Shown here: positions 1 through 64,000 of the stretch, one piece after another
Position numbering within the stretch: the stretch's first letter is position 1
How the letters are laid out: every line of letters begins with the position of its first letter
Source: an uncultured Planctomycetota bacterium
GTDB lineage: Bacteria; Planctomycetota; PLA2; JAEUHO01
Length of the DNA stretch: 64,000 nucleotides
Direction: 5' to 3'
Assembly: GCA_963752285.1 (NCBI GenBank)
Contig: CAVVXN010000004.1
Span: forward strand, 32,001 to 96,000
The notes under the pieces: model-generated
The model's input: the letters and a program-made list of their open reading frames with translations, nothing else
Told to the model about the DNA's origin: nothing
Databases searched by the model: none
Made by a program: the position numbers and the translations under genes

Positions 1-766
1 CGTCCAGGACCCGCCGCCGGGCGGCGAATCCGCGGGTGTTCGAGAGGAAGTCGCCGTCCGAGCCGAGGAAGTCGGAGTCGATCGAGAGGACGACCGCGGC
101 CTCCTCGAAGTCCGGCACCCACACGCCGTCCCGCCCGTAGAGGGCCTTCCACGTCGAGCGGCGCGGGCCGTCGTGGATGCTCTCCCACACGACGTGCTGG
201 CCGCCGCGCACCGACGAGAGGAAGCGCTTCACCAGGTCCTGCTCGGTCGGACCCAGGGTCGAGCGCGTGACGAGGAGGACGGACGACGCCTCGCGTAGCG
301 CCTTCACCACCTCCTGGTCCGCCGCCTTCCACTCGACCCGCTTCCCCTGGCGCTCGGGCGCCGCGAGCCGGTCGGGGTCGTAGAGCGTCCACGTGGACGC
401 CTGCATCGACGACGTGCTCTTGCCGCGGCTCAGGGGATGCGTCGGGAGGCCTTCCACCTTCACGGGCCGGCCGTCCATCGCCTCGACCATCATTCCGTAC
501 GGCCAGAGGCCGTCCGTGTACGTGGTGGCGTACTCGAGGGACCGGCCGGGCCGCTCGTACTCGGGCATGTCGGACCGCGCCACGATGTGCCGCATCGGCT
601 TTCGTGTGCAGCCCGCGCCCATCGCCAGCAGCGACGTCGCCGAGAGGAACTTCAACGCGGTCCTCCGCGTGAGCTCGGTGTCCGCGGGAGGGCCCTGGCC
701 TTCCTCGCGGATGGTCAGCTGCGGCCGCGCCGTTCCAGGGCGGTCATCGGGAGACGGAGGCGTCAT
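1..766 (-). CDS. ActB/QrcB-like molybdopterin-oxidoreductase-family subunit of alternative complex III (5' part; runs off window start)
   Basis: Manual translation from ATG at 766: MTPPSPDDRPG...TRRTALKFLSATSLLAMGAGCTRKP (Tat-like RR signal plus lipobox Cys)...YATT...DGRPVKVEGLPTHP...QASTWTLYDPDR. Lies directly downstream of a pentaheme cytochrome c. Confidence 0.8.
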   Translation of the reverse strand, partial: MTPPSPDDRPGTARPQLTIREEGQGPPADTELTRRTALKFLSATSLLAMGAGCTRKPMRHIVARSDMPEYERPGRSLEYATTYTDGLWPYGMMVEAMDGRPVKVEGLPTHPLSRGKSTSSMQASTWTLYDPDRLAAPERQGKRVEWKAADQEVVKALREASSVLLVTRSTLGPTEQDLVKRFLSSVRGGQHVVWESIHDGPRRSTWKALYGRDGVWVPDFEEAAVVLSIDSDFLGSDGDFLSNTRGFAARRRVLD

Positions 767-854
767 CGCGTACGGATCCTCGACCGGGAGTGTTTCGGTT
801 CGAATGGCGTCGCGCGGGGGGAGCGGACCGGACGGTGGGTCGCTCCTTGGGGCG

Positions 855-1448
855 TCATCGGTGGCACGTGTAGCAGTGGATCGGCGCCCGCGTCTTCTGC
901 TCGGGCGGCGAGCCGGGCGGCGGCGGCTGCTTGTGGCAGTCGAGGCACCAGCCCATCTTCAAGGAGTGGACCCGGACGACCCGGTCCATCTTCTCGACCT
1001 CGCCGTGGCAGTCCACGCAGCTGAGGCCAGTCTTCGGGTTCAGGTGACGGCTGTGGTCGAAGTACACGAAGTCGGCGAGGTCGTGGACCTTTACCCACGG
1101 GATCGGCTCGTGCTTCGCGTCGTAGTCGAGGAGCTGCTGGACGTTCTCCTTGATCTCGCCGTTGGAGCCCTTGGGCTGGACCTCCTTGTGGCACTTCATG
1201 CACGTGGAAACCGGGGGGATGCCCGCGTGCGCGCCCTTCTCGGCGTTCGTGTGGCAGTAGAGACACGGGATCCGGTACTTCCCCGCCATCACCGAGTGCG
1301 GGAAGTACAGGGGCTGCGCGGGCTGGTAGCCCTCCTCCATGTTCGCCTGCCACAGCGCGTAGGTGCCGAAGGAGCCACCGAGGAGGAGCGAGAAGACGGC
1401 GGTGCCCAGGAAGACTTTGACCCGCCGATCGAACTTGCGCGTGAACAT
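855..1448 (-). CDS. actA: Membrane-anchored pentaheme cytochrome c (ActA/QrcA-like)
   Basis: MFTRKFD... with N-terminal TM helix, five CxxCH motifs (CLYCH, CMKCH, CVDCH, CLDCH, CYTCH) and the W-x-K-V-H-D-L-x-D-F-V-Y-F-x-H signature. Confidence 0.85.
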   Translation of the reverse strand: MFTRKFDRRVKVFLGTAVFSLLLGGSFGTYALWQANMEEGYQPAQPLYFPHSVMAGKYRIPCLYCHTNAEKGAHAGIPPVSTCMKCHKEVQPKGSNGEIKENVQQLLDYDAKHEPIPWVKVHDLADFVYFDHSRHLNPKTGLSCVDCHGEVEKMDRVVRVHSLKMGWCLDCHKQPPPPGSPPEQKTRAPIHCYTCHR

Positions 1449-1729
1449 GGTCGCTTGGTCCGCCTCCGCCCGGGGTGCGTGTCGGTCGGTCGGGGCGAGA
1501 GTCCCGGCCGCCCGAGGGTTGGTCCGCGAGCCCTGCCGCGAACGCGCCCCACGAGCCCACCTCGTCCGGTCCCTGCAACCGGAGTGCGGATGGTACGGGT
1601 CGAGGAGGGGCGCGAAACACGAGCCCCCCGTCCGACCGGCCGCGCCCGGTCGGGGGGGGCGCCGCCGACCTCGCCCCCGTCCCGGACGCGGCCCTCCGAG
1701 GACCCGCGGTCCGGTGCGAAACTCCACGA

Positions 1730-2107
1730 ATGCGCACGCTCCTCGCGACTCCGCTCCTCCTCCTGTCCCTCGCGCTCCTCCCCCTGGCGCTCCTCGCCGG
1801 GGGCCTCGGCGGCTGCTCCTCCCGATCGGACGGGCCCGGCGACGCGGCCTGGCACCCGAAGGGCGACCACCTCGAGGTGAGCGTCTGGAAGACGTACTGC
1901 GAGGGCTGCCAGATCGAGCTCGAGAAGGAGATCGGGAAGGTGGCGGGGGTGCGCGAGGTGCACGCGGACTGGAAGAAGGGGCTCGTCTCGATCGACCTCG
2001 TCGCCGGCACGGACCGCGCGGCGGTCCTCCCCGAGCTCCGCGAGGCGGTCCACCGGTGCGGGAAGCGCGTGGTGGGGGAGGAAGAGATCCCCAAGACCGA
2101 GGGCTAG
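1730..2107 (+). CDS. Heavy-metal-associated (HMA-like) domain lipoprotein
   Basis: Hydrophobic signal ending LGG-C; YCEGC CxxC motif followed by IEKEIGKVAGV-type ferredoxin-like pattern. Confidence 0.6.
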   Translation: MRTLLATPLLLLSLALLPLALLAGGLGGCSSRSDGPGDAAWHPKGDHLEVSVWKTYCEGCQIELEKEIGKVAGVREVHADWKKGLVSIDLVAGTDRAAVLPELREAVHRCGKRVVGEEEIPKTEG

Positions 2108-2118
2108 CGCCCGTCGGC

Positions 2119-3213
2119 CTACACGACCTCGCGCAGGACCGCGCCCGACGCGAAGCCCGCGCCGAACGCGACGTCCAGCTCCAGGCGCGGGCGCGGGAGC
2201 GCCCCGTTTCGCGACGCGAGGTCCGCGTACGCCAGCGGGATCGAGGCCGCGGACGTGTTCCCGTAGCGGACGATCCCGTCCGCGTACACGCGCCCGGAGG
2301 GGACGCCGAGCCGCTTCGCCACCCGCTCGATGATCCTCAGGTTCGCCTGGTGGGGGATCACGAGGTCCACGTCGCCGATCCCGTACCGGCGACCCGTCGC
2401 GGCCTCGGCCCGGTCGAGCACGGCACGGACCTCGAAGACCATCGCGTCCACCGCGGCCTGGAACACGCGCCGCCCGTCCATGCGCAGGACCTGGACCGCG
2501 CGCCGGCCGCGGCCGGGCCCGTCGAGCGGCCGCGGGCCGTCCGGTCCCGCCTCGGTGTAGAGGAGGTCGCCGTGTCGCCCGTCCGCGCCGGTGTGCGCGG
2601 CGAGGATCCCGCCCGCCGCCACGTCGCCGAGGACCACGGCGCCGGCTCCGTCCCCGAAGAGGACGCACGTGGAGCGGTCGGTCCAGTCGGCGATGTGCGA
2701 GAGCGCGTCGGCCCCGACCACGAGCGCCGCGCGGCCCTCACCGTAGCGGTGCCGCTCGAGCCACATACGGCTCCACACGTCCTCGATCGCGTACACGAAG
2801 CCCGCGCAGCCCGCCTCCACGTCCGCCGCGGCCGAGCCCGCGATCCCGAGGGCGCGCTGCACCTGCGACGCCAGGCTCGGGAGCCGGTTCCACGTGCACG
2901 TGGCCACCCGGACCTCGCCCACGTCCTTCGGAGCCACGCCCGCCGCCGCGAGCGCCTGGCGGGAGGCCTCGACCGCCATCCCGAGGATGCTCTCGTCCTC
3001 GCCGAGTACCCGGCGCGACCGGATGCCCGTGCGCCGGCGCACCCAGGCGTCGTCCGACGGCACGAAGCGCGCGAGGTCGGCGTTGCTCCAGGCCGTCGCC
3101 GGGAGGCAGGCGCCCGTGCCGAGGATGCCGATCCGGAACGCGCCGGCCGCGCCGCTGCGGGCGGGACGGGCGGGTCGGACCGCGACCCGGTCGCTCTTGC
3201 CCCGAGAGACCAT
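2119..3213 (-). CDS. fabH: 3-oxoacyl-ACP synthase III
   Basis: GILGTG, RTGIRSRR, AGCAGF (catalytic Cys), HQAN, GNTSAASIP, FGAG motifs; start at ATG 3213 chosen. Confidence 0.9.
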   Translation of the reverse strand: MVSRGKSDRVAVRPARPARSGAAGAFRIGILGTGACLPATAWSNADLARFVPSDDAWVRRRTGIRSRRVLGEDESILGMAVEASRQALAAAGVAPKDVGEVRVATCTWNRLPSLASQVQRALGIAGSAAADVEAGCAGFVYAIEDVWSRMWLERHRYGEGRAALVVGADALSHIADWTDRSTCVLFGDGAGAVVLGDVAAGGILAAHTGADGRHGDLLYTEAGPDGPRPLDGPGRGRRAVQVLRMDGRRVFQAAVDAMVFEVRAVLDRAEAATGRRYGIGDVDLVIPHQANLRIIERVAKRLGVPSGRVYADGIVRYGNTSAASIPLAYADLASRNGALPRPRLELDVAFGAGFASGAVLREVV

Positions 3214-3307
3214 GGGGGGATTCTCTCCGAAGGGGGGGCCACGAAGGCCGGCCCGGTCGCGACCGGACGCGTTCGGCCGACGCCCCCCCCGGGTAACCTC
3301 GGTCGGC

Positions 3308-4783
3308 GTGGAGCACCACCTGAGCACGCTCGGGGGCGCCTTGAACGTCCTCGTTCGCGAGGTCTTCGACGAGCTCGACCCGCAGCTCGAGGCCACGGCG
3401 CTCCTCGCCGCCCTCCCCGGGGACGAGGACGCGGGGCCCTCGTACCTGGTGACGTCCGGCGCGACGACGCGCGACCCCGAGGTCCTTCGCCCGCTCGCCG
3501 GCGCCGACGGGGCGGAGCCCGAAGGCGGGTCGGTGGTCCCGGGCGACGGGCCCGCGCGCGAGTGGGTCGCGGCCGACCGGCTGCGGCGCACGGTCGAGGA
3601 GGGGCTGCGGCGCGGCGAGGGTCCGGACGCGCTCCAGACGTTCGTCGGCGCGCCGCGCGGCCTCGGCCCGTACCTCGTCGCGCCCGCGCTCGAGCTCAAG
3701 GCCGGCATCTACCAGGCGTACTACGCGCTCCGCCGGCGGCAGGGCGAGGACGGGGCGCCGCTCGCGTCGTCGCTCCTCGACGCGGCGGTCACGGAAACGC
3801 TCCAGGCGGCCTCCGCGGCGATCTCCGACTACCGCCCGCGCGCCGACGAGTCCACCTCCGCGACCGCCGACGAGATCCTGCGCGCGGCGGGCCGCCGCCT
3901 CATGTGCGTTCCCGCGCACGCCGCGGGCTGCGTGGACGCGTCGCGGTTCTTCCAGGCGTGCGACCTGATCGCGAGCATGCGCTACGAGGGCGGCGAGGGC
4001 CACGGCCGCCTGATCGTCGCCGCGCGCGGCCACCCCGACGTCGAGGTCGTGCTGGAGTTCCACCAGCCGATCGACCTCGAGGACCGTCGCGGCGTGCGCA
4101 AGGTGCTCGAGCTCACCGGCGGCGACCTCTGCCTCCTGACGGACGCCGCGCGCGTGTTCGGGCTCGGGCGCACGACGGGTGCGTACGAGCGGCACGCGGA
4201 GAGCCTCTTCGAGGTCGAGGTGCTGGGGCACGCCACGTGGGAGCTCTCGCACGCCGATGCCGTCCTGATGCGGGTGCAGAACGGGCGCCCGCGCCTCGCG
4301 CGGAGCGAGATCGACGAGGACGAGTTTCGTGGGGGCCTCTCGCGGGCCTTCGGGCACGTCGAGCCGCGGCGCTTCGAGCGCCTGCTCGCGATCGCGATCC
4401 TGGCGATCCACCAGCGCCGCGGGACGACGGTGGTCGTGTCGGACGGCGCCCAGGCGGAGGCGCTCCGCCTCGGGAGCCAGGCCCTCAGGATCCGGCCCGT
4501 GCCGCTCTCGCCCGACACCGTCCCGCTCGTCACGGGCATCGACGGCGCCGTGCTCGTCGATCCCGAGGGCGTCTGCCACGCGATCGGCGTGATCCTCGAC
4601 GGCCGCGCGTCGCGCCGCGGCGACCCCGCCCGGGGCGCACGCTTCAACTCCGCCGTGCGGTACGTGGACGGGAGCGAGCACCGCGCGCTCGCCATCGTGA
4701 TCTCGGAGGAGGGCGGCGTGGACCTCATCGGTCCCGCCGTCGCGGCGCGGGCCCCGCCCGCCGCGAGCCCGGACACGGCGTGA
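3308..4783 (+). CDS. DisA_N/diadenylate-cyclase-like domain protein with long N-terminal (putative sensor) region
   Basis: C-terminal HQRRGTTVVV...IDGAVLVD...GVILDG...RGARFNSA...VISEEG pattern typical of divergent DAC domains; start uncertain (GTG 3308). Confidence 0.7.
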   Translation: MEHHLSTLGGALNVLVREVFDELDPQLEATALLAALPGDEDAGPSYLVTSGATTRDPEVLRPLAGADGAEPEGGSVVPGDGPAREWVAADRLRRTVEEGLRRGEGPDALQTFVGAPRGLGPYLVAPALELKAGIYQAYYALRRRQGEDGAPLASSLLDAAVTETLQAASAAISDYRPRADESTSATADEILRAAGRRLMCVPAHAAGCVDASRFFQACDLIASMRYEGGEGHGRLIVAARGHPDVEVVLEFHQPIDLEDRRGVRKVLELTGGDLCLLTDAARVFGLGRTTGAYERHAESLFEVEVLGHATWELSHADAVLMRVQNGRPRLARSEIDEDEFRGGLSRAFGHVEPRRFERLLAIAILAIHQRRGTTVVVSDGAQAEALRLGSQALRIRPVPLSPDTVPLVTGIDGAVLVDPEGVCHAIGVILDGRASRRGDPARGARFNSAVRYVDGSEHRALAIVISEEGGVDLIGPAVAARAPPAASPDTA

Positions 4784-4897
4784 CGCTCGGGGGGACGCTC
4801 CTGGACCTCGCGGACGGGGCCCGCTTCGCGATCAGGCTCGCGCCCGCGGGCGGCGGAACGCCGCGCCGCGGGCACGGCCGCGCGCAGGACGGGGTTC

Positions 4898-5950
4898 CTA
4901 CCCGTTCGCGTGCGGACAGGAGGGGCAACCGCCCTCCTTCTTCGCCGGCCTGTCCGAGGGGCACGCACCGCCGGGGCAGCCACCCGAGTTCGGGCAGCCC
5001 CCCGACTTCGGGCAGTCGCCCGACTTCGGGCAGTCGCCGCAACCGCCGCCGTCGCCGCAGTGCCCGCCGCAGTGTCCGTCGCAGTGCCCGGCGCAGCCGC
5101 CGCACGCCCCGTCGCAGCCGCCGGCGCAGGGGCAGCCCGCGCACGCGGCCTCGGCGCGCTTCGCGGCGGTCGCCATCACCTTCTCGAAGCCGTCCGTGCC
5201 GACGAGCTTGGCGAAGTCGGGGCTCGCCTTCGTGCGGGCGAGGAGCGAGGCGAGGGCGCGGGGCGGGCAGGCCTGGAAGGCCGTTTCGAGCGTGCCGTTC
5301 GCCGCGACCCCGTCGCCGAGCCGCGCGTGCACGCGCGCGAGCTCGTAGCCGAGCGCGACGTCCTTCGCGTCCGTCTCGGGGAGCGTCGCGAGGTCCGCCT
5401 TCACCGCGTCCGACTTCCCGAGCCGTGCCCACGCGAGGTCCAGCTCCACCCGGACGGACGTGTCCTTCTGGCCCTCGCGAAGGCCGTCGAGGAAGGCCGC
5501 GGCCTCCTGGTCCTTCCCCATCTCGAGCAGCGTGTCGCCCACGAACGCGGCCGTGGACGCGGTGTCGGCCTTCTCGAAGGCGGCGCGGTCGAGCGCGAGC
5601 GCGTTGTTCCAGAGCTTCGCGTGGTGATAGAAGCCGTGGAGCTGGCCCACCTCGTTCTGCCAGGCGCAGCTCGGCTCGTCGTCCCGGACGGCCTTCTCCA
5701 GGTCGAGGACGTGGCCGAGCATCTTCGCCTGCCGCGTGATCGCGGCGTCGTCCGGATGGGCGGCGGCGAGGGCCACGTACGCGTCGTGCGCCTCGACGAT
5801 CTTGCCCTGTTCGAAGAGCGCGCGCGCCTGGGCGGCCGGGTCGGTCGGCGGCGGCGAGGCCGTGTCGGCGGCGAGCAGGCTCCGGGCGCCGAGGCCCACG
5901 GCGAGCACGGCGACGAGCGCAGCGGCGAGAACGGCGAGGCGTCGGGACAT
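4898..5950 (-). CDS. Secreted helical (TPR-like) protein with Cys-rich C-terminal tail
   Basis: Signal peptide MSRRLAVLAAALVAVLAV..., alpha-helical repeats, 17 Cys in the last ~80 aa; GGAGG RBS upstream. Confidence 0.7.
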   Translation of the reverse strand: MSRRLAVLAAALVAVLAVGLGARSLLAADTASPPPTDPAAQARALFEQGKIVEAHDAYVALAAAHPDDAAITRQAKMLGHVLDLEKAVRDDEPSCAWQNEVGQLHGFYHHAKLWNNALALDRAAFEKADTASTAAFVGDTLLEMGKDQEAAAFLDGLREGQKDTSVRVELDLAWARLGKSDAVKADLATLPETDAKDVALGYELARVHARLGDGVAANGTLETAFQACPPRALASLLARTKASPDFAKLVGTDGFEKVMATAAKRAEAACAGCPCAGGCDGACGGCAGHCDGHCGGHCGDGGGCGDCPKSGDCPKSGGCPNSGGCPGGACPSDRPAKKEGGCPSCPHANG

Positions 5951-6061
5951 GGGGTCTCCTCCCTGGGTCTTGGACGGGTTCGGGACCGACGGAGTCTACG
6001 AGGGGAGGCGGCAGCCGACGTCACGACCGGGGGGACGTCGGCCCCGCCCCCCCTCGCGCCT

Positions 6062-6952
6062 ATGCTCCGCATCGTGAACGCCGATCCGGCCGATCCGTGC
6101 GATGTCGCCGCGGCGGCCCCCCGGGGGGACCCGACCGCGTGGGTGACCCACGTGGACACCCTCTTCGTCGTCGGCGCGCCCCGCAGCGGGACGACGTGGG
6201 TCCGGCGCCTGCTCCTCGACCTTCCGGGGGTCGTGGGCGGCGTCGAGTCCCACTTCTTCACCGCGCTCGGCCCGGCGCTCGTGAGCTACGACCTGACCGC
6301 GGCCTCCACACGTCGGATCGGACTCTCCCAGTACGTCCCGCGCGACGAGCTCGTGGGCGAGATCCGCCGGCTGTGGGGGCGCTGGATGGGCCCACTCGTG
6401 ACGGCCGCGCCGGACGCGCGCGTCCTCGTCGAGAAGACGCCCGGGCACGCGCTCCTCCTCGATCAGATCGTGGACGTCCTGCCCCGTTCGCGCTTCGTGC
6501 ACGTCGTTCGCGACGGACGGGCGGTCGTCGCGTCGCTCCTCGCGGCGGCCGAGGGGTGGGGGAAGGAGTGGGCGCCTCGTCGCACGCGGCACGCCGCGCG
6601 GCTCTGGGTGAAGCACGTCGAGGCCGCCCGCGCGGCGGGCGCCCGCCTCGGGCCCGAGCGGTATCTCGAGGTGCGCTACGAGTCGCTCCACGCCGACGCC
6701 GCGGCGCGGCTCCGGGAGATCGCGCGCTTCGCGGGGATCGAGGCCTCGGACGAGCAGGTCGCCCTGGCCGTCCGTCGCCACGACGCCGAGAACGTGCGCG
6801 CGGGGCAGGGGGGGGACGACTGGGCGGCCGAGCCGAAGGGGTTCCTCGGCGGGGCGACCCCGGAGGGCTGGCGTCGCCAGCTCACCTGGAGCCAGCGCGC
6901 GACCGTGTGGCGGCACGCGCGCCACGTGCTCCGGTCCCTGGGCTACCGGTGA
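6062..6952 (+). CDS. Sulfotransferase family protein
   Basis: PAPS-binding motifs GAPRSGTT, EKTP, RDGRAVVAS, RYE. Confidence 0.9.
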   Translation: MLRIVNADPADPCDVAAAAPRGDPTAWVTHVDTLFVVGAPRSGTTWVRRLLLDLPGVVGGVESHFFTALGPALVSYDLTAASTRRIGLSQYVPRDELVGEIRRLWGRWMGPLVTAAPDARVLVEKTPGHALLLDQIVDVLPRSRFVHVVRDGRAVVASLLAAAEGWGKEWAPRRTRHAARLWVKHVEAARAAGARLGPERYLEVRYESLHADAAARLREIARFAGIEASDEQVALAVRRHDAENVRAGQGGDDWAAEPKGFLGGATPEGWRRQLTWSQRATVWRHARHVLRSLGYR

Positions 6953-8757
6953 GCGCCGTGCCGAATCCCCGCGTCGGCGTTCCCAGACTCGTGCGTACCC
7001 GAATTCGCCTCGGCCTCCTCGTCGTCACCGGACTGCTCCTCGTTTCCGTGGACCTGTGGGCCGGGGACGAGCCCCCTTCGCCCGCGTCGCGGGTCTACGA
7101 CGTGGGCGCGCTCCTCGAGAGCCGGCCGGAAGGCGTGACGGGGCCGCTCGGGATCTTCCCGCGGGGCCAGGCGGCCGTGGAGCTGATCGACGAGGCGACG
7201 GGGACCGGGCTCTCGAACGGGGCCGTGCCGCCCGTCCCCTTCCTCGACGCGGCGACGCTCACCGAGCTCGTGCACACCTTCGTGACCGACCACGAGGGCT
7301 CGGCCTCGCTCGACGGGAGGTGGCTCCACGTCGAGGGACCGCCAGAGGTCCAGGCGCGCGCCGGGGCGTTCCTCGCCGGGCTCTGGCGTCTGGCGTCGCG
7401 GCGGGTGGACGTCGAAGCGGAGCTCCTCCGCGTGCCCGCGGAGGCGGTCGCGAAGCTCGACCCTGCGCTCCTCGCCGCCGTGCTCCGGGGGCGGCTCGAT
7501 CCCGACGAGGCGGCGGCGCTCCGCCGCGCCGCGAGCGCGCCGCGCCGCGGCACCGCCCGCGTGGCGCCGGGTCGCGTCGCGGTGGTCGGCGAGGTGGAAC
7601 GCGTCCGGTACGTCGCGGACTACAGCGTGGAGATCGCGCAGGCGTCGATCGTCGGGGACCCGGACGTCGAGGACCTCGATACCGGGTGGCGCGTCGAGGC
7701 GCGACCGCTTCCGCTCCTCGACGGGCGCGTGCTCTTGGAGGCCCACGTCGAGGCCGCGTCCCGCGACGGCCCGATGCGACGACTCGACCTCGGGGTCGCG
7801 CCCTTCGGAACGCTCGACATGCCGTCCTGCCGCGTCCTCCGCGCGTCGTGCCGCACGGTCACGGACGGCGTCGCGAGCCGCGTCCTCGCGCTCCGCGAGG
7901 CGTCCGGCGACCTGGTCGCGTTCCTCCTCCGCGCGACGCCGACGCCCGCCCCCGCCCCGACGACCGCGGGGTCCGCGCTGCCGTTCGATCGTCTGGACCT
8001 CCTCGCGCTCACGAGCGACCCGCGCGCGCTCGTCTTCGTGACCGTGCCCGACGACGGCTTCGCGCCGCGCCTCCTCTTGCGTGCGCCGGACCTCCTCGCG
8101 CCCGCGTCGGCGGACGGCCTCGCGTCGCGCCTCGAGGCGGCCGCGCCGGAGGCGTTCTCGGACGACGAGAGCGGCGTCGAGGCGCTGGGCGACGCCGTCT
8201 ACGTGCGCGGGAGCCCGGCGGCCCGCGCCGCGGCGCGCGCGCGCGCCCAGGAGCTCGAGGGGCGGGCGACGGGCGGCGCGCGGGTGACGCTCCGCCTCCG
8301 CGCCCGGAGCGCCGACGGCGCGCCCACGCTCCTCGCGGAGGCGGGCGCCGACCTCGCCGACGGGATCCCCGCGTCCCTCGTCCTCGGCCGCGAGCGCGCG
8401 TACCTCGCGGACTGGGACGTGGAGGTGGCGCAGGAGGCCCGGGTGGGCGACCCGATCGTGAAGACTCTCTTCGACGGCCTCGAGGTGGGCCTTCGCGCGA
8501 CCGCGACGCCGATCGAGGGAACGCACGCGCTGTCGCTCGAGCTGCGTTTCGTCACGGCATCGGACGCGCTCGCGGCCCGACCGACGGAGAACGAGTGCAC
8601 GGGCGACGTCGAGGTCCCCGACGCGCGGGAGGCGTTCGTCAGCGACGACCTCGTCCTGGAAGCGGGCCGGCCGACCGTGCGCGACGTAGGCACCCTCGCC
8701 GATGGCCGGCGACTGGAGCTCGAGATCGCGGTCACGCCGGAGCCGGAAGCACGTTGA
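6949..8757 (+). CDS. Secreted protein with two degenerate secretin-like (type II/III secretin C-terminal-like) domains
   Basis: Signal peptide; two internal repeats YVADYSVEIAQASIVGDP...GWRVEARP and YLADWDVEVAQEARVGDP...GLEVGLRAT; GTG start overlaps the upstream stop. Confidence 0.55.
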   Translation: MSAVPNPRVGVPRLVRTRIRLGLLVVTGLLLVSVDLWAGDEPPSPASRVYDVGALLESRPEGVTGPLGIFPRGQAAVELIDEATGTGLSNGAVPPVPFLDAATLTELVHTFVTDHEGSASLDGRWLHVEGPPEVQARAGAFLAGLWRLASRRVDVEAELLRVPAEAVAKLDPALLAAVLRGRLDPDEAAALRRAASAPRRGTARVAPGRVAVVGEVERVRYVADYSVEIAQASIVGDPDVEDLDTGWRVEARPLPLLDGRVLLEAHVEAASRDGPMRRLDLGVAPFGTLDMPSCRVLRASCRTVTDGVASRVLALREASGDLVAFLLRATPTPAPAPTTAGSALPFDRLDLLALTSDPRALVFVTVPDDGFAPRLLLRAPDLLAPASADGLASRLEAAAPEAFSDDESGVEALGDAVYVRGSPAARAAARARAQELEGRATGGARVTLRLRARSADGAPTLLAEAGADLADGIPASLVLGRERAYLADWDVEVAQEARVGDPIVKTLFDGLEVGLRATATPIEGTHALSLELRFVTASDALAARPTENECTGDVEVPDAREAFVSDDLVLEAGRPTVRDVGTLADGRRLELEIAVTPEPEAR

Positions 8758-10316
8758 CGCGCGGGCGCGCGATGGCGGGGATCTTCCTCCTCGGGGCGGG
8801 CTTCGCCCTCGGGCCGCGGACCCTGCGTGCCGACGACGCGCCCGACCTGGCCCCGTGGCGCACGCTCGCGAGCGAGCCGCTCGACGTGGACCTCGACGCC
8901 GGGGACCTCGCGGAACGGACGAGCCTCGGCTACGCGGAGGCGTTCGCCCCGCCCGACCCCCTCCGGGACCCGGACGGGAGCCGCGCGGCGTGGGCACGTC
9001 CCTTCGCGACCGCCGTCGAGGCCTGGATCGAGGACCGGGTCCCCGCGGTGGACGACGCGGCGCGCCGGCGTCTGGCAGCCGACCTCCTGACCCGGATCGA
9101 CGTGGACGTGGAGGTCGAGGGCGCCGGCGTCCGCTGGCGGGGGACCGCGTCGGCGGCGCCGGGCCACGGGGTGGCCCTCGCGACCACCACGCGGCGGGCC
9201 TTCGTGACCGACGTCGACCCGGAGCTCGCGTGCGACAACTCCGGCGGGTTCGCCCCGTCCGCGCTGGGGAATCCCGTGGTGCGTCCGCTCGAGGACGGTG
9301 TGCGGGTCTTCGTGTGCCCGCACCTCGTCGCGGGCGGCCGGGTCCTCTTGGAGGCCGTCGTGGCGGCCGGCCGCTTCGAGCGACCCGTCCCCGCCGTCCC
9401 GACGGAGGCGCGCTTCCTCGGCACGCTCGACCTCGCGCGTTACGAGGGCGCGCTCGCGCGGATGTCCGGGACCGTCGGTCCCCGCGAGGCGCTCGAGACG
9501 AGCTTCTCCGCGGGGGCGCGGCGCCTCGCCGTCCACGTGACGGCCCGCGTCCGCGCGCCGGATCCCGGTGTTCCCGACGGTCCGCTCCGCGCGCTCGACG
9601 CGAGCGCGCTGGCCGCCTCCCCCATGGACGCGGTCCTCCTCCCCGCGACCCGGGGAGGGCTCACGCCGCGGCCGGGGACGGTCTCGTGGGAGCCGACGCC
9701 GCCGGCATGGCCGCCGGAGCGGCTGCTCGCCGCGCTTCGGCGCGCGCTCCCGGACGCGGACCTGGAGGTCTCGGCGCGCGGCCGCGTGTTCGTCGCGGGC
9801 GACGAGGCGACGATCGGGCGCGCGCGCGCCGCGCTCGCGGCGTGGGAGTCCCCGATCCTCCGAGGCGCCACGGTGCGCCTCGCGCTGCGCGCGGGAGACG
9901 ACGTCGTGGGCCGGGGCACGCTCGCGGCGCGCTCGGGCGACGTGGCGGTTCTCCGTCTGGGCGCCGATCGCGCGGCGATCGTGGACAGCGACCCCGAGGT
10001 GGGGTGAAGCATCCATATCGCGGACCCCCGGGTCGGGGTCCTCTTCGACGGCTGGCGGATCGTCGCGCGTCCCGAGGTCGGGCCGGACGCGCGCACGGTC
10101 CGCCTCGGGCTCGACGTCGAGCGACGCGCGATCCGGGCGGTGGAGACGCGGCGCGGGAACGGCGCGGCGCACGGCGTCCTCCACCTCCCGGACGAACGAG
10201 TCCTCTCCCGGCGCGCGGACGCGGTGCTCGCCCGAGACGACGTCCTCTCGTTGGAGCTCGGTTCGGACGAGGAGGGGCGTCCCCTCCGTCTCGAGGTCCG
10301 CGCGGGAGTCCGCTGA
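8754..10316 (+). CDS. Paralogous secretin-like protein with in-frame TGA at 10005-10007 (candidate selenocysteine)
   Basis: The frame stays open for 102 codons after the TGA (SIHIADPRVGVLFDGWRIVARPEVGPDARTVRLGLDVE...GRPLRLEVRAGVR*) and completes the second repeat; SECIS-like hairpin at 10022-10041. Confidence 0.65.
10022..10041 (+). promoter_or_regulatory. Putative bacterial SECIS hairpin
   Basis: GGACCCC-CGGGTC-GGGGTCC, 7-bp stem starting 14 nt after the TGA. Confidence 0.55.
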
Positions 10317-10420
10317 GCCCGAGCGGCGTCGCGCGGCGCGTCCGTTCGCCTCGCCTCGCGCCGGCCCGTGGCACCGGCGCCGCGAGGTACCATCCCCCGA
10401 CCTCGCGAGGTGACGAGCGG

Positions 10421-11341
10421 ATGGCCGACCCCGAACGACCCAGCCCGGAGGACGAGCCGTGGGATCCCACGCGCACGGTCCGCATGCGGCCGGAGCGCCC
10501 GAGCGCGCCTCGTCGGGCCCGCGGCTCGCTGATCGTGATCCACGGCGGGGGACACGACCTCGGGCTCCACGCCGTGGTCGAGAGCGAGCTCGTCGTGGGG
10601 CGCGCGCCCGAGGCGGGCCTCCGGCTCCAGGACCTCGGCGTCTCGTGGCGCCACCTCCGGGTGCGGCGCGGCGCGGGCGAGGGCTACCTCGTCGAGGATC
10701 TCGGCTCCACGAACGGGACGCGGCTCGGCGACGACGACCTCCACGAGGCGCGCCCGCTCGCCGACGGGGACAAGATCTTCGTGGGGCAGACCGTCCTCCG
10801 GTTCGACCTGGCCGACGACCTGGACCTCGGCTACCAGACCGAGGTGGCGGAGATCGTGGGGACGGACCCGCTGACCGGGCTCGAGTCGAAACGCCGCTTC
10901 GACGACGCCCTCGCGAACGCGACCGACCTCGCGCGCCGCTCGAAGCACGACGTCGCCGTCCTGATGATGGACATGGACGGCGTGAAGCGGATCAACGACA
11001 CCCACGGCCACTTCTTTGGAGCGCACGCGATCGGCGAGACCGGACGACTGATCGCCGGGGTGCTCGGCGCCGCGGGACAGGCGTGCCGGTTCGGCGGCGA
11101 CGAGTTCTGCGCCTTCCTGGCGCCGTCCGACCTCCCGTCCGCCTGCGCCGTGGCGGAGCAGATCCGCACGACCCTGGAGGCGGCGGTGATCCAGAAGGAG
11201 GGGATCCGCCTCGCGCCGACGATCAGCATCGGCGTCGCCGCCGGGCCGACGGGGAACGAGGGCCCGGAGGACCTCGTCGCGCGCGCCGACGCCGCGCTGT
11301 ACCGCGCGAAGCGCGCCGGGAAGAACCGCGTCTCGGTCTGA
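10421..11341 (+). CDS. FHA-domain diguanylate cyclase
   Basis: FHA motifs GR, VSWRH, DLGSTNGT; GGDEF domain with DPLTG, DMDGVKRINDTHGH, RFGGDEF. Confidence 0.92.
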   Translation: MADPERPSPEDEPWDPTRTVRMRPERPSAPRRARGSLIVIHGGGHDLGLHAVVESELVVGRAPEAGLRLQDLGVSWRHLRVRRGAGEGYLVEDLGSTNGTRLGDDDLHEARPLADGDKIFVGQTVLRFDLADDLDLGYQTEVAEIVGTDPLTGLESKRRFDDALANATDLARRSKHDVAVLMMDMDGVKRINDTHGHFFGAHAIGETGRLIAGVLGAAGQACRFGGDEFCAFLAPSDLPSACAVAEQIRTTLEAAVIQKEGIRLAPTISIGVAAGPTGNEGPEDLVARADAALYRAKRAGKNRVSV

Positions 11342-11355
11342 CGACGCGCTCCCCG

Positions 11356-12048
11356 TCACTCCTTCTTGATGTCGGCGGCGAGCTCCTGCAGCCGCTGGCG
11401 CGCGCCGAGGAGCAGCATCGTGTCGCCCGCGGCGAACCGCGTGTCCGGCGGGGGCGCGACGAGCACGTCCTTCGGCTCGCCCTGGCCGGTGCTCCGCTTG
11501 ATCGCGATCACGTAGATGCCGTAGCGCGCGCGGATCTGGAGCTCGGTGAGCGTGCGACCCAGGTACTCGTCGGGCGCGGGGAGCTCCACGATCGCCTCGC
11601 TCGGCCCGAGCAGGATCTGCTCCACCAGGTCGGGCGTGAGCAGGCGCTGCACCGTACGGTCGGCCGTGTCGCTCTCGGGGAAGACCACCAGATCGACGCC
11701 GATCAGCTTGAGCGCCTCGGCCTTCTCGTCGGTGTCCACCTGCGCGACGATCCGCTTCACCTTCGTCTTGAGCCGGACGTGGTAGGCGAGGAGGACGGCG
11801 GCGTCGAACGCGCTCCGGAACGCGATGACGACCGTGTCCACGTCGAAGGCGCCGACGTGCTGCATCACGTCGAGGTCCGTGGCGTCGGCCTGGATGGCCT
11901 TCGTCACGCGCTGCGAGATCTTCTGGATGAGGCGCTCGTCCTTGTCCACCGCGACCACGCGCGCGCCGCGTTCGAACAGGCCCACGGCGGTGCGGAAGCC
12001 GAACTTGGAGAGCCCGAGGATCGCGAAGGTCTCGTGGGTCGTGGGCAT
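11356..12048 (-). CDS. ktrA: KtrA/TrkA-family K+ uptake regulatory subunit (RCK_N + RCK_C)
   Basis: FAILGLSKFG Rossmann motif, DATD, VVFPE, RCK_C GRTLTEL.IRARYGIYVIAIKR. Confidence 0.88.
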   Translation of the reverse strand: MPTTHETFAILGLSKFGFRTAVGLFERGARVVAVDKDERLIQKISQRVTKAIQADATDLDVMQHVGAFDVDTVVIAFRSAFDAAVLLAYHVRLKTKVKRIVAQVDTDEKAEALKLIGVDLVVFPESDTADRTVQRLLTPDLVEQILLGPSEAIVELPAPDEYLGRTLTELQIRARYGIYVIAIKRSTGQGEPKDVLVAPPPDTRFAAGDTMLLLGARQRLQELAADIKKE

Positions 12049-12061
12049 GCGCTACCTCCCT

Positions 12062-13411
12062 CTACCCGACCATGACGTCGCCCTCGGGATGAGCGTACGC
12101 CAGACGCCGGCGCTCGCCGATGACCGACGCGGCGAGCACCAGCGGCCCGACCCTCCCGATGAACATGCAGGCCATGATGATCTCGAGGCCACGGTCCGAG
12201 AGGGTCGTCGTGACGCCCGTGGAGAGCCCGACGGTGCTGAGGGCGCTGACCACCTCGAAGAGGTGCTCCAGGAAGAGCCCCCGCGCGAGGTCGTGTGGGA
12301 CGTCGCCGAACTCCGTCGCCTGGAGGGAGAGCAACGCCAGGATCACCACGATCCCGTAGATCATGAAGATGGCCATGGCCTTCGCCGCGACGGCGCGCGG
12401 GACGCTCCGGCCCAGCATCTCCGTGTCGGGCCGGTTCAGGACGTGGCTCCACACGCGGGCCGAGATGATCGCGATGGTGCTCGTCTTGATGCCGCCGCCG
12501 GTCGAGCCCGGCGAGGCGCCGACCGCCATCAACAGCACGAGCACGAGCAGGCTCATGTTCGTGAGGTGCCCCGTGTCCACCGTGTTGAAGCCGGCGGTGC
12601 GCGCCGTGACCGAGAGGAAGAGCGAGTCAACGACGCTCGCCCCCTGCCCCCCGGGCTCGAGCTGGCTCGTAGACTCGAAGACGTAGAAGAGGACGGCGCC
12701 CGCCACGATCAACACGATGCTCGTGACGAGGACGACCCGCGTGTGGAAGTGGAGGCGATGCCGCTGGCGGCGCACGCGCCGGCCGAACCAGTGGACGACG
12801 TCCGCGGCCGCCACGAAGCCGATGCCGCCCGCGAAGATCAGGGCCATGATCACGACGTTCACCACGGTGTCGCCGCGGTACGCGGACAGGCTCGTGGAGA
12901 AGAGCGAGAAGCCCGCGTTGCAGAACGCCGAGACCGCGTGGAAGACGGCCTGCCAGAGCGCGGTCCCGAAGGGCGCCTTGCCCATGAAGCGCACCAGGAG
13001 CAGGGCGGCGCCGAGGGCCTCCGTCACGAACGTGAACACCACGATGTGGCCCAGGAGCTCGGTCGGCGTCACGCGCGGGAGGCCGCCGTACGTCTCCCGG
13101 GTCAGGACCGCGCCGCCGAGGTCGAGCCGGCGGCGGAGCGTCAGCATCACCCAGTTCGAGAGGGTGAGGACGCCGAGGCCGCCGACCTGGAGCAGGATCA
13201 GCACGAGGAGCTGTCCGGTGAAGGGCATTTCCTTCTGCAGGTCCACGACCGTGAGGCCCGTGACGCACACCGCCGAGGTGGAGGTGAAGGCGGCGTGCAG
13301 GAAGCCGTGCCCGGAACCGGGGGCGAAGCCGAAGAGGTCGAGCGCGACCGTCCCGACCGTGATCAGGCCGAGGAAGGTCAGCACCGTGAGGAGCGCGGGG
13401 CGGTTTCGCAT
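12062..13411 (-). CDS. ktrB: KtrB/TrkH-family K+ uptake membrane subunit
   Basis: Selectivity-filter motifs SAVCVTGL, SAFCNAGFS, RTAGFNT, GASPGSTGGGIK, SALSTVGLS, MFIGRVG. Confidence 0.92.
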   Translation of the reverse strand: MRNRPALLTVLTFLGLITVGTVALDLFGFAPGSGHGFLHAAFTSTSAVCVTGLTVVDLQKEMPFTGQLLVLILLQVGGLGVLTLSNWVMLTLRRRLDLGGAVLTRETYGGLPRVTPTELLGHIVVFTFVTEALGAALLLVRFMGKAPFGTALWQAVFHAVSAFCNAGFSLFSTSLSAYRGDTVVNVVIMALIFAGGIGFVAAADVVHWFGRRVRRQRHRLHFHTRVVLVTSIVLIVAGAVLFYVFESTSQLEPGGQGASVVDSLFLSVTARTAGFNTVDTGHLTNMSLLVLVLLMAVGASPGSTGGGIKTSTIAIISARVWSHVLNRPDTEMLGRSVPRAVAAKAMAIFMIYGIVVILALLSLQATEFGDVPHDLARGLFLEHLFEVVSALSTVGLSTGVTTTLSDRGLEIIMACMFIGRVGPLVLAASVIGERRRLAYAHPEGDVMVG

Positions 13412-13670
13412 CGCGTCCCTGGCTACGCCGACCACGCGCCGCGGCGCGCCGGGCCTCCTCGGGGCCGCGCGATCGGGAAGCGAACGAGCGGGGACACGCC
13501 GGGCGCGCGCATGACGGCCGGACGATACCGCGTCCGGGCCCGAAAGGCCCGCATTTCGACGTGGCGCGGTCGGCGCGTGCCGCGCCGCGGCGCGCACCGG
13601 TCGGAAGATCGCCCGCTCCGCGGCCCCGAAGCCTCGCGTCCGCGGGTACGATCCGCCCGCCGGAGGTCCC

Positions 13671-13907
13671 ATGAAGATCCGCATCGAGTACTGCGCCGTC
13701 TGAGGCTACGAGCCGAAGGCCGTCGGTCTGACGGCCGTGCTCCTCGAGAACTTGAAGCAGCGGGTCGCGTCGCTGGAGCTGGTCCCCTCCGGTGGAGGGT
13801 GTTTCGAGGTCACGGTGGACGGCGAGCGGATCTGGTCGAAGCTCGAGACGGGCGAGTTTCCCGAGGAGAACGCGATCCTCGACGACGTGGCCGCGCGGGC
13901 CCGATGA
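13671..13907 (+). CDS. Rdx (SelW/SelT/SelH) family selenoprotein, CxxU motif
   Basis: MKIRIEYCAV-U(TGA 13701-13703)-GYEPKA...LVPSGGGCFEVTVDGERIWSKLETGEFPEE; GGAGG RBS; missed by the ORF track. Confidence 0.9.
13718..13736 (+). promoter_or_regulatory. Putative bacterial SECIS hairpin
   Basis: GGCCGTC-GGTCT-GACGGCC, perfect 7-bp stem 14 nt after the UGA with G first in the loop. Confidence 0.75.
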
Positions 13908-14296
13908 CCACGCGGGCCCCGGCCGTCGTCCCCGGACCGACCACCTCGACCGTGCCCTGGGGGCGCGTGGGGCTCGTGCTCGGGGTGATCGCGTTGGCCC
14001 ACCTGGGGCTCTACCTCCTCCTGACGGCCTCGCCGCGGAAGGAGGCCGCCGTCCTCGAGACGCGGTACGGCCGCGCGGCGCTCGTCGCCGCGACCGCGCC
14101 CGGGGACCGGCCGTCCGACCCCTCGGCGTTCTCCCGCTGGCTCCGCGACCAGGACCTGTGGGAGGCGCGAGGCGTCTGGTCGGACCGGCGGCACCTGGCG
14201 GCGGTTCTCGGCTACGCGCTCCTCGCGTCGTTCCTGCTCCAGGTGGGGATCACGGGGTGGCTGCTGGCGCGCGCGCCGCGCCGGCCGGTGCGGTGA
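13904..14296 (+). CDS. Small membrane protein (2 TM helices)
   Basis: ATGA overlap with the Rdx gene stop; hydrophobic segments VGLVLGVIALAHLGLYLLL and AVLGYALLASFLLQVGITGWLL. Confidence 0.65.
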   Translation: MTTRAPAVVPGPTTSTVPWGRVGLVLGVIALAHLGLYLLLTASPRKEAAVLETRYGRAALVAATAPGDRPSDPSAFSRWLRDQDLWEARGVWSDRRHLAAVLGYALLASFLLQVGITGWLLARAPRRPVR

Positions 14297-14339
14297 GTGC
14301 GGACCGCGCGCTTCGGCGCGCTGCTTCGGGGGGCTGGTC

Positions 14340-15266
14340 GTGAGCACGAAGCCGTCTCCGTCCGACGTCGCCGAGGTCCATCGCCTCGGTCCCGAGGGCG
14401 CGCGGGACGGAGCGCCGCCGCACCTCCTCCTCGAGGTGCCGCACGGGGCGACGCGCGGCGCCGACTTCGCCGCGGTTCGCCGCCGGCTCGCCGGGGCGTT
14501 CGCCGACGACCTCCTCGACTACTTCTTCGTGAACACGGACGCGGGGGCGCCGGAGCTCGCGGCGGCGATCGCGCGGCACGTGCGCGCCGACAGGCCCGAC
14601 GCGCGGGTCGAGCTGATCCGATGCCTCGTCCCGCGGACCTTCGTGGACTGCAATCGCGTGATCGACGCGGCCACCGTGCCGAGCTCGTCCACGGCGGGCG
14701 ACGTGACGCCGGGCATCGCCAGCTACGTGAAGGAGCCCGGCGACGTCGCGTACCTCTTCGCCTGCTACGAGGCGTATCGGACGCTCACCACCGCGGCGTA
14801 CGAACGCTGCATCGACGCGGGCGGTCTCGCCTGGATGGTGCACAGCTATGCGCCGCGGACGGTCGAGTTGGACGTGGACGAGCGCATCGTCGAGCGCCTC
14901 CACGAGGCGTACCGGCCCGAGCGGATCACGCGCTTTCGGCTGCGCCCGGAGGTGGACCTGATCTCTCGCGACCCCGAGGGCGTGACGCTCGCCGACGAGG
15001 GGCTCGTGGCGGCGGTCTCGGAGGCGCTCGGGCGCGCCGGGTACGACCACGCCCAGTGCGCGACGTACGAGCTCCACCCCCTCACGCAGGGACACCGCTT
15101 CGCGAGCCGCTGGCCGGGCCGGACGCTCTGCCTCGAGGCCCGGCGCGACCTCCTCGCCGGGGCGTTCGTTCCGTTTTGCGAGCAGGTGAACGACCCCGTC
15201 GCCACCGACCGCCTCGCCGGCGTGCTCGCGGAGGCGCTCGGGCCCCGGCTTCCGTCGTTTCCCTGA
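14340..15266 (+). CDS. N-formylglutamate amidohydrolase-like protein
   Basis: LEVPHG, NTD, PRTFVDCNR, VHSY, LEARRDL metal-hydrolase motifs. Confidence 0.65.
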   Translation: MSTKPSPSDVAEVHRLGPEGARDGAPPHLLLEVPHGATRGADFAAVRRRLAGAFADDLLDYFFVNTDAGAPELAAAIARHVRADRPDARVELIRCLVPRTFVDCNRVIDAATVPSSSTAGDVTPGIASYVKEPGDVAYLFACYEAYRTLTTAAYERCIDAGGLAWMVHSYAPRTVELDVDERIVERLHEAYRPERITRFRLRPEVDLISRDPEGVTLADEGLVAAVSEALGRAGYDHAQCATYELHPLTQGHRFASRWPGRTLCLEARRDLLAGAFVPFCEQVNDPVATDRLAGVLAEALGPRLPSFP

Positions 15267-15451
15267 CGCCGCGGGCCGCGGCCCGCGCGGAGGGGGCGAG
15301 ACGGACGACCCGGACCCGAACGGGGTCGCGCCGTTGGGAGACGCGCGCGTCCCGTGGGGGTACGGTCATGACCCGACAGAGGTGCCGGCGTGTCCGACCC
15401 CGGGGGGTCTTCCGGGGGGCCCGGAGACCCGGCGGCAGAGGACGGTAGCCC

Positions 15452-15763
15452 GTGTCCCAGAACAGGCTCTACGTGGGGAATCTCCCCTTTTCTTGCACCG
15501 AGGCTGAGCTGGAGGAGGCGTTCGCCGCCCACGGCTCCGTGCGCGCGGTCAACATCGTCACCGATCGAGAGACGGGCCGCCCCCGCGGCTTCGCCTTCGT
15601 CGAGATGGCGACCGACGCCGAGGCCGAGGCCGCGATCCAGGCCCTCGACGGCCAGGATTTCGGCGGGCGGAACCTCAAGGTGAACGTCGCCCGGCCCCGC
15701 GAGGGCGGTGGCGGCGGCCGCGGGGGCGGCGGCGGCTACGGCGGCCGACGCGACCGCTGGTAG
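15452..15763 (+). CDS. RRM-domain RNA-binding protein with Gly-rich tail
   Basis: RNP2 LYVGNL, RNP1 [18 protein letters not shown] tail. Confidence 0.95.
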
Positions 15764-15972
15764 GGCGTACCCCCCGGGCCACGACGCGCCCGCCGCTCGG
15801 CGTTCCGGGCGCGTCCCCCGAGGCGCCGGTTCCCGGTCCCGCGTTGCGGGGGCGCCGGGGCGGACGGCGGTACGCGAACCGGCGTACGCGCGCGGCGGCG
15901 GGCGGCGTTGCCCGCCGCCCGGGCCCCGTGTCGAATGAGCCGCGCCGCCTTGGCCCGGAGCCCGAGCTCACC

Positions 15973-16533
15973 GTGACCCGTTCGATCGCTTTCGCCCTCG
16001 TGGTCGGCTTCGCCCTCGCCGCGTGCGGGGGCGGAGGTGGAGGCGGGAGCGGAGGAGGCGGGCTCCCGACCGAGGTCGTCGCGGACTTCCACCTCCCGGA
16101 CGTCAACCCGAACAGCGCGACTTTCGGCGGGGAGGTATCGCCGCGCGATCACCTCGGGCGCGTGTCGGCCTGGTACTTCGGGCACGCGACCTGAAGCTAC
16201 TGTTCGAGCCAGTTCGGCTACCTGGACCAGATGGCGCAGGAGCTCGCGGCGGAGACGCCGCCGGCCCGCGTGGACCTTCTCGGCGTGAACGCGGTCGGGG
16301 AGGAGAGCGGGAACGCCTCGATCACCGACGGGCGGTCCATCCCCTGGCTCCAGGACGCGTCGTCGGAGAACGTGTGGACGTCGTGGGACGTCACGTACCG
16401 CGACGTCGTGATCCTCGGCGGCGCGAATCGACGGAACACGGTCTACAACCTGACCGAGCACGACCTCTCCGACCCCGCGAGCTACGCCGAGCTGAAGGCG
16501 CTCCTCCACGCCGCGGCCGCGGCGCTCCCCTGA
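15973..16533 (+). CDS. Thioredoxin-fold (redoxin/AhpC-TSA-like) lipoprotein with in-frame TGA, UxxC motif (selenoprotein)
   Basis: Lipobox LAAC; DFHLPDVNPNS...YFGHAT-U(TGA 16192-16194)-SYC; ORF-track frames 15844..16194 and 16231..16533 join in frame. Confidence 0.8.
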
Positions 16534-16709
16534 CGGTCGGCCGCGCAGGCCCCGGGTCTTTCGGCCCGGCGGTCGGGAGCGCGTCGGGTGTCCGCCCGGC
16601 GCACCGCGGTAGGGTCCCGCGGACCGGCGCCGATCCCCCCCGATCGGCTCCTTCGGCCGCGGACGGGCGCCTGGCCCCGCGGCCACCTGTCGGGGAGGGA
16701 GGGTGGCCG

Positions 16710-17315
16710 ATGCGGCGCAGATCTTTTCAGTCGCTCCTGGGGCTCGCGCTCGGTGTGGCCGTGATCGCGGCCTGTGGCGGGGCGAGCATCCCGTTCCAGA
16801 ACCGCGTGGACGAGCTCGCCGCCGACGTGGCCGCGCTCACGACACGCGTTCAGACGCTCGAGACGGAGAACGCGACCCTGGCGGGCGAGGTCCAGACGCT
16901 CTCGCAGGACCTGCAGCAGCACGAGGCCGATCCCGACGCGCACCACCCCGCCGACGCGGGCGGCGTCTCCGGGCTCGGGCTCAACTACATCATCGCGCTG
17001 CAGGGCATCTTCCCCTCCCGCGCCCTGGAGGCCCCGGCCGAGGGATCGAGCGACCTCCAGATCCCGCCGCCGCAGACGTCGTTCCTCGACCCGTACCTGG
17101 GCGGGATCGTCCTCTTCGCCGGGAACTTCGCGCCGCAGGGGTGGGCCTTCTGCGACGGGCAGATCCTGTCCATCGCGGCGAACCAGGCGCTCTTCTCGCT
17201 CCTCGGCACCACGTACGGCGGGAACGGGCAGACCACGTTCGCGCTGCCGGACCTCCGCGGCCTCACGCCGGTCCACCCCTCCGCCACGGTGCCGCTCGGT
17301 GGCCACACCCCCTGA
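16710..17315 (+). CDS. Lipoprotein with coiled coil and phage tail-collar domain
   Basis: IAAC lipobox; heptad segment; FAGNFAPQGWAFCDGQILSI..NQALFSLLGTTYGGNGQTTFALPDLRG collar motif. Confidence 0.8.
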   Translation: MRRRSFQSLLGLALGVAVIAACGGASIPFQNRVDELAADVAALTTRVQTLETENATLAGEVQTLSQDLQQHEADPDAHHPADAGGVSGLGLNYIIALQGIFPSRALEAPAEGSSDLQIPPPQTSFLDPYLGGIVLFAGNFAPQGWAFCDGQILSIAANQALFSLLGTTYGGNGQTTFALPDLRGLTPVHPSATVPLGGHTP

Positions 17316-18119
17316 TCAGCTCCCGGTCGAACGGTAGTGACGCACGCCGACGCGCCACGCGGCCAGCGACACCGCGAGGAACACCGGTCCGGCGAGCGGC
17401 GACAGCCAGGCGACGACCGCGGGCGTGCCGAGCGGGTCCTCGACGTTCGCGATCGCGAGGTGCGGGAAGTAGTTGAGGCACGCGAGCGGGACCACGAAGG
17501 TGAAGAAGTCCCGGAACCAGCGGTCGTAGATCGGAAGTGGGTACTGGGCGGTCTCGACGCCGCCGTAGGTGAGCGTGTTCATGATCTCCAGGCTCTCGAC
17601 CGTCCAGAACGCGAGCGTCGCCTGGAGCACGAAGAGGCCCGACAAGAGACACGCCCCGCCGAGGACCGCGGCCACCAGGAGCGCTGCCGGCCCGATCGAC
17701 CAGACGACGTCGAGACGCGACGTCGCCCACGCGAGCACCACGAGGCCCTGCGCGAGGCGCCCCAGCCGGAGGAGCTGCAGGTCCTGCGCCACCACCTGGA
17801 ACGCGGTGCCCCGCGGGCGGAGCAGCAGCCGGTCGAACTCGCCCGACTTCACGAGCTGGTCGAAGTGGTCGAATCCGCGCGTGAACGCCTCGGCGAGCGC
17901 CATGGAGACGTTCGCCATCCCGTAGAGGAGCGCGACCTCGGGCAGCGAGAAGCCCTGGATCCGCCCGAACCGATCGAAGAGCGCCCAGAGCCCGAGGAAC
18001 TCCACGCCCGTCACCACCAGGTTGCCCAGCGCGAGCAGGACGGTGGACGCGCGGTACTGGAGCTGGCTCCGGACCGAGAGCGAGACGTAGCCGAGATAGA
18101 GGGAGAGGCTCTCGCGCAC
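17316..18119 (-). CDS. ABC-2-type transporter permease
   Basis: QYR motif, GEFDRLLLRP, QYPLPIY, ends YRSTGS. Confidence 0.88.
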   Translation of the reverse strand: MRESLSLYLGYVSLSVRSQLQYRASTVLLALGNLVVTGVEFLGLWALFDRFGRIQGFSLPEVALLYGMANVSMALAEAFTRGFDHFDQLVKSGEFDRLLLRPRGTAFQVVAQDLQLLRLGRLAQGLVVLAWATSRLDVVWSIGPAALLVAAVLGGACLLSGLFVLQATLAFWTVESLEIMNTLTYGGVETAQYPLPIYDRWFRDFFTFVVPLACLNYFPHLAIANVEDPLGTPAVVAWLSPLAGPVFLAVSLAAWRVGVRHYRSTGS

Positions 18120-18124
18120 CGCGG

Positions 18125-18934
18125 CTATCCCCCCTGGATCACGAGACGCCGGCGGAAGCGCGCGAGGAGCGCGCGGCCTGCACCGACGAGGAGGAGCGTC
18201 CATACGAGCTGGTGGACCACGACCGGAAGCGCGCCCGCGGGCGGGATGTGGCCGAGGTAGAGGCGGAACGGAGCGTCCATGAGCCCCCGGAAGGGCAGCA
18301 CCGCGAGGACCGGCTGCGCCCAGTCGGGGAACAGCGGCAACGGAAGGATCATCCCCGAGAAGATCCACAGGAGCCCGGTCAGGAGCGACACGGCGCCCCG
18401 CCCCGAGACCGTCCGCACGACCACGATCGTGGCGATGGTCGAGAAGGCGGCCGAGAGCAGCACCGCGCAGCAGAGCGCACCCGCGAACGCGACGAGCGAG
18501 GCGGGCGAGGCCGGCGGGCCGAGACCGAAGAAGAGATACGCGAGGGCCAGGAGCGGGATCGCCCGTAGCAAGGTCGGTGCGACGCGCGCGGCGACTTCGC
18601 GCGCGTACCACAGTCCGTACAGGTCCACCGGCTTCAAGAGCTCGTAGGCGACGTTCCCCGTGCGCCCCATCTGGACGAGGTCGGGCTCCGGGCGCCAGAG
18701 GATGAGCATGAGCAGCGCCTGCCCGAGCCAGACGTAGCTCACGACGTCGGGCAGCGCCATCGGCGCGGCCGCGCCGGCCGCCGCGCCCGCCGGCGCCGAC
18801 CGGTAGAACGCCGTGAAGATCATCACGCGGATGAAGCCCCAGAACACCTGCGTCACCAGTCCGGCAAGCGCGGCGACGCGGTACTGGAGCAGCGCCTGGA
18901 AACGCACGCTGAACACCGCGAGGTACGGCGTCAC
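18125..18934 (-). CDS. ABC-2-type transporter permease
   Basis: LQYR, GNVAYELLKPVD, SGMILPLPLFP, ends VIQGG. Confidence 0.88.
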   Translation of the reverse strand: MTPYLAVFSVRFQALLQYRVAALAGLVTQVFWGFIRVMIFTAFYRSAPAGAAAGAAAPMALPDVVSYVWLGQALLMLILWRPEPDLVQMGRTGNVAYELLKPVDLYGLWYAREVAARVAPTLLRAIPLLALAYLFFGLGPPASPASLVAFAGALCCAVLLSAAFSTIATIVVVRTVSGRGAVSLLTGLLWIFSGMILPLPLFPDWAQPVLAVLPFRGLMDAPFRLYLGHIPPAGALPVVVHQLVWTLLLVGAGRALLARFRRRLVIQGG

Positions 18935-19917
18935 GGTCGCGCCTCCTCCGCATAGAGCCGGGCCACGATCTCCTCGATGGGGGGGTTCTCGACGAAGAGG
19001 TCCAGGACCTCGTGCCGCGCGGCCACGCGCGCGATGAGCTCGGCCGGCGAGACGCGTCTCGGGTCGAAGGCCAGGGTCAGGCGGTGCCCGGCGCGTTCCA
19101 CGACGCGCACGCCCGGCTCGTCCACCTCGGCCGTGGGGTCGCGGAGGTCCACGAGGAGGCGCCGCTCCGACGAGACCCGCTCCCGCAGCGCCGCGAGGGG
19201 GCCGTCGGAGAAGATCCGTCCCTTCGAGATCACCAGCACGCGGTTCGCGAGGGCCTCGACGTCGTCGAGGTCGTGCGTGGTGAGGATGACCGTCACCGCG
19301 CGCTCGCGGTTCAGCGTGAGCACGAAGTCGCGAACGGCGAGCTTCGCCGCGGCGTCGAGCCCGATCGTCGGTTCGTCGAGGAAGACGATCCCGGGTTCGT
19401 GGAGGAGGGAGGCTGCCAGATCGCACCGCATGCGTTCACCGAGCGAGAGCTGGCGTACCGGCACGGAGAGGAGCCGGCCGATCCCCAGCACTTCGACCAG
19501 CTCGTCTTGCGTGCGGCGGTGGCGTTCTGCGGGGACGCGGTAGAGCCGCCCGAGCATCTCGAACGAGTCCAGGACCGGCAGGTCCCACCAGAGCTGCGTC
19601 CGCTGGCCGAAGACCACGCCGATCTGCGCCACGTGCGCCCGCCGCTGGCGCCACGGGACGCGGCCGAGCACCTCCACACGTCCCCTGTCGGGGAGGAGGA
19701 TGCCCCCGAGGATCTTGATCGTGGTGGACTTGCCCGCGCCGTTCGGGCCGATGTACCCCACGAGCTCGCCCGTCTCGATCGAGAAGGAGACGCCGTCGAG
19801 CGCGTGGACCTCGCGGTTCCGGCGCCGGACCAGGCCGGCGATCGCGCCGGCGATCCCGGGCGTACGCTCCGCGACCCGGAAGGTCTTGACCAGGTCCTCC
19901 ACGACGATCTGCGGCAC
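18931..19917 (-). CDS. ABC transporter ATP-binding protein
   Basis: Walker A GPNGAGKST, LSLGE signature, FLDEPT Walker B, H-loop. Confidence 0.95.
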   Translation of the reverse strand: MPQIVVEDLVKTFRVAERTPGIAGAIAGLVRRRNREVHALDGVSFSIETGELVGYIGPNGAGKSTTIKILGGILLPDRGRVEVLGRVPWRQRRAHVAQIGVVFGQRTQLWWDLPVLDSFEMLGRLYRVPAERHRRTQDELVEVLGIGRLLSVPVRQLSLGERMRCDLAASLLHEPGIVFLDEPTIGLDAAAKLAVRDFVLTLNRERAVTVILTTHDLDDVEALANRVLVISKGRIFSDGPLAALRERVSSERRLLVDLRDPTAEVDEPGVRVVERAGHRLTLAFDPRRVSPAELIARVAARHEVLDLFVENPPIEEIVARLYAEEARP

Positions 19918-19971
19918 GGTCGGCTCCCCCCGGGGGGCGCGGATTCTACGACCGCGGCCGATCGCGAGGGG

Positions 19972-20562
19972 CTACTCCCAGACCTCCGTCGCGTCCACGA
20001 AGCGCAGCCACGCGCTCTTGAGCAGTCGCCGCGCGGTGCGTCGCTCGAGACCCGCGACCGTGCTCGCCGTCGCGTGGACGAGCGCGACGAAGCCCGGTCG
20101 TGGCGCCTCGATGCGGATCCCGGGTCGTGTCGCGCGCGCCGCGCGGAGGATGCGCCGAACCATCCCCGGGAGCTTCCACTCGGGTGCGAGCAGTGCACGG
20201 TACTCCTGCGGCGTCACGAGCGCGGCGCACCAGTCCGTCCCGACTTCGCCCGGGACCTGGATCTCCGAGAGGTCCGACGCCGTGCCCCGCCAACCGGTCA
20301 CGACGCCCCCGTCGGCGCAGGCGGGACACTCCCACTGCACCTGCTCGTTCGTGGCCGAGAGGATCTCCACGTAGCCCGGGCACGGGCGGTTCTTCGGGCG
20401 GCGGCGGCAGGCGAGCGCGGTGGTGCGCGGCTCGAGCGCCCTCCAGGACGCGCTCGCGCACTCCGCGATCGACGTGAACGTCTCCCAGAGGATCTCGGCG
20501 CTCCGCGGCAGCGACGCGACGTGCCCGCGCGGATCGTGGCTGAGGTCGATGACGTAGATCAC
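19972..20562 (-). CDS. Hypothetical protein with putative Zn-binding Cys cluster
   Basis: CRRRPKNRPCPG...WECPAC.DGGVVTGWRG; start chosen at GTG 20562 (uncertain). Confidence 0.6.
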   Translation of the reverse strand: MIYVIDLSHDPRGHVASLPRSAEILWETFTSIAECASASWRALEPRTTALACRRRPKNRPCPGYVEILSATNEQVQWECPACADGGVVTGWRGTASDLSEIQVPGEVGTDWCAALVTPQEYRALLAPEWKLPGMVRRILRAARATRPGIRIEAPRPGFVALVHATASTVAGLERRTARRLLKSAWLRFVDATEVWE

Positions 20563-20707
20563 GCGCGCCAGGATAGCCAGGTCCGTCGCGCCCACCGAGG
20601 CCGGCCGCATGCCCGCCCGGTCCGTTCGGCCCGCCCCGCGGTCCGCGACGCCCCGCGTGCCGCCAACGCGTCCTCGCCCGTCGCCTCTGCGTGGTTCGCG
20701 GCCCCCG

Positions 20708-21283
20708 CTACCCCTGCGGGGCGGGCCGCGCGCCACGGAGCCGACGGACCTCGACCGCTGGCCGGCCCCGTTCGACCCTCAGGATCGCCACGCTGCCGAG
20801 GTCGTCCTCGCCCTCGGCGTCGGAGGGGAGCGTCGGGCTCCCGGGGTTGAACACCACGACCCCGTCGATGCTCGTCCGCATCGCGCGGTGGGTGCCGCCG
20901 AAGGCCATGGCGTGGACGGGTCCGCCGAACCGACTCGCGAGGACGTCCTCGAACGCGTTCCCGAGCAGGTCGAGCCCCGAGTCCGTGACCGCGATCTTCG
21001 TCCCTGGCTTGGTCGCGTCGAACGTGAGCCCGATCCGAACCGGGCCCGCCTCGAGCACCATGGGCTCGCCCCGCTTCGGCGTGAGCACCGGGGCGATCTC
21101 GCGGAGCCGGTCGAGCACGCCCTTCTGTCCCACGTCGCCGAGGTGCACGAGGAGCCCGCACCCGCGGAAGGCCTCGCGCGCCGCGTCGGGCAGGTCGCTT
21201 CCGTCGGGACGCCGGCAGTGCGTGTCGGCCAGGAAGCCGATCCGCCGCGCGTCGGTCGTCTCGATCGATACGGACTTCGCCAT
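20708..21283 (-). CDS. YfcE-like metallophosphoesterase
   Basis: ADTH, HLGD, GGTH, FNPGSP motifs. Confidence 0.75.
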   Translation of the reverse strand: MAKSVSIETTDARRIGFLADTHCRRPDGSDLPDAAREAFRGCGLLVHLGDVGQKGVLDRLREIAPVLTPKRGEPMVLEAGPVRIGLTFDATKPGTKIAVTDSGLDLLGNAFEDVLASRFGGPVHAMAFGGTHRAMRTSIDGVVVFNPGSPTLPSDAEGEDDLGSVAILRVERGRPAVEVRRLRGARPAPQG

Positions 21284-21367
21284 GGAGGGTGCGTGTAGCA
21301 CGCGCGTCCTCGGCAGACAACGCCCCGACGTCGATCCGGCAGGGCCTCCGCGCACCCGCCCGCGGGG

Positions 21368-21553
21368 CGGGCCCCAGGCGCACGCCGGACACCCTGCGGT
21401 CCGAACGCGAGGCTCCCGTCCCTCGGTGCGTGCACTTGTCGCGCCACGTGCTCGCGTCCCGACGCACGATTCGCAAAGAGGCCGGGCCCGGCCCCCCTAC
21501 GGCATGGGTGTGCTGTCGCACACCCGAGCCTACCCCCCAACCCGGTCGCTGGG
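21368..21553. repeat. 186-bp direct repeat, copy 1 (tRNA-linked)
   Basis: Near-identical to 21814-21999 (offset 446); contains hairpin GGGTGTGC-TGTC-GCACACCC. Confidence 0.9.
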
Positions 21554-21602
21554 GCGCCTCTTCATGAGGTCGCCTGCTGAGAACGGGAGGGCAACGTGAA
21601 AA

Positions 21603-21628
21603 TGGTCGGGGCGACTGGATTCGAACCA
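21603..21628 (-). repeat. Duplicated 3' 26 nt of tRNA-Pro (T-arm + acceptor 3' strand + CCA)
   Basis: TGGTCGGGGCGACTGGATTCGAACCA on + strand, identical to 22047-22072. Confidence 0.9.
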
Positions 21629-21813
21629 ACGGCCCACCCGCCGCTTCGCGTCGGGCGTGCCGTTGGGAACCAGCGACGCCGCCACTTCAGGGGGGCCTTG
21701 ACGGCCCGACCTACGCGCGACTCGCGCGGTCCGGCGCACGCCTGGAACCCGATGCCTGCGTTGCTCGTCGTCCACGACCCCTTCGGGGTCGCCTCCTCCT
21801 CGCGCCTTGGCCT

Positions 21814-21999
21814 CGGGCCCCAGGCGCACGCCGGACACCCTGCGGTCCGAACGCGAGGCTCCCGTCCCTCGGTGCGTGCGCGTGTCGCGTCGCGTGCTCG
21901 CGTCCCGACGCACGATTCGCACGCAGGCCGGGCCCGGCCCCCCTACGGCATGGGTGTGCTGTCGCACACCCGAGCCTACCCCCCAACCCGGTCGCTGGG
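21814..21999. repeat. 186-bp direct repeat, copy 2 (tRNA-linked)
   Basis: Near-identical to 21368-21553. Confidence 0.9.
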
Positions 22000-22046
22000 T
22001 GCTTCTCCGTGCGGTCGCGTCGTGCCAACGGGCGGGAGACGAGAGT

Positions 22047-22124
22047 TGGTCGGGGCGACTGGATTCGAACCAGCGACCTCCTGAACCCCATTCAGGCGCG
22101 CTACCAAATCTGCGCCACGCCCCG
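22047..22124 (-). tRNA. tRNA-Pro (GGG)
   Basis: CGGGGCGTGGCGCAGATTTGGTAGCGCGCCTGAATGGGGTTCAGGAGGTCGCTGGTTCGAATCCAGTCGCCCCGACCA; full cloverleaf, GGG anticodon, encoded CCA. Confidence 0.97.
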
Positions 22125-22297
22125 ACGCAGGGGGGAGAGCATACGCGGGCGGGCCAGGGGGAGAGCCGTTTGGATCGACCGGGGGGTGGACGGCGGCGCG
22201 TGCGCGTTCGCGCCCGGGCTTGCCTCCGGGGCGGGGCCCCACGTACCCTCGTCCGCGCGCCAGAGACCAGCGGTGCGGCAGGCCTGGGAGGCGACGA

Positions 22298-23668
<1,371 letters not shown>

Positions 23669-23868
23669 GCGACCGCCACGCCGCGCGCGTCCGCGTATCC
23701 CTCGCGACACGTCGTTCCTGATCGCGCCCGGCGCTACCCGTTCGCCACGCGCGCGGCGCCTCGGACGCGGTGAGCCGCCGGCGATCGACGAAGCGTGTCC
23801 CTCGCACGGGCCGATTCTGCGCCGCCTCGAGAACGCGCGTCTCCCGGAGGGAACGCCGCGTCACCTTC

Positions 23869-23883
23869 GGGCACGTCCGCTGC
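23869..23883 (+). promoter_or_regulatory. Candidate sigma-54 -24/-12 promoter
   Basis: GGGCACG-TCCG-CTGC about 60 nt upstream of the HEAT-repeat gene. Confidence 0.45.
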
Positions 23884-23943
23884 GAGAGCAAGCGTCGAAC
23901 GCCGCGGATCGGCCACGCCGCGCGCGAAGAAGGAGATCCTGCC

Positions 23944-26043
23944 ATGCGCGTCCCGTTCCTCTCGTCGTCGATCGCGTGCGTCCTCGCGTCGCTCTTCCTC
24001 TCGCTCGGCGCCGCCGAGGCGTTCGCGCACGGCGGTCAGTTCCGCGGACCCGGCGACGGGGTCCCACCGAACCTCAGGGCGCCCACGGACCCGACGCCGC
24101 CTCCGCCGCCGACCCCGAGCGGCGGGCCGACGCCGACAAGCGGTCCCTCGCCCACGCCCGTCACGCCGCCGACGGGGCCGACCGCTCCGACCACCACGCC
24201 CCCCGTCGGGACGCCGAGCCTGCCCTCGACTCCGGGGCGACGCACGACCCCCGTCACGCCCGACGACTGGCGCTTCTGGTACCACCAGAACAAGGATCAG
24301 CTCGAGAACCTGAAGCGCGCCATCTACGGGCTCCACGCGAGCGGCGGGGGGATCTTCCAGCACGGCGGAGAGGCCCCCACGAACCAGGATGCCGCGACGC
24401 GCCTCACGCAGCGGAAGGTGGTCGAGATGATCGTCCCGACGCTGCTCTGGGCGATGGATCCCACGCACGGCCTCGACGACGACACGCGCTCCGGCGCCTA
24501 CCTCGCGCTCGCGAAGGTGACGCGGGACGTCGCGCACGTGGACCTGATCGCGGCGGCGATCGATCGGGAGAAGAAGCAGCCCGTGCTGGTGAGCGGCTCC
24601 GCGGCGCTGGCCCTGGGGATGCTCCGCCGCGAGCGCCCCGAGGACCAGCTCCCCGCGAAGGACGTCGATCGCGCACGCGAGATCCTGTTCCAAAGCTTCG
24701 AGGACGACGAGCAGCCGACCCGCGTGCGGGCCTTCGCAGCCGCGGCGATCGGCCTGCTCGGCGACCAGCCGACGGGATCGGGCGCCTACGCGGGCGACCG
24801 TGCGGCGGCGGCGCACGCGACCACGAAACACCTCTTCGACCTCCTCGATCGCCCGTGGCCCGACGCCGACCTGTCGATCTCGCTGGCTCTCGCCGTCGGC
24901 CTCCAGCCGCCCGCCTCCCTGGACGCTTCCGAGCTCGACGTCCTCACGCGGATCGCGGTGCTCGGGCGGCTGTCGAGCCGCCGCCTCGGCGAGCTCGAGC
25001 GTGCGTACGCCGCCCTGGCCCTCGGTCGGATCGGCACGTCCGCCCAGATCCCCGTGCTCTCGAACCTGGTGGTCGCGCGCCGCGGCGTGAGCGACTCCGT
25101 GCGGCGGAGTGCGACGATCGGCCTCGGGCTCCTCGCGCGGCACACGGACGGGTCGGGGCGCGTCGAGCTCGCGAGGACCCTCGTCCACGCGATCGATCGG
25201 ACCCGCGACCCGACCACCCGCGACTTCGCGCTGATCAGCCTGGCGCACGTGCTCGTCGCCGAGGTCGGTGCGGGATCGACCGACGTTCTCGAGGGCACGA
25301 AGGCCACGGAGACCCTGCTCGCGCGCTCCGACCGGCGCGCGTCCATCGAACAGCCCTTCGCGTCGCTCGCGTTGGGCCTGGTCGCCGGGGCGGTGCCGGA
25401 CGAGCTCGAGGTAGACGCCTGGCAGGCCCTCCGTGAGCGCACGGTCCAGTCGCTCCGACTCGGTCTCGCCGACCGGAGCCGCGGTCCCCGGGCCCGCGCA
25501 GCCTGCGCCACCGCGCTCGGCATCGCGCGGGACCGGGGCAGCGTGAAGACGCTCGTCGAGGTGCTCGGTGGACGCGACGACGACCCCGAGCTCCGCGCGT
25601 ACGCGGGGCTCGCGATCGGGCTGATCGGCGTTCCGGCCAACGAGGCCGTACGGGCGCTCGGCGAGGCCGTACGCGAGCGGTCGTCCGAGGTGCTGCGCCG
25701 TGAGTGCGCGGTCGGGCTCGGGCTGCTCGGGAACCCCGCGATCCCCGGCACGAATCAAAACGCGCTCGACCTGCTCCTCCACGAGCTCGAGAACGCGCGG
25801 ACCGAGGCGCACAAGGCCGAGGTCGTGACCGCGATCGCGCGCATCGGCGACCACCGCGCCGTGGACCGCCTCGTGGCGCTCCTTCGAGACCCGCACGAGC
25901 AGGACGCGACGCGTGCGATGGCCTGCGTGGGGCTGGGGCAGATCGGGGACCTCGAGTGGATCCCGTCGCTGGCCCGCCTCACCAAGGACCACAACTACCG
26001 CGCGTCCACCGACTTCGTACGGGAGCTGATGAGCGTCCTCTGA
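23944..26043 (+). CDS. Secreted HEAT-repeat protein with Pro/Thr-rich linker
   Basis: Signal peptide then HGGQFRGPGD; PT-rich stretch; repeated AALALG/AAIGLLG HEAT-like units; AAGGAG RBS. Confidence 0.8.
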   Translation: MRVPFLSSSIACVLASLFLSLGAAEAFAHGGQFRGPGDGVPPNLRAPTDPTPPPPPTPSGGPTPTSGPSPTPVTPPTGPTAPTTTPPVGTPSLPSTPGRRTTPVTPDDWRFWYHQNKDQLENLKRAIYGLHASGGGIFQHGGEAPTNQDAATRLTQRKVVEMIVPTLLWAMDPTHGLDDDTRSGAYLALAKVTRDVAHVDLIAAAIDREKKQPVLVSGSAALALGMLRRERPEDQLPAKDVDRAREILFQSFEDDEQPTRVRAFAAAAIGLLGDQPTGSGAYAGDRAAAAHATTKHLFDLLDRPWPDADLSISLALAVGLQPPASLDASELDVLTRIAVLGRLSSRRLGELERAYAALALGRIGTSAQIPVLSNLVVARRGVSDSVRRSATIGLGLLARHTDGSGRVELARTLVHAIDRTRDPTTRDFALISLAHVLVAEVGAGSTDVLEGTKATETLLARSDRRASIEQPFASLALGLVAGAVPDELEVDAWQALRERTVQSLRLGLADRSRGPRARAACATALGIARDRGSVKTLVEVLGGRDDDPELRAYAGLAIGLIGVPANEAVRALGEAVRERSSEVLRRECAVGLGLLGNPAIPGTNQNALDLLLHELENARTEAHKAEVVTAIARIGDHRAVDRLVALLRDPHEQDATRAMACVGLGQIGDLEWIPSLARLTKDHNYRASTDFVRELMSVL

Positions 26044-26358
26044 CGGCGCCCCGACCGCCGTCACCGACCCCGTTCGTCCGGTCTCAAGGGAGAATGCGTG
26101 GAAACCTCGTAGACGGGGGACGGGAACCGGAGTTCCCGAACTCCTCCAGACCGTTCCCACCGCCGAAGTGCCGGTGACCACACGACTTGCGGCGACTCTC
26201 CACCGACTCTCCACCCTGAGGGCGGGAATGCGGGTTCCCGACCCCCGGTCGTACGCATTGTGGAGCCGCGGGCCGAAGGCCCCGTCCGGACGCCGCAAGT
26301 CCTTGCCGCCCAACGCCCGCATCCCCGCCCGTGGGTTCTCGTCGGCGTGGAGACTGAC

Positions 26359-26373
26359 TGGCCCGGCGCTTGC
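26359..26373 (+). promoter_or_regulatory. Sigma-54 -24/-12 promoter of the putative large ncRNA
   Basis: TGGCCCG-GCGC-TTGC matches TGGCACG-N4-TTGC with exact spacing; predicts a TSS near 26385. Confidence 0.65.
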
Positions 26374-26385
26374 CTTCCCTCTCTC

Positions 26386-27550
26386 GCCCCCAATGAGGGG
26401 CAGACGCTCTGTGAAAGACAAGCACTGACGAACGGACGACGTGTTCAGTCGAGCACCGAGGGACGGTGGCGCCGGGTCGCGAGCCTAGGAACCGCGACTG
26501 CATCACCGCCGAGGGGGCAAAGAGCGCAGTCGGGATCGCCTGTCAAGCGATCGCCTGCGCGAGGCGAAGCCATGAGCCCGCCCCCCGGCGTGATGAACGG
26601 AGCGCCACGACGGTCGAAAGGTGCGAAATCCCAGGAGAGCCGGCAGCCCGGAAACGGGCCAGGCCGACCCATCCGATCCGCAAAGCCCTGAGGTCCAAGC
26701 AGGTAGGGACGTCACCCTGCCCGAGGGCGAGAGGGCCGGCCCCGCGACTACAAGCGGGCGCCCGGACGGATGGGGGGAACGCTCTGGAGGGACGAAGCCC
26801 AGGAAGGCATCGTCGGTCGGGCGGCTTCGGCCGTCCGACGACAGCACGGACTCGCCGCGGGAAGGAAGCCTTGAAGGCGACCGCGCGTTCCTCGGTCTCC
26901 CCCGGGAGACCTGGAGCCGCGGGAACGTCAGGAGGGCAGGGGCCCCGAGAGGGGTACCGACCGTGGGCGAGGGGAAAGCCTTGGAGGGCGAAGCCCGAGG
27001 ACGCTCCGGCGCTTCGGCGCCGGGAGGATCGGTGGTTTCAGGCCGCGAGGGGGGTAGCCAAACCCCGGACGCGGCACGCGGCGGCGGGGGGACCCGCCGT
27101 CATCCCCAGCGGATCCGCCGGTCCGGCATGTGTCGTAGGGCAAGAGAAGCTCAGGAGAGGCAGCACTGCGTGACAGGTTCCGCGCCGGCTTCGGCCGGCG
27201 GGCGGGGACGACGCGGTGCGGGGCTCGGAGGGCACGTCTCTGAAGGGGCGCGAAAGCGCAAGGAGGGCCTCCGGCGACCTCGGTCACCGGATGGCCGCGA
27301 GGATGAACTCCCCGATGGGCGTCGAAACGCCGTACGGGGTGGGCGGAACCCATGACCGCCCGTGGCCTCGCGGTCCGCGTCCTCGGAGCGCCACGAAACC
27401 CCACGAGAGGCAGCCGAGGCAACGTGTTCACGAGGCGCTCGGCAACCTTCCCAGCCCTCACTCCTCTGGAGGGCCCGATCGACGCTCGAATGCGAACTCC
27501 CTCGTCAGGCTTTGTTGAGCCCGGGGTGTGGGCAACCACGCCCCGGGCTC
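26386..27550 (+). ncRNA. Putative large (~1.17 kb) highly structured non-coding RNA, family not recognised
   Basis: No credible ORF; 5'/3' long-range helix; three cUUCGg and several GNRA hairpins; recurring GAAxCxCAGGAGAG and AAGCyyTGrAGG motifs; bounded by a sigma-54 promoter and a terminal hairpin. Confidence 0.7.
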
Positions 27551-27560
27551 TCTCCATTTC
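27517..27560 (+). terminator. Terminal 15-bp hairpin, probable intrinsic terminator
   Basis: GAGCCCGGGGTGTGG-GCAA-CCACGCCCCGGGCTC followed by TCTCCATTTC. Confidence 0.6.
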
Positions 27561-27628
27561 CAGGGCGCGGACCGCCGGTGTGGACCGCGCGTCGCACGTC
27601 TCTGGGGCCGCCCACGGGCCGGCCCCGG

Positions 27629-28642
27629 CTACAGCAGGTCCTCGGCCTCGTCCTTCGGGCCGCGCAGCATCAGCGAGCGCACGACCTCCTTCGGCGGCTT
27701 CCCTTCGTGGACCGCGTAGTAGACCTGCTCCGAGATCGGGAGCGCGAGTCCGTGCTCGTGCATCAGCTCGTGCACGGGCCGCGACGTCTTGATGCCCTCC
27801 GCGACCATGCTGGTGCTCGCCGCGATGTCCTCGGCGCGCTCGCCGCGCCCGAGGCGTTCGCCGAACGTGCGATTGCGGCTCGCGCGCGAGTAGCACGTCG
27901 TCAGGAGGTCCCCGAGCCCGGACATGCCGAAGAAGGTCCTTCGCCGTCCACCGAGGCGCTCGCCGAGGCGGGCCATCTCCACGACCCCGCGCTGCACCAG
28001 CGCCGCCTTCGCGTTCTCGCCGAGCTTCAGCCCGTCGCACATGCCGGCGGCGATCGCGATGACGTTCTTCAGCACGCCGCCGAGCTCCACGCCGAGGACG
28101 TCGGAGTTCGAGTAGACGCGGAAGCGCTCGCCCGCGAAGGTGTGCTGGACCCCACGGAGCACGGCGGCGTCCGGGCACGCGACGACCGTGGCCGCGGGAA
28201 GTCCGTGCGCGATCTCGCGGGCGATGTTGGGACCCGACAGGACCGCGATCGGCCGCCCGCCCGCGAGCTCCTCGAGGATCTGCGTCGGCCGCTTGAGCGT
28301 GCCGTCCTCGAGACCCTTCGTCACCGAGACGATGGGGACGCCCGGCGGGAGCACGCGCGCGTGCGCGGACCACACCTCACGGAGGTACGTCGTGGGGACC
28401 GCCGAGACGATGAGGTCCACGCCTTCGAGGACCTCCTCGAGCCGACTCGAGACCGCGATCGACCGCGGGATCTCGAAGCCCGGGAGGTACCGCGGGTTCG
28501 TTCGCGTCTCGGCCATGTGCGTGGCGTACTCGGGGTCGTACCCCCACAGCGCCACCCGCTCGACGCGGCTCGCGAGGTACGTCGCGAGCGCCGTGCCCCA
28601 GCCCCCGTCACCCACGACCACGACGCTTCGAGCCTGGTCCAT
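27629..28642 (-). CDS. gpsA: NAD(P)H-dependent glycerol-3-phosphate dehydrogenase
   Basis: GDGGWGTALA, TKGLE, LSGPN.A.E, LKNVIAIAAG, GLGDL..TC, SRNR, AEG. Confidence 0.95.
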   Translation of the reverse strand: MDQARSVVVVGDGGWGTALATYLASRVERVALWGYDPEYATHMAETRTNPRYLPGFEIPRSIAVSSRLEEVLEGVDLIVSAVPTTYLREVWSAHARVLPPGVPIVSVTKGLEDGTLKRPTQILEELAGGRPIAVLSGPNIAREIAHGLPAATVVACPDAAVLRGVQHTFAGERFRVYSNSDVLGVELGGVLKNVIAIAAGMCDGLKLGENAKAALVQRGVVEMARLGERLGGRRRTFFGMSGLGDLLTTCYSRASRNRTFGERLGRGERAEDIAASTSMVAEGIKTSRPVHELMHEHGLALPISEQVYYAVHEGKPPKEVVRSLMLRGPKDEAEDLL

Positions 28643-28755
28643 CCTGCCTCCGGGGGCCACCGGCCCGCCCACGCCGGGATTGTGCCCCGAAACCAGGCGG
28701 GCTCGCCGGGTCCGTAGACTGACCGCCTCGCCTTCGTGTCGATCGGGAGGTCCGG

Positions 28756-29583
<828 letters not shown>

Positions 29584-29641
29584 GCCGGTCCCCCGCGTGG
29601 CCCGGTCCGCGGGGACCCGCGCGGCCCCGCGTGCCGACGAC

Positions 29642-30335
29642 TCAGATCTGGTCGGTGGTTCCGACCTTGCGCTCGCTGCCGCTGAGGATGCGCAGGATGT
29701 TCTCGCGGTGGCGCCAGACCACCATCGCGGCGAGCAGCACGAAGAAGACGAAGCTCGCGAGCCGACTCCGGAAGGTCTCGCCCCCGTGGCTCGCGTAGTA
29801 CGTGATCGGGATCGCGAGCATCGCGCCGATCGATCCGAGCGACATGTACCGGGTGGCGGCGACCAGGATCCCCCAGATGCCGAGCGCTGCGAGCGACGAC
29901 CACGGCGCGAGCGCCGTGACGACGCCGAACGCGGTCGCGACGCCCTTGCCGCCGCGGAAGTGGAGGTACGGCGTGAACACGTGGCCGAGGATCGCGGACG
30001 CGCCGCAGATGAGGCCGAGGGTCTCCCCCGGCGGGTCGGAGCCCAGCCAGTGGCCGAGACGGTGCGCGAACGAGACGGCCGCGAACCCCTTCGCGAAGTC
30101 GAGCGCGAACACGATCACGAACACCATGATCGAGACGGTGCCCGGCCACAGCCGCGACGCGTTCGTCGCGCCGATGTTGCCGCTGCCGATGCGCCGCAGG
30201 TCCTGGCCCTTCGCGATGCGGACGGCGAGCCAGCCGAAGGGAACCCCGCCGATCAGGTAGGCGAGGAGCCCGGCCAGGATCTCGGCGAGGGGGCTTCCGA
30301 CGTCGATGGCGCGCTCCGCGGGGGCAAACCCCCAT
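29642..30335 (-). CDS. plsY: Glycerol-3-phosphate acyltransferase (start uncertain; ATG at 30335 is out of frame by one G in a homopolymer)
   Basis: AYLIGGVPFG, GSGNIGATN, DFAKG, GH.F...F.GGKGVAT, HRENI.R. Confidence 0.88.
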
Positions 30336-30420
30336 GCTACCGCCGCCGAGGCGCGTCCCCGCCCGGGAGGGGGGGCGCGACTGGCCTCGGCGGGACGGCC
30401 GGGTTCCAATGCGCCGGCAC

Positions 30421-32385
30421 ATGGTCGGCGCCTCGTCCCTACGCATCGGCATCGACACGGGGGGTACCTTTACCGACGGCGTCCTCGTCGAGGGGCGGCG
30501 GCGCGCGTCCGTGAAGGTGCCGTCCACGCCCGACGACCCCGCGCGGGCCGTTCTCGCGGCCGTGGAGGCCCTCCTGGGGCGTCGGCGGGGCCTTCCCCGC
30601 GATGTCCGGGTCCACCACGGCTCGACGGTCGCCACGAACACCGTCTTGACAAGTCGGGGCGCCCGGGTCGTGTTCGTCACGACCACCGGGTTCGAGGACG
30701 TGCTGCACCTCGCGCGGGGCACGCGCTCGGACCTCCACGCGCTCTGGCCGTCGAGGCCCGCCCCGCTCGTGCCGCGGGACCGCCTCGTGGGCGTCCCGGA
30801 GCGCACCGGCGCCGACGGGCGCGCGGTCCTCGCGCTGACCGACCCGGCGCTGAGCGAGGTCGCCCGCCGGGTGGTCGCCCTGGGGCCCGAGGCGGTCGCG
30901 GTTTCGCTCCTCCACGCGGTCCGCGCGCCGCGGCACGAGCGCCGCGTCGTCCGCCGGCTCGTCGCGGCCCTGGCGGGGAGCGGGGTGAGCGTGCACGCGG
31001 GCACGGACGTGTCGGCGGACCCCCGTGAGGCGGAGCGCGGCGCGACCGCGGTTCTCGACGCGTACGTGGCGCCGGCGATCCGGTCGTATGTCGCGCGCCT
31101 CTCGCGCGCGCTCCCCCGGGGCGCGCTCACGATCATGCGGTCGGACGGCGGCCGGATGGGAGCCCGGGAGGCGTGCCGGCATCCCGTCCGGACGCTCCTC
31201 TCGGGACCGGCGGGCGGCGTGGCCGCGGCCGCCCGCGTCGCCGCGCGGCTCGGACTCCAACGCGCCCTGTCGTTCGACGTGGGCGGGACGAGCACCGACG
31301 CGTGCTGGATCGAGGGCGAGGACCTGCCCGTCGGCGGCACGGTCCGGGTCGGCGACCACGAGGCGTCGGTCCCCGGGCTCCCGCTCGAGACGGTCGGAGC
31401 CGGCGGGGGGAGCGAGGTCTGGATCGACCCGGGCGGGGCCCTCCGGGTCGGACCCGGCAGCGCCGGCGCCGACCCGGGCCCCGCCTGCTACGGCCGGGGC
31501 GGGCCCTTCACGTTGACCGACGCATGGCTCGTGCTCGGCCGTCTTCCTCCGGCGCTCCTCGGCGGCGCGTTCCCCCTCGACGCCGCCGCCGCCCACCGGG
31601 CGGCCGACGCCCTGGCGCGCCGCGCCGGGGTCCCGGTCCGGACGCTGGCTCGCGGGGCGGTCGAGGTCGCGGCGACGACGACGGCGCGCCTCCTCTCCCG
31701 GGCGTCGGTCGCGCGGGGAAAGGACCCGCGCGGCGCCCACCTCGTCGCGTTCGGCGGCGCGGGGCCGACGCTCGCCGCCGAGACCGCGGAGCGTCTGGAT
31801 CTCCGGGGCGTGGTCGTCCCGCCCGAGCCGGGCGCGCTCGCCGCGTGGGGCGCGCTCGTGGCGCCGCTTTGCGCCGACCAGAGCGCGGTGGTCCTGGGCA
31901 AGGACGTGGGACGCTTCGCGGGTCTCGCGAGGCCGCTGGCGCGCGCGGTCCGCGCCGCCCTCGCGAAGCAGGGAGCGCGTCGTCCGACGGTCCGGGCCGA
32001 GATCGACGCGCGGTACGCCGGCCAGGCCTTCGAGGTGACCGTGCCCCTCGGCGCGCGCTGGCGGGCCGCGTTCGACGCCGCCCACGCCGCGCGCTACGGC
32101 TTCGAGGACCCCGCCCGACCCGTCGAGGTCGTGCGTCTCCGCGTCCGCGGAACCGGCCACGAGGACGGGCCGGTCCGGCCCGCCGCGCGTCGCGCGGTCC
32201 ACGCGGCGTCGCGTCCGATCGTGCCCCGCGCGGGCCACCCGGTCCCGCGTGCGGACCTCGCGCCCGGCGCGCGCGTCGTAGGCCCCGCCGTGATCGTGGA
32301 GACGACCGCGACGACCTGGGTCCCGCGTGGCTGGCGGGCGACCGTCGGCGCGGCGGGCGACCTCGTCTTGGAGCGAAGCCGATGA
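30421..32385 (+). CDS. Hydantoinase A / 5-oxoprolinase subunit
   Basis: GIDTGGTFTD, HGSTVATN, SGPAGG, DVGGTSTD, GAGGGS, SAGADPGPACYGRGG. Confidence 0.92.
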   Translation: MVGASSLRIGIDTGGTFTDGVLVEGRRRASVKVPSTPDDPARAVLAAVEALLGRRRGLPRDVRVHHGSTVATNTVLTSRGARVVFVTTTGFEDVLHLARGTRSDLHALWPSRPAPLVPRDRLVGVPERTGADGRAVLALTDPALSEVARRVVALGPEAVAVSLLHAVRAPRHERRVVRRLVAALAGSGVSVHAGTDVSADPREAERGATAVLDAYVAPAIRSYVARLSRALPRGALTIMRSDGGRMGAREACRHPVRTLLSGPAGGVAAAARVAARLGLQRALSFDVGGTSTDACWIEGEDLPVGGTVRVGDHEASVPGLPLETVGAGGGSEVWIDPGGALRVGPGSAGADPGPACYGRGGPFTLTDAWLVLGRLPPALLGGAFPLDAAAAHRAADALARRAGVPVRTLARGAVEVAATTTARLLSRASVARGKDPRGAHLVAFGGAGPTLAAETAERLDLRGVVVPPEPGALAAWGALVAPLCADQSAVVLGKDVGRFAGLARPLARAVRAALAKQGARRPTVRAEIDARYAGQAFEVTVPLGARWRAAFDAAHAARYGFEDPARPVEVVRLRVRGTGHEDGPVRPAARRAVHAASRPIVPRAGHPVPRADLAPGARVVGPAVIVETTATTWVPRGWRATVGAAGDLVLERSR

Positions 32386-33991
32386 GCGAGGCCACGGGAC
32401 GCGCGGTGCAGCTCGGGCTCCTTCGCGAGCTCCTCGAGAGCGTGGCGGAGGAGATGGCCGAGGTCGCCGTCCGCACCGCGGTGTCGTCGAACATCAAGGA
32501 GCGGCGGGACCTCAGCGCCGCGGTGTTCGACGGGCACGGCACGATGGTCGCCCACGCCGCGCACATCCCCGTACACCTCGGCGCGATGCCGCTCTCCGTC
32601 CGGGCCGTTCTCGACCGCGTGCCGCTCGCGCGGGGCGACGTGGCGCTCGTGAACGACCCCTACGCGGGGGGACGCACCTCCCCGACGTGACCGCGGTCGC
32701 GCCCGTCTTCGCCCGCGGCGGTCGGAAGCCCGCGTTCGCGGTGGCCGTGCGCGCCCACCACGCCGACATCGGAGGCGCCGCGCCCGGCTCGATGGCGCCG
32801 CAGTCGGACGTCTTCGCGGAGGGGCTGCGGATCCCGCCGGTCCGCTGGATCCGCGGCGGCGTCGAGGACCCCGACCTGACGCGCCTCCTCCTCGCGAACG
32901 TGCGCGACGAGGCGGAGCGCCGCGCGGACCTCGCGGCGCAGGTGGGCGCGCTCGCGTGCGGCGTCCGGCGTCTCGACGCCCTCGGCCGGCGCGAGGGCGG
33001 GCTCGGCGTCCTCGCGCGCCGCGCCCGTTCGCTCGTGCACTACGCGCGGAAGATGGCCGGCCACGCGCTCTCGGCGCTCCCCGACGGCGCGGCGCGCGTG
33101 CGCCTCCGGCTCGAGGTCGAGACCCTCGAAGGCGGGCCGGCCGGGCTCAAGCTCGCGCTCTCGAAGCGGGGCGACCGCCTCCACGTGGACTTCGCGGGCA
33201 CGTCGGGGCCCGTGCGAGACGGCCTGAACGCACCGGCCGCCGTCACGCGAAGCGCCGTGTACTACCTGCTCGGCTGCCTCGCCCCGCCCGACACGCCCGC
33301 GAACGACGGTCTCCTCGCGTGCGCGACGATCGCGATCCCCGGGGGCTCGTTCCTCGACGCGCGGCCGCCGCTGGCCGTCGCGGGTGGCAACGTCGAGACG
33401 AGCCAGCGCGTCGTGGACGCGCTCTGGCTCGCCGCGGGCCGGCTCTGGCCCGACCGCGTGCCTGCGCCGGGCGCGGGCACCATGTCGAACTGGACGTTCG
33501 GTCCGGTGCCCGGCGGCCCCGTGTTCCCGTCGTACTACGAGACGGTGCCGGCCGGCGCGGGCGGCGGTCCGGCGGGACCGGGCGCGGACGCGATCCAGCA
33601 GCACATGACCAACACGCGTTCGACGCCGGTCGAGGTGCTCGAGTCGCGCTGGCCGGTGCGTGTCGAGCGCCACGCGATCCGCGCCGTGAGCGGCGGGCTC
33701 GGCCGCGCGCGGGGGGGCGACGGCGTCTCGAAGAGTGTGCGTTTCCTCGCGCCGGCCGTGGTGTCGCTCCTGATGACGCGGCACGAGGAGCCGCCGCCCG
33801 GCGCGGCGGGCGGCCGCGCGGGACAGCCGGGACGGGCTACCCTCACGTCGGGGGGACGGACCCGGGTGCTCGAACCGCGCGGACGGGTCGTCGTCGAGGC
33901 CGGCGACGTGCTGACGGTCGAGACGCCCGGTGGCGGCGGATGGGGGCGGCTGGGGGCGCGCCGCGTTGGAGACGCCGCCGACGGCCGGTAA
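32382..33991 (+). CDS. Hydantoinase B / 5-oxoprolinase subunit (one frameshift near 32670, likely assembly error)
   Basis: SSNIKERRDLS, HIPVHLG, NDPYAGG|THLPD split at a G-run missing one base, HHADIGG, GNVETSQR, GGGGWG. Confidence 0.85.
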
Positions 33992-34011
33992 CCTTGGCGG
34001 TTTCCGAGGCG

Positions 34012-34836
34012 ATGGGAGGCTCCGTGGGCATCCGACCCGAGTTCCGTTGGTGGCTGCTCACCCTGGCCATCGTGGCGGTGCTGCTCGGGATCTCGGCCCT
34101 CGCCCTCCAGCACCCCGACGTGGTGTGGACCGGGGGGGCCCCGCACTGCCCGCAGTGCCGTGCCGAGGTGCCCTTCTACGCCACCCGCTGTCCGACCTGC
34201 CGCGAGCAGTTCGACTGGGCCGTCGCGCCGGAGGAGACGAGCCCGCTCTCGCCGTTCAGCCTCTCGCCCCTCGAGGCCACGGCCGTGCGGGTCCGCATCA
34301 AGGCCCTCGGCGAGCCGGAGGCCGCGCGGCGCGTGGCGAAGGCGCTCGACATCACGTCGCCGGCGGCGGAGCGCTACCTGCAGGCGCTCGGTACGGGGCG
34401 GTGCGGGTGGTGCGGGGGGACCGGCACCGACCCGGCGACCGCGACCGGCGAGTCGGCGCGCCCCTGCCCCGTGTGCCTCGGCCGCGGCTACTGCATCGCC
34501 TGCAACGGCGACCGGCGGGTCCGGATGGGCGATCCCGGAGCGGGTGCGGCCTTCCGCGCCTACGCGACGGCGCTGCAGGACGTCGCGCCCTGGCTGCCCC
34601 TCGAGGACCAGCGCGCCGAGGCCCGGCGCCTCGGCGAGCTCTTCGTGCGCCGGTGGTCGGGGACCGTCGAGGCGACGTACGTGGTGTTCTGGCCGACGTG
34701 GGAGGTGGGGAAGACCCCCTGGCTCGATCACCCCGACAGCCTGTCCGAGAAGTTGGCCCCCGTGGAGCCCACGACCGCGGTGGGGATGGCCCGGCGTAGG
34801 CTGGACGAGGTGGTGGCGGCGCTGGAGGCCGAGTGA
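34012..34836 (+). CDS. Membrane-anchored protein with zinc-ribbon and DnaJ-like CxxCxGxG motifs
   Basis: N-terminal TM; CPQC/CPTC; CGWCGGTG, CPVCLGRG, CIACNG. Confidence 0.65.
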   Translation: MGGSVGIRPEFRWWLLTLAIVAVLLGISALALQHPDVVWTGGAPHCPQCRAEVPFYATRCPTCREQFDWAVAPEETSPLSPFSLSPLEATAVRVRIKALGEPEAARRVAKALDITSPAAERYLQALGTGRCGWCGGTGTDPATATGESARPCPVCLGRGYCIACNGDRRVRMGDPGAGAAFRAYATALQDVAPWLPLEDQRAEARRLGELFVRRWSGTVEATYVVFWPTWEVGKTPWLDHPDSLSEKLAPVEPTTAVGMARRRLDEVVAALEAE

Positions 34837-36371
34837 GCTCCGACTCCCCCTTCGTCCGACGATCCGCGACCCGGCTCGCGGCCCGGGCTCCGCGTGCGCC
34901 GCGTCGTCGATCGCTTCACGCCGTGCGGGTCGCGGGACTCGTCGCCGGGATCGTCGCGGGGCTCCTCGCCACCCGGCCCGCGCGGGCCGACGAGGGGGAG
35001 GCGGCCACGCCCGAGAACCCCCTCGCGGCGGCGTACGAGGCGGCGCGCTCCGGCGACCTGGACCGCGCGCTCGACCTCACCGAGCCCGTCGCGGCCACGG
35101 ACGACGCGTCCGCGTACGCGCTGACGGTCCGAGGCTGGGTGCTGTCGAAGGCGGGGCGGAAGGAGGAGGCGGAGGCGGCCTACCGACGCGCGCTCGCGCT
35201 CCAGCCCGACGATCCCGTCGTGATGAACAACCTCGGCGCCGTCCTCCTCGACCTCGGGCGCGCCGACGAGGCGGAGTCCCAGTTCCGTCGCGCCCTCGCC
35301 ATCCGTCCCGGGTACGCGGACGCCGAGAACAACCTCGGGGCCGCGCTCGAGCGTCGCGGTCGGACCGAGGAGGCGGAGCGCGCGTATCGACGCGCCACGG
35401 CCGCCGACCCCGGCAGCGCGACCGCGCTCAACAACCTCGGCGCACTCGCCCTGAAGCAGGGCAAGGACGACGAGGCGCGCCGCGCGCTCGCCAAGGCTCA
35501 CGACCTCGACCCGAAGCTCGGCGCCCCCGTGCTGAACCTCCTGCTCCTCGGGGGTCAGGACCTGAAGGCGGGCGAGGCGTTCGAACGCCTGCAGGCCGCC
35601 GCCAACGAACCGGGCGCGCCCGCGTCGGTCCGCGCGCGGGCGTTCGCGGCGCTGGCGGGACGCGCGGCCTCGGGTCGTCGCTTCGAGGAGGCGCTGGACC
35701 TGTACGGGAGGGCCCTCGCGCTCGCGCCCGACGACGCCGCGCTCCTGAACAACATGGCGGTCGTAGAGGACCAGCTCGGCATGGAGCGCGAAGCGATGCT
35801 CCATCTCGACTCCGCGATGCGTGCGAACCCCCAAAGCCTCGTCTCCCGGAACAACATCGGCATCGTCCAGGTGCATCGCGGCAACCTGGACCTCGCCGAG
35901 GACACGTTTCGCCAGATTCTCGCCGGCGATCCCGACTTCCACCGCGCTCACTACAACCTCGGCGTCGTCCTCGCCGCGGCGGGTCGCCAGCGCGAGGCGC
36001 TTCAGTCGTTCGAGCGCGCGGCGAAGCTCGCGCCGAAGGACGCCGAGGTCCGCTACGACCTGGGACTGCTCCGGCGCAGCCTCGGCGGCTCGCAGGCGTC
36101 CGAGAAGGCGGCCTACGAGGAAGCCCTGGCCCTCGACCCGGACCTCGCCGAGGCGCACCTCTCCCTCGGCTGCCTCCTCGCCGACCCGCAGACCGAGACC
36201 TCCCTCCGCGACGAAGCCGAGGCGCGAAGGCACCTGGTCCGCTTCCTGGAGCTCTCCCTCCCGAGCGACGGCGCCGGCCGCCAGGAGGCCGAGTCCTGGC
36301 TCCACTGGCTCGAGGGGCGCGCCGACGCGTCCGACGGAGGGCCCCGGGGGCTAGAATCTCCCCGGAGGTGA
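34833..36371 (+). CDS. Tetratricopeptide repeat protein
   Basis: Multiple NNLG...A...YRRAL...P TPR units. Confidence 0.9.
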   Translation: MSSDSPFVRRSATRLAARAPRAPRRRSLHAVRVAGLVAGIVAGLLATRPARADEGEAATPENPLAAAYEAARSGDLDRALDLTEPVAATDDASAYALTVRGWVLSKAGRKEEAEAAYRRALALQPDDPVVMNNLGAVLLDLGRADEAESQFRRALAIRPGYADAENNLGAALERRGRTEEAERAYRRATAADPGSATALNNLGALALKQGKDDEARRALAKAHDLDPKLGAPVLNLLLLGGQDLKAGEAFERLQAAANEPGAPASVRARAFAALAGRAASGRRFEEALDLYGRALALAPDDAALLNNMAVVEDQLGMEREAMLHLDSAMRANPQSLVSRNNIGIVQVHRGNLDLAEDTFRQILAGDPDFHRAHYNLGVVLAAAGRQREALQSFERAAKLAPKDAEVRYDLGLLRRSLGGSQASEKAAYEEALALDPDLAEAHLSLGCLLADPQTETSLRDEAEARRHLVRFLELSLPSDGAGRQEAESWLHWLEGRADASDGGPRGLESPRR

Positions 36372-36375
36372 CGTC

Positions 36376-37403
36376 ATGCGTCGTGCCTCGTGGGGAACGG
36401 GCCTGCTCGCGTCGAGCCTGGCCCTGGCGCTCTGGGGAGGCGCGGCGCACGCGAACACCACGCCGCCAGGCACCCCGCTCGCCGCGCAGGTGATCGTGCG
36501 GAGCAAGAAGGACCTCGCGGACGCCATGCTCGTGGCGCTGCAGGGCTCGAACACGGGAGGGCTCGAGGGTCGGCCGGTGCTCGTCGTGGTGGACGTCACG
36601 CCGAACACCGAGCGCGCGGCCCCGAAGATCCGCGAGGCGTTCTCTACGCTCGCGGGCTCGGCCGCCGACGCGGCCTCCTGGTCGGTCGCGGCGCTCGGCG
36701 GGAAGCCGTCGGACGCGGTGCCCACCGCCGCCGAGCTCTCGCCGCTGCTCGCGGTCGTGCTGGCGAAGGAGACGGACGTCCCCTCGACGTTCACGGCGCT
36801 CTCGAAGACGATTCGGGGGTGGCGTACGGAAGGCGGCGTCGTCCTCTACCTGGCCGACTGGCGGTTCGAGGACGACATCGACCTCGAGAGCGTCATCGAC
36901 AGGCTCCGGGACAAGCGGACGACGCTCTCCGTGGTCGGGACGGAGGCCGCGTTCGGCCGCGCCTGGAACGACGGGTTCCGCGAGGGAACCGACCGGTTCA
37001 CGGACGACGTCCGAGGGATCTCGACGACGCCGTACTGGGACGGCATCGGTCGCGATCCCTTCGGCGGGAAGGACGAGAAGGCCCCGTGGCACGGCGGGGA
37101 CGCCGCGTACCCGCTCGCGGCCTACCGCTGGGACATGTTCCTGTGGCAGACGCAGTTCTCGCAAGCCGACTGGGAACTCGCCCGTCTCGACGACGAGACC
37201 TCGCCCGGTTCCGGGGCACGCCCTTCGGCGAGGAGATCGCGATGAACGAGATCAAGACGGCGCGGCCCACGCACTGGGAGCGCGTGGACCAGGTCCCGGG
37301 CACCGGACGGTCGCCGAGCGAGTCCACCGACACGCCGCATCCGACGCCGAAGCCCCCGGCGGGCGGCTCGGCCGGCGGCGGACCGACGACGGGCGGCGGA
37401 TAG
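36376..37403 (+). CDS. Secreted hypothetical protein (vWA-like?); stop at 37245 or frameshift near 37198 extending to 37403
   Basis: Signal peptide; VLVVVDVT...VVLYLAD pattern; good codon usage continues in the alternative frame (DLARFRGTPFGEEIAMNEIK...). Confidence 0.5.
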
Positions 37404-37504
37404 GAGCCGGCCCGCCGGGCCGCCCGCACCGAGGGCGACCGGCAGTCCGCGCCTCGACGCTCCGCCCGAACGAGCGGCCGAGCAAGCGGCCGACGACTGC
37501 CGCG

Positions 37505-38664
37505 TCACGGCGGCGCGCGCGGCCGCCCGGCCTGCCCGTCCCGCGCCCGTCGTGCGGCGGGCTCACCGCGCGCTCCTCCTGCGGCGCGCTCGCCGCGCGC
37601 CCGCCCTGCGGCGGGCTCACCACGCGCCCGTCCTGCGGCGCGCTCGCGCCGCCGCCGCCGCGGCGTCTTCCCGACCGCCCGGAGCAGCCACGCCGGCCGC
37701 TCGGGCGGCTCGCGATCCTCGGGGAGGGGCTTGGGCGCGAGGAACGCGCCCGTCGCCGCGATCACGAACAGCGGTCGCCCGTCCGTGGACCAGCACCGAA
37801 GCGCGATCATCCCCAGCGTCGTAGTTCTTGTGGTGGACCACGCAGCCGTCGAAGAGGTCCTTCGCCTCCCGACCGCTCCCGTCCGCGTGCGGCCTCACGT
37901 GGCACAGCTCCGCCGCTACGCGCGTGCAGAGCCCGACCTCGCACAGGCCTCCCGAACGCCGACGGATCGCCCGGACCACCTCCGCCGGGACCTCCCGGTC
38001 CCCGGGGCGCTCTTCGGTCGGCGGAAGACGCCGCGGCCTGGGCTCCTTCCGCGTCGGGTCCCACCGTGCCCGGTACGCGTACGCGAGCACCGCCAGGAGC
38101 TGGCCGTTGTCGATCGCGCACTCGGCCTTCTTCTTCGCGATCCTGCGGCACGCCCGCAGGTCGTCCGCGGCGTCGGGTCCCACGTGCGCGACGAAGGTCG
38201 TGACGTCGGACTCCGGCGCGACGTGACGTCGCGCGGCCAGGCGGCGTCCCACGCGACGGCGGAGCGCGCCGACGCGCAAGGACCTGGCGAGGTCGAGCCA
38301 GTCGTCGCCCGCCTCGAGGTAGCGCTCCGGGTCTACGAAGACGTCGCCGAGCAGGATGGCCGCCGCGAAGGAGATCCCGCCCGCGCGGACCTCCTCCTCC
38401 AGGCCGGGCAGGCGCTCCAAGGCGTAGCCGAGCATCAGGAGCTGACGCCCCCGCGCGCCGTCGAACCCGTAGCGCTCGGAGAGCTCCCAGGTCGAGGCGG
38501 CGCTCTCCCACACGCAGGAGCCCTGCTCGTGGAGGCGGACCATCAGCTTCGCGTAGGCGATCTCGGCGTCGCCGAGCGCGCGGCTCCGGGCCCGCAGGAG
38601 CGCGATCCCCTCGGGGTCCTCTCTCCGCGGAGGGTCGCCGGTCGATGCGCCGTACTCGGAGCAT
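37505..38664 (-). CDS. HNH-endonuclease-like (DUF222-type architecture) protein with probable frameshifts near 38660 and 37812
   Basis: LERLPGLEEEVRAGGIS helical region, then REVPAEVVRAIRRRSGGLCEVGLC...ELCHVRPHADG...DLFDGCVVHH. Confidence 0.6.
37553..37646. repeat. 27-bp tandem repeat (~3.5 copies)
   Basis: TGCGGCG(G/C)GCTC(A/G)CC(G/A)CGCGC... units starting at 37553, 37580, 37607, 37634. Confidence 0.75.
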
Positions 38665-38872
38665 GCCGCCCTCGGAGACTCCGCGCTCGGAGGGGCAGCC
38701 CTCGGAGGGGCGGCGACTCGGGGTCGCTTCGTTCGTGGAGTTCGCGTTCCGACAGCGCGAACGAAACGATAACGAATCGGGGGGGACAGTCCCGGAGAGC
38801 CCGGGAATGGGGGTCCGGAGCCGGGCGGCGTGGGAACCGGCGGCGGCCGCGAGGGGTCGCGGCGCCCCCGCG

Positions 38873-40780
38873 TCAGCGGGCGGGCGCCTCCGCCCGCGCG
38901 GTGCCGGCGCCGGCGCGCCGGTGCGCAGCCCATCGCGTGGCCGGCACCGACTCGAAACGGCGGTCGCGCTTCGGGTCCGGGCCGGGCGGGATGTCGTGCG
39001 GCGCGGGACCGCCGTCCGGCGACATCATCAGAACGCGCGTGTGCGGCACGTCCGACGCGCGCACGACCGGTCCCCGGAGGAGCTTCCACATCCACCACGG
39101 CGTGCGCCGCAGGTTCCACAAGAGGCCGCACATTCCGAACACCTGGTAGAAGGCGTCGTACAGGCCGTGCTTGCGGTTCTTCGGCCACACGAGGGCCTTC
39201 ACGAACCGGAGCGGGTTGTAGAACCACGCGTAGGCGAGGACCCCGTTCAGCTGGCGCTGCCAGGGACGGGGATGACGCGACGCCACGACGTAGTTCCCGC
39301 CGAGCATCGACTCGTCCACGTCGTGGTCGCCGACGCGCGCGTACGCGAGACCGCTCTCGTAGGTCTCGTTGAAGAGCTTGGATCCGTGCGCGGGACCGAG
39401 GTAGAGAACCTGAAACGTCATCGCGCCCGCGTTGCGGAGCAGCTGCGTCTGGTTGATCAGCCCGCGGGCGTTCTTGAGCGATACGAGCGGCTGTCCGTCG
39501 TCGTGCATCATCATGGGCATCGGGTGGATGCGGGCGTCGCGCAACGCCCGGAAGACCTCGCGGGTCTTGTCGATCGACTGGCCCTTCTTGACCAGCGTCG
39601 CCGTCATGTCCTCCACACCGAGCCACAACGCCCGCGCGCCCGCGCGTCGCACGAGGCCCAGGTGCTCGCGCATCTCGTACGTGTCGTGAACCGTGACCTC
39701 GGTGCCCCAGCGCACGCGCTTCGCGAGAGGCGTTCCGTCGGAGAGCCGCGCCCGCGCGAGCGCCTCGACGATCGACAGGGTCCGCTCCTTGCGGTTGAAG
39801 AAGTTGTCGTCCGTGCCGAAGAACCAGGGAATGCCGTACGTCTCGCGGAGCGACCGGAACTCGTGCACGAGCCGTTCGGGGCTCTTCTGACGATCCTGGT
39901 GCTGGTTGTAGGCGGGGATCGGACAGTAGGGGCACCGGAACTTGCAGCCGTACGTCATCTCGAGCGAGGCGACGGGCGTGTACCGCCGGACCCGCTCGGG
40001 CAAGAGCGGGCGCGGCGCGAGCTCGCTGCGCCGGCTCGGGGCCTCGAGACACGAGTACCCGAGGACCGGGTCGGGCAGCTCGTCGAGGTCCTGTAGCAGT
40101 CGCTGCATCCCCGTGTCCACGAGCGTCTCCGCGACCCCGTCCTCGGGGCCGCGCGCGTACACGAGGCCCGGTACGTGATCGAGCCACCCGCGGTCCCGGC
40201 AACGAAGGAAGGTCTGGCGCAGGGTCTCCCTAGGCGACCGCTCCTCGAGGAGGACCTCGAGAAGAGAGAGGAGCACGAAGACCTCACCGGTCGAAGCGAC
40301 GTCCGCACCCCACGGGTCCCCAGGGTCGCTCCCGAACACGCGCCAGGGCTCGTAGTTCGTTCGTGGCCCGCCGGCGATCACGAGCGGCCGATGGGCGGCG
40401 GGGATCTGGTTCGCCCGGCGGATCAGGCGGTCCATCTCGCGACCGTGGAGCCCCATGCTGCTCACGCAGAAGAGGTCCGGTCGCCGGCCGTCGATCTGCA
40501 TCGCCGCGGGATCGAAGCGACGGTTCCACTGCTGGAGGACGACCCGGGTGCGCGCGACGCCCGCGTCGAGCAGCGCCGCGGCGACGGCGCGCGGACCCCC
40601 CGGCGCCATGCGCCGGTCGATGAAGATGAAGGGCAGCACGCGCGTCCGATGGTCGAAGGCGTAGGCCACGACGGCGGAGAGGTCGCGACCCGAGGCGAGC
40701 GCACGGACGCGCTCGCGGAGCGCACGCATCGCCCCGGGAGGCAAGAGCTCGTCGCCTGCGGCGCGGAACGGCAGCTCCAT
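38873..40780 (-). CDS. Radical SAM protein (B12-binding-like N-terminus)
   Basis: GCKFRCPYC CxxxCxxC motif, FGTDDNFF, IAGGP. Confidence 0.88.
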   Translation of the reverse strand: MELPFRAAGDELLPPGAMRALRERVRALASGRDLSAVVAYAFDHRTRVLPFIFIDRRMAPGGPRAVAAALLDAGVARTRVVLQQWNRRFDPAAMQIDGRRPDLFCVSSMGLHGREMDRLIRRANQIPAAHRPLVIAGGPRTNYEPWRVFGSDPGDPWGADVASTGEVFVLLSLLEVLLEERSPRETLRQTFLRCRDRGWLDHVPGLVYARGPEDGVAETLVDTGMQRLLQDLDELPDPVLGYSCLEAPSRRSELAPRPLLPERVRRYTPVASLEMTYGCKFRCPYCPIPAYNQHQDRQKSPERLVHEFRSLRETYGIPWFFGTDDNFFNRKERTLSIVEALARARLSDGTPLAKRVRWGTEVTVHDTYEMREHLGLVRRAGARALWLGVEDMTATLVKKGQSIDKTREVFRALRDARIHPMPMMMHDDGQPLVSLKNARGLINQTQLLRNAGAMTFQVLYLGPAHGSKLFNETYESGLAYARVGDHDVDESMLGGNYVVASRHPRPWQRQLNGVLAYAWFYNPLRFVKALVWPKNRKHGLYDAFYQVFGMCGLLWNLRRTPWWMWKLLRGPVVRASDVPHTRVLMMSPDGGPAPHDIPPGPDPKRDRRFESVPATRWAAHRRAGAGTARAEAPAR

Positions 40781-41228
40781 CCCGGACTCTCCTCGCGTCC
40801 CCACGGCGCGAACAGAGGGTACCGGCCCGCCTGGCGGACGCGGGCGAGAGAAACACAGGGGGCTCGTGGACCGCGCGCTGCGTGTTCGGGGGCCGAAAGA
40901 CCTCGGAGGCCGATCCGGGCGGGATCTCGCACGTGCGCTCGGGCTCCCCGGTCGTGACGCTCCCGGGCCCCACCCAGCGCCAGCCGGCGACGCGCTCGGT
41001 CGAAACCCCGCCGCCGACGGAGTCCACGGCCGGTTCTGCCGATCCCTGGGTGGTGCGGGGCCGCGGGCCCGGAGAAACCGACCGCGTGGCGTCCGAACCC
41101 ACGCCGCCTTCGCCCTCCGGGCGCGGACCTCGCGCGCTCTTCGCGGTCGCCGCCGACCTCGATGGAGACGTCCTCCGAGCGACGCTCGCCGGTCACGACG
41201 CCTGCGGGTTCACACCCACCGACCCGCC

Positions 41229-42464
41229 TCACTCGTAGCGGAGCGCGTCGATCGGGTCGAGGCGGCTCGCGCGGTAGGCGGGGTAGAAGCCGAAGAGAAT
41301 GCCCACGGCGGCCGAAAAGACGACGGCGACCACGATCGCGGCGGGGGAGACCATCGCGGGCCAGTGCGCGTAGTGCGACACGGTCAGCGCGCCGCCGACG
41401 CCGAGGCCGATGCCGAGGAGGCCTCCGATCCCGGAGAGCACCACGGACTCGACGAGGAACTGGGCGAGGACGTCGCGGCTCCGCGCGCCGACGGCCATGC
41501 GGAGGCCGATCTCGCGGGTCCGCTCGGTCACCGAGACGAGCATGATGTTCATGATCCCGATGCCGCCGACGAGCAACGACACGGAGGCGATCGCCGCGAG
41601 GAGCGAGGTCATCACGCCCGTGGCGGCGGTCATCGCGCCGAGGATCTCGGTGAGGTTCCGGATCGTGAAGTCGTCGGGCAGGGGGGGGCCGCCGTTGCGG
41701 AAGAGGTGGTGGCTCGCCCGCAGCGCGTCGCCGATCTCCTTCTCGAGCTCGGGCAGCACGGCCGACGAATGCGCACCGACGAGGATCTGGTCCACGGTGT
41801 TGAACGGTGAGCCCTGGAGCTTCTTCTTGACCGTCGTGTAGGGCATGAACACGGCGTCGTCCTGGTCGGAGCCGAACGTGTTCGCGCCCTTCTTCGCGAG
41901 GAGGCCGACGACGCGGAAGGGGAGGCCCTTGATGCGCACGCGCTTGTCCACGGGGCTGTCGCCGGGGAAGAGGTTGTCGGCAACGGTCTGTCCCACGAGG
42001 CAGACCTGGGCGGCGACCTTCACGTCCTGGTCGGTGAAGAGCTGGCCATCGACGACGTTCCAGTCGCGCACGCGGAAGAAGTCCGGATTGCATCCCTGCA
42101 CGGTCGAGGGCGCCCAGTTCATGTCCTGGTACACGACCTGCGCCCGCGTCCGGACGACCACCGCGACGCCGTCGGCCGACGGCGCGTCGCGTTCGATGGC
42201 CACCGCGTCCTGGGGCGTGAGCGTCTGCTGGGTCCCCGCCCCGAACATGACCGCGCCCGAGGAGGACGACCCCGGAAACACGATGAGCTGGTTCTGGCCC
42301 ATGCTCGAGATCTGCTGCTGGACCGACTGGGTCGCGCCCTGGCCGATGGCGACCATCGCGATGACCGCCGCGACGCCGATGATCACGCCGAGCATCGTCA
42401 GCGCGGAGCGCACGCGGTTTCGCATGAGGGCCCGGATCGCGATGCGGAGCGCCATGAACCTCAC
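41229..42464 (-). CDS. MacB-like ABC permease
   Basis: [42 protein letters not shown], ends PIDALRYE. Confidence 0.95.
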
Positions 42465-43192
42465 GGCGTGGGCTCCGTTCCCGACGCCGGACCGGCGATG
42501 AGGCGGTCCAGGATCGGCTCGTCGGCCTGGACTTGCCCGTCGCGCAACACGATGCGGCGCTTCGCGTGCTGGGCGATGTCGAGCTCGTGCGTGACGTACA
42601 CGATCGTGTTGCCCGCGTCGTTGAGCGCCTGGAAGAGCGCCATGATCTCGGTCGAGACGCGGGAGTCGAGGTTGCCGGTCGGCTCGTCGGCGAGGAGGAT
42701 CGTCGGTTCCGTCACGAGCGCGCGGGCGATCGCGACGCGTTGCTGCTGGCCGCCGGAAAGCTGGTTCGGACGGTGCCCCTCGCGGTCGGCGAGGCCCACC
42801 CGCGCGAGGGCCGCGCGCGCCCGGGAGCGCTGCTCGCGCGCCGGGATGTGCTTGGCGTAGAGGAGCGGCAGCTCCACGTTCTCGATCGCCGAGGTGCGCG
42901 AGAGGAGGTTGAACGACTGGAAGACGAACCCGATGCGTCGGTTGCGGAGCGCCGCCAGGCGGTCGCGCGAGAGCGTCGCGACGTCCGTGCCGTCGAGCAC
43001 GTACCGGCCGCGGGTGGGGCGGTCGAGACCGCCCAGGATCGCCATCAGCGTGGACTTGCCAGAGCCGGACGAGCCCATGATCGCCACGAACTCGCCGCGG
43101 TCCACGGAGAGGGTGACGCCGCGGAGCGCGGCGACCTCCATCTCGCCCATGCGGTAGACCTTCCAGACGTCCTGGACCTCGAGGACGGGCAC
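42461..43192 (-). CDS. MacB/LolD-type ABC ATP-binding protein
   Basis: [34 protein letters not shown]. Confidence 0.95.
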
Positions 43193-43201
43193 GGGCCTCC
43201 T

Positions 43202-44827
43202 TCAGCGACGGCCACGACCGCGCATGGGCGTCGGTGCGAAGGGATTGGTCGTGGTCGACGTCGTCGCATTCCTGAGGATCGCGGTGACGACCTCGGTCCC
43301 GGGCGGGAGGGCCGAGGGGTCAAGAGGCTCGACGACGGTCACGGACCCGTCGGAGATGCCCGCGCGTACGCGAACGGCCTTGAGGAGCCCGTTCGGCAGC
43401 GGGACGAACACGTGGACCGCGCGCTCCGTGTTCGATGTGCGCGCGCCGGCCCGGCGACCGCGGCCGGGGCGTGCGGTGGTGCTGGCGCTCTCGCCGCCGT
43501 CCGGGCCCTCGGTCGCGTCCTTGCGCTCTCCGTCCTCCGTGCCGGCGCCGCTTCGTTCCCCGGGGACGCGGTGGACCGCGCCGCCCGGGCGCGGCACGGT
43601 CTCCGCGACGAGATCGGCGTCGGGCTGGACCCGGAGCGCGGCGGCGGGCACGTGCAGCGCGTCGCGGGCGCTCCGGGCGATCTCGAACGTGACGTTCGCG
43701 GTCATGCCGGGAAAGAGGTGGCCGTCGGGGTTCGACGCCGCGATCACGACCGTGTACGTCACCACGTTGGAGACGGTCGTCGGCGCAAGGCGCACCTGCG
43801 AGACGACGCCCTCGAACGTCTGGTCGGGGTACGCGTCCACCATGAACGAGGCGCGCTGCGTCTCCTTGATCCGGCCAATGTCGGCCTCGGGCACGGAGGC
43901 CTCGATCTGCACCTTCGTCAGGTCGCGCGCGATCTCGAAGAGCGTGGGCGCCGAGAGGCTCGCGGCCACGGTCTGGCCCACGTCCACGTTGCGCGAGACC
44001 ACCGTGCCATCCACCGGCGAGACGATCGTGGCGTAGCCGAGGTTCACCTTGTCGCTCTCGAGCTGCGCCTCGCTCTGCTTGATCGAGGCCCGAGAGACCT
44101 GGACCTGGGCCTCCGCGGCCTTGACCGCGGCGTCGGCCGACGAGCGCTGGACCTGGTCCTGCCGGAACGCGGCCTCGGCCGACGAGATCTGTGCCTCGCC
44201 CTGCGTCACCGCGGCTTCGGCCACCGCCACCTGCGCGGCGAGCGACGCTTCGGAAGCCACGGCGGCGTCGAGGTCCGACGGCGAGACGAGTCGCTTCTCG
44301 ACGAGCTGGCGCTGGCGAGCGAGGTCGGCCCGCGCCTGGACATGCAGGGCGCGGGCGCGATCGACCTCGGCCTTCGACTGCACGAGCGCAGCCTTCGCGC
44401 GTTCGACGTCCGCCTTCCCCTGCGCGATTTGCGCGTCGGCCTTGTCCACCTCGATCTTCGTCTGGTCCAGGAGCGCCTCGACGCGGGTGGCGTCGGCCTC
44501 CGCGCGGGCCTTCGCTGCCTCGTCCTGCAGGACCTGCGCGGCCAGACGACGGGCGTCGAGGATGGCGATGGTCTCGCCCTGTGTGACGTGGCCGTTGAAG
44601 TCCACGAGGAGCTTCTCGATCGTACCGGAGATCTGCGTGCCCACCTCGACGAGCTCGACTGGCTGCACGGTTCCGCTGGCCTCGATGCCCTCGACGACCT
44701 CGCCGCGCTCGGCCGGTCCCGTGCGGTACTGGATGCCGCGGAGCGCCGAGTCGCGGTCCCGGAGGACGAAGAACCAGAGCGCGCCGCCGAGCAGCACGAT
44801 CACGAGCACGACGACGAACGCCTTCAT
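43202..44827 (-). CDS. MacA-like periplasmic adaptor (membrane fusion protein) with long coiled coil
   Basis: N-terminal TM; EVGTQISG, SPVDGTVV, GQTVAASLSAPTLF, PGMTANV. Confidence 0.92.
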   Translation of the reverse strand: MKAFVVVLVIVLLGGALWFFVLRDRDSALRGIQYRTGPAERGEVVEGIEASGTVQPVELVEVGTQISGTIEKLLVDFNGHVTQGETIAILDARRLAAQVLQDEAAKARAEADATRVEALLDQTKIEVDKADAQIAQGKADVERAKAALVQSKAEVDRARALHVQARADLARQRQLVEKRLVSPSDLDAAVASEASLAAQVAVAEAAVTQGEAQISSAEAAFRQDQVQRSSADAAVKAAEAQVQVSRASIKQSEAQLESDKVNLGYATIVSPVDGTVVSRNVDVGQTVAASLSAPTLFEIARDLTKVQIEASVPEADIGRIKETQRASFMVDAYPDQTFEGVVSQVRLAPTTVSNVVTYTVVIAASNPDGHLFPGMTANVTFEIARSARDALHVPAAALRVQPDADLVAETVPRPGGAVHRVPGERSGAGTEDGERKDATEGPDGGESASTTARPGRGRRAGARTSNTERAVHVFVPLPNGLLKAVRVRAGISDGSVTVVEPLDPSALPPGTEVVTAILRNATTSTTTNPFAPTPMRGRGRR

Positions 44828-46269
44828 CAGGGTGCTCCCGCGCCCGACGGCGCCCCGGGTCGCTCGACCACGCCCATGGACCGCGCGACCGCCGCGCGCG
44901 CGGCGGCGAGGTCCGCCACCGCCTGCACGGCGGCGCCGCGCGCGGCCGCGAGGCTCTGCAGCGCGTCGGCGAGCTCGACCGACGTCGCCTTGCCGACCTG
45001 GAACCGCTCCTGGGCGAGGTCCAGGGTGTCCCTGGCGCTCACGACGGCGCTGCGGGTCAGCTCGACCCGCTGGCGGGCGTCCTCGATCCCGAGCCACGCC
45101 GCGCGGAGGTCGCGCCAGGCGCCCTGCTCGGTCTGGGCGCGCGAGGCCCGCGCGGCGCGCAGGGTCGCGACGGCCTCCTCGACGGAGCACACGTTCGCGA
45201 AGCCGTCGAACGGCGTCCAGGACACGCGCGGGCCGACGCTCCAGTCCCAGGGGAAGGGCAGGTCCGATCCGCTCGCGCCGTAGCCGAAGCCGACGGACAC
45301 GCTCGGGTAGAGCCGCGCCACCTGCGCATCGACGATGGCGGACGCAGCCCTCTCGCGGGCGGCCACCGCGGCGAGAGAGGGCTGGTGCTCGCGGGCCGAG
45401 GTCCACGCCGTGTCCATCGTGTCGGGGACCGCGAGGCCGTCGTCGCCCACGCGCGTGGTCCACGCGAGCGACTCCGCGAGGCCCACGGCGGAGGCGAGGT
45501 TCGCCTGCGCGAGGCGCAACGCGTCGTGGGTCTCGACCTCGGCGACCTGGGCGTTCAGGAGGTCCACCTTCGCCTTCGTCTCGTCGTAGGGGATGCGCGT
45601 CCCGGCTTCCACGAAGCCCTGGACCTGCTCGAGCCGCGCCTCGTACTGCTTGACCGTCTCCTCGGCGACCCTCTCGAGCTGGATCTGCTTCGAGAGCTCG
45701 TAGTACGCGCTCCGGACCGCGAAGGCCGTGTCCACCTCGGCCTGCTGCTCGTCCTCCTGCGCGGCGAGCCACGCCTCGCCCGCGTTCCGTACGAGCGCGT
45801 TCGTGCGACCGAAGTCGAAGAGGAGCCAGCTCACGTCGAAGCCGTACGCGCCGAAGCGGTGGGCGCTCGACCCCGAACGCGAGCTCTGGTCGCGGTACGA
45901 CCCGGAGGCGGAGGCGGTCACCTGGGGCAGCCGATCGGCCTCGGCCTCGCAACATCGGGCGCGCGCCGCTTCGGCGTTTCGCCGCGCGCGCACCACGGCA
46001 GGCTGAATGCGGACGGCCGTGCGGACGAGCTGGTCGAGGCCCACCTCGCCTTCCTCGGGCAGCCCGACCTCTCGGGCCGTGGGGGTGCGTTCGCCCGGGA
46101 CGGCGGTGCGGAAGTCGGTCGCCGCGCGGGCCTGCGCCGCGACGGAGCAGCCGGGGAGCCCGAGCGCGAGCGTCAGCGCCGCGCCGAGGACGAGAATGGC
46201 GCACACGGGCACGAACCGACCCACTCGGCGCCCGACGGGCGCTCGCTCCGCACGCGGCCGATCCTGCAT
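44827..46269 (-). CDS. TolC-family outer membrane efflux lipoprotein
   Basis: LPGC lipobox; LFDFGRT; helical OEP repeats; first gene of the efflux operon. Confidence 0.88.
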   Translation of the reverse strand: MQDRPRAERAPVGRRVGRFVPVCAILVLGAALTLALGLPGCSVAAQARAATDFRTAVPGERTPTAREVGLPEEGEVGLDQLVRTAVRIQPAVVRARRNAEAARARCCEAEADRLPQVTASASGSYRDQSSRSGSSAHRFGAYGFDVSWLLFDFGRTNALVRNAGEAWLAAQEDEQQAEVDTAFAVRSAYYELSKQIQLERVAEETVKQYEARLEQVQGFVEAGTRIPYDETKAKVDLLNAQVAEVETHDALRLAQANLASAVGLAESLAWTTRVGDDGLAVPDTMDTAWTSAREHQPSLAAVAARERAASAIVDAQVARLYPSVSVGFGYGASGSDLPFPWDWSVGPRVSWTPFDGFANVCSVEEAVATLRAARASRAQTEQGAWRDLRAAWLGIEDARQRVELTRSAVVSARDTLDLAQERFQVGKATSVELADALQSLAAARGAAVQAVADLAAARAAVARSMGVVERPGAPSGAGAP

Positions 46270-46886
46270 GGCGCGCCCCCAGACCGGCGTCGCCGGTCGG
46301 CCGATTGAACCCGGGCCGGAGCGCAGGAGTCGTGCGAAATCGACACCGGGGCTCACGGCGACGGAGGGGGCGCCTCGTGCGGGGGGGCGAAGGCACGGGC
46401 TCTACGTTCCCGACCCCGTTCGGCCTTCGGGGCCGGAGCGCGTCCGTTCCCGTCGCCCGGTGGGGCGTCGTCTCGACGGGTGGGGGGCGACCGGCCGCCC
46501 ACCGTCCCGAGCGTAGCCACGGAGTGCTCGATCGCGTGGGTCGCACCCGGTGCGCGTCCCCGCCCGCCGTGCACCCGAGGCCGGTCAGGACGCCGCCGAC
46601 CCCGGGCTCTGAAGAATCCGACCGCTCGACATGAACGGACCGAGCGGGCGGAAGAAGATCGTGCAGCACCCGACCGCCCCACGAACACGAAGAGCGCGAG
46701 CCCGGCGGAGCGGTTCCGGAGCGCGCCCCCCCCGACGTGCCGTGCGACGCCTCCTCCGGTCGGTGGGGGACGCCACGTTTCCGCGCCCACGGACCGCGGC
46801 CAGGACCCCGGTCGGGGGTCGGGAGGCTCGGGTCCGGCTCGGGCGGCACCCGCGCGGGGCCGGTCGGAGGCGGCCTTCCGGCGCGC

Positions 46887-46901
46887 CGGCACGAACGCTG
46901 C
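46887..46901 (+). promoter_or_regulatory. Candidate sigma-54 -24/-12 promoter
   Basis: CGGCACG-AACG-CTGC about 55 nt upstream of the 46955 start. Confidence 0.45.
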
Positions 46902-46954
46902 GGGGCGACGGCGCTCGTGGAAGGCGTCTCGTCTGCCCCCCTACGGAGGATGTC

Positions 46955-47269
46955 ATGCCCAAGCTCATTCCGATTCTCTGCTGCGTCGTTGCCGTCGTCG
47001 CCTGGACCACCGTGCCCGCGCTCGCGTGCCCGGACCTCCACGTCGGCGCCGGCGTCGCGACGCACCCGTCCCCGACGTACTACGCCCCGCGCAGCACCCG
47101 GCCCTATCCGAGCAGCGGGTACGACTACGCCGCGCCGGCCTACTATTCGTATCCACGGACGTACTACGCGCCGGGCTACTACGGCTCGTACGGCGCGTAC
47201 GGCTACCCGGGCTCCTACTACGGGCCTCGCGCCGGCGTGGGCCTCGGCATCGGCATCGGCATTCGTTGA
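46955..47269 (+). CDS. Small secreted Tyr/Pro/Gly-rich protein
   Basis: GGAGG RBS; signal peptide; YYAP/YGY repeats; ends GVGLGIGIGIR. Confidence 0.7.
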   Translation: MPKLIPILCCVVAVVAWTTVPALACPDLHVGAGVATHPSPTYYAPRSTRPYPSSGYDYAAPAYYSYPRTYYAPGYYGSYGAYGYPGSYYGPRAGVGLGIGIGIR

Positions 47270-47312
47270 CTCGCCTGGCCGGCCGGGACCCGCTTCGCGG
47301 ATCCCGGTCCCT

Positions 47313-47350
47313 GCGGGCCGGCTCGCGCGTCGCGGGCCGGCCCGCTCTTC
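47313..47350. terminator. Hairpin between convergent genes
   Basis: GCGGGCCGGCTCGCG-CGT-CGCGGGCCGGCCCGC followed by TCTTC. Confidence 0.5.
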
Positions 47351-47370
47351 GGTGGGGTCGGCGCTCGCGG

Positions 47371-53717
<6,347 letters not shown>

Positions 53718-56144
53718 CGGATTCCCTCCGCAGCGCGCGCCGCAGGTCGTGCGGCGACGCCGGCTTGATCAGGTAGTGATCGAATCCCGCCGCGGATCCC
53801 TCGCGGCGGTCCTCCTCGCGGCCGTATCCCGTGAGCGCCACGAGCCGGGGCGCGTCGTCTCCCAGGAGCTCGTGCACACGGCGGGCGACGGCGAAGCCGT
53901 CCATCTCGGGCATCGAGATGTCCACGAGGGCCACGTCCGGTCGCTGCTCCTGGATGAGCGCCACGCCCTCCGCGCCGTTCGAGGCGACGCGGACGTCCAC
54001 GCCCCATTCCTGCAGGAGGACGGTCGTGGACAGCCGGACGTCGTTCTCGTCCTCGACGAGGACGACGCGCAGGCCCGGCTCCAGGGGAATGTCCGTATCC
54101 ACGGGGGCGGGCGCGACCTCCGCCGCCGCGGGCGCGAGGGGGAGTCGGACGACGAACTCGCTGCCGAGGTCCTCTCCCGGGCTCGCCGCCCGGACGGTCC
54201 CGCCATGCAGGGTCACGAGCTGACGGACGAGCGTGAGGCCGATTCCGAGGCCGCGCCCGTCTCCCCGCTGCTGGACGAAGATGTCGAAGACCCGCTCCAG
54301 GAGGTCGGCAGGGATCCCGCGGCCGTTGTCCGCCACGCGCACGACCGCGTCGGAGGCCTCGCGCTCGAGCACGAGGTGGATCCGGCCGCCATGCGGCGTG
54401 TAGCGCACCGCGTTGTTGAGGAGGTTGCTGACGATCTGGACCAGGCGGACCGCGTCCCCGTCCACGACGAGGGGCTCCGGCGCCACGTCCACCGCGAGCA
54501 CGTGCCGGCGTTCGTCCACGAGGTTTCGCACGCTCTCCACGGCCTGGGTCAGCGTGTTCCGCAGCTCGACCCGCTCCTTGCGGAGCACGATCTTCCCCTG
54601 GGAGATGCGCGAGACGTCGAGCAGGTCGTCCACGAGACGGACGAGGTGGCGCACCTGTCGGTCCATGCAGTCGCACAAATGCCGCTGCGAGTCCGGAGGC
54701 AGCGAGCGCCCGCGGAGGACGGCGACGCCGGTGAGGATAGGGGAGAGGGGGTTCCGCAGCTCGTGCGCGAGGACCGCGAGGAACCGGTCCTTGCGCTGGC
54801 TCTCCTCGCGAAGCGCGTCGGCCTCCCAGCGCTGGCGCTCCTCGGTCATCCTGCGCTCGAGCTCCCGCCGCTCGAGCTCGCGCAGGCGGTTGGCCTGCCG
54901 CTGGACCTCGGCGGTGCGCTCCTGGAGCTGGACGAAGACCGAAACCTTCGCGCGGAGCACCTCCGGCACGATCGGCTTGAACAGAAAGTCCACGGCGCCG
55001 AGGCGGTACCCGTGGAGGATCTCCGCGTCCTCCTGGGGATAGGCCGAGACGAAGATGATGGGAACATGGCGCGATCGGGGTCGCGAGCGGATGAGCCGGG
55101 CCGTCTCGAACCCGTCGAGCCCCGGCATGCGCACGTCGAGGAGGATCAGCGCGAAATCCCGCTGGAGCAGGGCCCGAAGCGCCGCCCGTCCCGAGTCCAC
55201 GAGCACGAGCTCTCTTCCGAGGTCTTCGAGCGTCGCCTCGATCGCCGCGAGGTTGGCCGGGTCGTCATCGACGACGAGGATGTCGCCCGATCGAGCATCG
55301 GCGCACATCTCCGCGGGGTCATAGACCCCCGGCGTCTCGCCGGTGGGCTCGGTCAAAGGCGGATCCTCCCCGGTCTGGCTCCGTCGCGGCGCGCGGCCAC
55401 GACACGCGACCGGCAGCCGCAATTCTGGTACCGGGCCGAGGGCCCGCACAATCGCGCGGCTCCGGGCCGAAAGCCCGGCAATTCGTGCCGCGTCCACGCG
55501 CACGCGGGGCGCACCGCGTGCACGACGTGCGATCGGGGAGGGGGCGCCGGCGCGGTCCCGCGGGATGTGGTGGGCCCAATGACCCGGCCGTCATCGACCT
55601 CCGCCCGGCTCACGGGTTCCGATCGCTCGGGCCGCCCCGTCCGGAGGCGTGCGTCGCCCGGCGCGGCGCCGCGCGGCCGCCGAGGAAGGTGCGGTCGGGT
55701 CCCGGCGGACCCGACCGCGGCGCAGCATCTTCGAACTCCACACCGACTCACTGACATCGGTCATCGGACATCCATTTCATCTTCGCGTCGTTCACCCCGC
55801 GTCCGGTGACGCACAGTACGGATCCATCTCCACCCAACGCGCACGAACGACCTCACTTCGGTTGCTGTGGCCGACGCTCGGGGGTCGATCCCAGGTTCGG
55901 CCCTTTACCGACGAGAGCCCCGCCCAAGCAACGTCCGGGCCAATGGCGTCCGCCCCGCCCGCGCCGCGAGCTCACGCGAGGACGCGGGGGGCCCGCGCCC
56001 GCCCGGAACCCCCGGGAGAGCACGATGCGCATCGGCGGCTGCACCCTTCGTGCAGTCGCTGCACGCGCGCTTCAAGTCGCGGAGGCGGGTCGATGGCCCC
56101 CGAAGCCGAGAGCGGGGGCCGGTCTCCGCGCCGTGCGCACGTCG

Positions 56145-56159
56145 AGGCACGCACCTTGC
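56145..56159 (+). promoter_or_regulatory. Candidate sigma-54 -24/-12 promoter
   Basis: AGGCACG-CACC-TTGC about 90 nt upstream of the Cys-rich repeat gene. Confidence 0.55.
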
Positions 56160-56251
56160 GGTTGCCGGCCGACCGCATCGGCGCCGAGCGTAGTCGTTGG
56201 GCCGGGGAGCGTTCCGATGCCGCATCCTCCCGGCGTGCTGGAGCGTGAATC

Positions 56252-57907
56252 ATGAGATGTCGAACTGGATGGATGATCTTCGCCGCGTCGCTGCTCACAT
56301 GGGCGGCGGTCCCGGCGTTCGCGGACGACGCGCCCGCGGGACCGAACCCCGCCGCGACGGCAGGGCCGGCTTCGGTCTCGACGACGGTCGATGCGAACGA
56401 CCAGATCGGTCCGCCCCCTGCCGTGCCCTCGCAGCCGTTCGAGGACTCGGGGGCGTCGCGGAGCCCCAACCCCGCCGCGGCCGAGGACGAGCCGTCCTCG
56501 GAGAACCTGCCCGGCGACGACCAGGGCGAGAACCCGAACGAAGGCCGGCTGCCCGAGGGTCAGGAACCCGAAAGGGAGCAGCCCGCGGACCAGACGCCGC
56601 AGGGCCAGGCCGGGACGGGTGAGGTCCCGCTCTGCGGTGGGTGCATGTCCCGGCAGCCCGTGGGGGGATGCGCGTCCGTCACGTGCGCGCCCACGTGCAG
56701 CCAGCCGCGCTGCGCCTACGTACCCTGTCACTACGAGACCCGGAGCCGCGAGGTGACGTGCCCGGCCGTGACGTGCCAGCGTCGCGTCCCCGAGTACGAG
56801 AACGTCGAGGTGCCCGTCTACCAGAAGGTCTGCACACCCTGCTACCAGAACGTGGAGATCCCCGTGTACGCCACGCGGGAGGTTCCCGTCTACACGACGC
56901 GCAAGGTGCCGGAGTACGAGAACGTGGAGGTCGCGTGCTACGCGACGCGCCAGGTTCCCGTCTACACCACGCGGAAGGTGCCGGAGTACGAGAACGTGGA
57001 GGTCGCGTGCTACGCGACGCGCCAGGTTCCCATCTACACCACGCGGAAGGTGCCGGAATTCCAGAACGTGGAGATCCCCGTCTACGCGACGCGTTGCATC
57101 CCCGAGTACGAGAACGTCGAGGTCCCCGTCTACGCGACGCGGTGCGTCCCGACCTACTGCGACGTCGAGGTGCCCGAGTACGACACGCGGCAGGTGCCGA
57201 TCACCCGCGCCGTCTGCGATCCCTGCACGGGCCAGACGAGCGAGGTGGCGTGCGGCATGCGGACCGAGACGTACCAGTGCGGCACGCACACCGAGAAGCG
57301 GGTGTCCGGTCAGCGCACGGAGACCTTTACGTGTTCGACGAGGACGGAGCGTCGCCTCAAGGGGCAGCGCACCGAGACGTACCAGTGCGGCACGCGGACG
57401 GAGCGTCGCTGCTCGGGCTACCGTGACGAGCAGGTCCTTTGCGGATACCGCCCCGAGCGCTACCAGTCCGGCACGCGTACCGAACAGCGCTTCAAGGACT
57501 ACCGGTCCGAGCAGGTCCTCTGCGGCTACCGGCCCGAGCAGTACCAGTCGGGCACGCGCACCGAGAAGCGCCTCACGGGCTACCGCTCGGAGCAGGTCCA
57601 GTGCGGCACGCGCCGGGAGTGCTACCAGAACGGAACCCGCACGGAGCAGCGCCAGGTCGGCACCCGGACTGAGGTCGTGTGCACCGGCTCCCGCACCGAA
57701 CGCCGCCTGTCGGGCTACCGGACCGAGGAGGTGACCGTGCGCCCCGCGTCCACGCGGACCGTCCAGGAGCCGGTGATGGTCGCCGGCGGCTGGGTCACGG
57801 TCGTCCCCGAGGGACGGACCGACGGCGTGAGCCCGCTCCCCGGCACCCGGAAGGTCCTCTCCCAGACCGAGTTCGAGCAGGTGACCCTTAGCGTTCCGGC
57901 GCGGTAG
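56252..57907 (+). CDS. Secreted Cys-rich repetitive protein (YTV-like envelope protein)
   Basis: Signal peptide, acidic disordered linker, VPEYENVE(V/I)PVYATR repeats, then YQCGTRTExR repeats. Confidence 0.75.
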   Translation: MRCRTGWMIFAASLLTWAAVPAFADDAPAGPNPAATAGPASVSTTVDANDQIGPPPAVPSQPFEDSGASRSPNPAAAEDEPSSENLPGDDQGENPNEGRLPEGQEPEREQPADQTPQGQAGTGEVPLCGGCMSRQPVGGCASVTCAPTCSQPRCAYVPCHYETRSREVTCPAVTCQRRVPEYENVEVPVYQKVCTPCYQNVEIPVYATREVPVYTTRKVPEYENVEVACYATRQVPVYTTRKVPEYENVEVACYATRQVPIYTTRKVPEFQNVEIPVYATRCIPEYENVEVPVYATRCVPTYCDVEVPEYDTRQVPITRAVCDPCTGQTSEVACGMRTETYQCGTHTEKRVSGQRTETFTCSTRTERRLKGQRTETYQCGTRTERRCSGYRDEQVLCGYRPERYQSGTRTEQRFKDYRSEQVLCGYRPEQYQSGTRTEKRLTGYRSEQVQCGTRRECYQNGTRTEQRQVGTRTEVVCTGSRTERRLSGYRTEEVTVRPASTRTVQEPVMVAGGWVTVVPEGRTDGVSPLPGTRKVLSQTEFEQVTLSVPAR

Positions 57908-57993
57908 GGATGCCTTCCCGAAGGTGAGAGCGGGCCGCGGGCCTGTGGCTCGCGGCCCGCTCTCCTGCCCGCACCCGCTTTCCGGAGGTTTCC

Positions 57994-58485
57994 ATGCGCA
58001 TTCTCCAGAGACACTCGCCCCGAGACCGAAGCGCGGGCGACCGCGCCGCGAGCCGAGACTGGTGCGAGTGCCTCGAGGGCGTCGTGCACGCGAGCCTCGA
58101 GATCTCCCAGGCCCGGGTCCTCCTCGCCGCGGGCGAGTCCGACGAGGACCTCCGCGGCACGACGATGCGCAGGGCGCTCGAGGAGCGAGGCTGGGCCGAG
58201 GCGCTCCACCGCGAGGCGGGGGCGTTCCTCGCGCGCGGACCCCGCGCGGTCCGCCCGCTCGCCGTGCGACCCAGCGCCCGCCGGATGCGACGTGCCCTGC
58301 TCGCCGGGGACCCCATCCTGCTCGAGCGTGCGCTCGCGGTCGACGTGCGACGACTCGCGCACGGCTGCCGCCGATTGCTCCGGAGGCTCGACACCCCGGA
58401 GTCCGTCCGGCGTCTCCTCGCGCAGCGCGTCGCCGACCTCGACGACCTGGAGACCGGCCGACTGCCACCGTCCCGGGCGGGATGA
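57994..58485 (+). CDS. Hypothetical helical protein
   Basis: GGAGG RBS before the ATG; GC3-rich codon usage. Confidence 0.5.
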   Translation: MRILQRHSPRDRSAGDRAASRDWCECLEGVVHASLEISQARVLLAAGESDEDLRGTTMRRALEERGWAEALHREAGAFLARGPRAVRPLAVRPSARRMRRALLAGDPILLERALAVDVRRLAHGCRRLLRRLDTPESVRRLLAQRVADLDDLETGRLPPSRAG

Positions 58486-58530
58486 CGGGCGCGCGGGCAC
58501 ACGACCCGGCGCCGCCGAGCGGACGCCTCC

Positions 58531-58797
58531 TCAGAACCGGAAGCGCCCCCAGCGCCAGGATCCCAGGTCGAGGACGACCGCGAGGACCATCACGAGCAGC
58601 CAGAAGCTCCCGTGGACCCCGCCGGCGGTATTGACGGCCACCGCGTACGCGAGCGTCGTGGTCGGCGCGACGACGAACCCGACGAGCGGGAGGAGCAGGC
58701 CCGTGTAGACGCGCGCCAGGTAGCTCGTGAACAACGCGAGCACGATCAGCACCGCGCGCGGGGCCAGGAGTCCGATGATCGCGAGGAGAATGGGCAT
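58531..58797 (-). CDS. Small membrane protein (3 TM)
   Basis: MPILLAIIGLLAPR...PTTTLAY...LAVVLDLGSW; candidate sigma-54 site at 58829-58843 (-). Confidence 0.75.
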   Translation of the reverse strand: MPILLAIIGLLAPRAVLIVLALFTSYLARVYTGLLLPLVGFVVAPTTTLAYAVAVNTAGGVHGSFWLLVMVLAVVLDLGSWRWGRFRF

Positions 58798-59140
58798 GTG
58801 CGCTCCGGCTGGGGATTGCCCGACTGCGGCGAGCCGCGTGCCACGTCCGGCCGCGACCGAGGAGCCTGGAGGACAAAGGTCGCGCGGGAGCGCAGGACCC
58901 TAGTCCCCCAGCGCCCCGAGACCCATCCTCCGTTCCCAGGCCCGGAACGCGTTCCCGTTCGGACGGCGCGCTCGGCGGTGGGGAGTCGTCCGGTTCCCGA
59001 CGGTTCGCGTCCCGGCTAGGATTCCGGTGCCGGGAGTTCGGTTTGGCACCCGCCTCGCTCGTGGCCGATCGCTCGGGGGCGAGGCAGGACGCCGTAGCGT
59101 CCCGGCGAGAAAATGACACCCGCGAACGGAGCGGGTGACG

Positions 59141-61114
59141 ATGTCACCCGAGGAGAGGCCCATCGAACCCGGAGCGTCGCTCCCGCTGGACGCCCACGCG
59201 TGGCACGTGGTGGAGGCGGTCGTCGCTTCGGTGACCGACTACGCGGTGTTCGTGCTCGACCCTCAAGGCCACGTGCTCACGTGGAACGCCGGCGCGGAAC
59301 GAATGAAGGGATACACGCGGTCCGAGATCCTCGGGTCCCACTTCTCGCGCTTCTACCCGCCGCCGGAGAAGGCGCGCCGCGTCCCCGACCACGAGCTCGA
59401 GGTCGCAGCCCGCGAGGGCCGGTTCGAGGACGAGGGCTGGCGGCTCCGCAAGGACGGGTCGGCCTTCTGGGCGAGCGTCGTCATCACCGCGATCCGCGAC
59501 GAACGCGGCGCGCTCGCGGGGTACCTGAAGATCACTCGGGACCTCACGGCTCGTCGCGCCCAGGAACAGGCCCTCGCGGAGAGCGAGGAGCGGTTCCGGC
59601 TCCTCCTCGAGGGCGTGGCCGACTACGCGATCTACATGATCGACGTGGACGGTCGCGTGATGAGCTGGAACTCCGGGGCGGAGCGCATCAAGGGCTACTC
59701 CGCCCACGAGGTCCTCGGCCGCAACTGGTCGATGTTTCATCCGCCCGAGGCGGTGGAGGCCGGCCAGCCGGAGGACATCGTCGAGCAGGCGCGGGTGGTC
59801 GGGCGGGCTGAGGACGAGGGCTGGCGCATGCGCCGCGACGGCACGCGGTTCTGGGCGAGCTCCATCCTGACGCGACTCCTCGACGGGGGCGGCCGGCTCC
59901 GCGGGTTCGCCGAGGTCACGCGCGATTTGACCGAGCGGCGGCGGGCGAAGGCCCTCGAGGAATCCGGTCGCCGCACGAACGAGTTCCTCGCCATGCTGTC
60001 GCACGAGCTCCGAAACCCGATGGCGCCCATCCGAAACGCCGTGGCGCTGATGGCCGAGCGGGAGGTCTCCGACCCCATGATCGCGTGGGCGTGCGAGGTG
60101 ATCGAGCGACAGACGCAACTCCTCGGCCGGCTCGTGGACGACCTGCTGGACATCAGCCGCGTGACGCTCGGGAAGATCCGGCTGGAACGCGTCGGGCTCG
60201 ACCTCGTCGAGGTCGCGAGGAGCGCGGTGGAGACGGTACGCCCCCTCGTCGAGACGCACCGCCACCGGCTGGAGGTGATCCTGCCCCCCGAACCCCTCTT
60301 CGTGCTCGGGGACGGGACCCGGCTCGTCCAGGCGGTGGTGAACCTGCTCACGAACGCCGCGAAGTACACGCCCGACGGCGGAGAGGTCCGCCTGACGGTG
60401 GCGCAGGAGGGGAGCGACGCGGTGCTGCGCGTGCGGGACACGGGTGTCGGGATGTCCCGCGACCAGATCGCGCGCGCGTTCGACCTCTTCGTGCAGGGGG
60501 ACCGGAGCCTCGACCGGACCGACGGCGGCCTCGGGGTCGGCCTCACGCTGTCGCGCCGACTGGTCGAGATGCATGGTGGCACCCTGCTCGCCTCGAGCGA
60601 CGGGCCCGGCACGGGGACGGAGTTCACGATTTGGCTTCCGCTTGCCGAAGTCGAGGCGTCCACGTCCGGCGCTTCGGCGGCCGGCGCCGGGGCGCCGGCC
60701 GCCGACAGCCCGGCGGGTGGTGGTGCGTGCGCGCTCTCCGGGCGTGTGCTCGTCGTGGACGACAACGAGGACGCCGCCGAGAGCACGGCGATGCTGCTCC
60801 GCATGTGGGGCCTCGAGGTCGAGACCGCGCACGACGGGGTCCAGGGACTCCAGCTCGCCGCGAGCTTCAAACCGCGATACGTGATGCTCGACCTGGGCCT
60901 GCCGCGTATGGACGGCTACGAGGTCGCACGTCGCATTCGGCAGACGCCCGGGCTCGGGGAGAACGTCCTGCTCGTCGCGCTGACGGGCTACGGCCAGCCC
61001 GAGGACCTCGAAGGCACGCGCCGGGCGGGGTTCGACCACCATCTCACGAAGCCGGTGGACCCGGAGCTTCTCCAGCGGCTGCTGCTCGACGCGGGCGGCG
61101 TGCCGACCGCGTGA
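59141..61114 (+). CDS. PAS-PAS hybrid histidine kinase with receiver domain
   Basis: Two PAS units (DYA...WN.GAER.KGY; EGWR.R.DG..FWA); LSHELRNP; GGLGVGL; REC (LDLGLP). Confidence 0.93.
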   Translation: MSPEERPIEPGASLPLDAHAWHVVEAVVASVTDYAVFVLDPQGHVLTWNAGAERMKGYTRSEILGSHFSRFYPPPEKARRVPDHELEVAAREGRFEDEGWRLRKDGSAFWASVVITAIRDERGALAGYLKITRDLTARRAQEQALAESEERFRLLLEGVADYAIYMIDVDGRVMSWNSGAERIKGYSAHEVLGRNWSMFHPPEAVEAGQPEDIVEQARVVGRAEDEGWRMRRDGTRFWASSILTRLLDGGGRLRGFAEVTRDLTERRRAKALEESGRRTNEFLAMLSHELRNPMAPIRNAVALMAEREVSDPMIAWACEVIERQTQLLGRLVDDLLDISRVTLGKIRLERVGLDLVEVARSAVETVRPLVETHRHRLEVILPPEPLFVLGDGTRLVQAVVNLLTNAAKYTPDGGEVRLTVAQEGSDAVLRVRDTGVGMSRDQIARAFDLFVQGDRSLDRTDGGLGVGLTLSRRLVEMHGGTLLASSDGPGTGTEFTIWLPLAEVEASTSGASAAGAGAPAADSPAGGGACALSGRVLVVDDNEDAAESTAMLLRMWGLEVETAHDGVQGLQLAASFKPRYVMLDLGLPRMDGYEVARRIRQTPGLGENVLLVALTGYGQPEDLEGTRRAGFDHHLTKPVDPELLQRLLLDAGGVPTA

Positions 61115-61290
61115 CCCGTGCGCCGCGGCGTCGCGGATCCGCCCGCTTCACCCGTCGCGCGACGTGCGGAGCCAGCCCACCCCGAGCGCGAGCAACGCGA
61201 GCGCGAGGGCCAAGGCGCCTGAGAACGCGAGGTACACCAGCGCGTTCGGCCGGATGGCGTCGGGGCTCGGGACCGAGAGGAGGTCGCGAC

Positions 61291-61995
61291 GTGGTGCTCG
61301 TGGGGACGACGATTGGGCCCGGCGCGCTCGAGGGTGCGCCCACGCTCTGGTACGAGGCCGACGTCGCGTCGGCGCCCGCGCTCCTGCTCTTCCTCGACGG
61401 GGAGCTCTACCGCGACCGAGTCGGAGCCGAGGCCAGCGTGGACCGCGCGCGCGCCGATCGAACCCTCGGGGCGCACGCCGACGCGCGGTGCGCGTTCGTC
61501 GCGCACGGGGGGCCCGAGGCGAGGCACGCCGACTTCACGTGTCGCTCCGCGTACAACCGGTTCCTCCTCGAGGAGGTCCTGCCGCGGCTCGGGCGCGCGC
61601 CCAGGACACGGCGGACGGTGCTCGTGGGGCTCAGCCTCTCGGGGCTCGCCGCGGCGTACGCCCATCTCTCGCACCCGGACGCGTTCTCGTGCGCCGTCTC
61701 GCAGTCGCCCTCCGCGTGGTGGGACGATGGATGGTTCGCCCGCCACCTCGTGGACCTCGCCCCGTCGCGCGCGCGCCTCTACCTCTCGGTGGAGAGGCAG
61801 GAGACGGAGCGCGACGTGCGCCATCCGCCGACGGCCCTGCACCAGGCGACGGGCCAGCTCGACTCGGTCACGCACCTCGCCGAGGTGCTCCCGTCCGAGG
61901 GCGCGAGTGTCTCGTTCTCGACGTTCGACGGCGGGCACGACCCGGCGTGCTGGGCTGCACAGCTCCCCGCGGCCCTCGCGTGGGCCGGTGCTTGA
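61291..61995 (+). CDS. Alpha/beta hydrolase, Fes/esterase-like
   Basis: AGGAGG RBS before the GTG; FLDG, GLSLSG nucleophile elbow, SQSPS, GGHD. Confidence 0.75.
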   Translation: MVLVGTTIGPGALEGAPTLWYEADVASAPALLLFLDGELYRDRVGAEASVDRARADRTLGAHADARCAFVAHGGPEARHADFTCRSAYNRFLLEEVLPRLGRAPRTRRTVLVGLSLSGLAAAYAHLSHPDAFSCAVSQSPSAWWDDGWFARHLVDLAPSRARLYLSVERQETERDVRHPPTALHQATGQLDSVTHLAEVLPSEGASVSFSTFDGGHDPACWAAQLPAALAWAGA

Positions 61996-62003
61996 AACAC
62001 GGT

Positions 62004-62360
62004 TCAGCCGAACCAGCGCTTCCGCATCTCGCGTCCGATTGGAGCCGCGTTCGCGACGTTCGCCGCCGTCATCCCGTCCGCGCCGCGGGGCGCCGACGCG
62101 CCGCCACCCCCCCGCGGCTCGTCGGCCGCGGGGGGAAGGGGCTCGGGTGAGGGCCGCCCGCGGACGAGGGAGATCACCAAGTGTCCGGTGTAGCCGAGCG
62201 CGAGCACGAGGCCGCTCGTCACGAGCACGCAGAGGGTGGGGCGGTACAGGAAGCCGGCGACCGCCGCGATGATCATCGTCGGGAAGTAGCCTGGCCACGT
62301 GCGGCGCCCGGCGAGGAGCCCCGCGAAGATCGCCGGGAGCGGGGAGAGAAGCAGGTCCGA
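62004..62360 (-). CDS. Small membrane protein (start undetermined)
   Basis: Hydrophobic segments LLSPLPAIFAGLLAG, MIIAAVAGFLY, LCVLVTSGLVLALGY. Confidence 0.45.
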   Translation of the reverse strand, partial: SDLLLSPLPAIFAGLLAGRRTWPGYFPTMIIAAVAGFLYRPTLCVLVTSGLVLALGYTGHLVISLVRGRPSPEPLPPAADEPRGGGGASAPRGADGMTAANVANAAPIGREMRKRWFG

Positions 62361-62505
62361 CCCTGCGCGCTCGCGCGGAGGCGCCTCGCGCGGGGGGAGA
62401 GAGGGCGCGCCCGGGGTCCGCGCCGGCGGTGCCCTCGGGGCCGGTCCGCGGCGCGGCGTGAACCTCCGTGCCGGCGCCGGTGCCACGGTGGGTGACGGAG
62501 GGTCG

Positions 62506-63324
62506 ATGCCGACGGATCCGGAGCTCCTCTACCGGCTCGCCCCGCGGGACGAGTCCGCCTTCGACGCGCTCGTCGCGCGTCACGCCGGGGCGGCCCGGCG
62601 ACGCGCGGAGGAGCTGCGCCTCTCGCTCGCGGGGCACGTCGCGCGCGATCCGTCGGTGCTGACGCGCGTCCTGGCGCACGCCCCGGTCTTCGGTCTCGCG
62701 CTCCTGTCGCGGTCCAAGGCCGGGCGGCAGGAGGTCGAGCGTCTGGCCGAGGGACGGGTGGACGCGCCCGACGGGTTCGTCACGAAGGCGGGCCTCGGCC
62801 GTGCGCTCTTGGCCCTCGCCCAGCGGGCCGGCGCGCGCGCGGCGCTGGACGCCGCGGACCGGCTGCTCGCGCCGGGCCTCGAGGTCGCGCGGGGCTCCGG
62901 GGCGTCGATCTCGCCCTTCGCCGACGCGTGGCTCGACGCGCCGGAGGACGAGGGCGAGGCGTCACTCCTGGAACGGATCGAGTCCTCGCGCGCGTTCGAG
63001 GACGACCTACTCGGTCCCCAGCTCCTGGCGGTCCTGAGCGGCGCGCGAGGGACCCCCGGGTGGCTGCTCGGGTTCCTCCGGCCGCCCGTGGACCGGCTCC
63101 TCGCCGCGGGTTCGATGCGCGCGGCCTTGGCCGAGGTCGCGTGGGAGCTCGCCGAGCGCACCTACGAGGCGAAGCGCGCCGCGCTCCCGACGAGCTACGG
63201 AGTGCGGTCGCGAGCCGCGCGCTCGAGGCGACCCGGCGTCGTGTTCGCGCAGGCGGCCTCGTCCGGCGAGTCCGACCCGCTCCGGGACCCCTGGACCCGG
63301 CTCTTCGTCGGGCTCCCCGAGTGA
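62506..63324 (+). CDS. Hypothetical protein with ECF-sigma-like N-terminus
   Basis: GGAGG RBS; MPTDPELL...DESAFDALVARH resembles the start of ECF sigma region 2; the rest is not sigma-like. Confidence 0.5.
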   Translation: MPTDPELLYRLAPRDESAFDALVARHAGAARRRAEELRLSLAGHVARDPSVLTRVLAHAPVFGLALLSRSKAGRQEVERLAEGRVDAPDGFVTKAGLGRALLALAQRAGARAALDAADRLLAPGLEVARGSGASISPFADAWLDAPEDEGEASLLERIESSRAFEDDLLGPQLLAVLSGARGTPGWLLGFLRPPVDRLLAAGSMRAALAEVAWELAERTYEAKRAALPTSYGVRSRAARSRRPGVVFAQAASSGESDPLRDPWTRLFVGLPE

Positions 63325-64000
63325 GCGGTATGGTCCATGCCGTGGGAAGGAAGTCGAATCGCCGGCTCGCCGTGATCGTCCTCGCGCTGATCGGCGTGGG
63401 CTTGATCGCCCTGGACCCGTTCGGCCTCCGGTCCGGGCCCGCCGTCCGCGGCGCCGACCCGGCGCGCCAGGCCCGGGCGGGGACCCGGGACCCCTCGCTC
63501 GTCGGGCAGGGCGAGACGGTCGTGCGTCCCGGCCCCGAAACGCCGCACGCGCCCTCGGCTCCCTCCAGAGCCGCCGACCCGACTCCGCACGCGGCCGACG
63601 CGCCGCCGCTCGCGGATCGGCGCAACGCGCCCGGCGCCGACGCGACGACGCCGCCCGACGTGCTCGAAGGGACGCTCTTCGACGGGGACGCGCCGATCGG
63701 CGAGGGGACGGGGCTCCTCTGGCGCGGCCAAAACGCGACCACCGCCGGGAGCATCCCGGTGGGCGACGAGCCCCAAGAGCGCGCGCTCGTCACGCGGGAC
63801 GGGCTCATCCGGTTCGCCGGCCTCGAGGCCGGGCCCTGGTACCTCGGCGTGGACCTCGGCGACGGCGTCCAGCGGCTCGCCTACCTCCAGCGAACGACCG
63901 GGGTGACCGACAACCCGCGGATCCTCCTCGGCCTCGGGCACGCGGCGGTCGCCGGCACGGTGTGGGGCGAGGACGGCGCGCCCGTCGTTGGCGCGGTCGT
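63321..64000 (+). CDS. Membrane-anchored protein with carboxypeptidase-regulatory-like beta domains (runs off window end)
   Basis: Open frame from GTG 63321/ATG 63330; TM LAVIVLALIGVGLIAL; DG..RFAGL.AGPW and VAGTVWGEDGAPVVGAV motifs. Confidence 0.65.
   Translation, partial: MSGMVHAVGRKSNRRLAVIVLALIGVGLIALDPFGLRSGPAVRGADPARQARAGTRDPSLVGQGETVVRPGPETPHAPSAPSRAADPTPHAADAPPLADRRNAPGADATTPPDVLEGTLFDGDAPIGEGTGLLWRGQNATTAGSIPVGDEPQERALVTRDGLIRFAGLEAGPWYLGVDLGDGVQRLAYLQRTTGVTDNPRILLGLGHAAVAGTVWGEDGAPVVGAV

Follow-up and report, generated by a model that had tools for sequence, protein, structure and literature searches.

A probable selenoprotein with tandem secretin-like domains in an uncultured planctomycete

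Introduction

The known selenoproteins of bacteria are, for the great majority, redox enzymes, most of them thioredoxin-like in fold (PMC13188914). For instance, SelW/Rdx proteins (PF10262) and TUGYCR redoxins (NF053656) are small thioredoxin-fold proteins with CxxU/UxxC redox motifs. Table 1 of the same source, a 2026 catalogue of 119 families, also includes the GSU2204 family (MtrB/PioB-like, NF041027) and the TonB-dependent receptor of the FCYXU motif type (NF049945), which are predicted outer-membrane or envelope selenoproteins and not thioredoxin-fold enzymes. Nothing secretin-like is found among the rows consulted in that table (PMC13188914, Table 1); the BSepDB and deep-Sep supplements could list such a family. 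For the hairpin that follows the recoded UGA, the bSECIS model in PMC13188914 (section 5 and legend of Fig. 2) has a loop of 3-9 nt with G in its first two positions, an upper stem of 4-16 bp, a UGA-to-loop distance of 16-37 nt and an MFE <= -7.5 kcal/mol.

Secretins (PF00263) include BfpB of the type IVb pilus, InvG of the T3SS, GspD/PulD of the T2SS, PilQ and the phage protein pIV. They form rings of 12-17 subunits with a double-walled barrel and a central gate. In InvG, the tips of the GATE1 hairpins form a barrier across the lumen (PMC6155069).

Here, we describe a gene in a 64-kb stretch of DNA from an uncultured Planctomycetota bacterium (henceforth, the window) for a protein with a fold like that of the secretins and an in-frame UGA. 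We conclude that this gene very probably encodes one complete, predicted exported protein of ~514 aa, in which the UGA is read as selenocysteine (Sec) and which has two secretin-like domains, with the Sec at the hairpin turn of domain 2.

Results

Gene structure and coding signal

The gene is on the forward strand at 8754 (or 8772)..10316 and contains two tandem repeats. The candidate start codon TTG at 8754 overlaps the stop codon of the upstream gene (TTGA), and a public gene call of 411 aa begins at an alternative in-frame start, ATG at 8772. Counted from this ATG, the full-length protein has 514 aa, and the in-frame TGA at 10005..10007, the putative Sec codon, corresponds to residue 412 (U412). 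The N-terminus of the protein looks like a signal peptide. The initial annotation had proposed that the open reading frame only seemingly ends at this TGA and runs on for another 102 codons. This is what we find: the frame stays open for 102 codons until the TGA at 10314-10316.

Throughout 10008-10316, the GC content at third codon positions is 0.87-0.93 and at second positions 0.50-0.53, and the codon log-odds per codon are 0.44 before the TGA versus 0.42 after it. In other words, the coding signal has the same strength on both sides of the TGA at 10005-10007. Moreover, the identity to orthologs is 34-40% in the 102 residues after the TGA (E 2e-10 to 4e-12) versus 31.5-38% before it. Decay of the downstream part, named in the initial annotation as a finding that would speak against a selenoprotein, is therefore not what we see, because coding signal and conservation in this part equal those of the upstream part.

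Conservation of the in-frame TGA

In six related Planctomycetota loci, the codon at the Sec column is TGA in four (L001, L002, L003 and L006) and TGC in two (L004 and L005), and beyond this site every frame runs on for 102-105 codons, with the contig of L001 ending after 68 codons. At the protein level, 12 of 51 matches are gene calls that end at query position 410/411 (...EVG or ...EVA), namely the window's own and 11 further protein clusters that end at the Sec column. For four of these 11 shortened clusters, the stop codon was read as DNA, and TGA was inferred for the remaining seven; the stop at the Sec column is TGA in all five cases read as DNA and TAA or TAG in none of the five. Each of the 11 homologs that extend across the column has a Cys there. 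The underlying alignment (A1) has 25 rows, i.e. the query (U), 11 rows with Cys, 11 that end there, one that starts after it and one that could not be aligned. The expectation that homologs have either Cys or TGA in the UGA column is thus borne out both by the covering rows and by the loci. Judged from these sequences, family members appear to have Sec or Cys at the site of residue 412, and the family appears to be small and confined to Planctomycetota within the searches made. In the tree, two changes of state between Sec and Cys suffice, and the terminal branches have a length of ~1 substitution per site.

These data bear on two alternative explanations. In the first, a recent nonsense mutation or an assembly error generated the TGA, and the gene is a pseudogene or has been misread. 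The Cys codons in the window are mostly TGC (153 TGC vs 12 TGT) and only one base from TGA, and at least one assembly indel is likely to be present elsewhere in the window, where a G-run near 32655-32665 interrupts Hydantoinase_B. However, the identical TGA is present in four other genomes with a protein identity of just 31-40%, which are thus not contaminant copies of one sequence, the 11 other clusters end at the same column, and conservation after the TGA equals that before it. Also, the hairpin and the conservation of synonymous codons described below are specific to the Sec forms. We regard this explanation as largely refuted and exceedingly improbable.

In the second, the UGA is a conserved and real stop codon in a split gene that encodes a 411-aa N-terminal protein and a separately started C-terminal piece of ~100 aa. 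Gene callers do output both pieces, and the public gene call P0033 (101 aa) begins with MHIADP..., immediately past the Sec column. By contrast, the codons just after the TGA in the window and the four TGA loci are AGC followed by ATC or GTC, and neither a start codon nor ribosome-binding spacing is conserved. Moreover, a stop here would cut the chain where a beta-hairpin turns and so separate two paired strands, the stop where seen as DNA is invariably TGA and always on the Cys column, and the hairpin is present in TGA forms only. A split gene is very unlikely on this evidence, and the 411-aa short product was set aside as the true gene product in favor of the full ~514-aa protein.

The hairpin 3' of the UGA

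A bSECIS-type hairpin with the sequence GGACCCC / CGGGUC / GGGGUCC is present on the forward strand at 10022..10041 (7-bp stem, -14.9 kcal/mol). It begins 14 nt past the TGA, and its apical loop CGGGUC, in which a G at position 2 is followed by another G, is 21 nt from the UGA. The Rdx gene discussed below has the same recoding device, i.e. an in-frame UGA (TGA at 13701) followed 14 nt on by a hairpin (GGCCGTC/GGTCT/GACGGCC) with a GGU-containing loop. The initial annotation had pointed to the 7-bp hairpin after the UGA and to its having the same offset as the Rdx hairpin, and both hairpins are indeed in place.

When checked by hand, the hairpins of all five TGA genes, i.e. the window's own and those of the four TGA loci, fit the bSECIS constraints. 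The stems have 6-7 bp in four of them, and the stem of L006 is interrupted (3+4 bp); the loops have G-G first, or G-G after one base, and are located 21-22 nt from the UGA. The hairpin energy is -11.7 to -14.9 kcal/mol in the TGA genes versus -2.0 and -2.5 kcal/mol in the two Cys genes. Among the compared genes, a hairpin that fits the bSECIS model is restricted to the TGA forms. The synonymous codons AGC, CCC and GGG are invariant in the five TGA genes, while their usage in the window is 26%, 44% and 27%, respectively, and a Gly at U+10, the GGG codon of which pairs with the CCC codon of a Pro, is present in 5/5 Sec forms and missing from the Cys forms; as the hairpin lies within conserved codons, these comparisons separate constraint on the RNA only in part from constraint on the protein.

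The hairpin by itself proves nothing because shuffled sequences fold equally well and the number of hairpins after TGA triplets is that expected by chance. Specifically, the stability of the 56-nt fold has no excess over shuffles (z +1.08; 171/200 shuffles equal or better), and the six of 853 TGA triplets in the window that are followed by a hairpin of the kind defined next, with a stem of at least 6 bp, match the chance expectation. A stem of at least 7 bp that starts 10-20 nt past a triplet and is closed by a 4-7-nt loop including GGT is found at 400 of 127,860 positions (0.31%). The five sequences give no significant covariation in the hairpin, with one compensatory pair and with 216-254 of 500 shuffles matching the observed values.

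Evidence for selenocysteine decoding

Two other genes in the window, both on the forward strand, belong to curated selenoprotein families. The Rdx/SelW-like gene at 13671..13907 (CxxU, TGA 13701-13703) matches PF10262 (74.8 bits, E 6e-21) and TIGR02174 (69.3 bits), and the gene at 15844..16533 (TGA 16192-16194; start uncertain) for a thioredoxin-fold protein with a TUGYCR motif matches NF053656.1 (223 bits with a cut-off of 100, E 1.3e-66). Located 3.7 kb and 6.2 kb away, respectively, these two genes are independent evidence that the genome decodes Sec. Because selA, selB and selD are absent from the 52 ORFs scanned in the window and tRNA-Sec is absent from the window, where the Rfam scan gave only tRNA, the Sec machinery is deduced solely from these other selenoprotein genes.

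That the Sec machinery was not found in 64 kb is also compatible with a readthrough of the UGA as an ordinary residue (Trp, Cys or Gly) by near-cognate decoding, a suppressor or an alternative code. However, TGA is the terminator of 32 of the 40 complete strong genes in the window and, hence, no general sense codon, which excludes an alternative genetic code. Also, the residue in the homologs is invariably Cys and neither Trp nor Gly, the hairpin fits the bSECIS constraints, and the CxxU and UxxC families are encoded close by. We consider insertion of an ordinary residue distinctly improbable. Reading the UGA as Sec, as proposed in the initial annotation, is supported by the conserved TGA, the Sec/Cys pair, the conservation downstream of the TGA, the restriction of the hairpin to TGA forms and the two selenoprotein genes nearby.

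Secretin-like fold and tandem repeats

The AF2 model of the protein (pLDDT 84, pTM 0.84) has two predicted secretin-like domains, both of which also match in a profile comparison with BfpB. Domain 1 (~residues 108-262; 9093..9557, forward strand) contains a long beta-hairpin formed by residues 134-153 and 163-185, and domain 2 (~residues 365-513; 9864..10310, forward strand) contains a beta-hairpin formed by residues 392-411 and 414-436, with U412 at the turn. In Foldseek searches with the full model, BfpB was the best match (E 7e-6, probability 1.0), followed by GspD, ExeD, InvG, pIV and PilQ, and many secretins had probabilities of 0.97-1.00; with the model of repeat 2, secretins made up 21 of the best 22 matches listed (TMq up to 0.51). 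The family profile matched BfpB over repeat 2 with an E-value of 0.0059 (profile 374-492 on chain 366-484) and, when repeat 1 was included, with an E-value of 3e-7. This match covers the last part of N3 together with the secretin core and takes in the VG.D ... G..L....P frame that surrounds the first gate hairpin. Look-alike clusters in the Atlas bear PF00263. The initial suggestion of a secretin-like fold is supported by the Foldseek probabilities and by both profile matches.

In Pfam, the Sec protein had no match at E <= 10 and the upstream paralog no match either, and the best score for Secretin (PF00263) was 13.4 bits, in a paralog, P0029, with a cut-off of 27.5. TIGR02519 scored 13.7-20.4 bits and, thus, below its cut-off of 250, and in NCBIfam the matches were to MshL only, all of them sub-threshold, with nothing at E <= 1 for P0005, P0006 and P0036. 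We conclude that the predicted fold is of the secretin-like class, though below the Pfam and TIGRFAM thresholds. The alignment of the family profile to BfpB omits BfpB residues 297-352, and, therefore, the membrane-contacting region may be missing. We take BfpB 297-352 to be the segment comprising the outer barrel, lip and amphipathic loop that contacts the outer membrane.

The Sec gene adjoins the gene for its upstream paralog (P0036, 602 aa; 6949..8757, forward strand), which has two repeats in the same arrangement, each with a Gln in the hairpin-tip column. Over 402 residues, the two proteins are 31% identical (E 2e-12), and their C-termini (...EGRPLRLEV in the Sec protein and ...DGRRLELEI in the paralog) align as initially described. 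The four repeat strings on which the proposed alignment of UGA with Cys had been built (DVDPELA-C-DNS, DSDPEVG-U-SIH, DYSVEIA-Q-ASI and DWDVEVA-Q-EAR) were all found. A second BLAST HSP places repeat 2 of the Sec protein on repeat 1 of a homolog, with C(U) over C (E 0.005). In repeat 1, Cys154 (TGC at 9231..9233, forward strand) is part of the conserved motif E[LIV]ACDNSGG at the tip of the equivalent hairpin and is invariant in alignment A2.

In 6/6 related loci, the Sec/Cys gene is directly preceded by the paralog, and nothing else is shared around these loci. Two large genes of no assigned family located 3' in L004 are not paralogs. No genes for a T2SS, a T3SS, type IV pili or filamentous-phage export were found near the seven loci within flanks of <=6 kb.

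Discussion

Based on the data reported here, we propose that the UGA at 10005-10007 is recoded to Sec by a SECIS hairpin inside the coding sequence (codons D-P-R-V-G-V), and that the protein is made up of two secretin-like beta domains that lie in tandem and are homologous to each other. In the structural model, Sec412 is predicted to be where the long beta-hairpin of domain 2 turns, and Cys154 at the matching turn in domain 1. From the alignment to BfpB and the description of InvG, we infer that the domain-2 hairpin aligns with the GATE1 region of secretins.

Similar to secretins, the Sec protein is exported, here by prediction, and built of long beta-hairpins. Unlike secretins, it has two secretin-like domains in one chain, with a Cys at one hairpin tip and the Sec at the other, and is without a segment aligning to BfpB 297-352 and without a detected N0 domain. 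Its gene is paired with a paralog and is not accompanied by T2SS, T3SS or type IV pilus genes. It also differs from the two catalogued envelope selenoproteins in fold and family, with neither NF041027 nor NF049945 matching at E <= 1. Finally, while the Rdx protein and the TUGYCR redoxin have their Sec in a CxxU or UxxC redox motif, the Sec of the secretin-like protein stands alone in the sequence (EVG-U-S), in a beta-turn of a channel-type fold.

What might Sec do at this position? If the protein formed a secretin-type ring, assembly would bring the hairpin tips together. There, Sec could pair with Cys154 or with neighboring subunits' Sec in a reversible Se-S or Se-Se bond or a soft-metal site, and this link or site would lock the gate or sense its state. 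We put this forward tentatively, as a possible rather than a probable function. More speculative still, and in our estimation unlikely, is the specific arrangement in which GATE1-like tips meet at the channel axis and the Secs, alone or alternating with the Cys residues of repeat 1, are joined into a ring by Se-S or Se-Se bonds or build a chalcogen-metal site. An obligatory intramolecular Cys-Sec pair is disfavored because the clade of P0015, a presumed Sec form, is without the Cys in repeat 1.

All 12 gene calls for Sec forms in public protein sets stop at the UGA (a presumed UGA in seven), and in the four calls for which the source gives a product name, this is "hypothetical protein". Hence, every occurrence of the Sec form that was found carries a wrong annotation.

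Altogether, the evidence for Sec in a fold of the channel-forming type is strong, with the Sec at a beta-turn that aligns with the pore-closing position of true secretins. If correct, these findings would widen the range of uses of selenium in the cell envelope, point to a possible redox-controlled gate and add to the Planctomycetota a tandem-domain relative of the secretins to which no known secretion system is attached. If GATE1-like tips do meet at the channel axis in the arrangement considered above, an envelope channel would have a covalent lock that can be switched by redox state, and the protein would be the first redox-gated secretin and the first selenoprotein in which Sec functions in gating or structure and not in enzyme catalysis.

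Results

The gene under study starts at TTG 8754, which overlaps the stop codon of the upstream gene as TTGA, or at the in-frame ATG 8772 (both +). As the initial annotation stated, its frame is interrupted by TGA at 10005-10007 and continues for a further 102 codons to TGA 10314-10316 (+). Because an open frame alone is weak evidence in G+C-rich DNA (0.68-0.78 in the window), the coding signal was tested. By codon-position GC, the third position (0.87-0.93) and the second position (0.50-0.53) are unchanged across the TGA to about 10316, past which the pattern moves to the frame of the next gene, which encodes an FHA-GGDEF protein (start ATG 10421). With clear genes of the window as the training set, the codon log-odds score is 0.44 per codon upstream of the TGA and 0.42 downstream. 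Of the TGA triplets in the window, coding signal flanks only four on both sides, i.e. those at 10005, 13701, 16192 and 61150 (-). The last has coding-like composition on both sides, matches no NCBIfam family and is probably the antisense shadow of a PAS histidine-kinase gene (59126-61111, +). Elsewhere, a Hydantoinase_B/oxoprolinase gene (32373-33988, +) breaks into two overlapping frames at a G-run near 32655-32665; the pattern resembles a single-base indel, caused by misassembly or by a genuine frameshift, and bears on assembly quality.

The TGA triplets at 13701 and 16192 belong to two curated selenoprotein families. The first lies in a gene for a Rdx/SelW-like protein with a CxxU motif (ATG 13671; PF10262, 74.8 bits; TIGR02174, 69.3 bits). 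The second (16192-16194) lies in a gene for a TUGYCR-motif thioredoxin-fold (seleno)protein (15844-16533, +; NF053656.1, 223 bits vs a cut-off of 100, E 1.3e-66), which reads WYFGHAT-U-SYC (UxxC), has no Pfam hit and begins with what looks like a lipoprotein signal. This third selenoprotein gene of the window was absent from the initial annotation. TGA is also the main stop codon of the window and ends 32 of its 40 complete strong genes, which excludes a code with TGA as a general sense codon. None of the 52 ORFs scanned in the window is selA, selB or selD, and the window has no tRNA-Sec; use of Sec by Planctomycetes is already on record in the available text of PMC4807772.

A word-indexed search returned only the gene call of the window itself (411 aa) and a 520-aa metagenomic protein, P0004, with 35% identity over 434 residues (E 3e-43); the alignment extends to the C-terminus and places a Cys against the UGA. 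An exhaustive search with HMMER (E <= 1e-3) retrieved 51 hits, of which 12, including that of the window, stop exactly at query residue 410/411 with ...EVG; P0015, one of these, terminates in ...EVA. The resulting 25-row alignment holds the query with U at the column, 11 rows with Cys there (motif EVGC[YFW]xxI[AG]DP), 11 rows in which the protein ends at the column, one that begins just past it (P0033) and one that is unalignable at it (P0018). In genomes, taken at one per species, 13 pattern matches yielded six confirmed loci, all in Planctomycetota MAGs. The codon at the column is TGA in four (L001, L002, L003 and L006) and TGC in two (L004 and L005). Beyond the column, the frame stays open for 104 codons in L002, for 105 in both L003 and L006, for 68 codons up to the contig end in L001, and for 104 and 102 codons in the Cys-form loci L004 and L005.

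The 102 downstream residues share 34-40% identity with the Sec loci (E 2e-10 to 4e-12) and residues 101-411 share 31.5-38%, i.e. the downstream part is equally conserved. In a tree based on the N-terminal part common to family members, nine Sec forms fall in one group (SH-aLRT 86) and two form a second pair; at least two state changes are required, and the terminal branches have lengths near 1 substitution per site. Retention of the stop at one codon over such distances, together with equal downstream constraint, rules out both pseudogenisation and misassembly. Each of the 12 Sec-form gene calls found ends at the UGA, and the four that are named by their public source are termed "hypothetical protein".

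The predicted hairpin GGACCCC/CGGGTC/GGGGTCC is present at 10022-10041, 14 nt 3' of the TGA, and the Rdx gene has GGCCGTC/GGTCT/GACGGCC at the equal offset of 14 nt, as had been noted. In the available text of PMC13188914, the bacterial SECIS consensus has an upper stem of 4-16 bp capped by a 3-9-nt loop, G at the first two loop positions and usually G or U at the next, 16-37 nt from UGA to loop and an MFE of -7.5 kcal/mol or lower. The stem has 7 bp in the window (loop CGGGUC), L001 (GGUC) and L003 (CGGGUC), 6 bp in L002 (AGGU) and 3+4 bp with a C/C mismatch in L006 (GGGU). In these five TGA genes, UGA and loop are 21-22 nt apart and folding energies range from -11.7 to -14.9 kcal/mol, whereas the same stretch of the two Cys genes reaches only -2.5 and -2.0 kcal/mol, with no stem above 4 bp. 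Relative to the window, L003 has a compensatory C-G to U-A pair in the stem.

All five TGA genes use AGC for the Ser after U and share the codons CCC and GGG, while the genes of the window use AGC for 26% of Ser, CCC for 44% of Pro and GGG for 27% of Gly. The GGG, which pairs with the Pro CCC, encodes a Gly at U+10 that is common to Sec forms; Cys forms lack this Gly and have an aromatic residue (Y, F or W) in place of the Ser. Sec decoding or the hairpin tip may require this AGC as its context. Covariation in the five hairpins is not significant (shuffles match observed values in 216-254 of 500), the 56-nt fold of the window is no better than its shuffles (z +1.08), and hairpins of this type follow 6 of 853 TGA triplets vs 6.06 expected by chance (0.71% positional rate). 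Therefore, we place weight on how TGA forms differ from Cys forms and on synonymous-site conservation, not on the hairpin per se.

No Pfam or NCBIfam family matches the Sec protein. A confident AF2 model from the 25-row alignment (pLDDT 84.1, pTM 0.84) consists almost wholly of beta structure; its two halves resemble each other, and very long hairpins occur in both. In this model, U412 lies at the turn between strands 392-411 and 414-436, and Cys154, invariant in the smaller 11-row alignment (motif E[LIV]ACDNSGG), lies at the turn after strand 134-153. The secretin fold proposed initially was recovered by Foldseek against the PDB, with BfpB (9u5s) first (E 7e-6, probability 1.00), followed by GspD, ExeD, InvG, pIV and PilQ; TM-scores of these full-model hits are low (0.2-0.3). 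When repeat 2 was modelled by itself, using a natural Cys-form fragment (pLDDT 85), secretins made up 21 of the 22 best matches listed (probability 0.80-1.00, TMq up to 0.51). Family profiles align to BfpB over repeat 2 (E 0.0059) and over repeat 1 plus the end of the N3 domain (E 3e-7), and a language-model look-alike search led to clusters carrying PF00263. In both BfpB profile alignments, the Cys/Sec column lies between the secretin motifs VG.D and G..L....P, which places it in the first long inner-barrel hairpin.

Directly upstream lies a gene for a 602-aa paralog (GTG 6949 to 8757, +; P0036) with 31% identity to the Sec protein over 402 residues (E 2e-12). The pairing of GRPLRLEV with GRRLELEI at the C-termini was confirmed, and all four repeat strings given in the initial annotation are found in the two proteins. 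A paralog of about 580-600 aa in this position is the sole conserved neighbour in the flanks of the seven loci (the window and the six others). In the window, the overlaps GTGA (6949-6952) and TTGA (8754-8757) join a sulfotransferase-domain ORF (5234-6952), the paralog gene and the Sec gene, which suggests translational coupling of the three; none of the other six loci was found to have a sulfotransferase gene adjoining the pair. The window (2771-4780, +) and L002 (11896-13200, -) each encode, a few kb from the pair, a diadenylate-cyclase protein with DACNG and DACNH sensor domains. In L004, two large genes without a Pfam family (4839-6890 and 6912-8621, +) follow the Cys-form gene; they are not secretin-like paralogs (BLAST E > 2). 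The window also holds an isolated gene for a phage tail collar domain protein (PF07484, E 4e-29; 16725-17312, +) adjacent to an ABC-2 transporter operon.

Discussion

The data reported here establish a selenoprotein recoding signature, a secretin-like fold and the location of Sec at a hairpin turn. We consider it very likely that the family is a genuine selenoprotein family and, jointly, has a secretin-like fold. Such a family has apparently not been described before. In the available text of a 2026 catalogue of 119 prokaryotic selenoprotein families (PMC13188914, Table 1), a secretin-like entry is absent and the nearest items by description are an MtrB-like outer-membrane protein and a TonB-dependent receptor. 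The available text of the GOS study has only a Prx-like/"distant Secretin_N" fusion (PMC2398784), the texts of deep-Sep and BSepDB mention neither secretin nor Planctomycetes, and the titles and abstracts among the matches listed in a full-text literature search include no secretin-like selenoprotein.

The Sec protein has a secretin-like fold but scores under the secretin HMM thresholds. Moreover, it has two secretin-like domains in a single chain, lacks a counterpart of BfpB segment 297-352, is flanked by secretion or pilus genes in none of the seven loci and is instead paired with a paralog in which both hairpin-tip columns are Gln. In InvG, the first long hairpin of the inner barrel is GATE1; according to the available text of PMC6155069, it is capped by a tight Gly turn, and the lumen is barred jointly by the tips from every subunit. 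The BfpB paper does not number the gate residues, and we therefore infer from the alignment to BfpB that the Sec/Cys hairpin may be the GATE1 hairpin of secretins.

A redox or gating role of Sec is a tentative idea that we regard as rather unlikely. P0015, an inferred Sec form, lacks a Cys in repeat 1, and this counts against an obligatory Cys154-Sec412 pair. On this reading, the Sec protein would oligomerise as secretins do, perhaps with its paralog, and the tandem domains would set the Cys154 and Sec412 tips next to each other near the channel axis. A selenenylsulfide or diselenide there would act as a lock whose formation and opening are faster than those of a disulfide; alternatively, the tips could provide a soft-metal site.

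What the first reader, a model, noticed from the sequence alone, without database searches (positions are those of the whole stretch)
26359..27560. Candidate ~1.2 kb sigma-54-transcribed, highly structured non-coding RNA
Seen in sequence: the 1.6 kb between the HEAT gene and gpsA has no ORF with recognisable motifs or typical codon usage. A canonical -24/-12 element (TGGCCCG-GCGC-TTGC, 26359-26373) predicts a start near 26385, where a hairpin GCCCC-CAATGA-GGGGC begins. The two ends pair in nested order across ~1.08 kb: CTGACGA 26425-31 with TCGTCAG 27502-08, GTTC 26443-46 with GAAC 27494-97, TCGAGC 26449-54 with GCTCGA 27484-89. Inside are three cUUCGg hairpins (26816-39, 27006-23, 27183-200), GNRA hairpins (GAAA 26651 and 27252, GAGA 26947), a medium-range helix CCCATCCG/CGGATGGG, and a 15-bp GCAA-capped terminal hairpin (27517-50). 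The tetraloops read correctly on the + strand, matching the promoter. Established: UUCG/GNRA enrichment and end-closing helices are hallmarks of large functional RNAs (RNase P, group I/II introns, OLE, GOLLD, ROOL, HEARO). I could not find the signature motifs of RNase P, tmRNA, rRNA or group II intron domain V. Inference: a large, independently transcribed RNA, possibly an undescribed class.
Basis: partly seen in the sequence, partly recalled or inferred. Interest (0 to 1): 0.92.

Follow-up and report, generated by a model that had tools for sequence, protein, structure and literature searches.

The report
Conserved kilobase structured RNA gene
The 1.6 kb gap between two genes of this Planctomycetota genome holds a gene for a large folded RNA of about 1.13 kb that makes no protein, is conserved in many environmental sequences and matches no catalogued RNA family, so it looks like a new class of large bacterial RNA.

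Summary
Window 26044-27628 has no coding signal in any frame. Stable UUCG/GNRA hairpins are enriched about 16-fold on the + strand only: 7 observed against 0.44 in shuffles, reached by 0 of 1000. No Rfam 15 family matches.

New evidence came from translating a junk + strand ORF and searching protein libraries. This found more than 50 "hypothetical proteins" from other (meta)genomes. They align to the window only by hopping between its three + frames (50 of 51), so conservation is at the nucleotide level. Codon positions 1 and 2 inferred from those translations show covariation in the predicted helices. 23 of 103 informative pairs covary on both sides, against 2-9 in slid controls. G.U outnumbers A.C 125 to 17.

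The conserved unit is about 26421-27554. 19 of 25 homologues lie on contigs of 1064-1193 nt. One reads from 27554 straight into 26421, which suggests a discrete, abundant and possibly circular RNA.

A -24/-12 element, two exact upstream dyads and a nearby sigma-54 activator gene fit sigma-54 control, which is not proven. Function is unknown. Homologue DNA could not be fetched.

The parts
22220..23668 (+). Gene for a sigma-54 enhancer-binding protein: an unassigned N-terminal domain of about 155 aa, an AAA+ sigma-54 interaction domain and a Fis-type HTH. Candidate activator of the RNA promoter.
   Evidence: Pfam Sigma54_activat 5e-69, AAA_lid_14 and HTH_8. All NCBIfam equivalogs fall below their cut-offs. 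The N-terminal 187 aa have no Pfam match up to E = 1. The link to the RNA is inferred from proximity only.
26122..26137 (.). Dyad GGGAACCGGAGTTCCC, candidate upstream activator site 1. Its centre lies about 255 nt upstream of the predicted start.
   Evidence: One of only two matches to GGGAA-N6-TTCCC in the 64 kb window, both exact. Binding is inferred.
26224..26239 (.). Dyad GGGAATGCGGGTTCCC, candidate upstream activator site 2. It lies 102 bp from site 1 and about 153 nt upstream of the predicted start.
   Evidence: The two sites also appear as direct repeat D3 and inverted repeat I1.
26359..26373 (+). Sigma-54-type -24/-12 element TGGCCCGGCGCTTGC. It predicts a start near 26385.
   Evidence: 2 matches in the window against 0.86 expected, so not significant alone. 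Its position downstream of the two dyads and near an activator gene supports it. No sigma-70-like promoter was found in 25900-27800.
26385..26420 (+). Predicted 5' leader with hairpin 26386-26401. It lies outside the unit bounded by the head-to-tail junction seen in one homologue.
   Evidence: Hairpin P 0.97. No homologous ORF matches 26200-26420 credibly. Removal of the leader is inferred.
26421..27554 (+). Conserved RNA unit of 1134 nt.
   Evidence: 51 homologous ORFs align within it across all three + frames. 76.4% of 13,397 inferred nucleotides are identical to the window. The boundaries come from the junction 27554|26421 in P0138. Purine skew is on the + strand. 300-nt folding z-scores are -3.3 to -4.3 at 26600-27299 on the + strand.
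26425..26457 (+). 5' strand of the long-range end-closing helices. It pairs with 27479-27508.
   Evidence: P 0.87-0.99 in the ensemble. In P0138, 24 of 25 pairs are compatible, against 15-19 of 25 when slid, with one U-A to C-G double change at 26445/27489. Only one homologue is informative, and the duplex energy is not exceptional against genomic pairs.
27479..27508 (+). 3' strand of the end-closing helices.
26665..26777 (+). Domain closed by CCCAUCCG/CGGAUGGG. It holds three inner helices: 26685-89/26732-36, 26693-96/26725-28 with 26700-08/26715-23, and 26738-45/26754-62.
   Evidence: Closing helix: 96% of 85 cells paired. 26742-26757 reads TA18 CG3. 26688-26733 reads CG13 TA4. 26694-26727 reads CG11 TA7.
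26816..26839 (+). 10 bp hairpin with a cUUCGg loop. It has the best covariation of any helix.
   Evidence: 75 cells, 92% paired. Of 38 cells changed on both sides, 34 still pair (26817-26838 CG19 TA4; 26823-26832 TA8 GC4 CG2).
26993..27389 (+). Central and 3' domain closed by the 10 bp helix 26995-27004/27377-27386. It contains the UUCG hairpin 27005-27024, the arm 27026-35/27115-24 with hairpins 27042-75 and 27080-27101, the arm 27163-71/27211-19 with UUCG hairpin 27184-99, and the hairpins at 27311-38 and 27341-61.
   Evidence: 26993-27004/27377-89: 93% of 28 cells paired, and 3 of 3 double changes pair. 27028-27122 reads GC5 AT4. 27081-27100 reads AT2 GC2. 27163-71/27211-19: 6 of 6 double changes pair.
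27517..27550 (+). 15 bp GCAA-capped hairpin followed by UCUCCAUUUCC. Probably the intrinsic terminator and the 3' end of the unit.
   Evidence: P 1.00. It is conserved in P0138 with 13 of 13 informative pairs compatible, including U-A to U.G. In P0154 the residues after the hairpin read F-V-F, a T-rich tract (inference). The tool's terminator rule of at least 5 T in 8 is not met.

Best explanation
Window 26421-27554 (+ strand) is the gene of a roughly 1.13 kb, highly structured, non-coding RNA. It belongs to a conserved family that is absent from Rfam 15 and is mis-annotated in public databases as hypothetical proteins.

Shown: it is non-coding, conserved at the nucleotide level, folded on the + strand, and many of its helices covary.

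Inferred:
- Transcription starts near 26385 from a sigma-54 -24/-12 promoter. The promoter is activated by the enhancer-binding protein encoded 2.7 kb upstream, bound to two GGGAA-N6-TTCCC dyads.
- Transcription stops at the 15 bp GCAA hairpin (27517-27550).
- The 36-nt leader is trimmed. A long-range helix clamps the two ends, which protects the RNA and may allow the ends to be joined.
- The compact RNA accumulates as a discrete, abundant particle. It acts in trans as a structural or scaffolding RNA in the manner of OLE, ROOL or GOLLD. Its conserved purine-rich internal strands would be contact sites for a partner or for self-assembly.

The cellular role is not known.
For: Non-coding:
- No codon periodicity or codon-usage signal.
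- No Pfam match.
- The ESM Atlas recognition score is 819, in the range of shuffled sequences.

Not a known RNA: nothing at Rfam gathering scores, and only sub-threshold junk hits up to E = 10.

Conserved:
- 43 representatives at E <= 1e-3, of which 13 are <= 1e-10.
- Further hits.
- 50 of 51 homologues need frame switches to align. Real scores are 318-742, against 78-173 for reversed proteins, the minus strand or unrelated DNA.

Structured:
- 7 UUCG/GNRA hairpins against 0.44 expected, reached by 0 of 1000 shuffles.
- Folding z-scores of -3.3 to -4.3.
- 85.8% of 1147 cells are canonical, against 34-46% in slid controls.
- 121 compensatory cells, against 79.4 +/- 4.0 in 500 permutations with a maximum of 90.
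- 23 of 103 pairs covary on both sides, against 2-9 of 94-116 in eight slid controls.

Strand: G.U 125 against A.C 17, plus purine skew.

Discrete molecule: 19 of 25 homologous entries have a longest contig of 1064-1193 nt, and only 3 exceed 1.3 kb, across 68 contig sightings.

Promoter context.
Against: - No homologue DNA was seen. Nucleotides were inferred from translations, so about a third of positions are unknown and alignments are weak in variable hairpins.
- The tested structure was derived from the window itself, which favours it over the slid controls.
- Three minimum-free-energy helices are contradicted: 26791-99/26806-14 (50% paired), 26629-44/26844-62 and 27102-05/27111-14.
- The -24/-12 match is not significant alone, and the dyad count is not either, with 29 of 100 shuffles reaching 2. 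The start site is unknown.
- The terminator scan called nothing.
- The end duplex is unexceptional against genomic pairs.
- None of the 60 related Planctomycetota loci holds a copy or shares synteny.
- Whether the roughly 1.1 kb contigs come from RNA or DNA libraries is unknown.
- No partner protein or function is indicated by the neighbourhood.
Confidence: 0.75

Rival explanations
1. The same RNA is excised from its primary transcript and covalently circularised. The closing helix brings 26421 and 27554 together for a ligase, and the circle is the stable, abundant form. This extends the best explanation rather than excluding it.
For: - One homologous ORF (P0138, on a 1256-nt contig) reads from the 3' part straight into the 5' part. 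Residues 51-109 match 27380-27554 (E 5e-10) and residues 110-148 match 26421-26537 (E 2.6e-16), with no gap between them.
- The unit of 1134 nt matches the contig lengths.
- 1256 nt equals the unit plus about 120 nt. This resembles circular contigs recovered with a terminal overlap, as described for IMG metatranscriptomes (passages of 10.1101/2022.07.19.500677).
- No homologue matches the window's flanks.
Against: - Only 1 of 57 ORFs crosses the junction.
- A head-to-tail tandem DNA duplication would give the same picture.
- No self-cleaving ribozyme was found, and no ligase such as RtcB is in the window.
- P0154 shows a linear genomic context after the hairpin.
- The contig sequences were not seen.
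Confidence: 0.3
2. It is a protein-sequestering sponge RNA, like CsrB/RsmZ or the sigma-54-dependent CrcZ. Its repeated GGAG(A/G)G or GGA motifs would titrate an RNA-binding regulator.
For: - GGAG[AG]G occurs 8 times against 3.4 expected, with 15 of 1000 shuffles reaching 8. Seven of the 8 sites are at least 83% conserved.
- A sigma-54 promoter with a nearby activator gene recalls cbrB-crcZ (recalled, not tested).
Against: - GGA is not enriched (38 against 37.6), and AGGA is not either, with 144 of 1000 shuffles reaching the count.
- The hairpin loops are UUCG/GNRA rather than GGA.
- The one hairpin presenting CAGGAA in its loop (26791-26814) is not conserved (50% paired, and 1 of 30 double changes pairs).
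- No csrA-like gene is in the window.
- The extensive covarying architecture exceeds what a sponge needs.
Confidence: 0.1
3. It is a selfish or extrachromosomal roughly 1.1 kb element: a tandem DNA repeat, a small replicon, a mobile non-autonomous element, or a viroid/Obelisk-like RNA with a DNA copy. On this reading it is not a host gene.
For: Unit-length contigs and one head-to-tail junction. The size is close to the roughly 1 kb of Obelisks (abstracts listed).
Against: - The window holds a single copy with no repeat elsewhere, in an ordinary chromosomal setting with its own promoter-like and terminator-like signals.
- The complementary segments are internal rather than terminal inverted repeats, and no target duplication is visible in the sequence.
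- The fold is branched, not rod-like.
- No ribozyme was found, and no credible ORF.
- Homologues differ by 30-50% at the translated level, as expected for vertical divergence.
- There is no match in plasmids or phages.
Confidence: 0.07
4. It is a protein-coding gene of unusual composition, or a decayed pseudogene.
For: A gene caller predicted the 235-aa ORF at 26466-27173, which is on record as P0167. Homologous ORFs are on record as hypothetical proteins.
Against: - No coding signal.
- Conservation continues across frame switches in 50 of 51 homologues.
- ORF ends and lengths vary from 68 to 400 aa.
- No Pfam match.
- Covariation of stems and the G.U asymmetry are not expected of a pseudogene.
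Confidence: 0.02

Closest known systems
Large ornate bacterial ncRNAs: OLE, GOLLD, ROOL (Rfam families; cryo-EM in PMC12286853, of which I saw only the abstract in the listing)
   Same: A long non-coding RNA with many covarying helices capped by GNRA/UUCG loops. It is independently transcribed, its function is unknown and it is probably abundant.
   Different: No match to their covariance models. It is longer, at about 1.13 kb against roughly 580-800 nt (sizes recalled). It is found in Planctomycetota. It has sigma-54-type promoter signals and one head-to-tail junction. No associated protein gene such as oapA is evident (recalled).
CrcZ of Pseudomonas, and other sigma-54-dependent ncRNAs (Qrr, GlmY, Pxr); recalled, no call
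   Same: A non-coding RNA gene behind a -24/-12 promoter, with the gene of a sigma-54 activator close by.
   Different: Those RNAs are 100-400 nt and work through short single-stranded motifs or base-pairing. This one is a 1.13 kb multi-domain fold with no enriched binding motif comparable to the CA or GGA motifs.
DucS, a linear and circular dual-form ncRNA of Bacillus altitudinis (PMC10504365; abstract seen in the listing)
   Same: A chromosomally encoded bacterial ncRNA that may exist as a circle.
   Different: There is no sequence relation and this RNA is much larger. Circularity here rests on one database ORF.
Archaeal circular pre-rRNA intermediates with processing stems (abstracts in the listing)
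   Same: A long-range helix joins the 5' and 3' flanks of a large structured RNA next to the joining site.
   Different: Those depend on the bulge-helix-bulge motif and the archaeal splicing endonuclease. This is a bacterium, no such motif was examined, and the RNA is not ribosomal.
Obelisks and viroid-like circular RNAs of about 1 kb (abstracts in the listing; passages of 10.1101/2022.07.19.500677)
   Same: A roughly 1.1 kb unit that recurs as unit-length contigs, with one circular-looking junction.
   Different: It is DNA-encoded in a chromosome. The fold is branched, not rod-like. There is no Oblin-like ORF and no known ribozyme.

Membership tests
Any Rfam 15 family (RNase P, tmRNA, rRNA, group I/II introns, OLE, GOLLD, ROOL, HEARO, raiA, self-cleaving ribozymes) | Score at or above the family's gathering threshold against its covariance model | tested here: not met
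   At gathering scores, the only hit in the whole window is a tRNA at 22050-22124. With E up to 10 on 25900-27800 there are 5 sub-threshold hits (snoRNA, miRNA and lncRNA models), mostly to the terminal hairpin.
Large structured ('ornate') non-coding RNA, as a kind | No protein-coding potential | tested here: met
   Conservation crosses frames in 50 of 51 homologues.
Large structured ('ornate') non-coding RNA, as a kind | Conserved secondary structure supported by covariation | tested here: met
   using nucleotides inferred from translated homologues. A test on true nucleotide alignments (R-scape) was not possible.
Large structured ('ornate') non-coding RNA, as a kind | Expressed as a discrete RNA | tested here: inconclusive
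   19 of 25 homologous entries lie on contigs of 1064-1193 nt. This fits a transcript-sized molecule, but the library type of those contigs is unknown.
Sigma-54-dependent promoter | GG-N10-GC core (TGGCAC-N5-TTGC-like) at -24/-12 | tested here: met
   TGGCCCGGCGCTTGC at 26359-26373. The match count is not above chance.
Sigma-54-dependent promoter | Enhancer-binding protein and upstream activator sites | tested here: inconclusive
   An activator gene lies at 22220-23668. Two exact dyads lie 153 and 255 nt upstream of the predicted start. Cognate binding was not tested.
Sigma-54-dependent promoter | Mapped start site and dependence on rpoN | not testable with these tools
   Needs 5' RACE or dRNA-seq and mutants.
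CsrB/RsmZ-type sponge RNA | Many GGA motifs, enriched and presented in hairpin loops | tested here: not met
   GGA occurs 38 times against 37.6 expected. The loops are UUCG/GNRA. The CAGGAA-loop hairpin is not conserved.
Covalently closed circular RNA | Head-to-tail junction of the unit | tested here: inconclusive
   1 of 57 homologous ORFs (P0138) crosses 27554|26421. A tandem DNA repeat is not excluded.
Viroid-like or Obelisk replicon | No DNA template; rod-like fold or ribozymes; Oblin ORF for Obelisks | tested here: not met
   A chromosomal DNA copy is present here. The fold is branched. No ribozyme was found. No protein-like ORF was found.
MITE or IS-type mobile element | Terminal inverted repeats at the extreme ends, target-site duplication, multiple copies | tested here: not met
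   The complementary segments are internal at the 3' side (27479-27508, against the unit end at 27554). There is no second copy in the window or in the 60 loci.
Intrinsic terminator | GC-rich hairpin followed by a U tract | tested here: inconclusive
   A 15 bp hairpin is followed by TCTCCATTTCC.

The most novel reading that the evidence does not exclude
A chromosomally encoded, sigma-54-induced RNA of about 1.13 kb is cut out of its primary transcript, clamped by a long-range helix and covalently circularised. It accumulates to very high levels in environmental Planctomycetota. That would make it the first kilobase-sized, ornate, circular non-coding RNA class in bacteria, hidden in databases as dozens of 'hypothetical proteins' on unit-length contigs.
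Probability: 0.3. Interest if true: 0.95.

Novelty: new variant of a known kind. Interest (0 to 1): 0.86.

Why it matters
Only a handful of bacterial non-coding RNAs longer than 500 nt are known. The recent structures of OLE, ROOL and GOLLD showed unexpected RNA-only assemblies. A further class would give structural and RNA biologists a new object with a defined promoter, boundaries and partial helix map. This one is larger than any of those three and conserved across many environmental lineages. It appears abundant, may be regulated by sigma-54 and may be circular.

The work also shows that such RNAs can be found in protein databases. Their spurious ORFs recur in shifting frames, and covariation can be tested from those translations when DNA is out of reach. 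It also flags a set of mis-annotated hypothetical proteins.

Tried and rejected
- Synteny route. The 60 loci returned are paralogous or non-syntenic: no gpsA or DLH, and one distant activator. They hold no copy of the RNA. nhmmer found nothing up to E = 10, and blastn found only matches of 42 nt or less. Their regions downstream of the HEAT genes lack the purine skew and hairpin density.\n- Internal duplication. Only short motifs repeat, so there is no usable paralogous alignment.\n- CsrA-sponge idea. GGA is not enriched.\n- Group II intron domain V reading of the 34-nt terminal hairpin. I rejected it by inspection because the stem has no bulge and nothing follows it. There is also no Rfam intron hit.\n- RtcR/RtcB link. 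The activator is not an RtcR equivalog (312 bits against a 650 cut-off), and no RtcB is in the window.\n- De novo search for extra covarying stacks. It was uninformative because every third position is unknown.\n- ESM Atlas. No usable hit.\n- Plasmid and phage collections. No match.\n- First whole-length shuffle test. Six full-text searches (listings and abstracts only) and passages of one preprint turned up no description of this RNA.
Full report
WHAT IS THERE

The window is high-GC DNA of about 72% GC. Its HEAT-repeat protein finds only Planctomycetota metagenome-assembled genomes as relatives, the best at 48-51% identity.

Between that gene (stop at 26043, + strand) and the convergent gpsA (27629-28672, - strand) lie 1585 nt. 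The flanking genes have GC3 above 0.9. In the gap all three phases sit at 0.60-0.85. A codon-usage log-odds model trained on 18 genes of the window stays negative in all six frames from 26030 to 27560. It is the longest stretch without codon periodicity in the window. The + strand is purine-rich, with AT skew up to 0.46 and GC skew up to 0.20. Four ORFs from the region have no Pfam match.

Stable four-base-loop hairpins with UUCG or GNRA loops and stems of at least 5 bp number 7 on the + strand of 26385-27560 (3 UUCG, 4 GNRA). Dinucleotide shuffles give 0.44 +/- 0.66, and 0 of 1000 reach 7. The - strand has 1.

No other kilobase reaches this density across both strands of the window and of 60 related loci (about 1.4 Mb). 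The background there is 0.39 per kb per strand, and the next best kilobase has 5.

Folding z-scores of 300-nt windows are -3.3 to -4.3 on the + strand at 26600-27299. They are weaker on the - strand and in the flanks (25 shuffles each, so rough).

The ensemble places the end-closing helix CUGACGA/UCGUCAG at P 0.99. As a duplex, however, the two ends are no better than random genomic segment pairs at the same spacing, 554 of 1000 of which reach the same energy.

Rfam 15 gives nothing at gathering scores except a tRNA elsewhere in the window. In the region it gives only sub-threshold junk up to E = 10.

HOMOLOGUES FOUND THROUGH SPURIOUS ORFS

It returned 60 loci that proved non-syntenic and held no copy of the RNA.

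I then translated the junk + strand ORF at 26621-27355 (P0122) and searched 1.84 billion protein representatives. This gave 43 hits at E <= 1e-3, of which 13 were <= 1e-10, the best at 61% identity. The overlapping ORF in another frame (26466-27173, P0121) is itself on record as a predicted protein of the source contig (P0167). It has 3 further relatives. A second search with P0122 in the 90%-clustered library gave 14 hits.

In a plain protein alignment the relatives visibly jump between the window's frames.

A frameshift-aware protein-to-DNA alignment of my own placed all 51 ORFs on 26219-27681 at 47-70% identity. 50 of the 51 needed at least one frame switch, and many breakpoints recur. The stretch 26219-26420 comes only from P0138's N-terminal part, which the one-directional alignment misplaced. 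That part matches 27237-27554, so the other ORFs start at 26458 or later.

Ten ORFs were re-scored as controls. They scored 318-742 against 78-173 for reversed proteins, the minus strand and unrelated DNA.

Conservation that runs on across frame changes is nucleotide-level conservation. This is not a protein, and the public entries are mis-annotations. The ESM Atlas recognition score of 819 is in the range of shuffled sequences.

COVARIATION WITHOUT DNA

Each aligned residue fixes codon positions 1 and 2, except for Leu, Arg and Ser. That gave 13,397 determined nucleotides, 76.4% identical to the window.

I tested the 273 of 394 minimum-free-energy pairs that have ensemble probability above 0.8.
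- 1147 informative cells are 85.8% canonical. With the 3' partner slid by 1-3 nt the figure is 34-46%.
- Cells changed on both sides are more frequent (181) and 67% of them still pair, against 38-48% in slid controls.
- In 500 column permutations the paired fraction was 0.810 +/- 0.005 (maximum 0.826). Compensatory cells numbered 79.4 +/- 4.0 (maximum 90), against 121 observed.
- Counting pairs rather than cells, 23 of 103 informative pairs show two canonical types that differ on both sides. In eight slid controls the figure is 2-9 of 94-116. With each type seen at least twice it is 11 against 0-3.
- G.U-type cells outnumber A.C-type cells 125 to 17, which fixes the RNA on the + strand.

Well-supported helices include:
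- the first UUCG hairpin (34 of 38 double changes pair);
- CCCAUCCG/CGGAUGGG and its three inner helices;
- 27026-35/27115-24;
- 27042-47/27070-75;
- 27080-88/27093-101;
- 27163-71/27211-19;
- the 390-nt-range helix 26993-27004/27377-89.

Three minimum-free-energy helices are contradicted. These are 26791-99/26806-14, 26629-44/26844-62 and 27102-05/27111-14. The model is therefore partial.

Limits of the method: a third of positions are unknown, variable hairpins align poorly, the sequences are related to one another, and the structure came from the window itself.

BOUNDARIES AND FORM OF THE MOLECULE

No homologue matches 26200-26420 or 27555-27760 credibly.

Of the 25 homologous entries whose contig lengths were reported:
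- 19 have a longest contig of 1064-1193 nt;
- two have 975-983 nt;
- one has 1256 nt;
- three are longer, at 2410, 2638 and 13,802 nt.

Several identical ORFs were seen on 5-12 separate contigs, none longer than 1.2 kb. A single-copy chromosomal locus would not give such uniform lengths. A discrete molecule of about 1.1 kb would, most simply an abundant transcript assembled from RNA libraries. I could not see what kind of library the contigs came from.

One ORF (P0138, 1256-nt contig) reads through the 3' part, the closing-helix 3' strand and the GCAA hairpin. At the next residue it continues with the 5' closing strand and the 5' domain. Residue 109 maps to 27554 and residue 110 to 26421. In window coordinates the unit is 1134 nt.

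This is the signature of a circle or of a head-to-tail tandem. It is one observation among 57 ORFs. Another homologue (P0154, 2410-nt contig) continues after the hairpin into unrelated sequence that begins with a T-rich tract. That is what a linear gene with an intrinsic terminator would show.

In P0138 the closing helices stay compatible at 24 of 25 pairs, against 15-19 of 25 when slid, with one U-A to C-G exchange.

TRANSCRIPTION SIGNALS

TGGCCCGGCGCTTGC fits the sigma-54 core. Two matches in 64 kb is not above chance.

What adds weight is the context.
- A gene for a sigma-54 enhancer-binding protein lies two genes upstream.
- The only two matches to GGGAA-N6-TTCCC in the window are both exact and lie 102 bp apart. 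Their centres are about 153 and 255 nt upstream of the predicted start.

This is the classical layout of an activator-dependent promoter. Binding and the start site remain inferences.

The predicted start (about 26385) lies 36 nt before the unit boundary, which implies a trimmed leader. No sigma-70-like promoter was found.

FUNCTION

Nothing in the neighbourhood points to a partner.

The sponge idea fails its simplest test, since GGA is not enriched. GGAG(A/G)G is moderately enriched and well conserved. The architecture consists of long capped helices joined by conserved purine-rich strands, with clamped ends. That is the architecture of compact tertiary-folded RNAs.

I therefore commit to a trans-acting structural RNA particle, induced through sigma-54 and stabilised by end-clamping or circularisation. 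I mark everything beyond "conserved, structured, non-coding, + strand" as inferred.

COMPARISON AND NOVELTY

It works most like the large ornate RNAs (OLE, ROOL, GOLLD). It is not a member of any of them by the covariance-model test.

Its regulatory layout recalls CrcZ and other sigma-54-dependent RNAs (recalled). Its possible circle recalls DucS and archaeal circular pre-rRNA (abstracts). It fails the defining features of viroid-like or Obelisk replicons, mobile elements and protein genes.

Six full-text searches found no description of it. I saw only listings and abstracts, plus passages of one preprint.

NOT DONE

No homologue DNA was seen.

Noticed in passing
window 55928-55942 (- strand): Second TGGC-N7-TTGC match (TGGCCCGGACGTTGC), sharing TGGCCCGG with the RNA promoter. 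It lies about 425 nt upstream of a hybrid histidine kinase/response regulator gene (53578-55503, -) in a 1.2 kb stretch without codon periodicity (55261-56490). It has no GGGAA-N6-TTCCC dyad nearby.
   Followed up: partly
window 26466-27173 (+): This junk ORF inside the RNA gene is on record in the protein collection as a predicted protein of the source contig (P0167, 235 aa). Dozens of homologous entries are labelled hypothetical protein. This is systematic mis-annotation of an RNA gene.
   Followed up: yes
window 22050-22124 (- strand): tRNA gene (59 bits). It overlaps the longest possible start of the sigma-54 activator ORF (22085), so the true start is probably at or after 22220.
   Followed up: partly
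L001, L003, L005 (one MAG); L013, L018 (one MAG); L011, L022 (one contig, about 12 kb apart): The 700-aa HEAT-repeat protein family has several paralogues per genome in Planctomycetota. It has a conserved proline-rich N-terminus and 41 invariant columns in 33 sequences. Its function is unknown.
   Followed up: no
L019 1908-1946; L010 7257-8188 (-); L020 8068-8963 (-): A weak 42-nt blastn match (E 0.002) lies just downstream of a HEAT homologue. Modest clusters of 4 UUCG/GNRA hairpins lie on the minus strand downstream of two other HEAT homologues. I did not establish whether these are unrelated small structured elements or chance.
   Followed up: no
window 50374, 51204, 51481 (+ coordinates): The identical 16-mer TGGCCGCCGAGCTTGC occurs three times, within overlapping ORF calls on the - strand (47371-51120 and 51060-53717). 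Pfam finds HAMP repeats in those ORFs, 7 stretches in 51060-53717. The 16-mers probably reflect repeated HAMP modules.
   Followed up: no
window 15452-15763 (+): Small RRM-type RNA-binding protein (103 aa, RRM_1 2e-25) about 11 kb from the RNA gene. There is no evidence of a link.
   Followed up: no
window 2894-4783 (+): Diadenylate cyclase-like protein with DACNG and DACNH sensor domains, a candidate for c-di-AMP signalling.
   Followed up: no
window 6097-11359: Three long ORFs (886, 661 and 639 aa, on both strands and partly overlapping) have GC3 of only 0.81-0.85 and no Pfam match. Gene content here is unclear, and five UUCG hairpins lie on the + strand between 2342 and 14312.
   Followed up: no

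Follow-up and report, generated by a model that had tools for sequence, protein, structure and literature searches.

A candidate new class of large bacterial non-coding RNA with repeated domains in mostly uncultured bacteria of three phyla

The window analysed here is a 64,000-nucleotide stretch of DNA from an uncultured Planctomycetota bacterium, and its region 26359–27560 is a stand-alone non-coding RNA gene with a promoter, a leader, an RNA body and a terminator. It can hardly be doubted that this RNA belongs to a real and expressed class, and the data support its assignment to a new class of large bacterial RNA, to which a function can only be ascribed indirectly. A large, structured, independently transcribed RNA, possibly of an undescribed class, had been proposed in the preliminary description of this region, and the proposal was upheld by conservation, covariation, the non-coding character of the region, the lack of Rfam matches at the gathering score and RNA-library contigs of relatives confined to the gene. 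That description did not include the boxA, the enhancer sites, the activator linked to the gene or the architecture of repeated domains.

Gene unit and transcript ends

The interval is flanked by a HEAT-repeat gene (Pfam HEAT_2) and by the convergent gene gpsA. A sigma-54 −24/−12 promoter (GG-N10-GC) is located at 26359–26373 on the + strand, with a predicted start near 26385. The sigma-54 transcription suggested earlier holds for the family, where the element is found at the same place in 25/26 loci (TGG-N8-TTGC in 18, GG-N10-GC variants in 7), but not for the class as a whole: in distant members, sigma-70-type promoters were found, together with a closing helix beginning at the predicted start site and terminators. 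Predicted sigma-54 control is confined to the order to which the window belongs.

A gene encoding a sigma-54 activator is located upstream (22298–23668, + strand; Pfam PF00158 and PF02954). Its translation comprises a receiver-like N-terminus, which is a lead only (score 0.81), an AAA+ domain with the GAFTGA motif and a Fis-type HTH. In 24/24 family genomes holding both genes, the activator gene lies upstream of the RNA on the same contig and strand at a distance of less than 4 kb, and its product is the probable dedicated activator of the RNA gene. Two enhancer-like palindromes GGGMA-N6-TKCCC are located at 26122–26137 and 26224–26239; their distances to the −24 GG downstream are about 238 and 136 bp, respectively. 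In 15/26 family loci, 23 instances of this palindrome were found, nearly all at these two fixed distances. The genome contains 15 strict matches, with no excess over other spacer lengths; since only the copies at 26122 and 26224 are paired and ahead of a sigma-54-like site, the RNA is apparently the only target of the activator. No further regulon members were found when the genome was searched with the enhancer motif. The genes rpoN and nusB and an RNase III domain are all present in the genome. Thus, all features of a sigma-54 transcription unit, namely the GG-N10-GC element, upstream enhancer sites, a GAFTGA activator and rpoN, can be recognised at the sequence level.

In the family relatives, the activator gene is located directly upstream of the RNA gene or is separated from it by other insertions. 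Among the family loci compared, the HEAT-repeat gene (23770–26043, likely start 23944) lies between the two only in the genome of the window, where it was evidently inserted. Further upstream, a tRNA-Pro gene (22047–22124, − strand) is accompanied by a repeat that apparently re-copies its 3′ end near 21600; this repeat (about 21300–22124) is visible as duplicated translations.

The promoter is followed on the + strand by a leader hairpin at 26386–26401, in a boxB-like position, which is variable in sequence and missing in some members, and by a boxA-like antitermination signal at 26406–26417, where the window has TCTGTGA and the family has TCTTTGA (one change). The motif TCTTT[GC]A after a variable hairpin was found in 20/26 family loci, and the only TCTTTGA[AC]AA of the genome is in the 16S–23S spacer. 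According to a published article, the rrn boxA of B. subtilis is AUGAUCUUUGAAA behind a small 5′ hairpin, and the boxA of the window family agrees with the consensus given there (PMC13753749). The features of an rrn-type boxA, i.e., the 5′ hairpin, the consensus and a NusB gene, are all found here, with one mismatch in the window copy. A boxA-like match was found at the expected place in just 13/40 distant loci, which counts against the chain of events proposed below.

The terminal hairpin reported in the preliminary description could be identified as an intrinsic terminator (27517–27560, + strand). It lies outside the mature RNA and is uncovered by the RNA-library contigs of relatives. A U-rich tail follows it in 19/23 homologs and is weak in the window copy (4/8). 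A scan of the window region for sigma-70 promoters and terminators gave 0 and 0 matches, the window terminator having escaped it because of its weak U tail.

The mature RNA probably corresponds to 26423–27512 on the + strand (about 1,090 nt), with the leader and terminator removed, because RNA-Seq and JGI contigs of relatives begin and end at the closing stem; the earlier prediction of an RNA of ~1.17 kb starting near 26385 has to be revised. The 5′ arm of this stem, defined by pairing and compensatory changes, is located at 26420–26431 (mature 5′ end about 26423–26430) and the 3′ arm at 27502–27512 (mature 3′ end about 27510–27512), both on the + strand. As a side observation, the RNase III domain of the genome (G000:C5:1959871-1960242) is part of a 609-codon open frame, longer than the usual RNase III and possibly a fusion.

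Small shares of the sequence were found in ten runs, 8 of them recorded as RNA-Seq from two studies, and four of the ten were mapped to 24800–29300 at 80% likeness. The resulting contigs come from relatives 80–99% alike and are strandless. The summed depth was about 40 to 23,500 in bins 26461–27517, compared with 0 to 24 in the genes on either side; this is no measure of expression because the runs were picked with the window sequence and several organisms were summed. One RNA-Seq contig of 1,104 nt spans 26427–27511 and continues into an extra tail, presumably adapter-like, and another contig ends at 27510. A further RNA-Seq contig (depth 159) joins 27512 to 26423, with 68 letters on the short side; this single joint may reflect a minor circle or a jump of the reverse transcriptase between adjacent ends.

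A pattern scan of JGI contigs revealed at least 120 loci, the DNA was taken for 80 of them, and 6 cut at the flank limit were dropped, leaving 74. Among the matches listed, 68/74 whole contigs had a length of 1,015–1,210 nt, and the motif was located 545 ± 37 nt from the 5′ end (about 310 expected if random); all listed contigs exceed 1 kb, and a length floor could bias the lengths but not the motif position. The listed contigs of the window family start at 26425–26435 in 8/8 cases and end at 27507–27514 in 7/8, the eighth carrying an unrelated tail. Wrap-around was found in 0/74 whole contigs and terminal repeats in 0/121, among the matches listed. Since the contig ends are fixed at the closing stem and none of the 74 listed contigs wraps around, the main form appears to be a discrete, mostly linear RNA bounded by this stem.

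Two tiny contigs from unrelated isolate assemblies labelled Pilosibacter fragilis (L067, 1–1006) and Stutzerimonas marianensis (L070, 1–849) lie entirely inside a planctomycete copy of the RNA and are 96–99.8% identical to it. They are probably contamination, which would fit carry-over of an abundant RNA.

Structure and repeated domains

The motifs listed in the preliminary description, including the −24/−12 element, the hairpin at 26386–26401, three end-to-end complementarities, three cUUCGg hairpins and a 15-bp hairpin at 27517–27550, were all located where they had been placed. Hairpins capped by UUCG or GNRA tetraloops, previously assigned to the + strand, number 8 on that strand of the window and 1 on the other (300 dinucleotide shuffles: mean 1.2, maximum 5), and in 31 homologs the corresponding averages are 7.4 and 0.7. 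Folding z-scores of the three thirds of the + strand were −3.5, −3.9 and −1.3; since 1/4 coding control stretches folded at z = −3.0, the folding energy alone is modest evidence.

The region had been said to hold no typical ORF. Two open frames, of 235 and 244 aa, do run through it, but a Pfam search of both gave no match, and they are not conserved in homologs. Only 122/743 indels in homologs keep the frame, and the GC content by codon position is flat (0.74/0.69/0.70) compared with that of the HEAT gene (0.75/0.54/0.92). A coding signal was therefore absent by both indels and codon-position GC.

Covariation supported the helices in the family, distant subfamily and core-domain alignments. 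In the alignment of 31 family sequences, 16/17 top covarying pairs fall within the RNAalifold structure (G-test with APC, 10 tree-based null alignments, E ≤ 0.5), and in the consensus structure both sides vary at 236/334 pairs, with 90% of cells paired. The distant subfamily (34 contigs) has the same topology, with 17/18 top pairs in the structure; both full-length alignments were sequence-only. For the core domain D3 (100 sequences from three phyla), both sides vary at 37/42 pairs, and the share of paired cells is 96%, compared with 71% in shuffles and 37–46% for slid partners, in an alignment that had been fitted to the model. The null test of this domain left 29 pairs with no null match in 60 simulations, namely 28 within helices and a single non-canonical one, 27048:27069, which covaries as GG 52, AA 42 and CA 4.

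Among the long-range helices of the preliminary description, the closing helix CTGACGA/TCGTCAG and the medium-range helix CCCATCCG/CGGATGGG hold in 31 homologs. The GTTC/GAAC helix is not supported (paired in just 8/31, 9/31, 13/24 and 2/28), and the TCGAGC/GCTCGA helix is poorly kept, the register 26449–26452/27479–27482 being better (27/31, 28/31, 27/31 and 23/31). In place of the GAAA hairpin reported at 27252, the consensus structure has long-range helices. No pseudoknot or loop–loop covariation was found in D3 or the two full-length alignments, the power of the latter being low at 31 and 34 sequences. It was also found that 39/47 invariant A residues are unpaired. A palindromic loop has ACGU in 30/31 family members and a central GC instead of CG in a sister family, which is a weak hint of possible self-assembly into a dimer or cage.

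According to the consensus structures, the RNA consists of five or six copies of one 135–195-nt domain, with ten 3x3 internal loops in total. In these loops, 5′-ANG-3′ is located opposite 5′-GNA-3′ and the middle position is variable; one end is a G-G pair in 304/310 cases, and the other is A-A in 238, G-G in 47 and C-A in 19. There are two such loops per domain, most of them 4 bp from a junction. In this domain plan, a loop helix is followed by a hairpin and then by a helix that encloses a further loop arm together with another hairpin. The plan is common to D1, D2, D3, D4 and D5, and D0 is a degenerate version.

All domains are on the + strand. D0 (26454–26623) has the topology of the repeat unit with degenerate loops, and its last hairpin loop is GAA-NNN-AUR (26566–26575). 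D1 (26629–26792) contains loops M1 (26633/26786) and M8 (26690/26729) and the palindromic loop GACGUC (26708–26713), and D2 (26797–26989) contains M2 (26801/26983) and M3 (26930/26873). D3 (26993–27141), with M4 (26997/27135) and M9 (27048/27067), is the best conserved across phyla. D4 (27149–27474) has M5 (27153/27468) and M6 (27403/27242), and its arm carries the nested D5 (27256–27391), with M7 (27260/27385) and M10 (27315/27332). In the loop survey, D5 showed a conserved loop AACC-N-AUR at 27346–27355. The two 10-nt hairpin loops at 26566–26575 and 27346–27355 follow the same plan GAA-NNN-AUR, and the second is kept in all three phyla; a search for a pairing partner of these loops revealed none.

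The model built from D3 aligned to 27235–27409, i.e., over D5, with 44.8 bits (E 2e-12). In many homologs it also matched D5 and, more weakly, D1 and D2 (D1 at 23–31 bits in several). These alignments support an ancient internal duplication. Local hairpins and k-turns were considered for the 3x3 module and rejected, since covariation pairs its strands at long range in the 3x3 register. A kink-turn has a 3-nt bulge followed by tandem G-A/A-G pairs, whereas the register here is symmetric, with G-G and A-A opposed and the flanking helices fixed by covariation.

Distribution and comparison with known RNAs

A DNA search of 101 relatives gave a match in 26/28 same-family genomes, and the true element was present in 25; the matches in genomes G008, G036 and G063 are short and are not the element. 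With a covariance model of the core domain built from 36 sequences, the element was found in 35/40 genomes of the order. The five misses include two genomes with a partial element at a contig end, one in which 239 bp separate the activator from the contig end, and one that is 57% complete. In the fifth, the family genome G015 (90% complete), the RNA gene has been lost, so it is not essential. At this locus (L297; G015:C1, about 12100–13000), the activator and one enhancer palindrome are kept and gpsA is directly next to them.

The genome of the window has a single copy. In samples of whole phyla, the core-domain model revealed the element in 22/151 evenly drawn genomes of Planctomycetota, in 32/151 genomes of the phylum to which a record labelled Myxococcales belongs (E < 1e-20 in 19 of them, and up to 6 copies in one genome) and in 7/17 genomes of a third, small phylum; some of the genomes counted had contributed to the model. 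About half of the 66 GTDB pattern matches were chance matches in coding DNA and were removed by the profile score. A blastn search against plasmids and phages gave no match, and of two pattern scans of viral contigs one found nothing and the other a single match. One contig of a viral collection (L248, 1449–3000) has the core motif at its very end and a tail like that of the distant subfamily, and may be host sequence.

The neighbouring genes are stable within a family and different between lineages, and none shared between phyla was found. A tRNA gene adjoins the element in 2/58 loci, and Pfam matches of 62 flanking frames included no reverse transcriptase, transposase or nuclease. Twin copies were observed in L304 (1496–2645 and 5321–6469), 3.8 kb apart and with unrelated flanks; their identity of 99.65% extends from the −10 box to shortly after the terminator. 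A comparable pair in L303 shows 96.5% identity. Such pairs may have arisen by gene conversion or by duplication of the unit, and no target-site duplication was seen. In addition, the whole contigs L148, L163 and L202 (1,827–1,899 nt) represent members of ~1.8–1.9 kb with insertions between domains.

The Rfam 15 covariance models, including those of GOLLD, ROOL, OLE, HEARO, MISL, introns and RNase P, matched only tRNA-Pro in the window at the gathering score. For the RNA region, E ≤ 10 gave hairpin noise only, and 14 homolog loci gave nothing at the gathering score. No description of this RNA class was found in the open-access literature; subscription journals and closed preprint supplements may hold one. 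The available part of the main text of the Minerva preprint (10.64898/2026.09.22.753630) does not mention the phyla of the window RNA.

Like GOLLD and ROOL, the RNA is large, multi-junction, bacterial and supported by covariation, with function and partner protein not assigned. In a preprint, ROOL is reported to reach the abundance of 16S rRNA (Kretsch et al., bioRxiv 10.1101/2024.12.08.627333). However, the RNA described here is longer (1.05–1.9 kb compared with about 660–800+ nt), chromosomal and syntenic instead of phage-, prophage- or tRNA-island-linked, built from repeats of one domain, linked to a sigma-54 activator and lacking a match in Rfam. OLE is an abundant, chromosomal, highly structured RNA of environmental bacteria, with the conserved partner gene oapA adjoining it. 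The present RNA shares the chromosomal location, the structured character and the environmental hosts, but it differs in phyla and size, has no Rfam match and has no conserved adjacent partner gene at its loci.

Its leader resembles that of rRNA operons in that a 5′ hairpin precedes a boxA of the same consensus and closing-stem arms mark the mature ends (PMC13753749), but the RNA body has no similarity to rRNA and a complete rrn operon is located elsewhere in the genome. RNase P, tmRNA, SRP and 5S RNAs are all found elsewhere as well, leaving no missing housekeeping RNA to replace. A 6S (RF00013) search of the genome gave no match, the control being detected in only 5/14; 6S is a rod of about 190 nt with a central bubble, in contrast to the multi-branched 1.1-kb RNA. 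Unlike group I/II introns, retrons and HEARO/omega RNA, the gene is intergenic, with its own promoter and terminator, and its flanking frames have no reverse transcriptase or nuclease match in Pfam.

Possible function

The reading that we favour, still tentatively as a whole, is a multivalent protein scaffold. The neighbouring activator would bind the two palindromes and open the sigma-54 promoter, the anatomy of which is evident. BoxA would then recruit NusB/S10, so that the untranslated kilobase would escape Rho. Cleavage of the precursor at the closing stem, for which RNase III is the probable enzyme, would give a mostly linear product of about 1,090 nt with the ends seen in relatives. As shown by covariation, the RNA folds into the five or six domain copies, and non-canonical G-G and A-A/G-G pairs close the ten 3x3 loops. 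The repeated loops may widen the helix groove and bind several copies of one host protein, which the RNA would store, sequester or organise once the activator switches it on.

The reason for favouring this reading is the tenfold retention of one loop, which resembles that of stem IIB of the HIV-1 RRE. The G-G/G-A loop of stem IIB opens the groove for Rev; like the present loop it is purine-rich, contains a G-G pair as well as another pair of purines around a variable middle base, and is one of several such sites on one RNA (PMC4488727). The likeness is an analogy without homology, the loop here being 3x3 and protein binding being presumed. A scaffold is also consistent with the conserved gene unit, the covariation, the non-coding character, the discrete ends in two independent contig collections, the near-invariant G-G and covarying A-A/G-G pairs, the duplication of a whole domain, which is expected if the number of sites matters, and the longer 1.8–1.9 kb members. 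CsrB/RsmZ sponges likewise present one motif many times on a stand-alone RNA, but their motif is GGA in hairpin loops; here it is a paired 3x3 internal loop (ANG/GNA), and GGA is not conserved. CsrA and Ro60 were sought in the genome (89% complete) and not found. Against the scaffold, no partner protein was found, the neighbours vary and none is common across phyla. The loops, being mostly 4 bp from a junction, equally fit a purely architectural bend. The contig depth, which is from relatives, and the strandless contigs weigh against the chain of events, as does the deletion of the gene in G015.

Ranked close behind is the reading as an RNA-only particle, which is possible although less likely than the scaffold. 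Loops, A-rich junctions, tetraloops and T-loop-like loops would pack the domains together, and several chains would be joined into an oligomer or cage, as in GOLLD, ROOL or the OLE dimer. The absence of a linked partner gene and the unpaired state of most invariant A residues suit such a particle. The CG-to-GC switch of the palindromic loop between families also suits it, and a kissing-loop switch of this kind is described for GOLLD in a preprint (bioRxiv 10.1101/2024.12.08.627333). However, the switch is a single event between two families, loop–loop covariation was not seen in D3 or the two full-length alignments, and the phage or tRNA linkage of GOLLD and ROOL is lacking.

The rRNA-style promoters, boxA and closing stem would also be expected of a translation-associated RNA that docks on ribosomes or tRNAs in storage or hibernation. 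Docking would use UGAAA loops, which we take to be T-loop-like and which occur in most deep members, and the two conserved 10-nt GAA-NNN-AUA loops. This is rather improbable: the window family has UUCG and other loops in place of UGAAA, the gene is not beside rRNA genes in the genome of the window, a tRNA neighbour is rare, and tmRNA, RNase P, SRP and 5S RNAs are all retained in the genome.

Catalytic RNAs reach the size and multi-junction complexity of this RNA, and the single end-to-start joint in an RNA library would fit a large ribozyme, its substrate not being assigned. We consider this unlikely, since conservation is spread over repeated modules and not concentrated in one unique core, no Rfam ribozyme matched, and none of the whole JGI contigs listed wraps around. 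It is even less probable that the RNA is a selfish or once-mobile element, non-autonomous, copied through RNA and domesticated in some hosts. The patchy distribution, the presence of up to 6 copies in one genome and the twin copies, alike over the transcription unit alone, point that way, but throughout the family the gene is single-copy and syntenic with its own activator; moreover, no mobility gene was seen among the flanking Pfam matches, no plasmid or phage matched, and the twin copies have no target-site duplication. Finally, a protein gene, UTR or DNA element, for which only the two open frames and the origin of the transcript data in relatives and not in the window copy could speak, is already largely refuted by frame-breaking indels, missing codon bias, strand-specific tetraloops, G-U-tolerant covariation, contigs with fixed ends, an own promoter and terminator and the convergent downstream gene.

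Taken more broadly, the balance of evidence leans slightly towards a stable RNA class longer than GOLLD, ROOL and OLE, with one domain multiplied, rRNA-type transcription and its own activator, which is abundant in sediment and soil bacteria and serves as a repetitive scaffold or particle with a core role in several phyla. Large RNAs that are conserved in bacteria are uncommon, and the majority of those known are ribozymes or components of core machines. The present RNA is chromosomal, near-universal in its order and found in three phyla of mostly uncultured bacteria. It is probably a part of the unassigned RNA reads of environmental samples, because it occurs as free-standing kilobase contigs in many public assemblies. 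Its repeat architecture offers an RNA domain and an internal-loop motif that are both new, and its function can be tested directly by way of the dedicated activator, the natural deletion and the defined ends.
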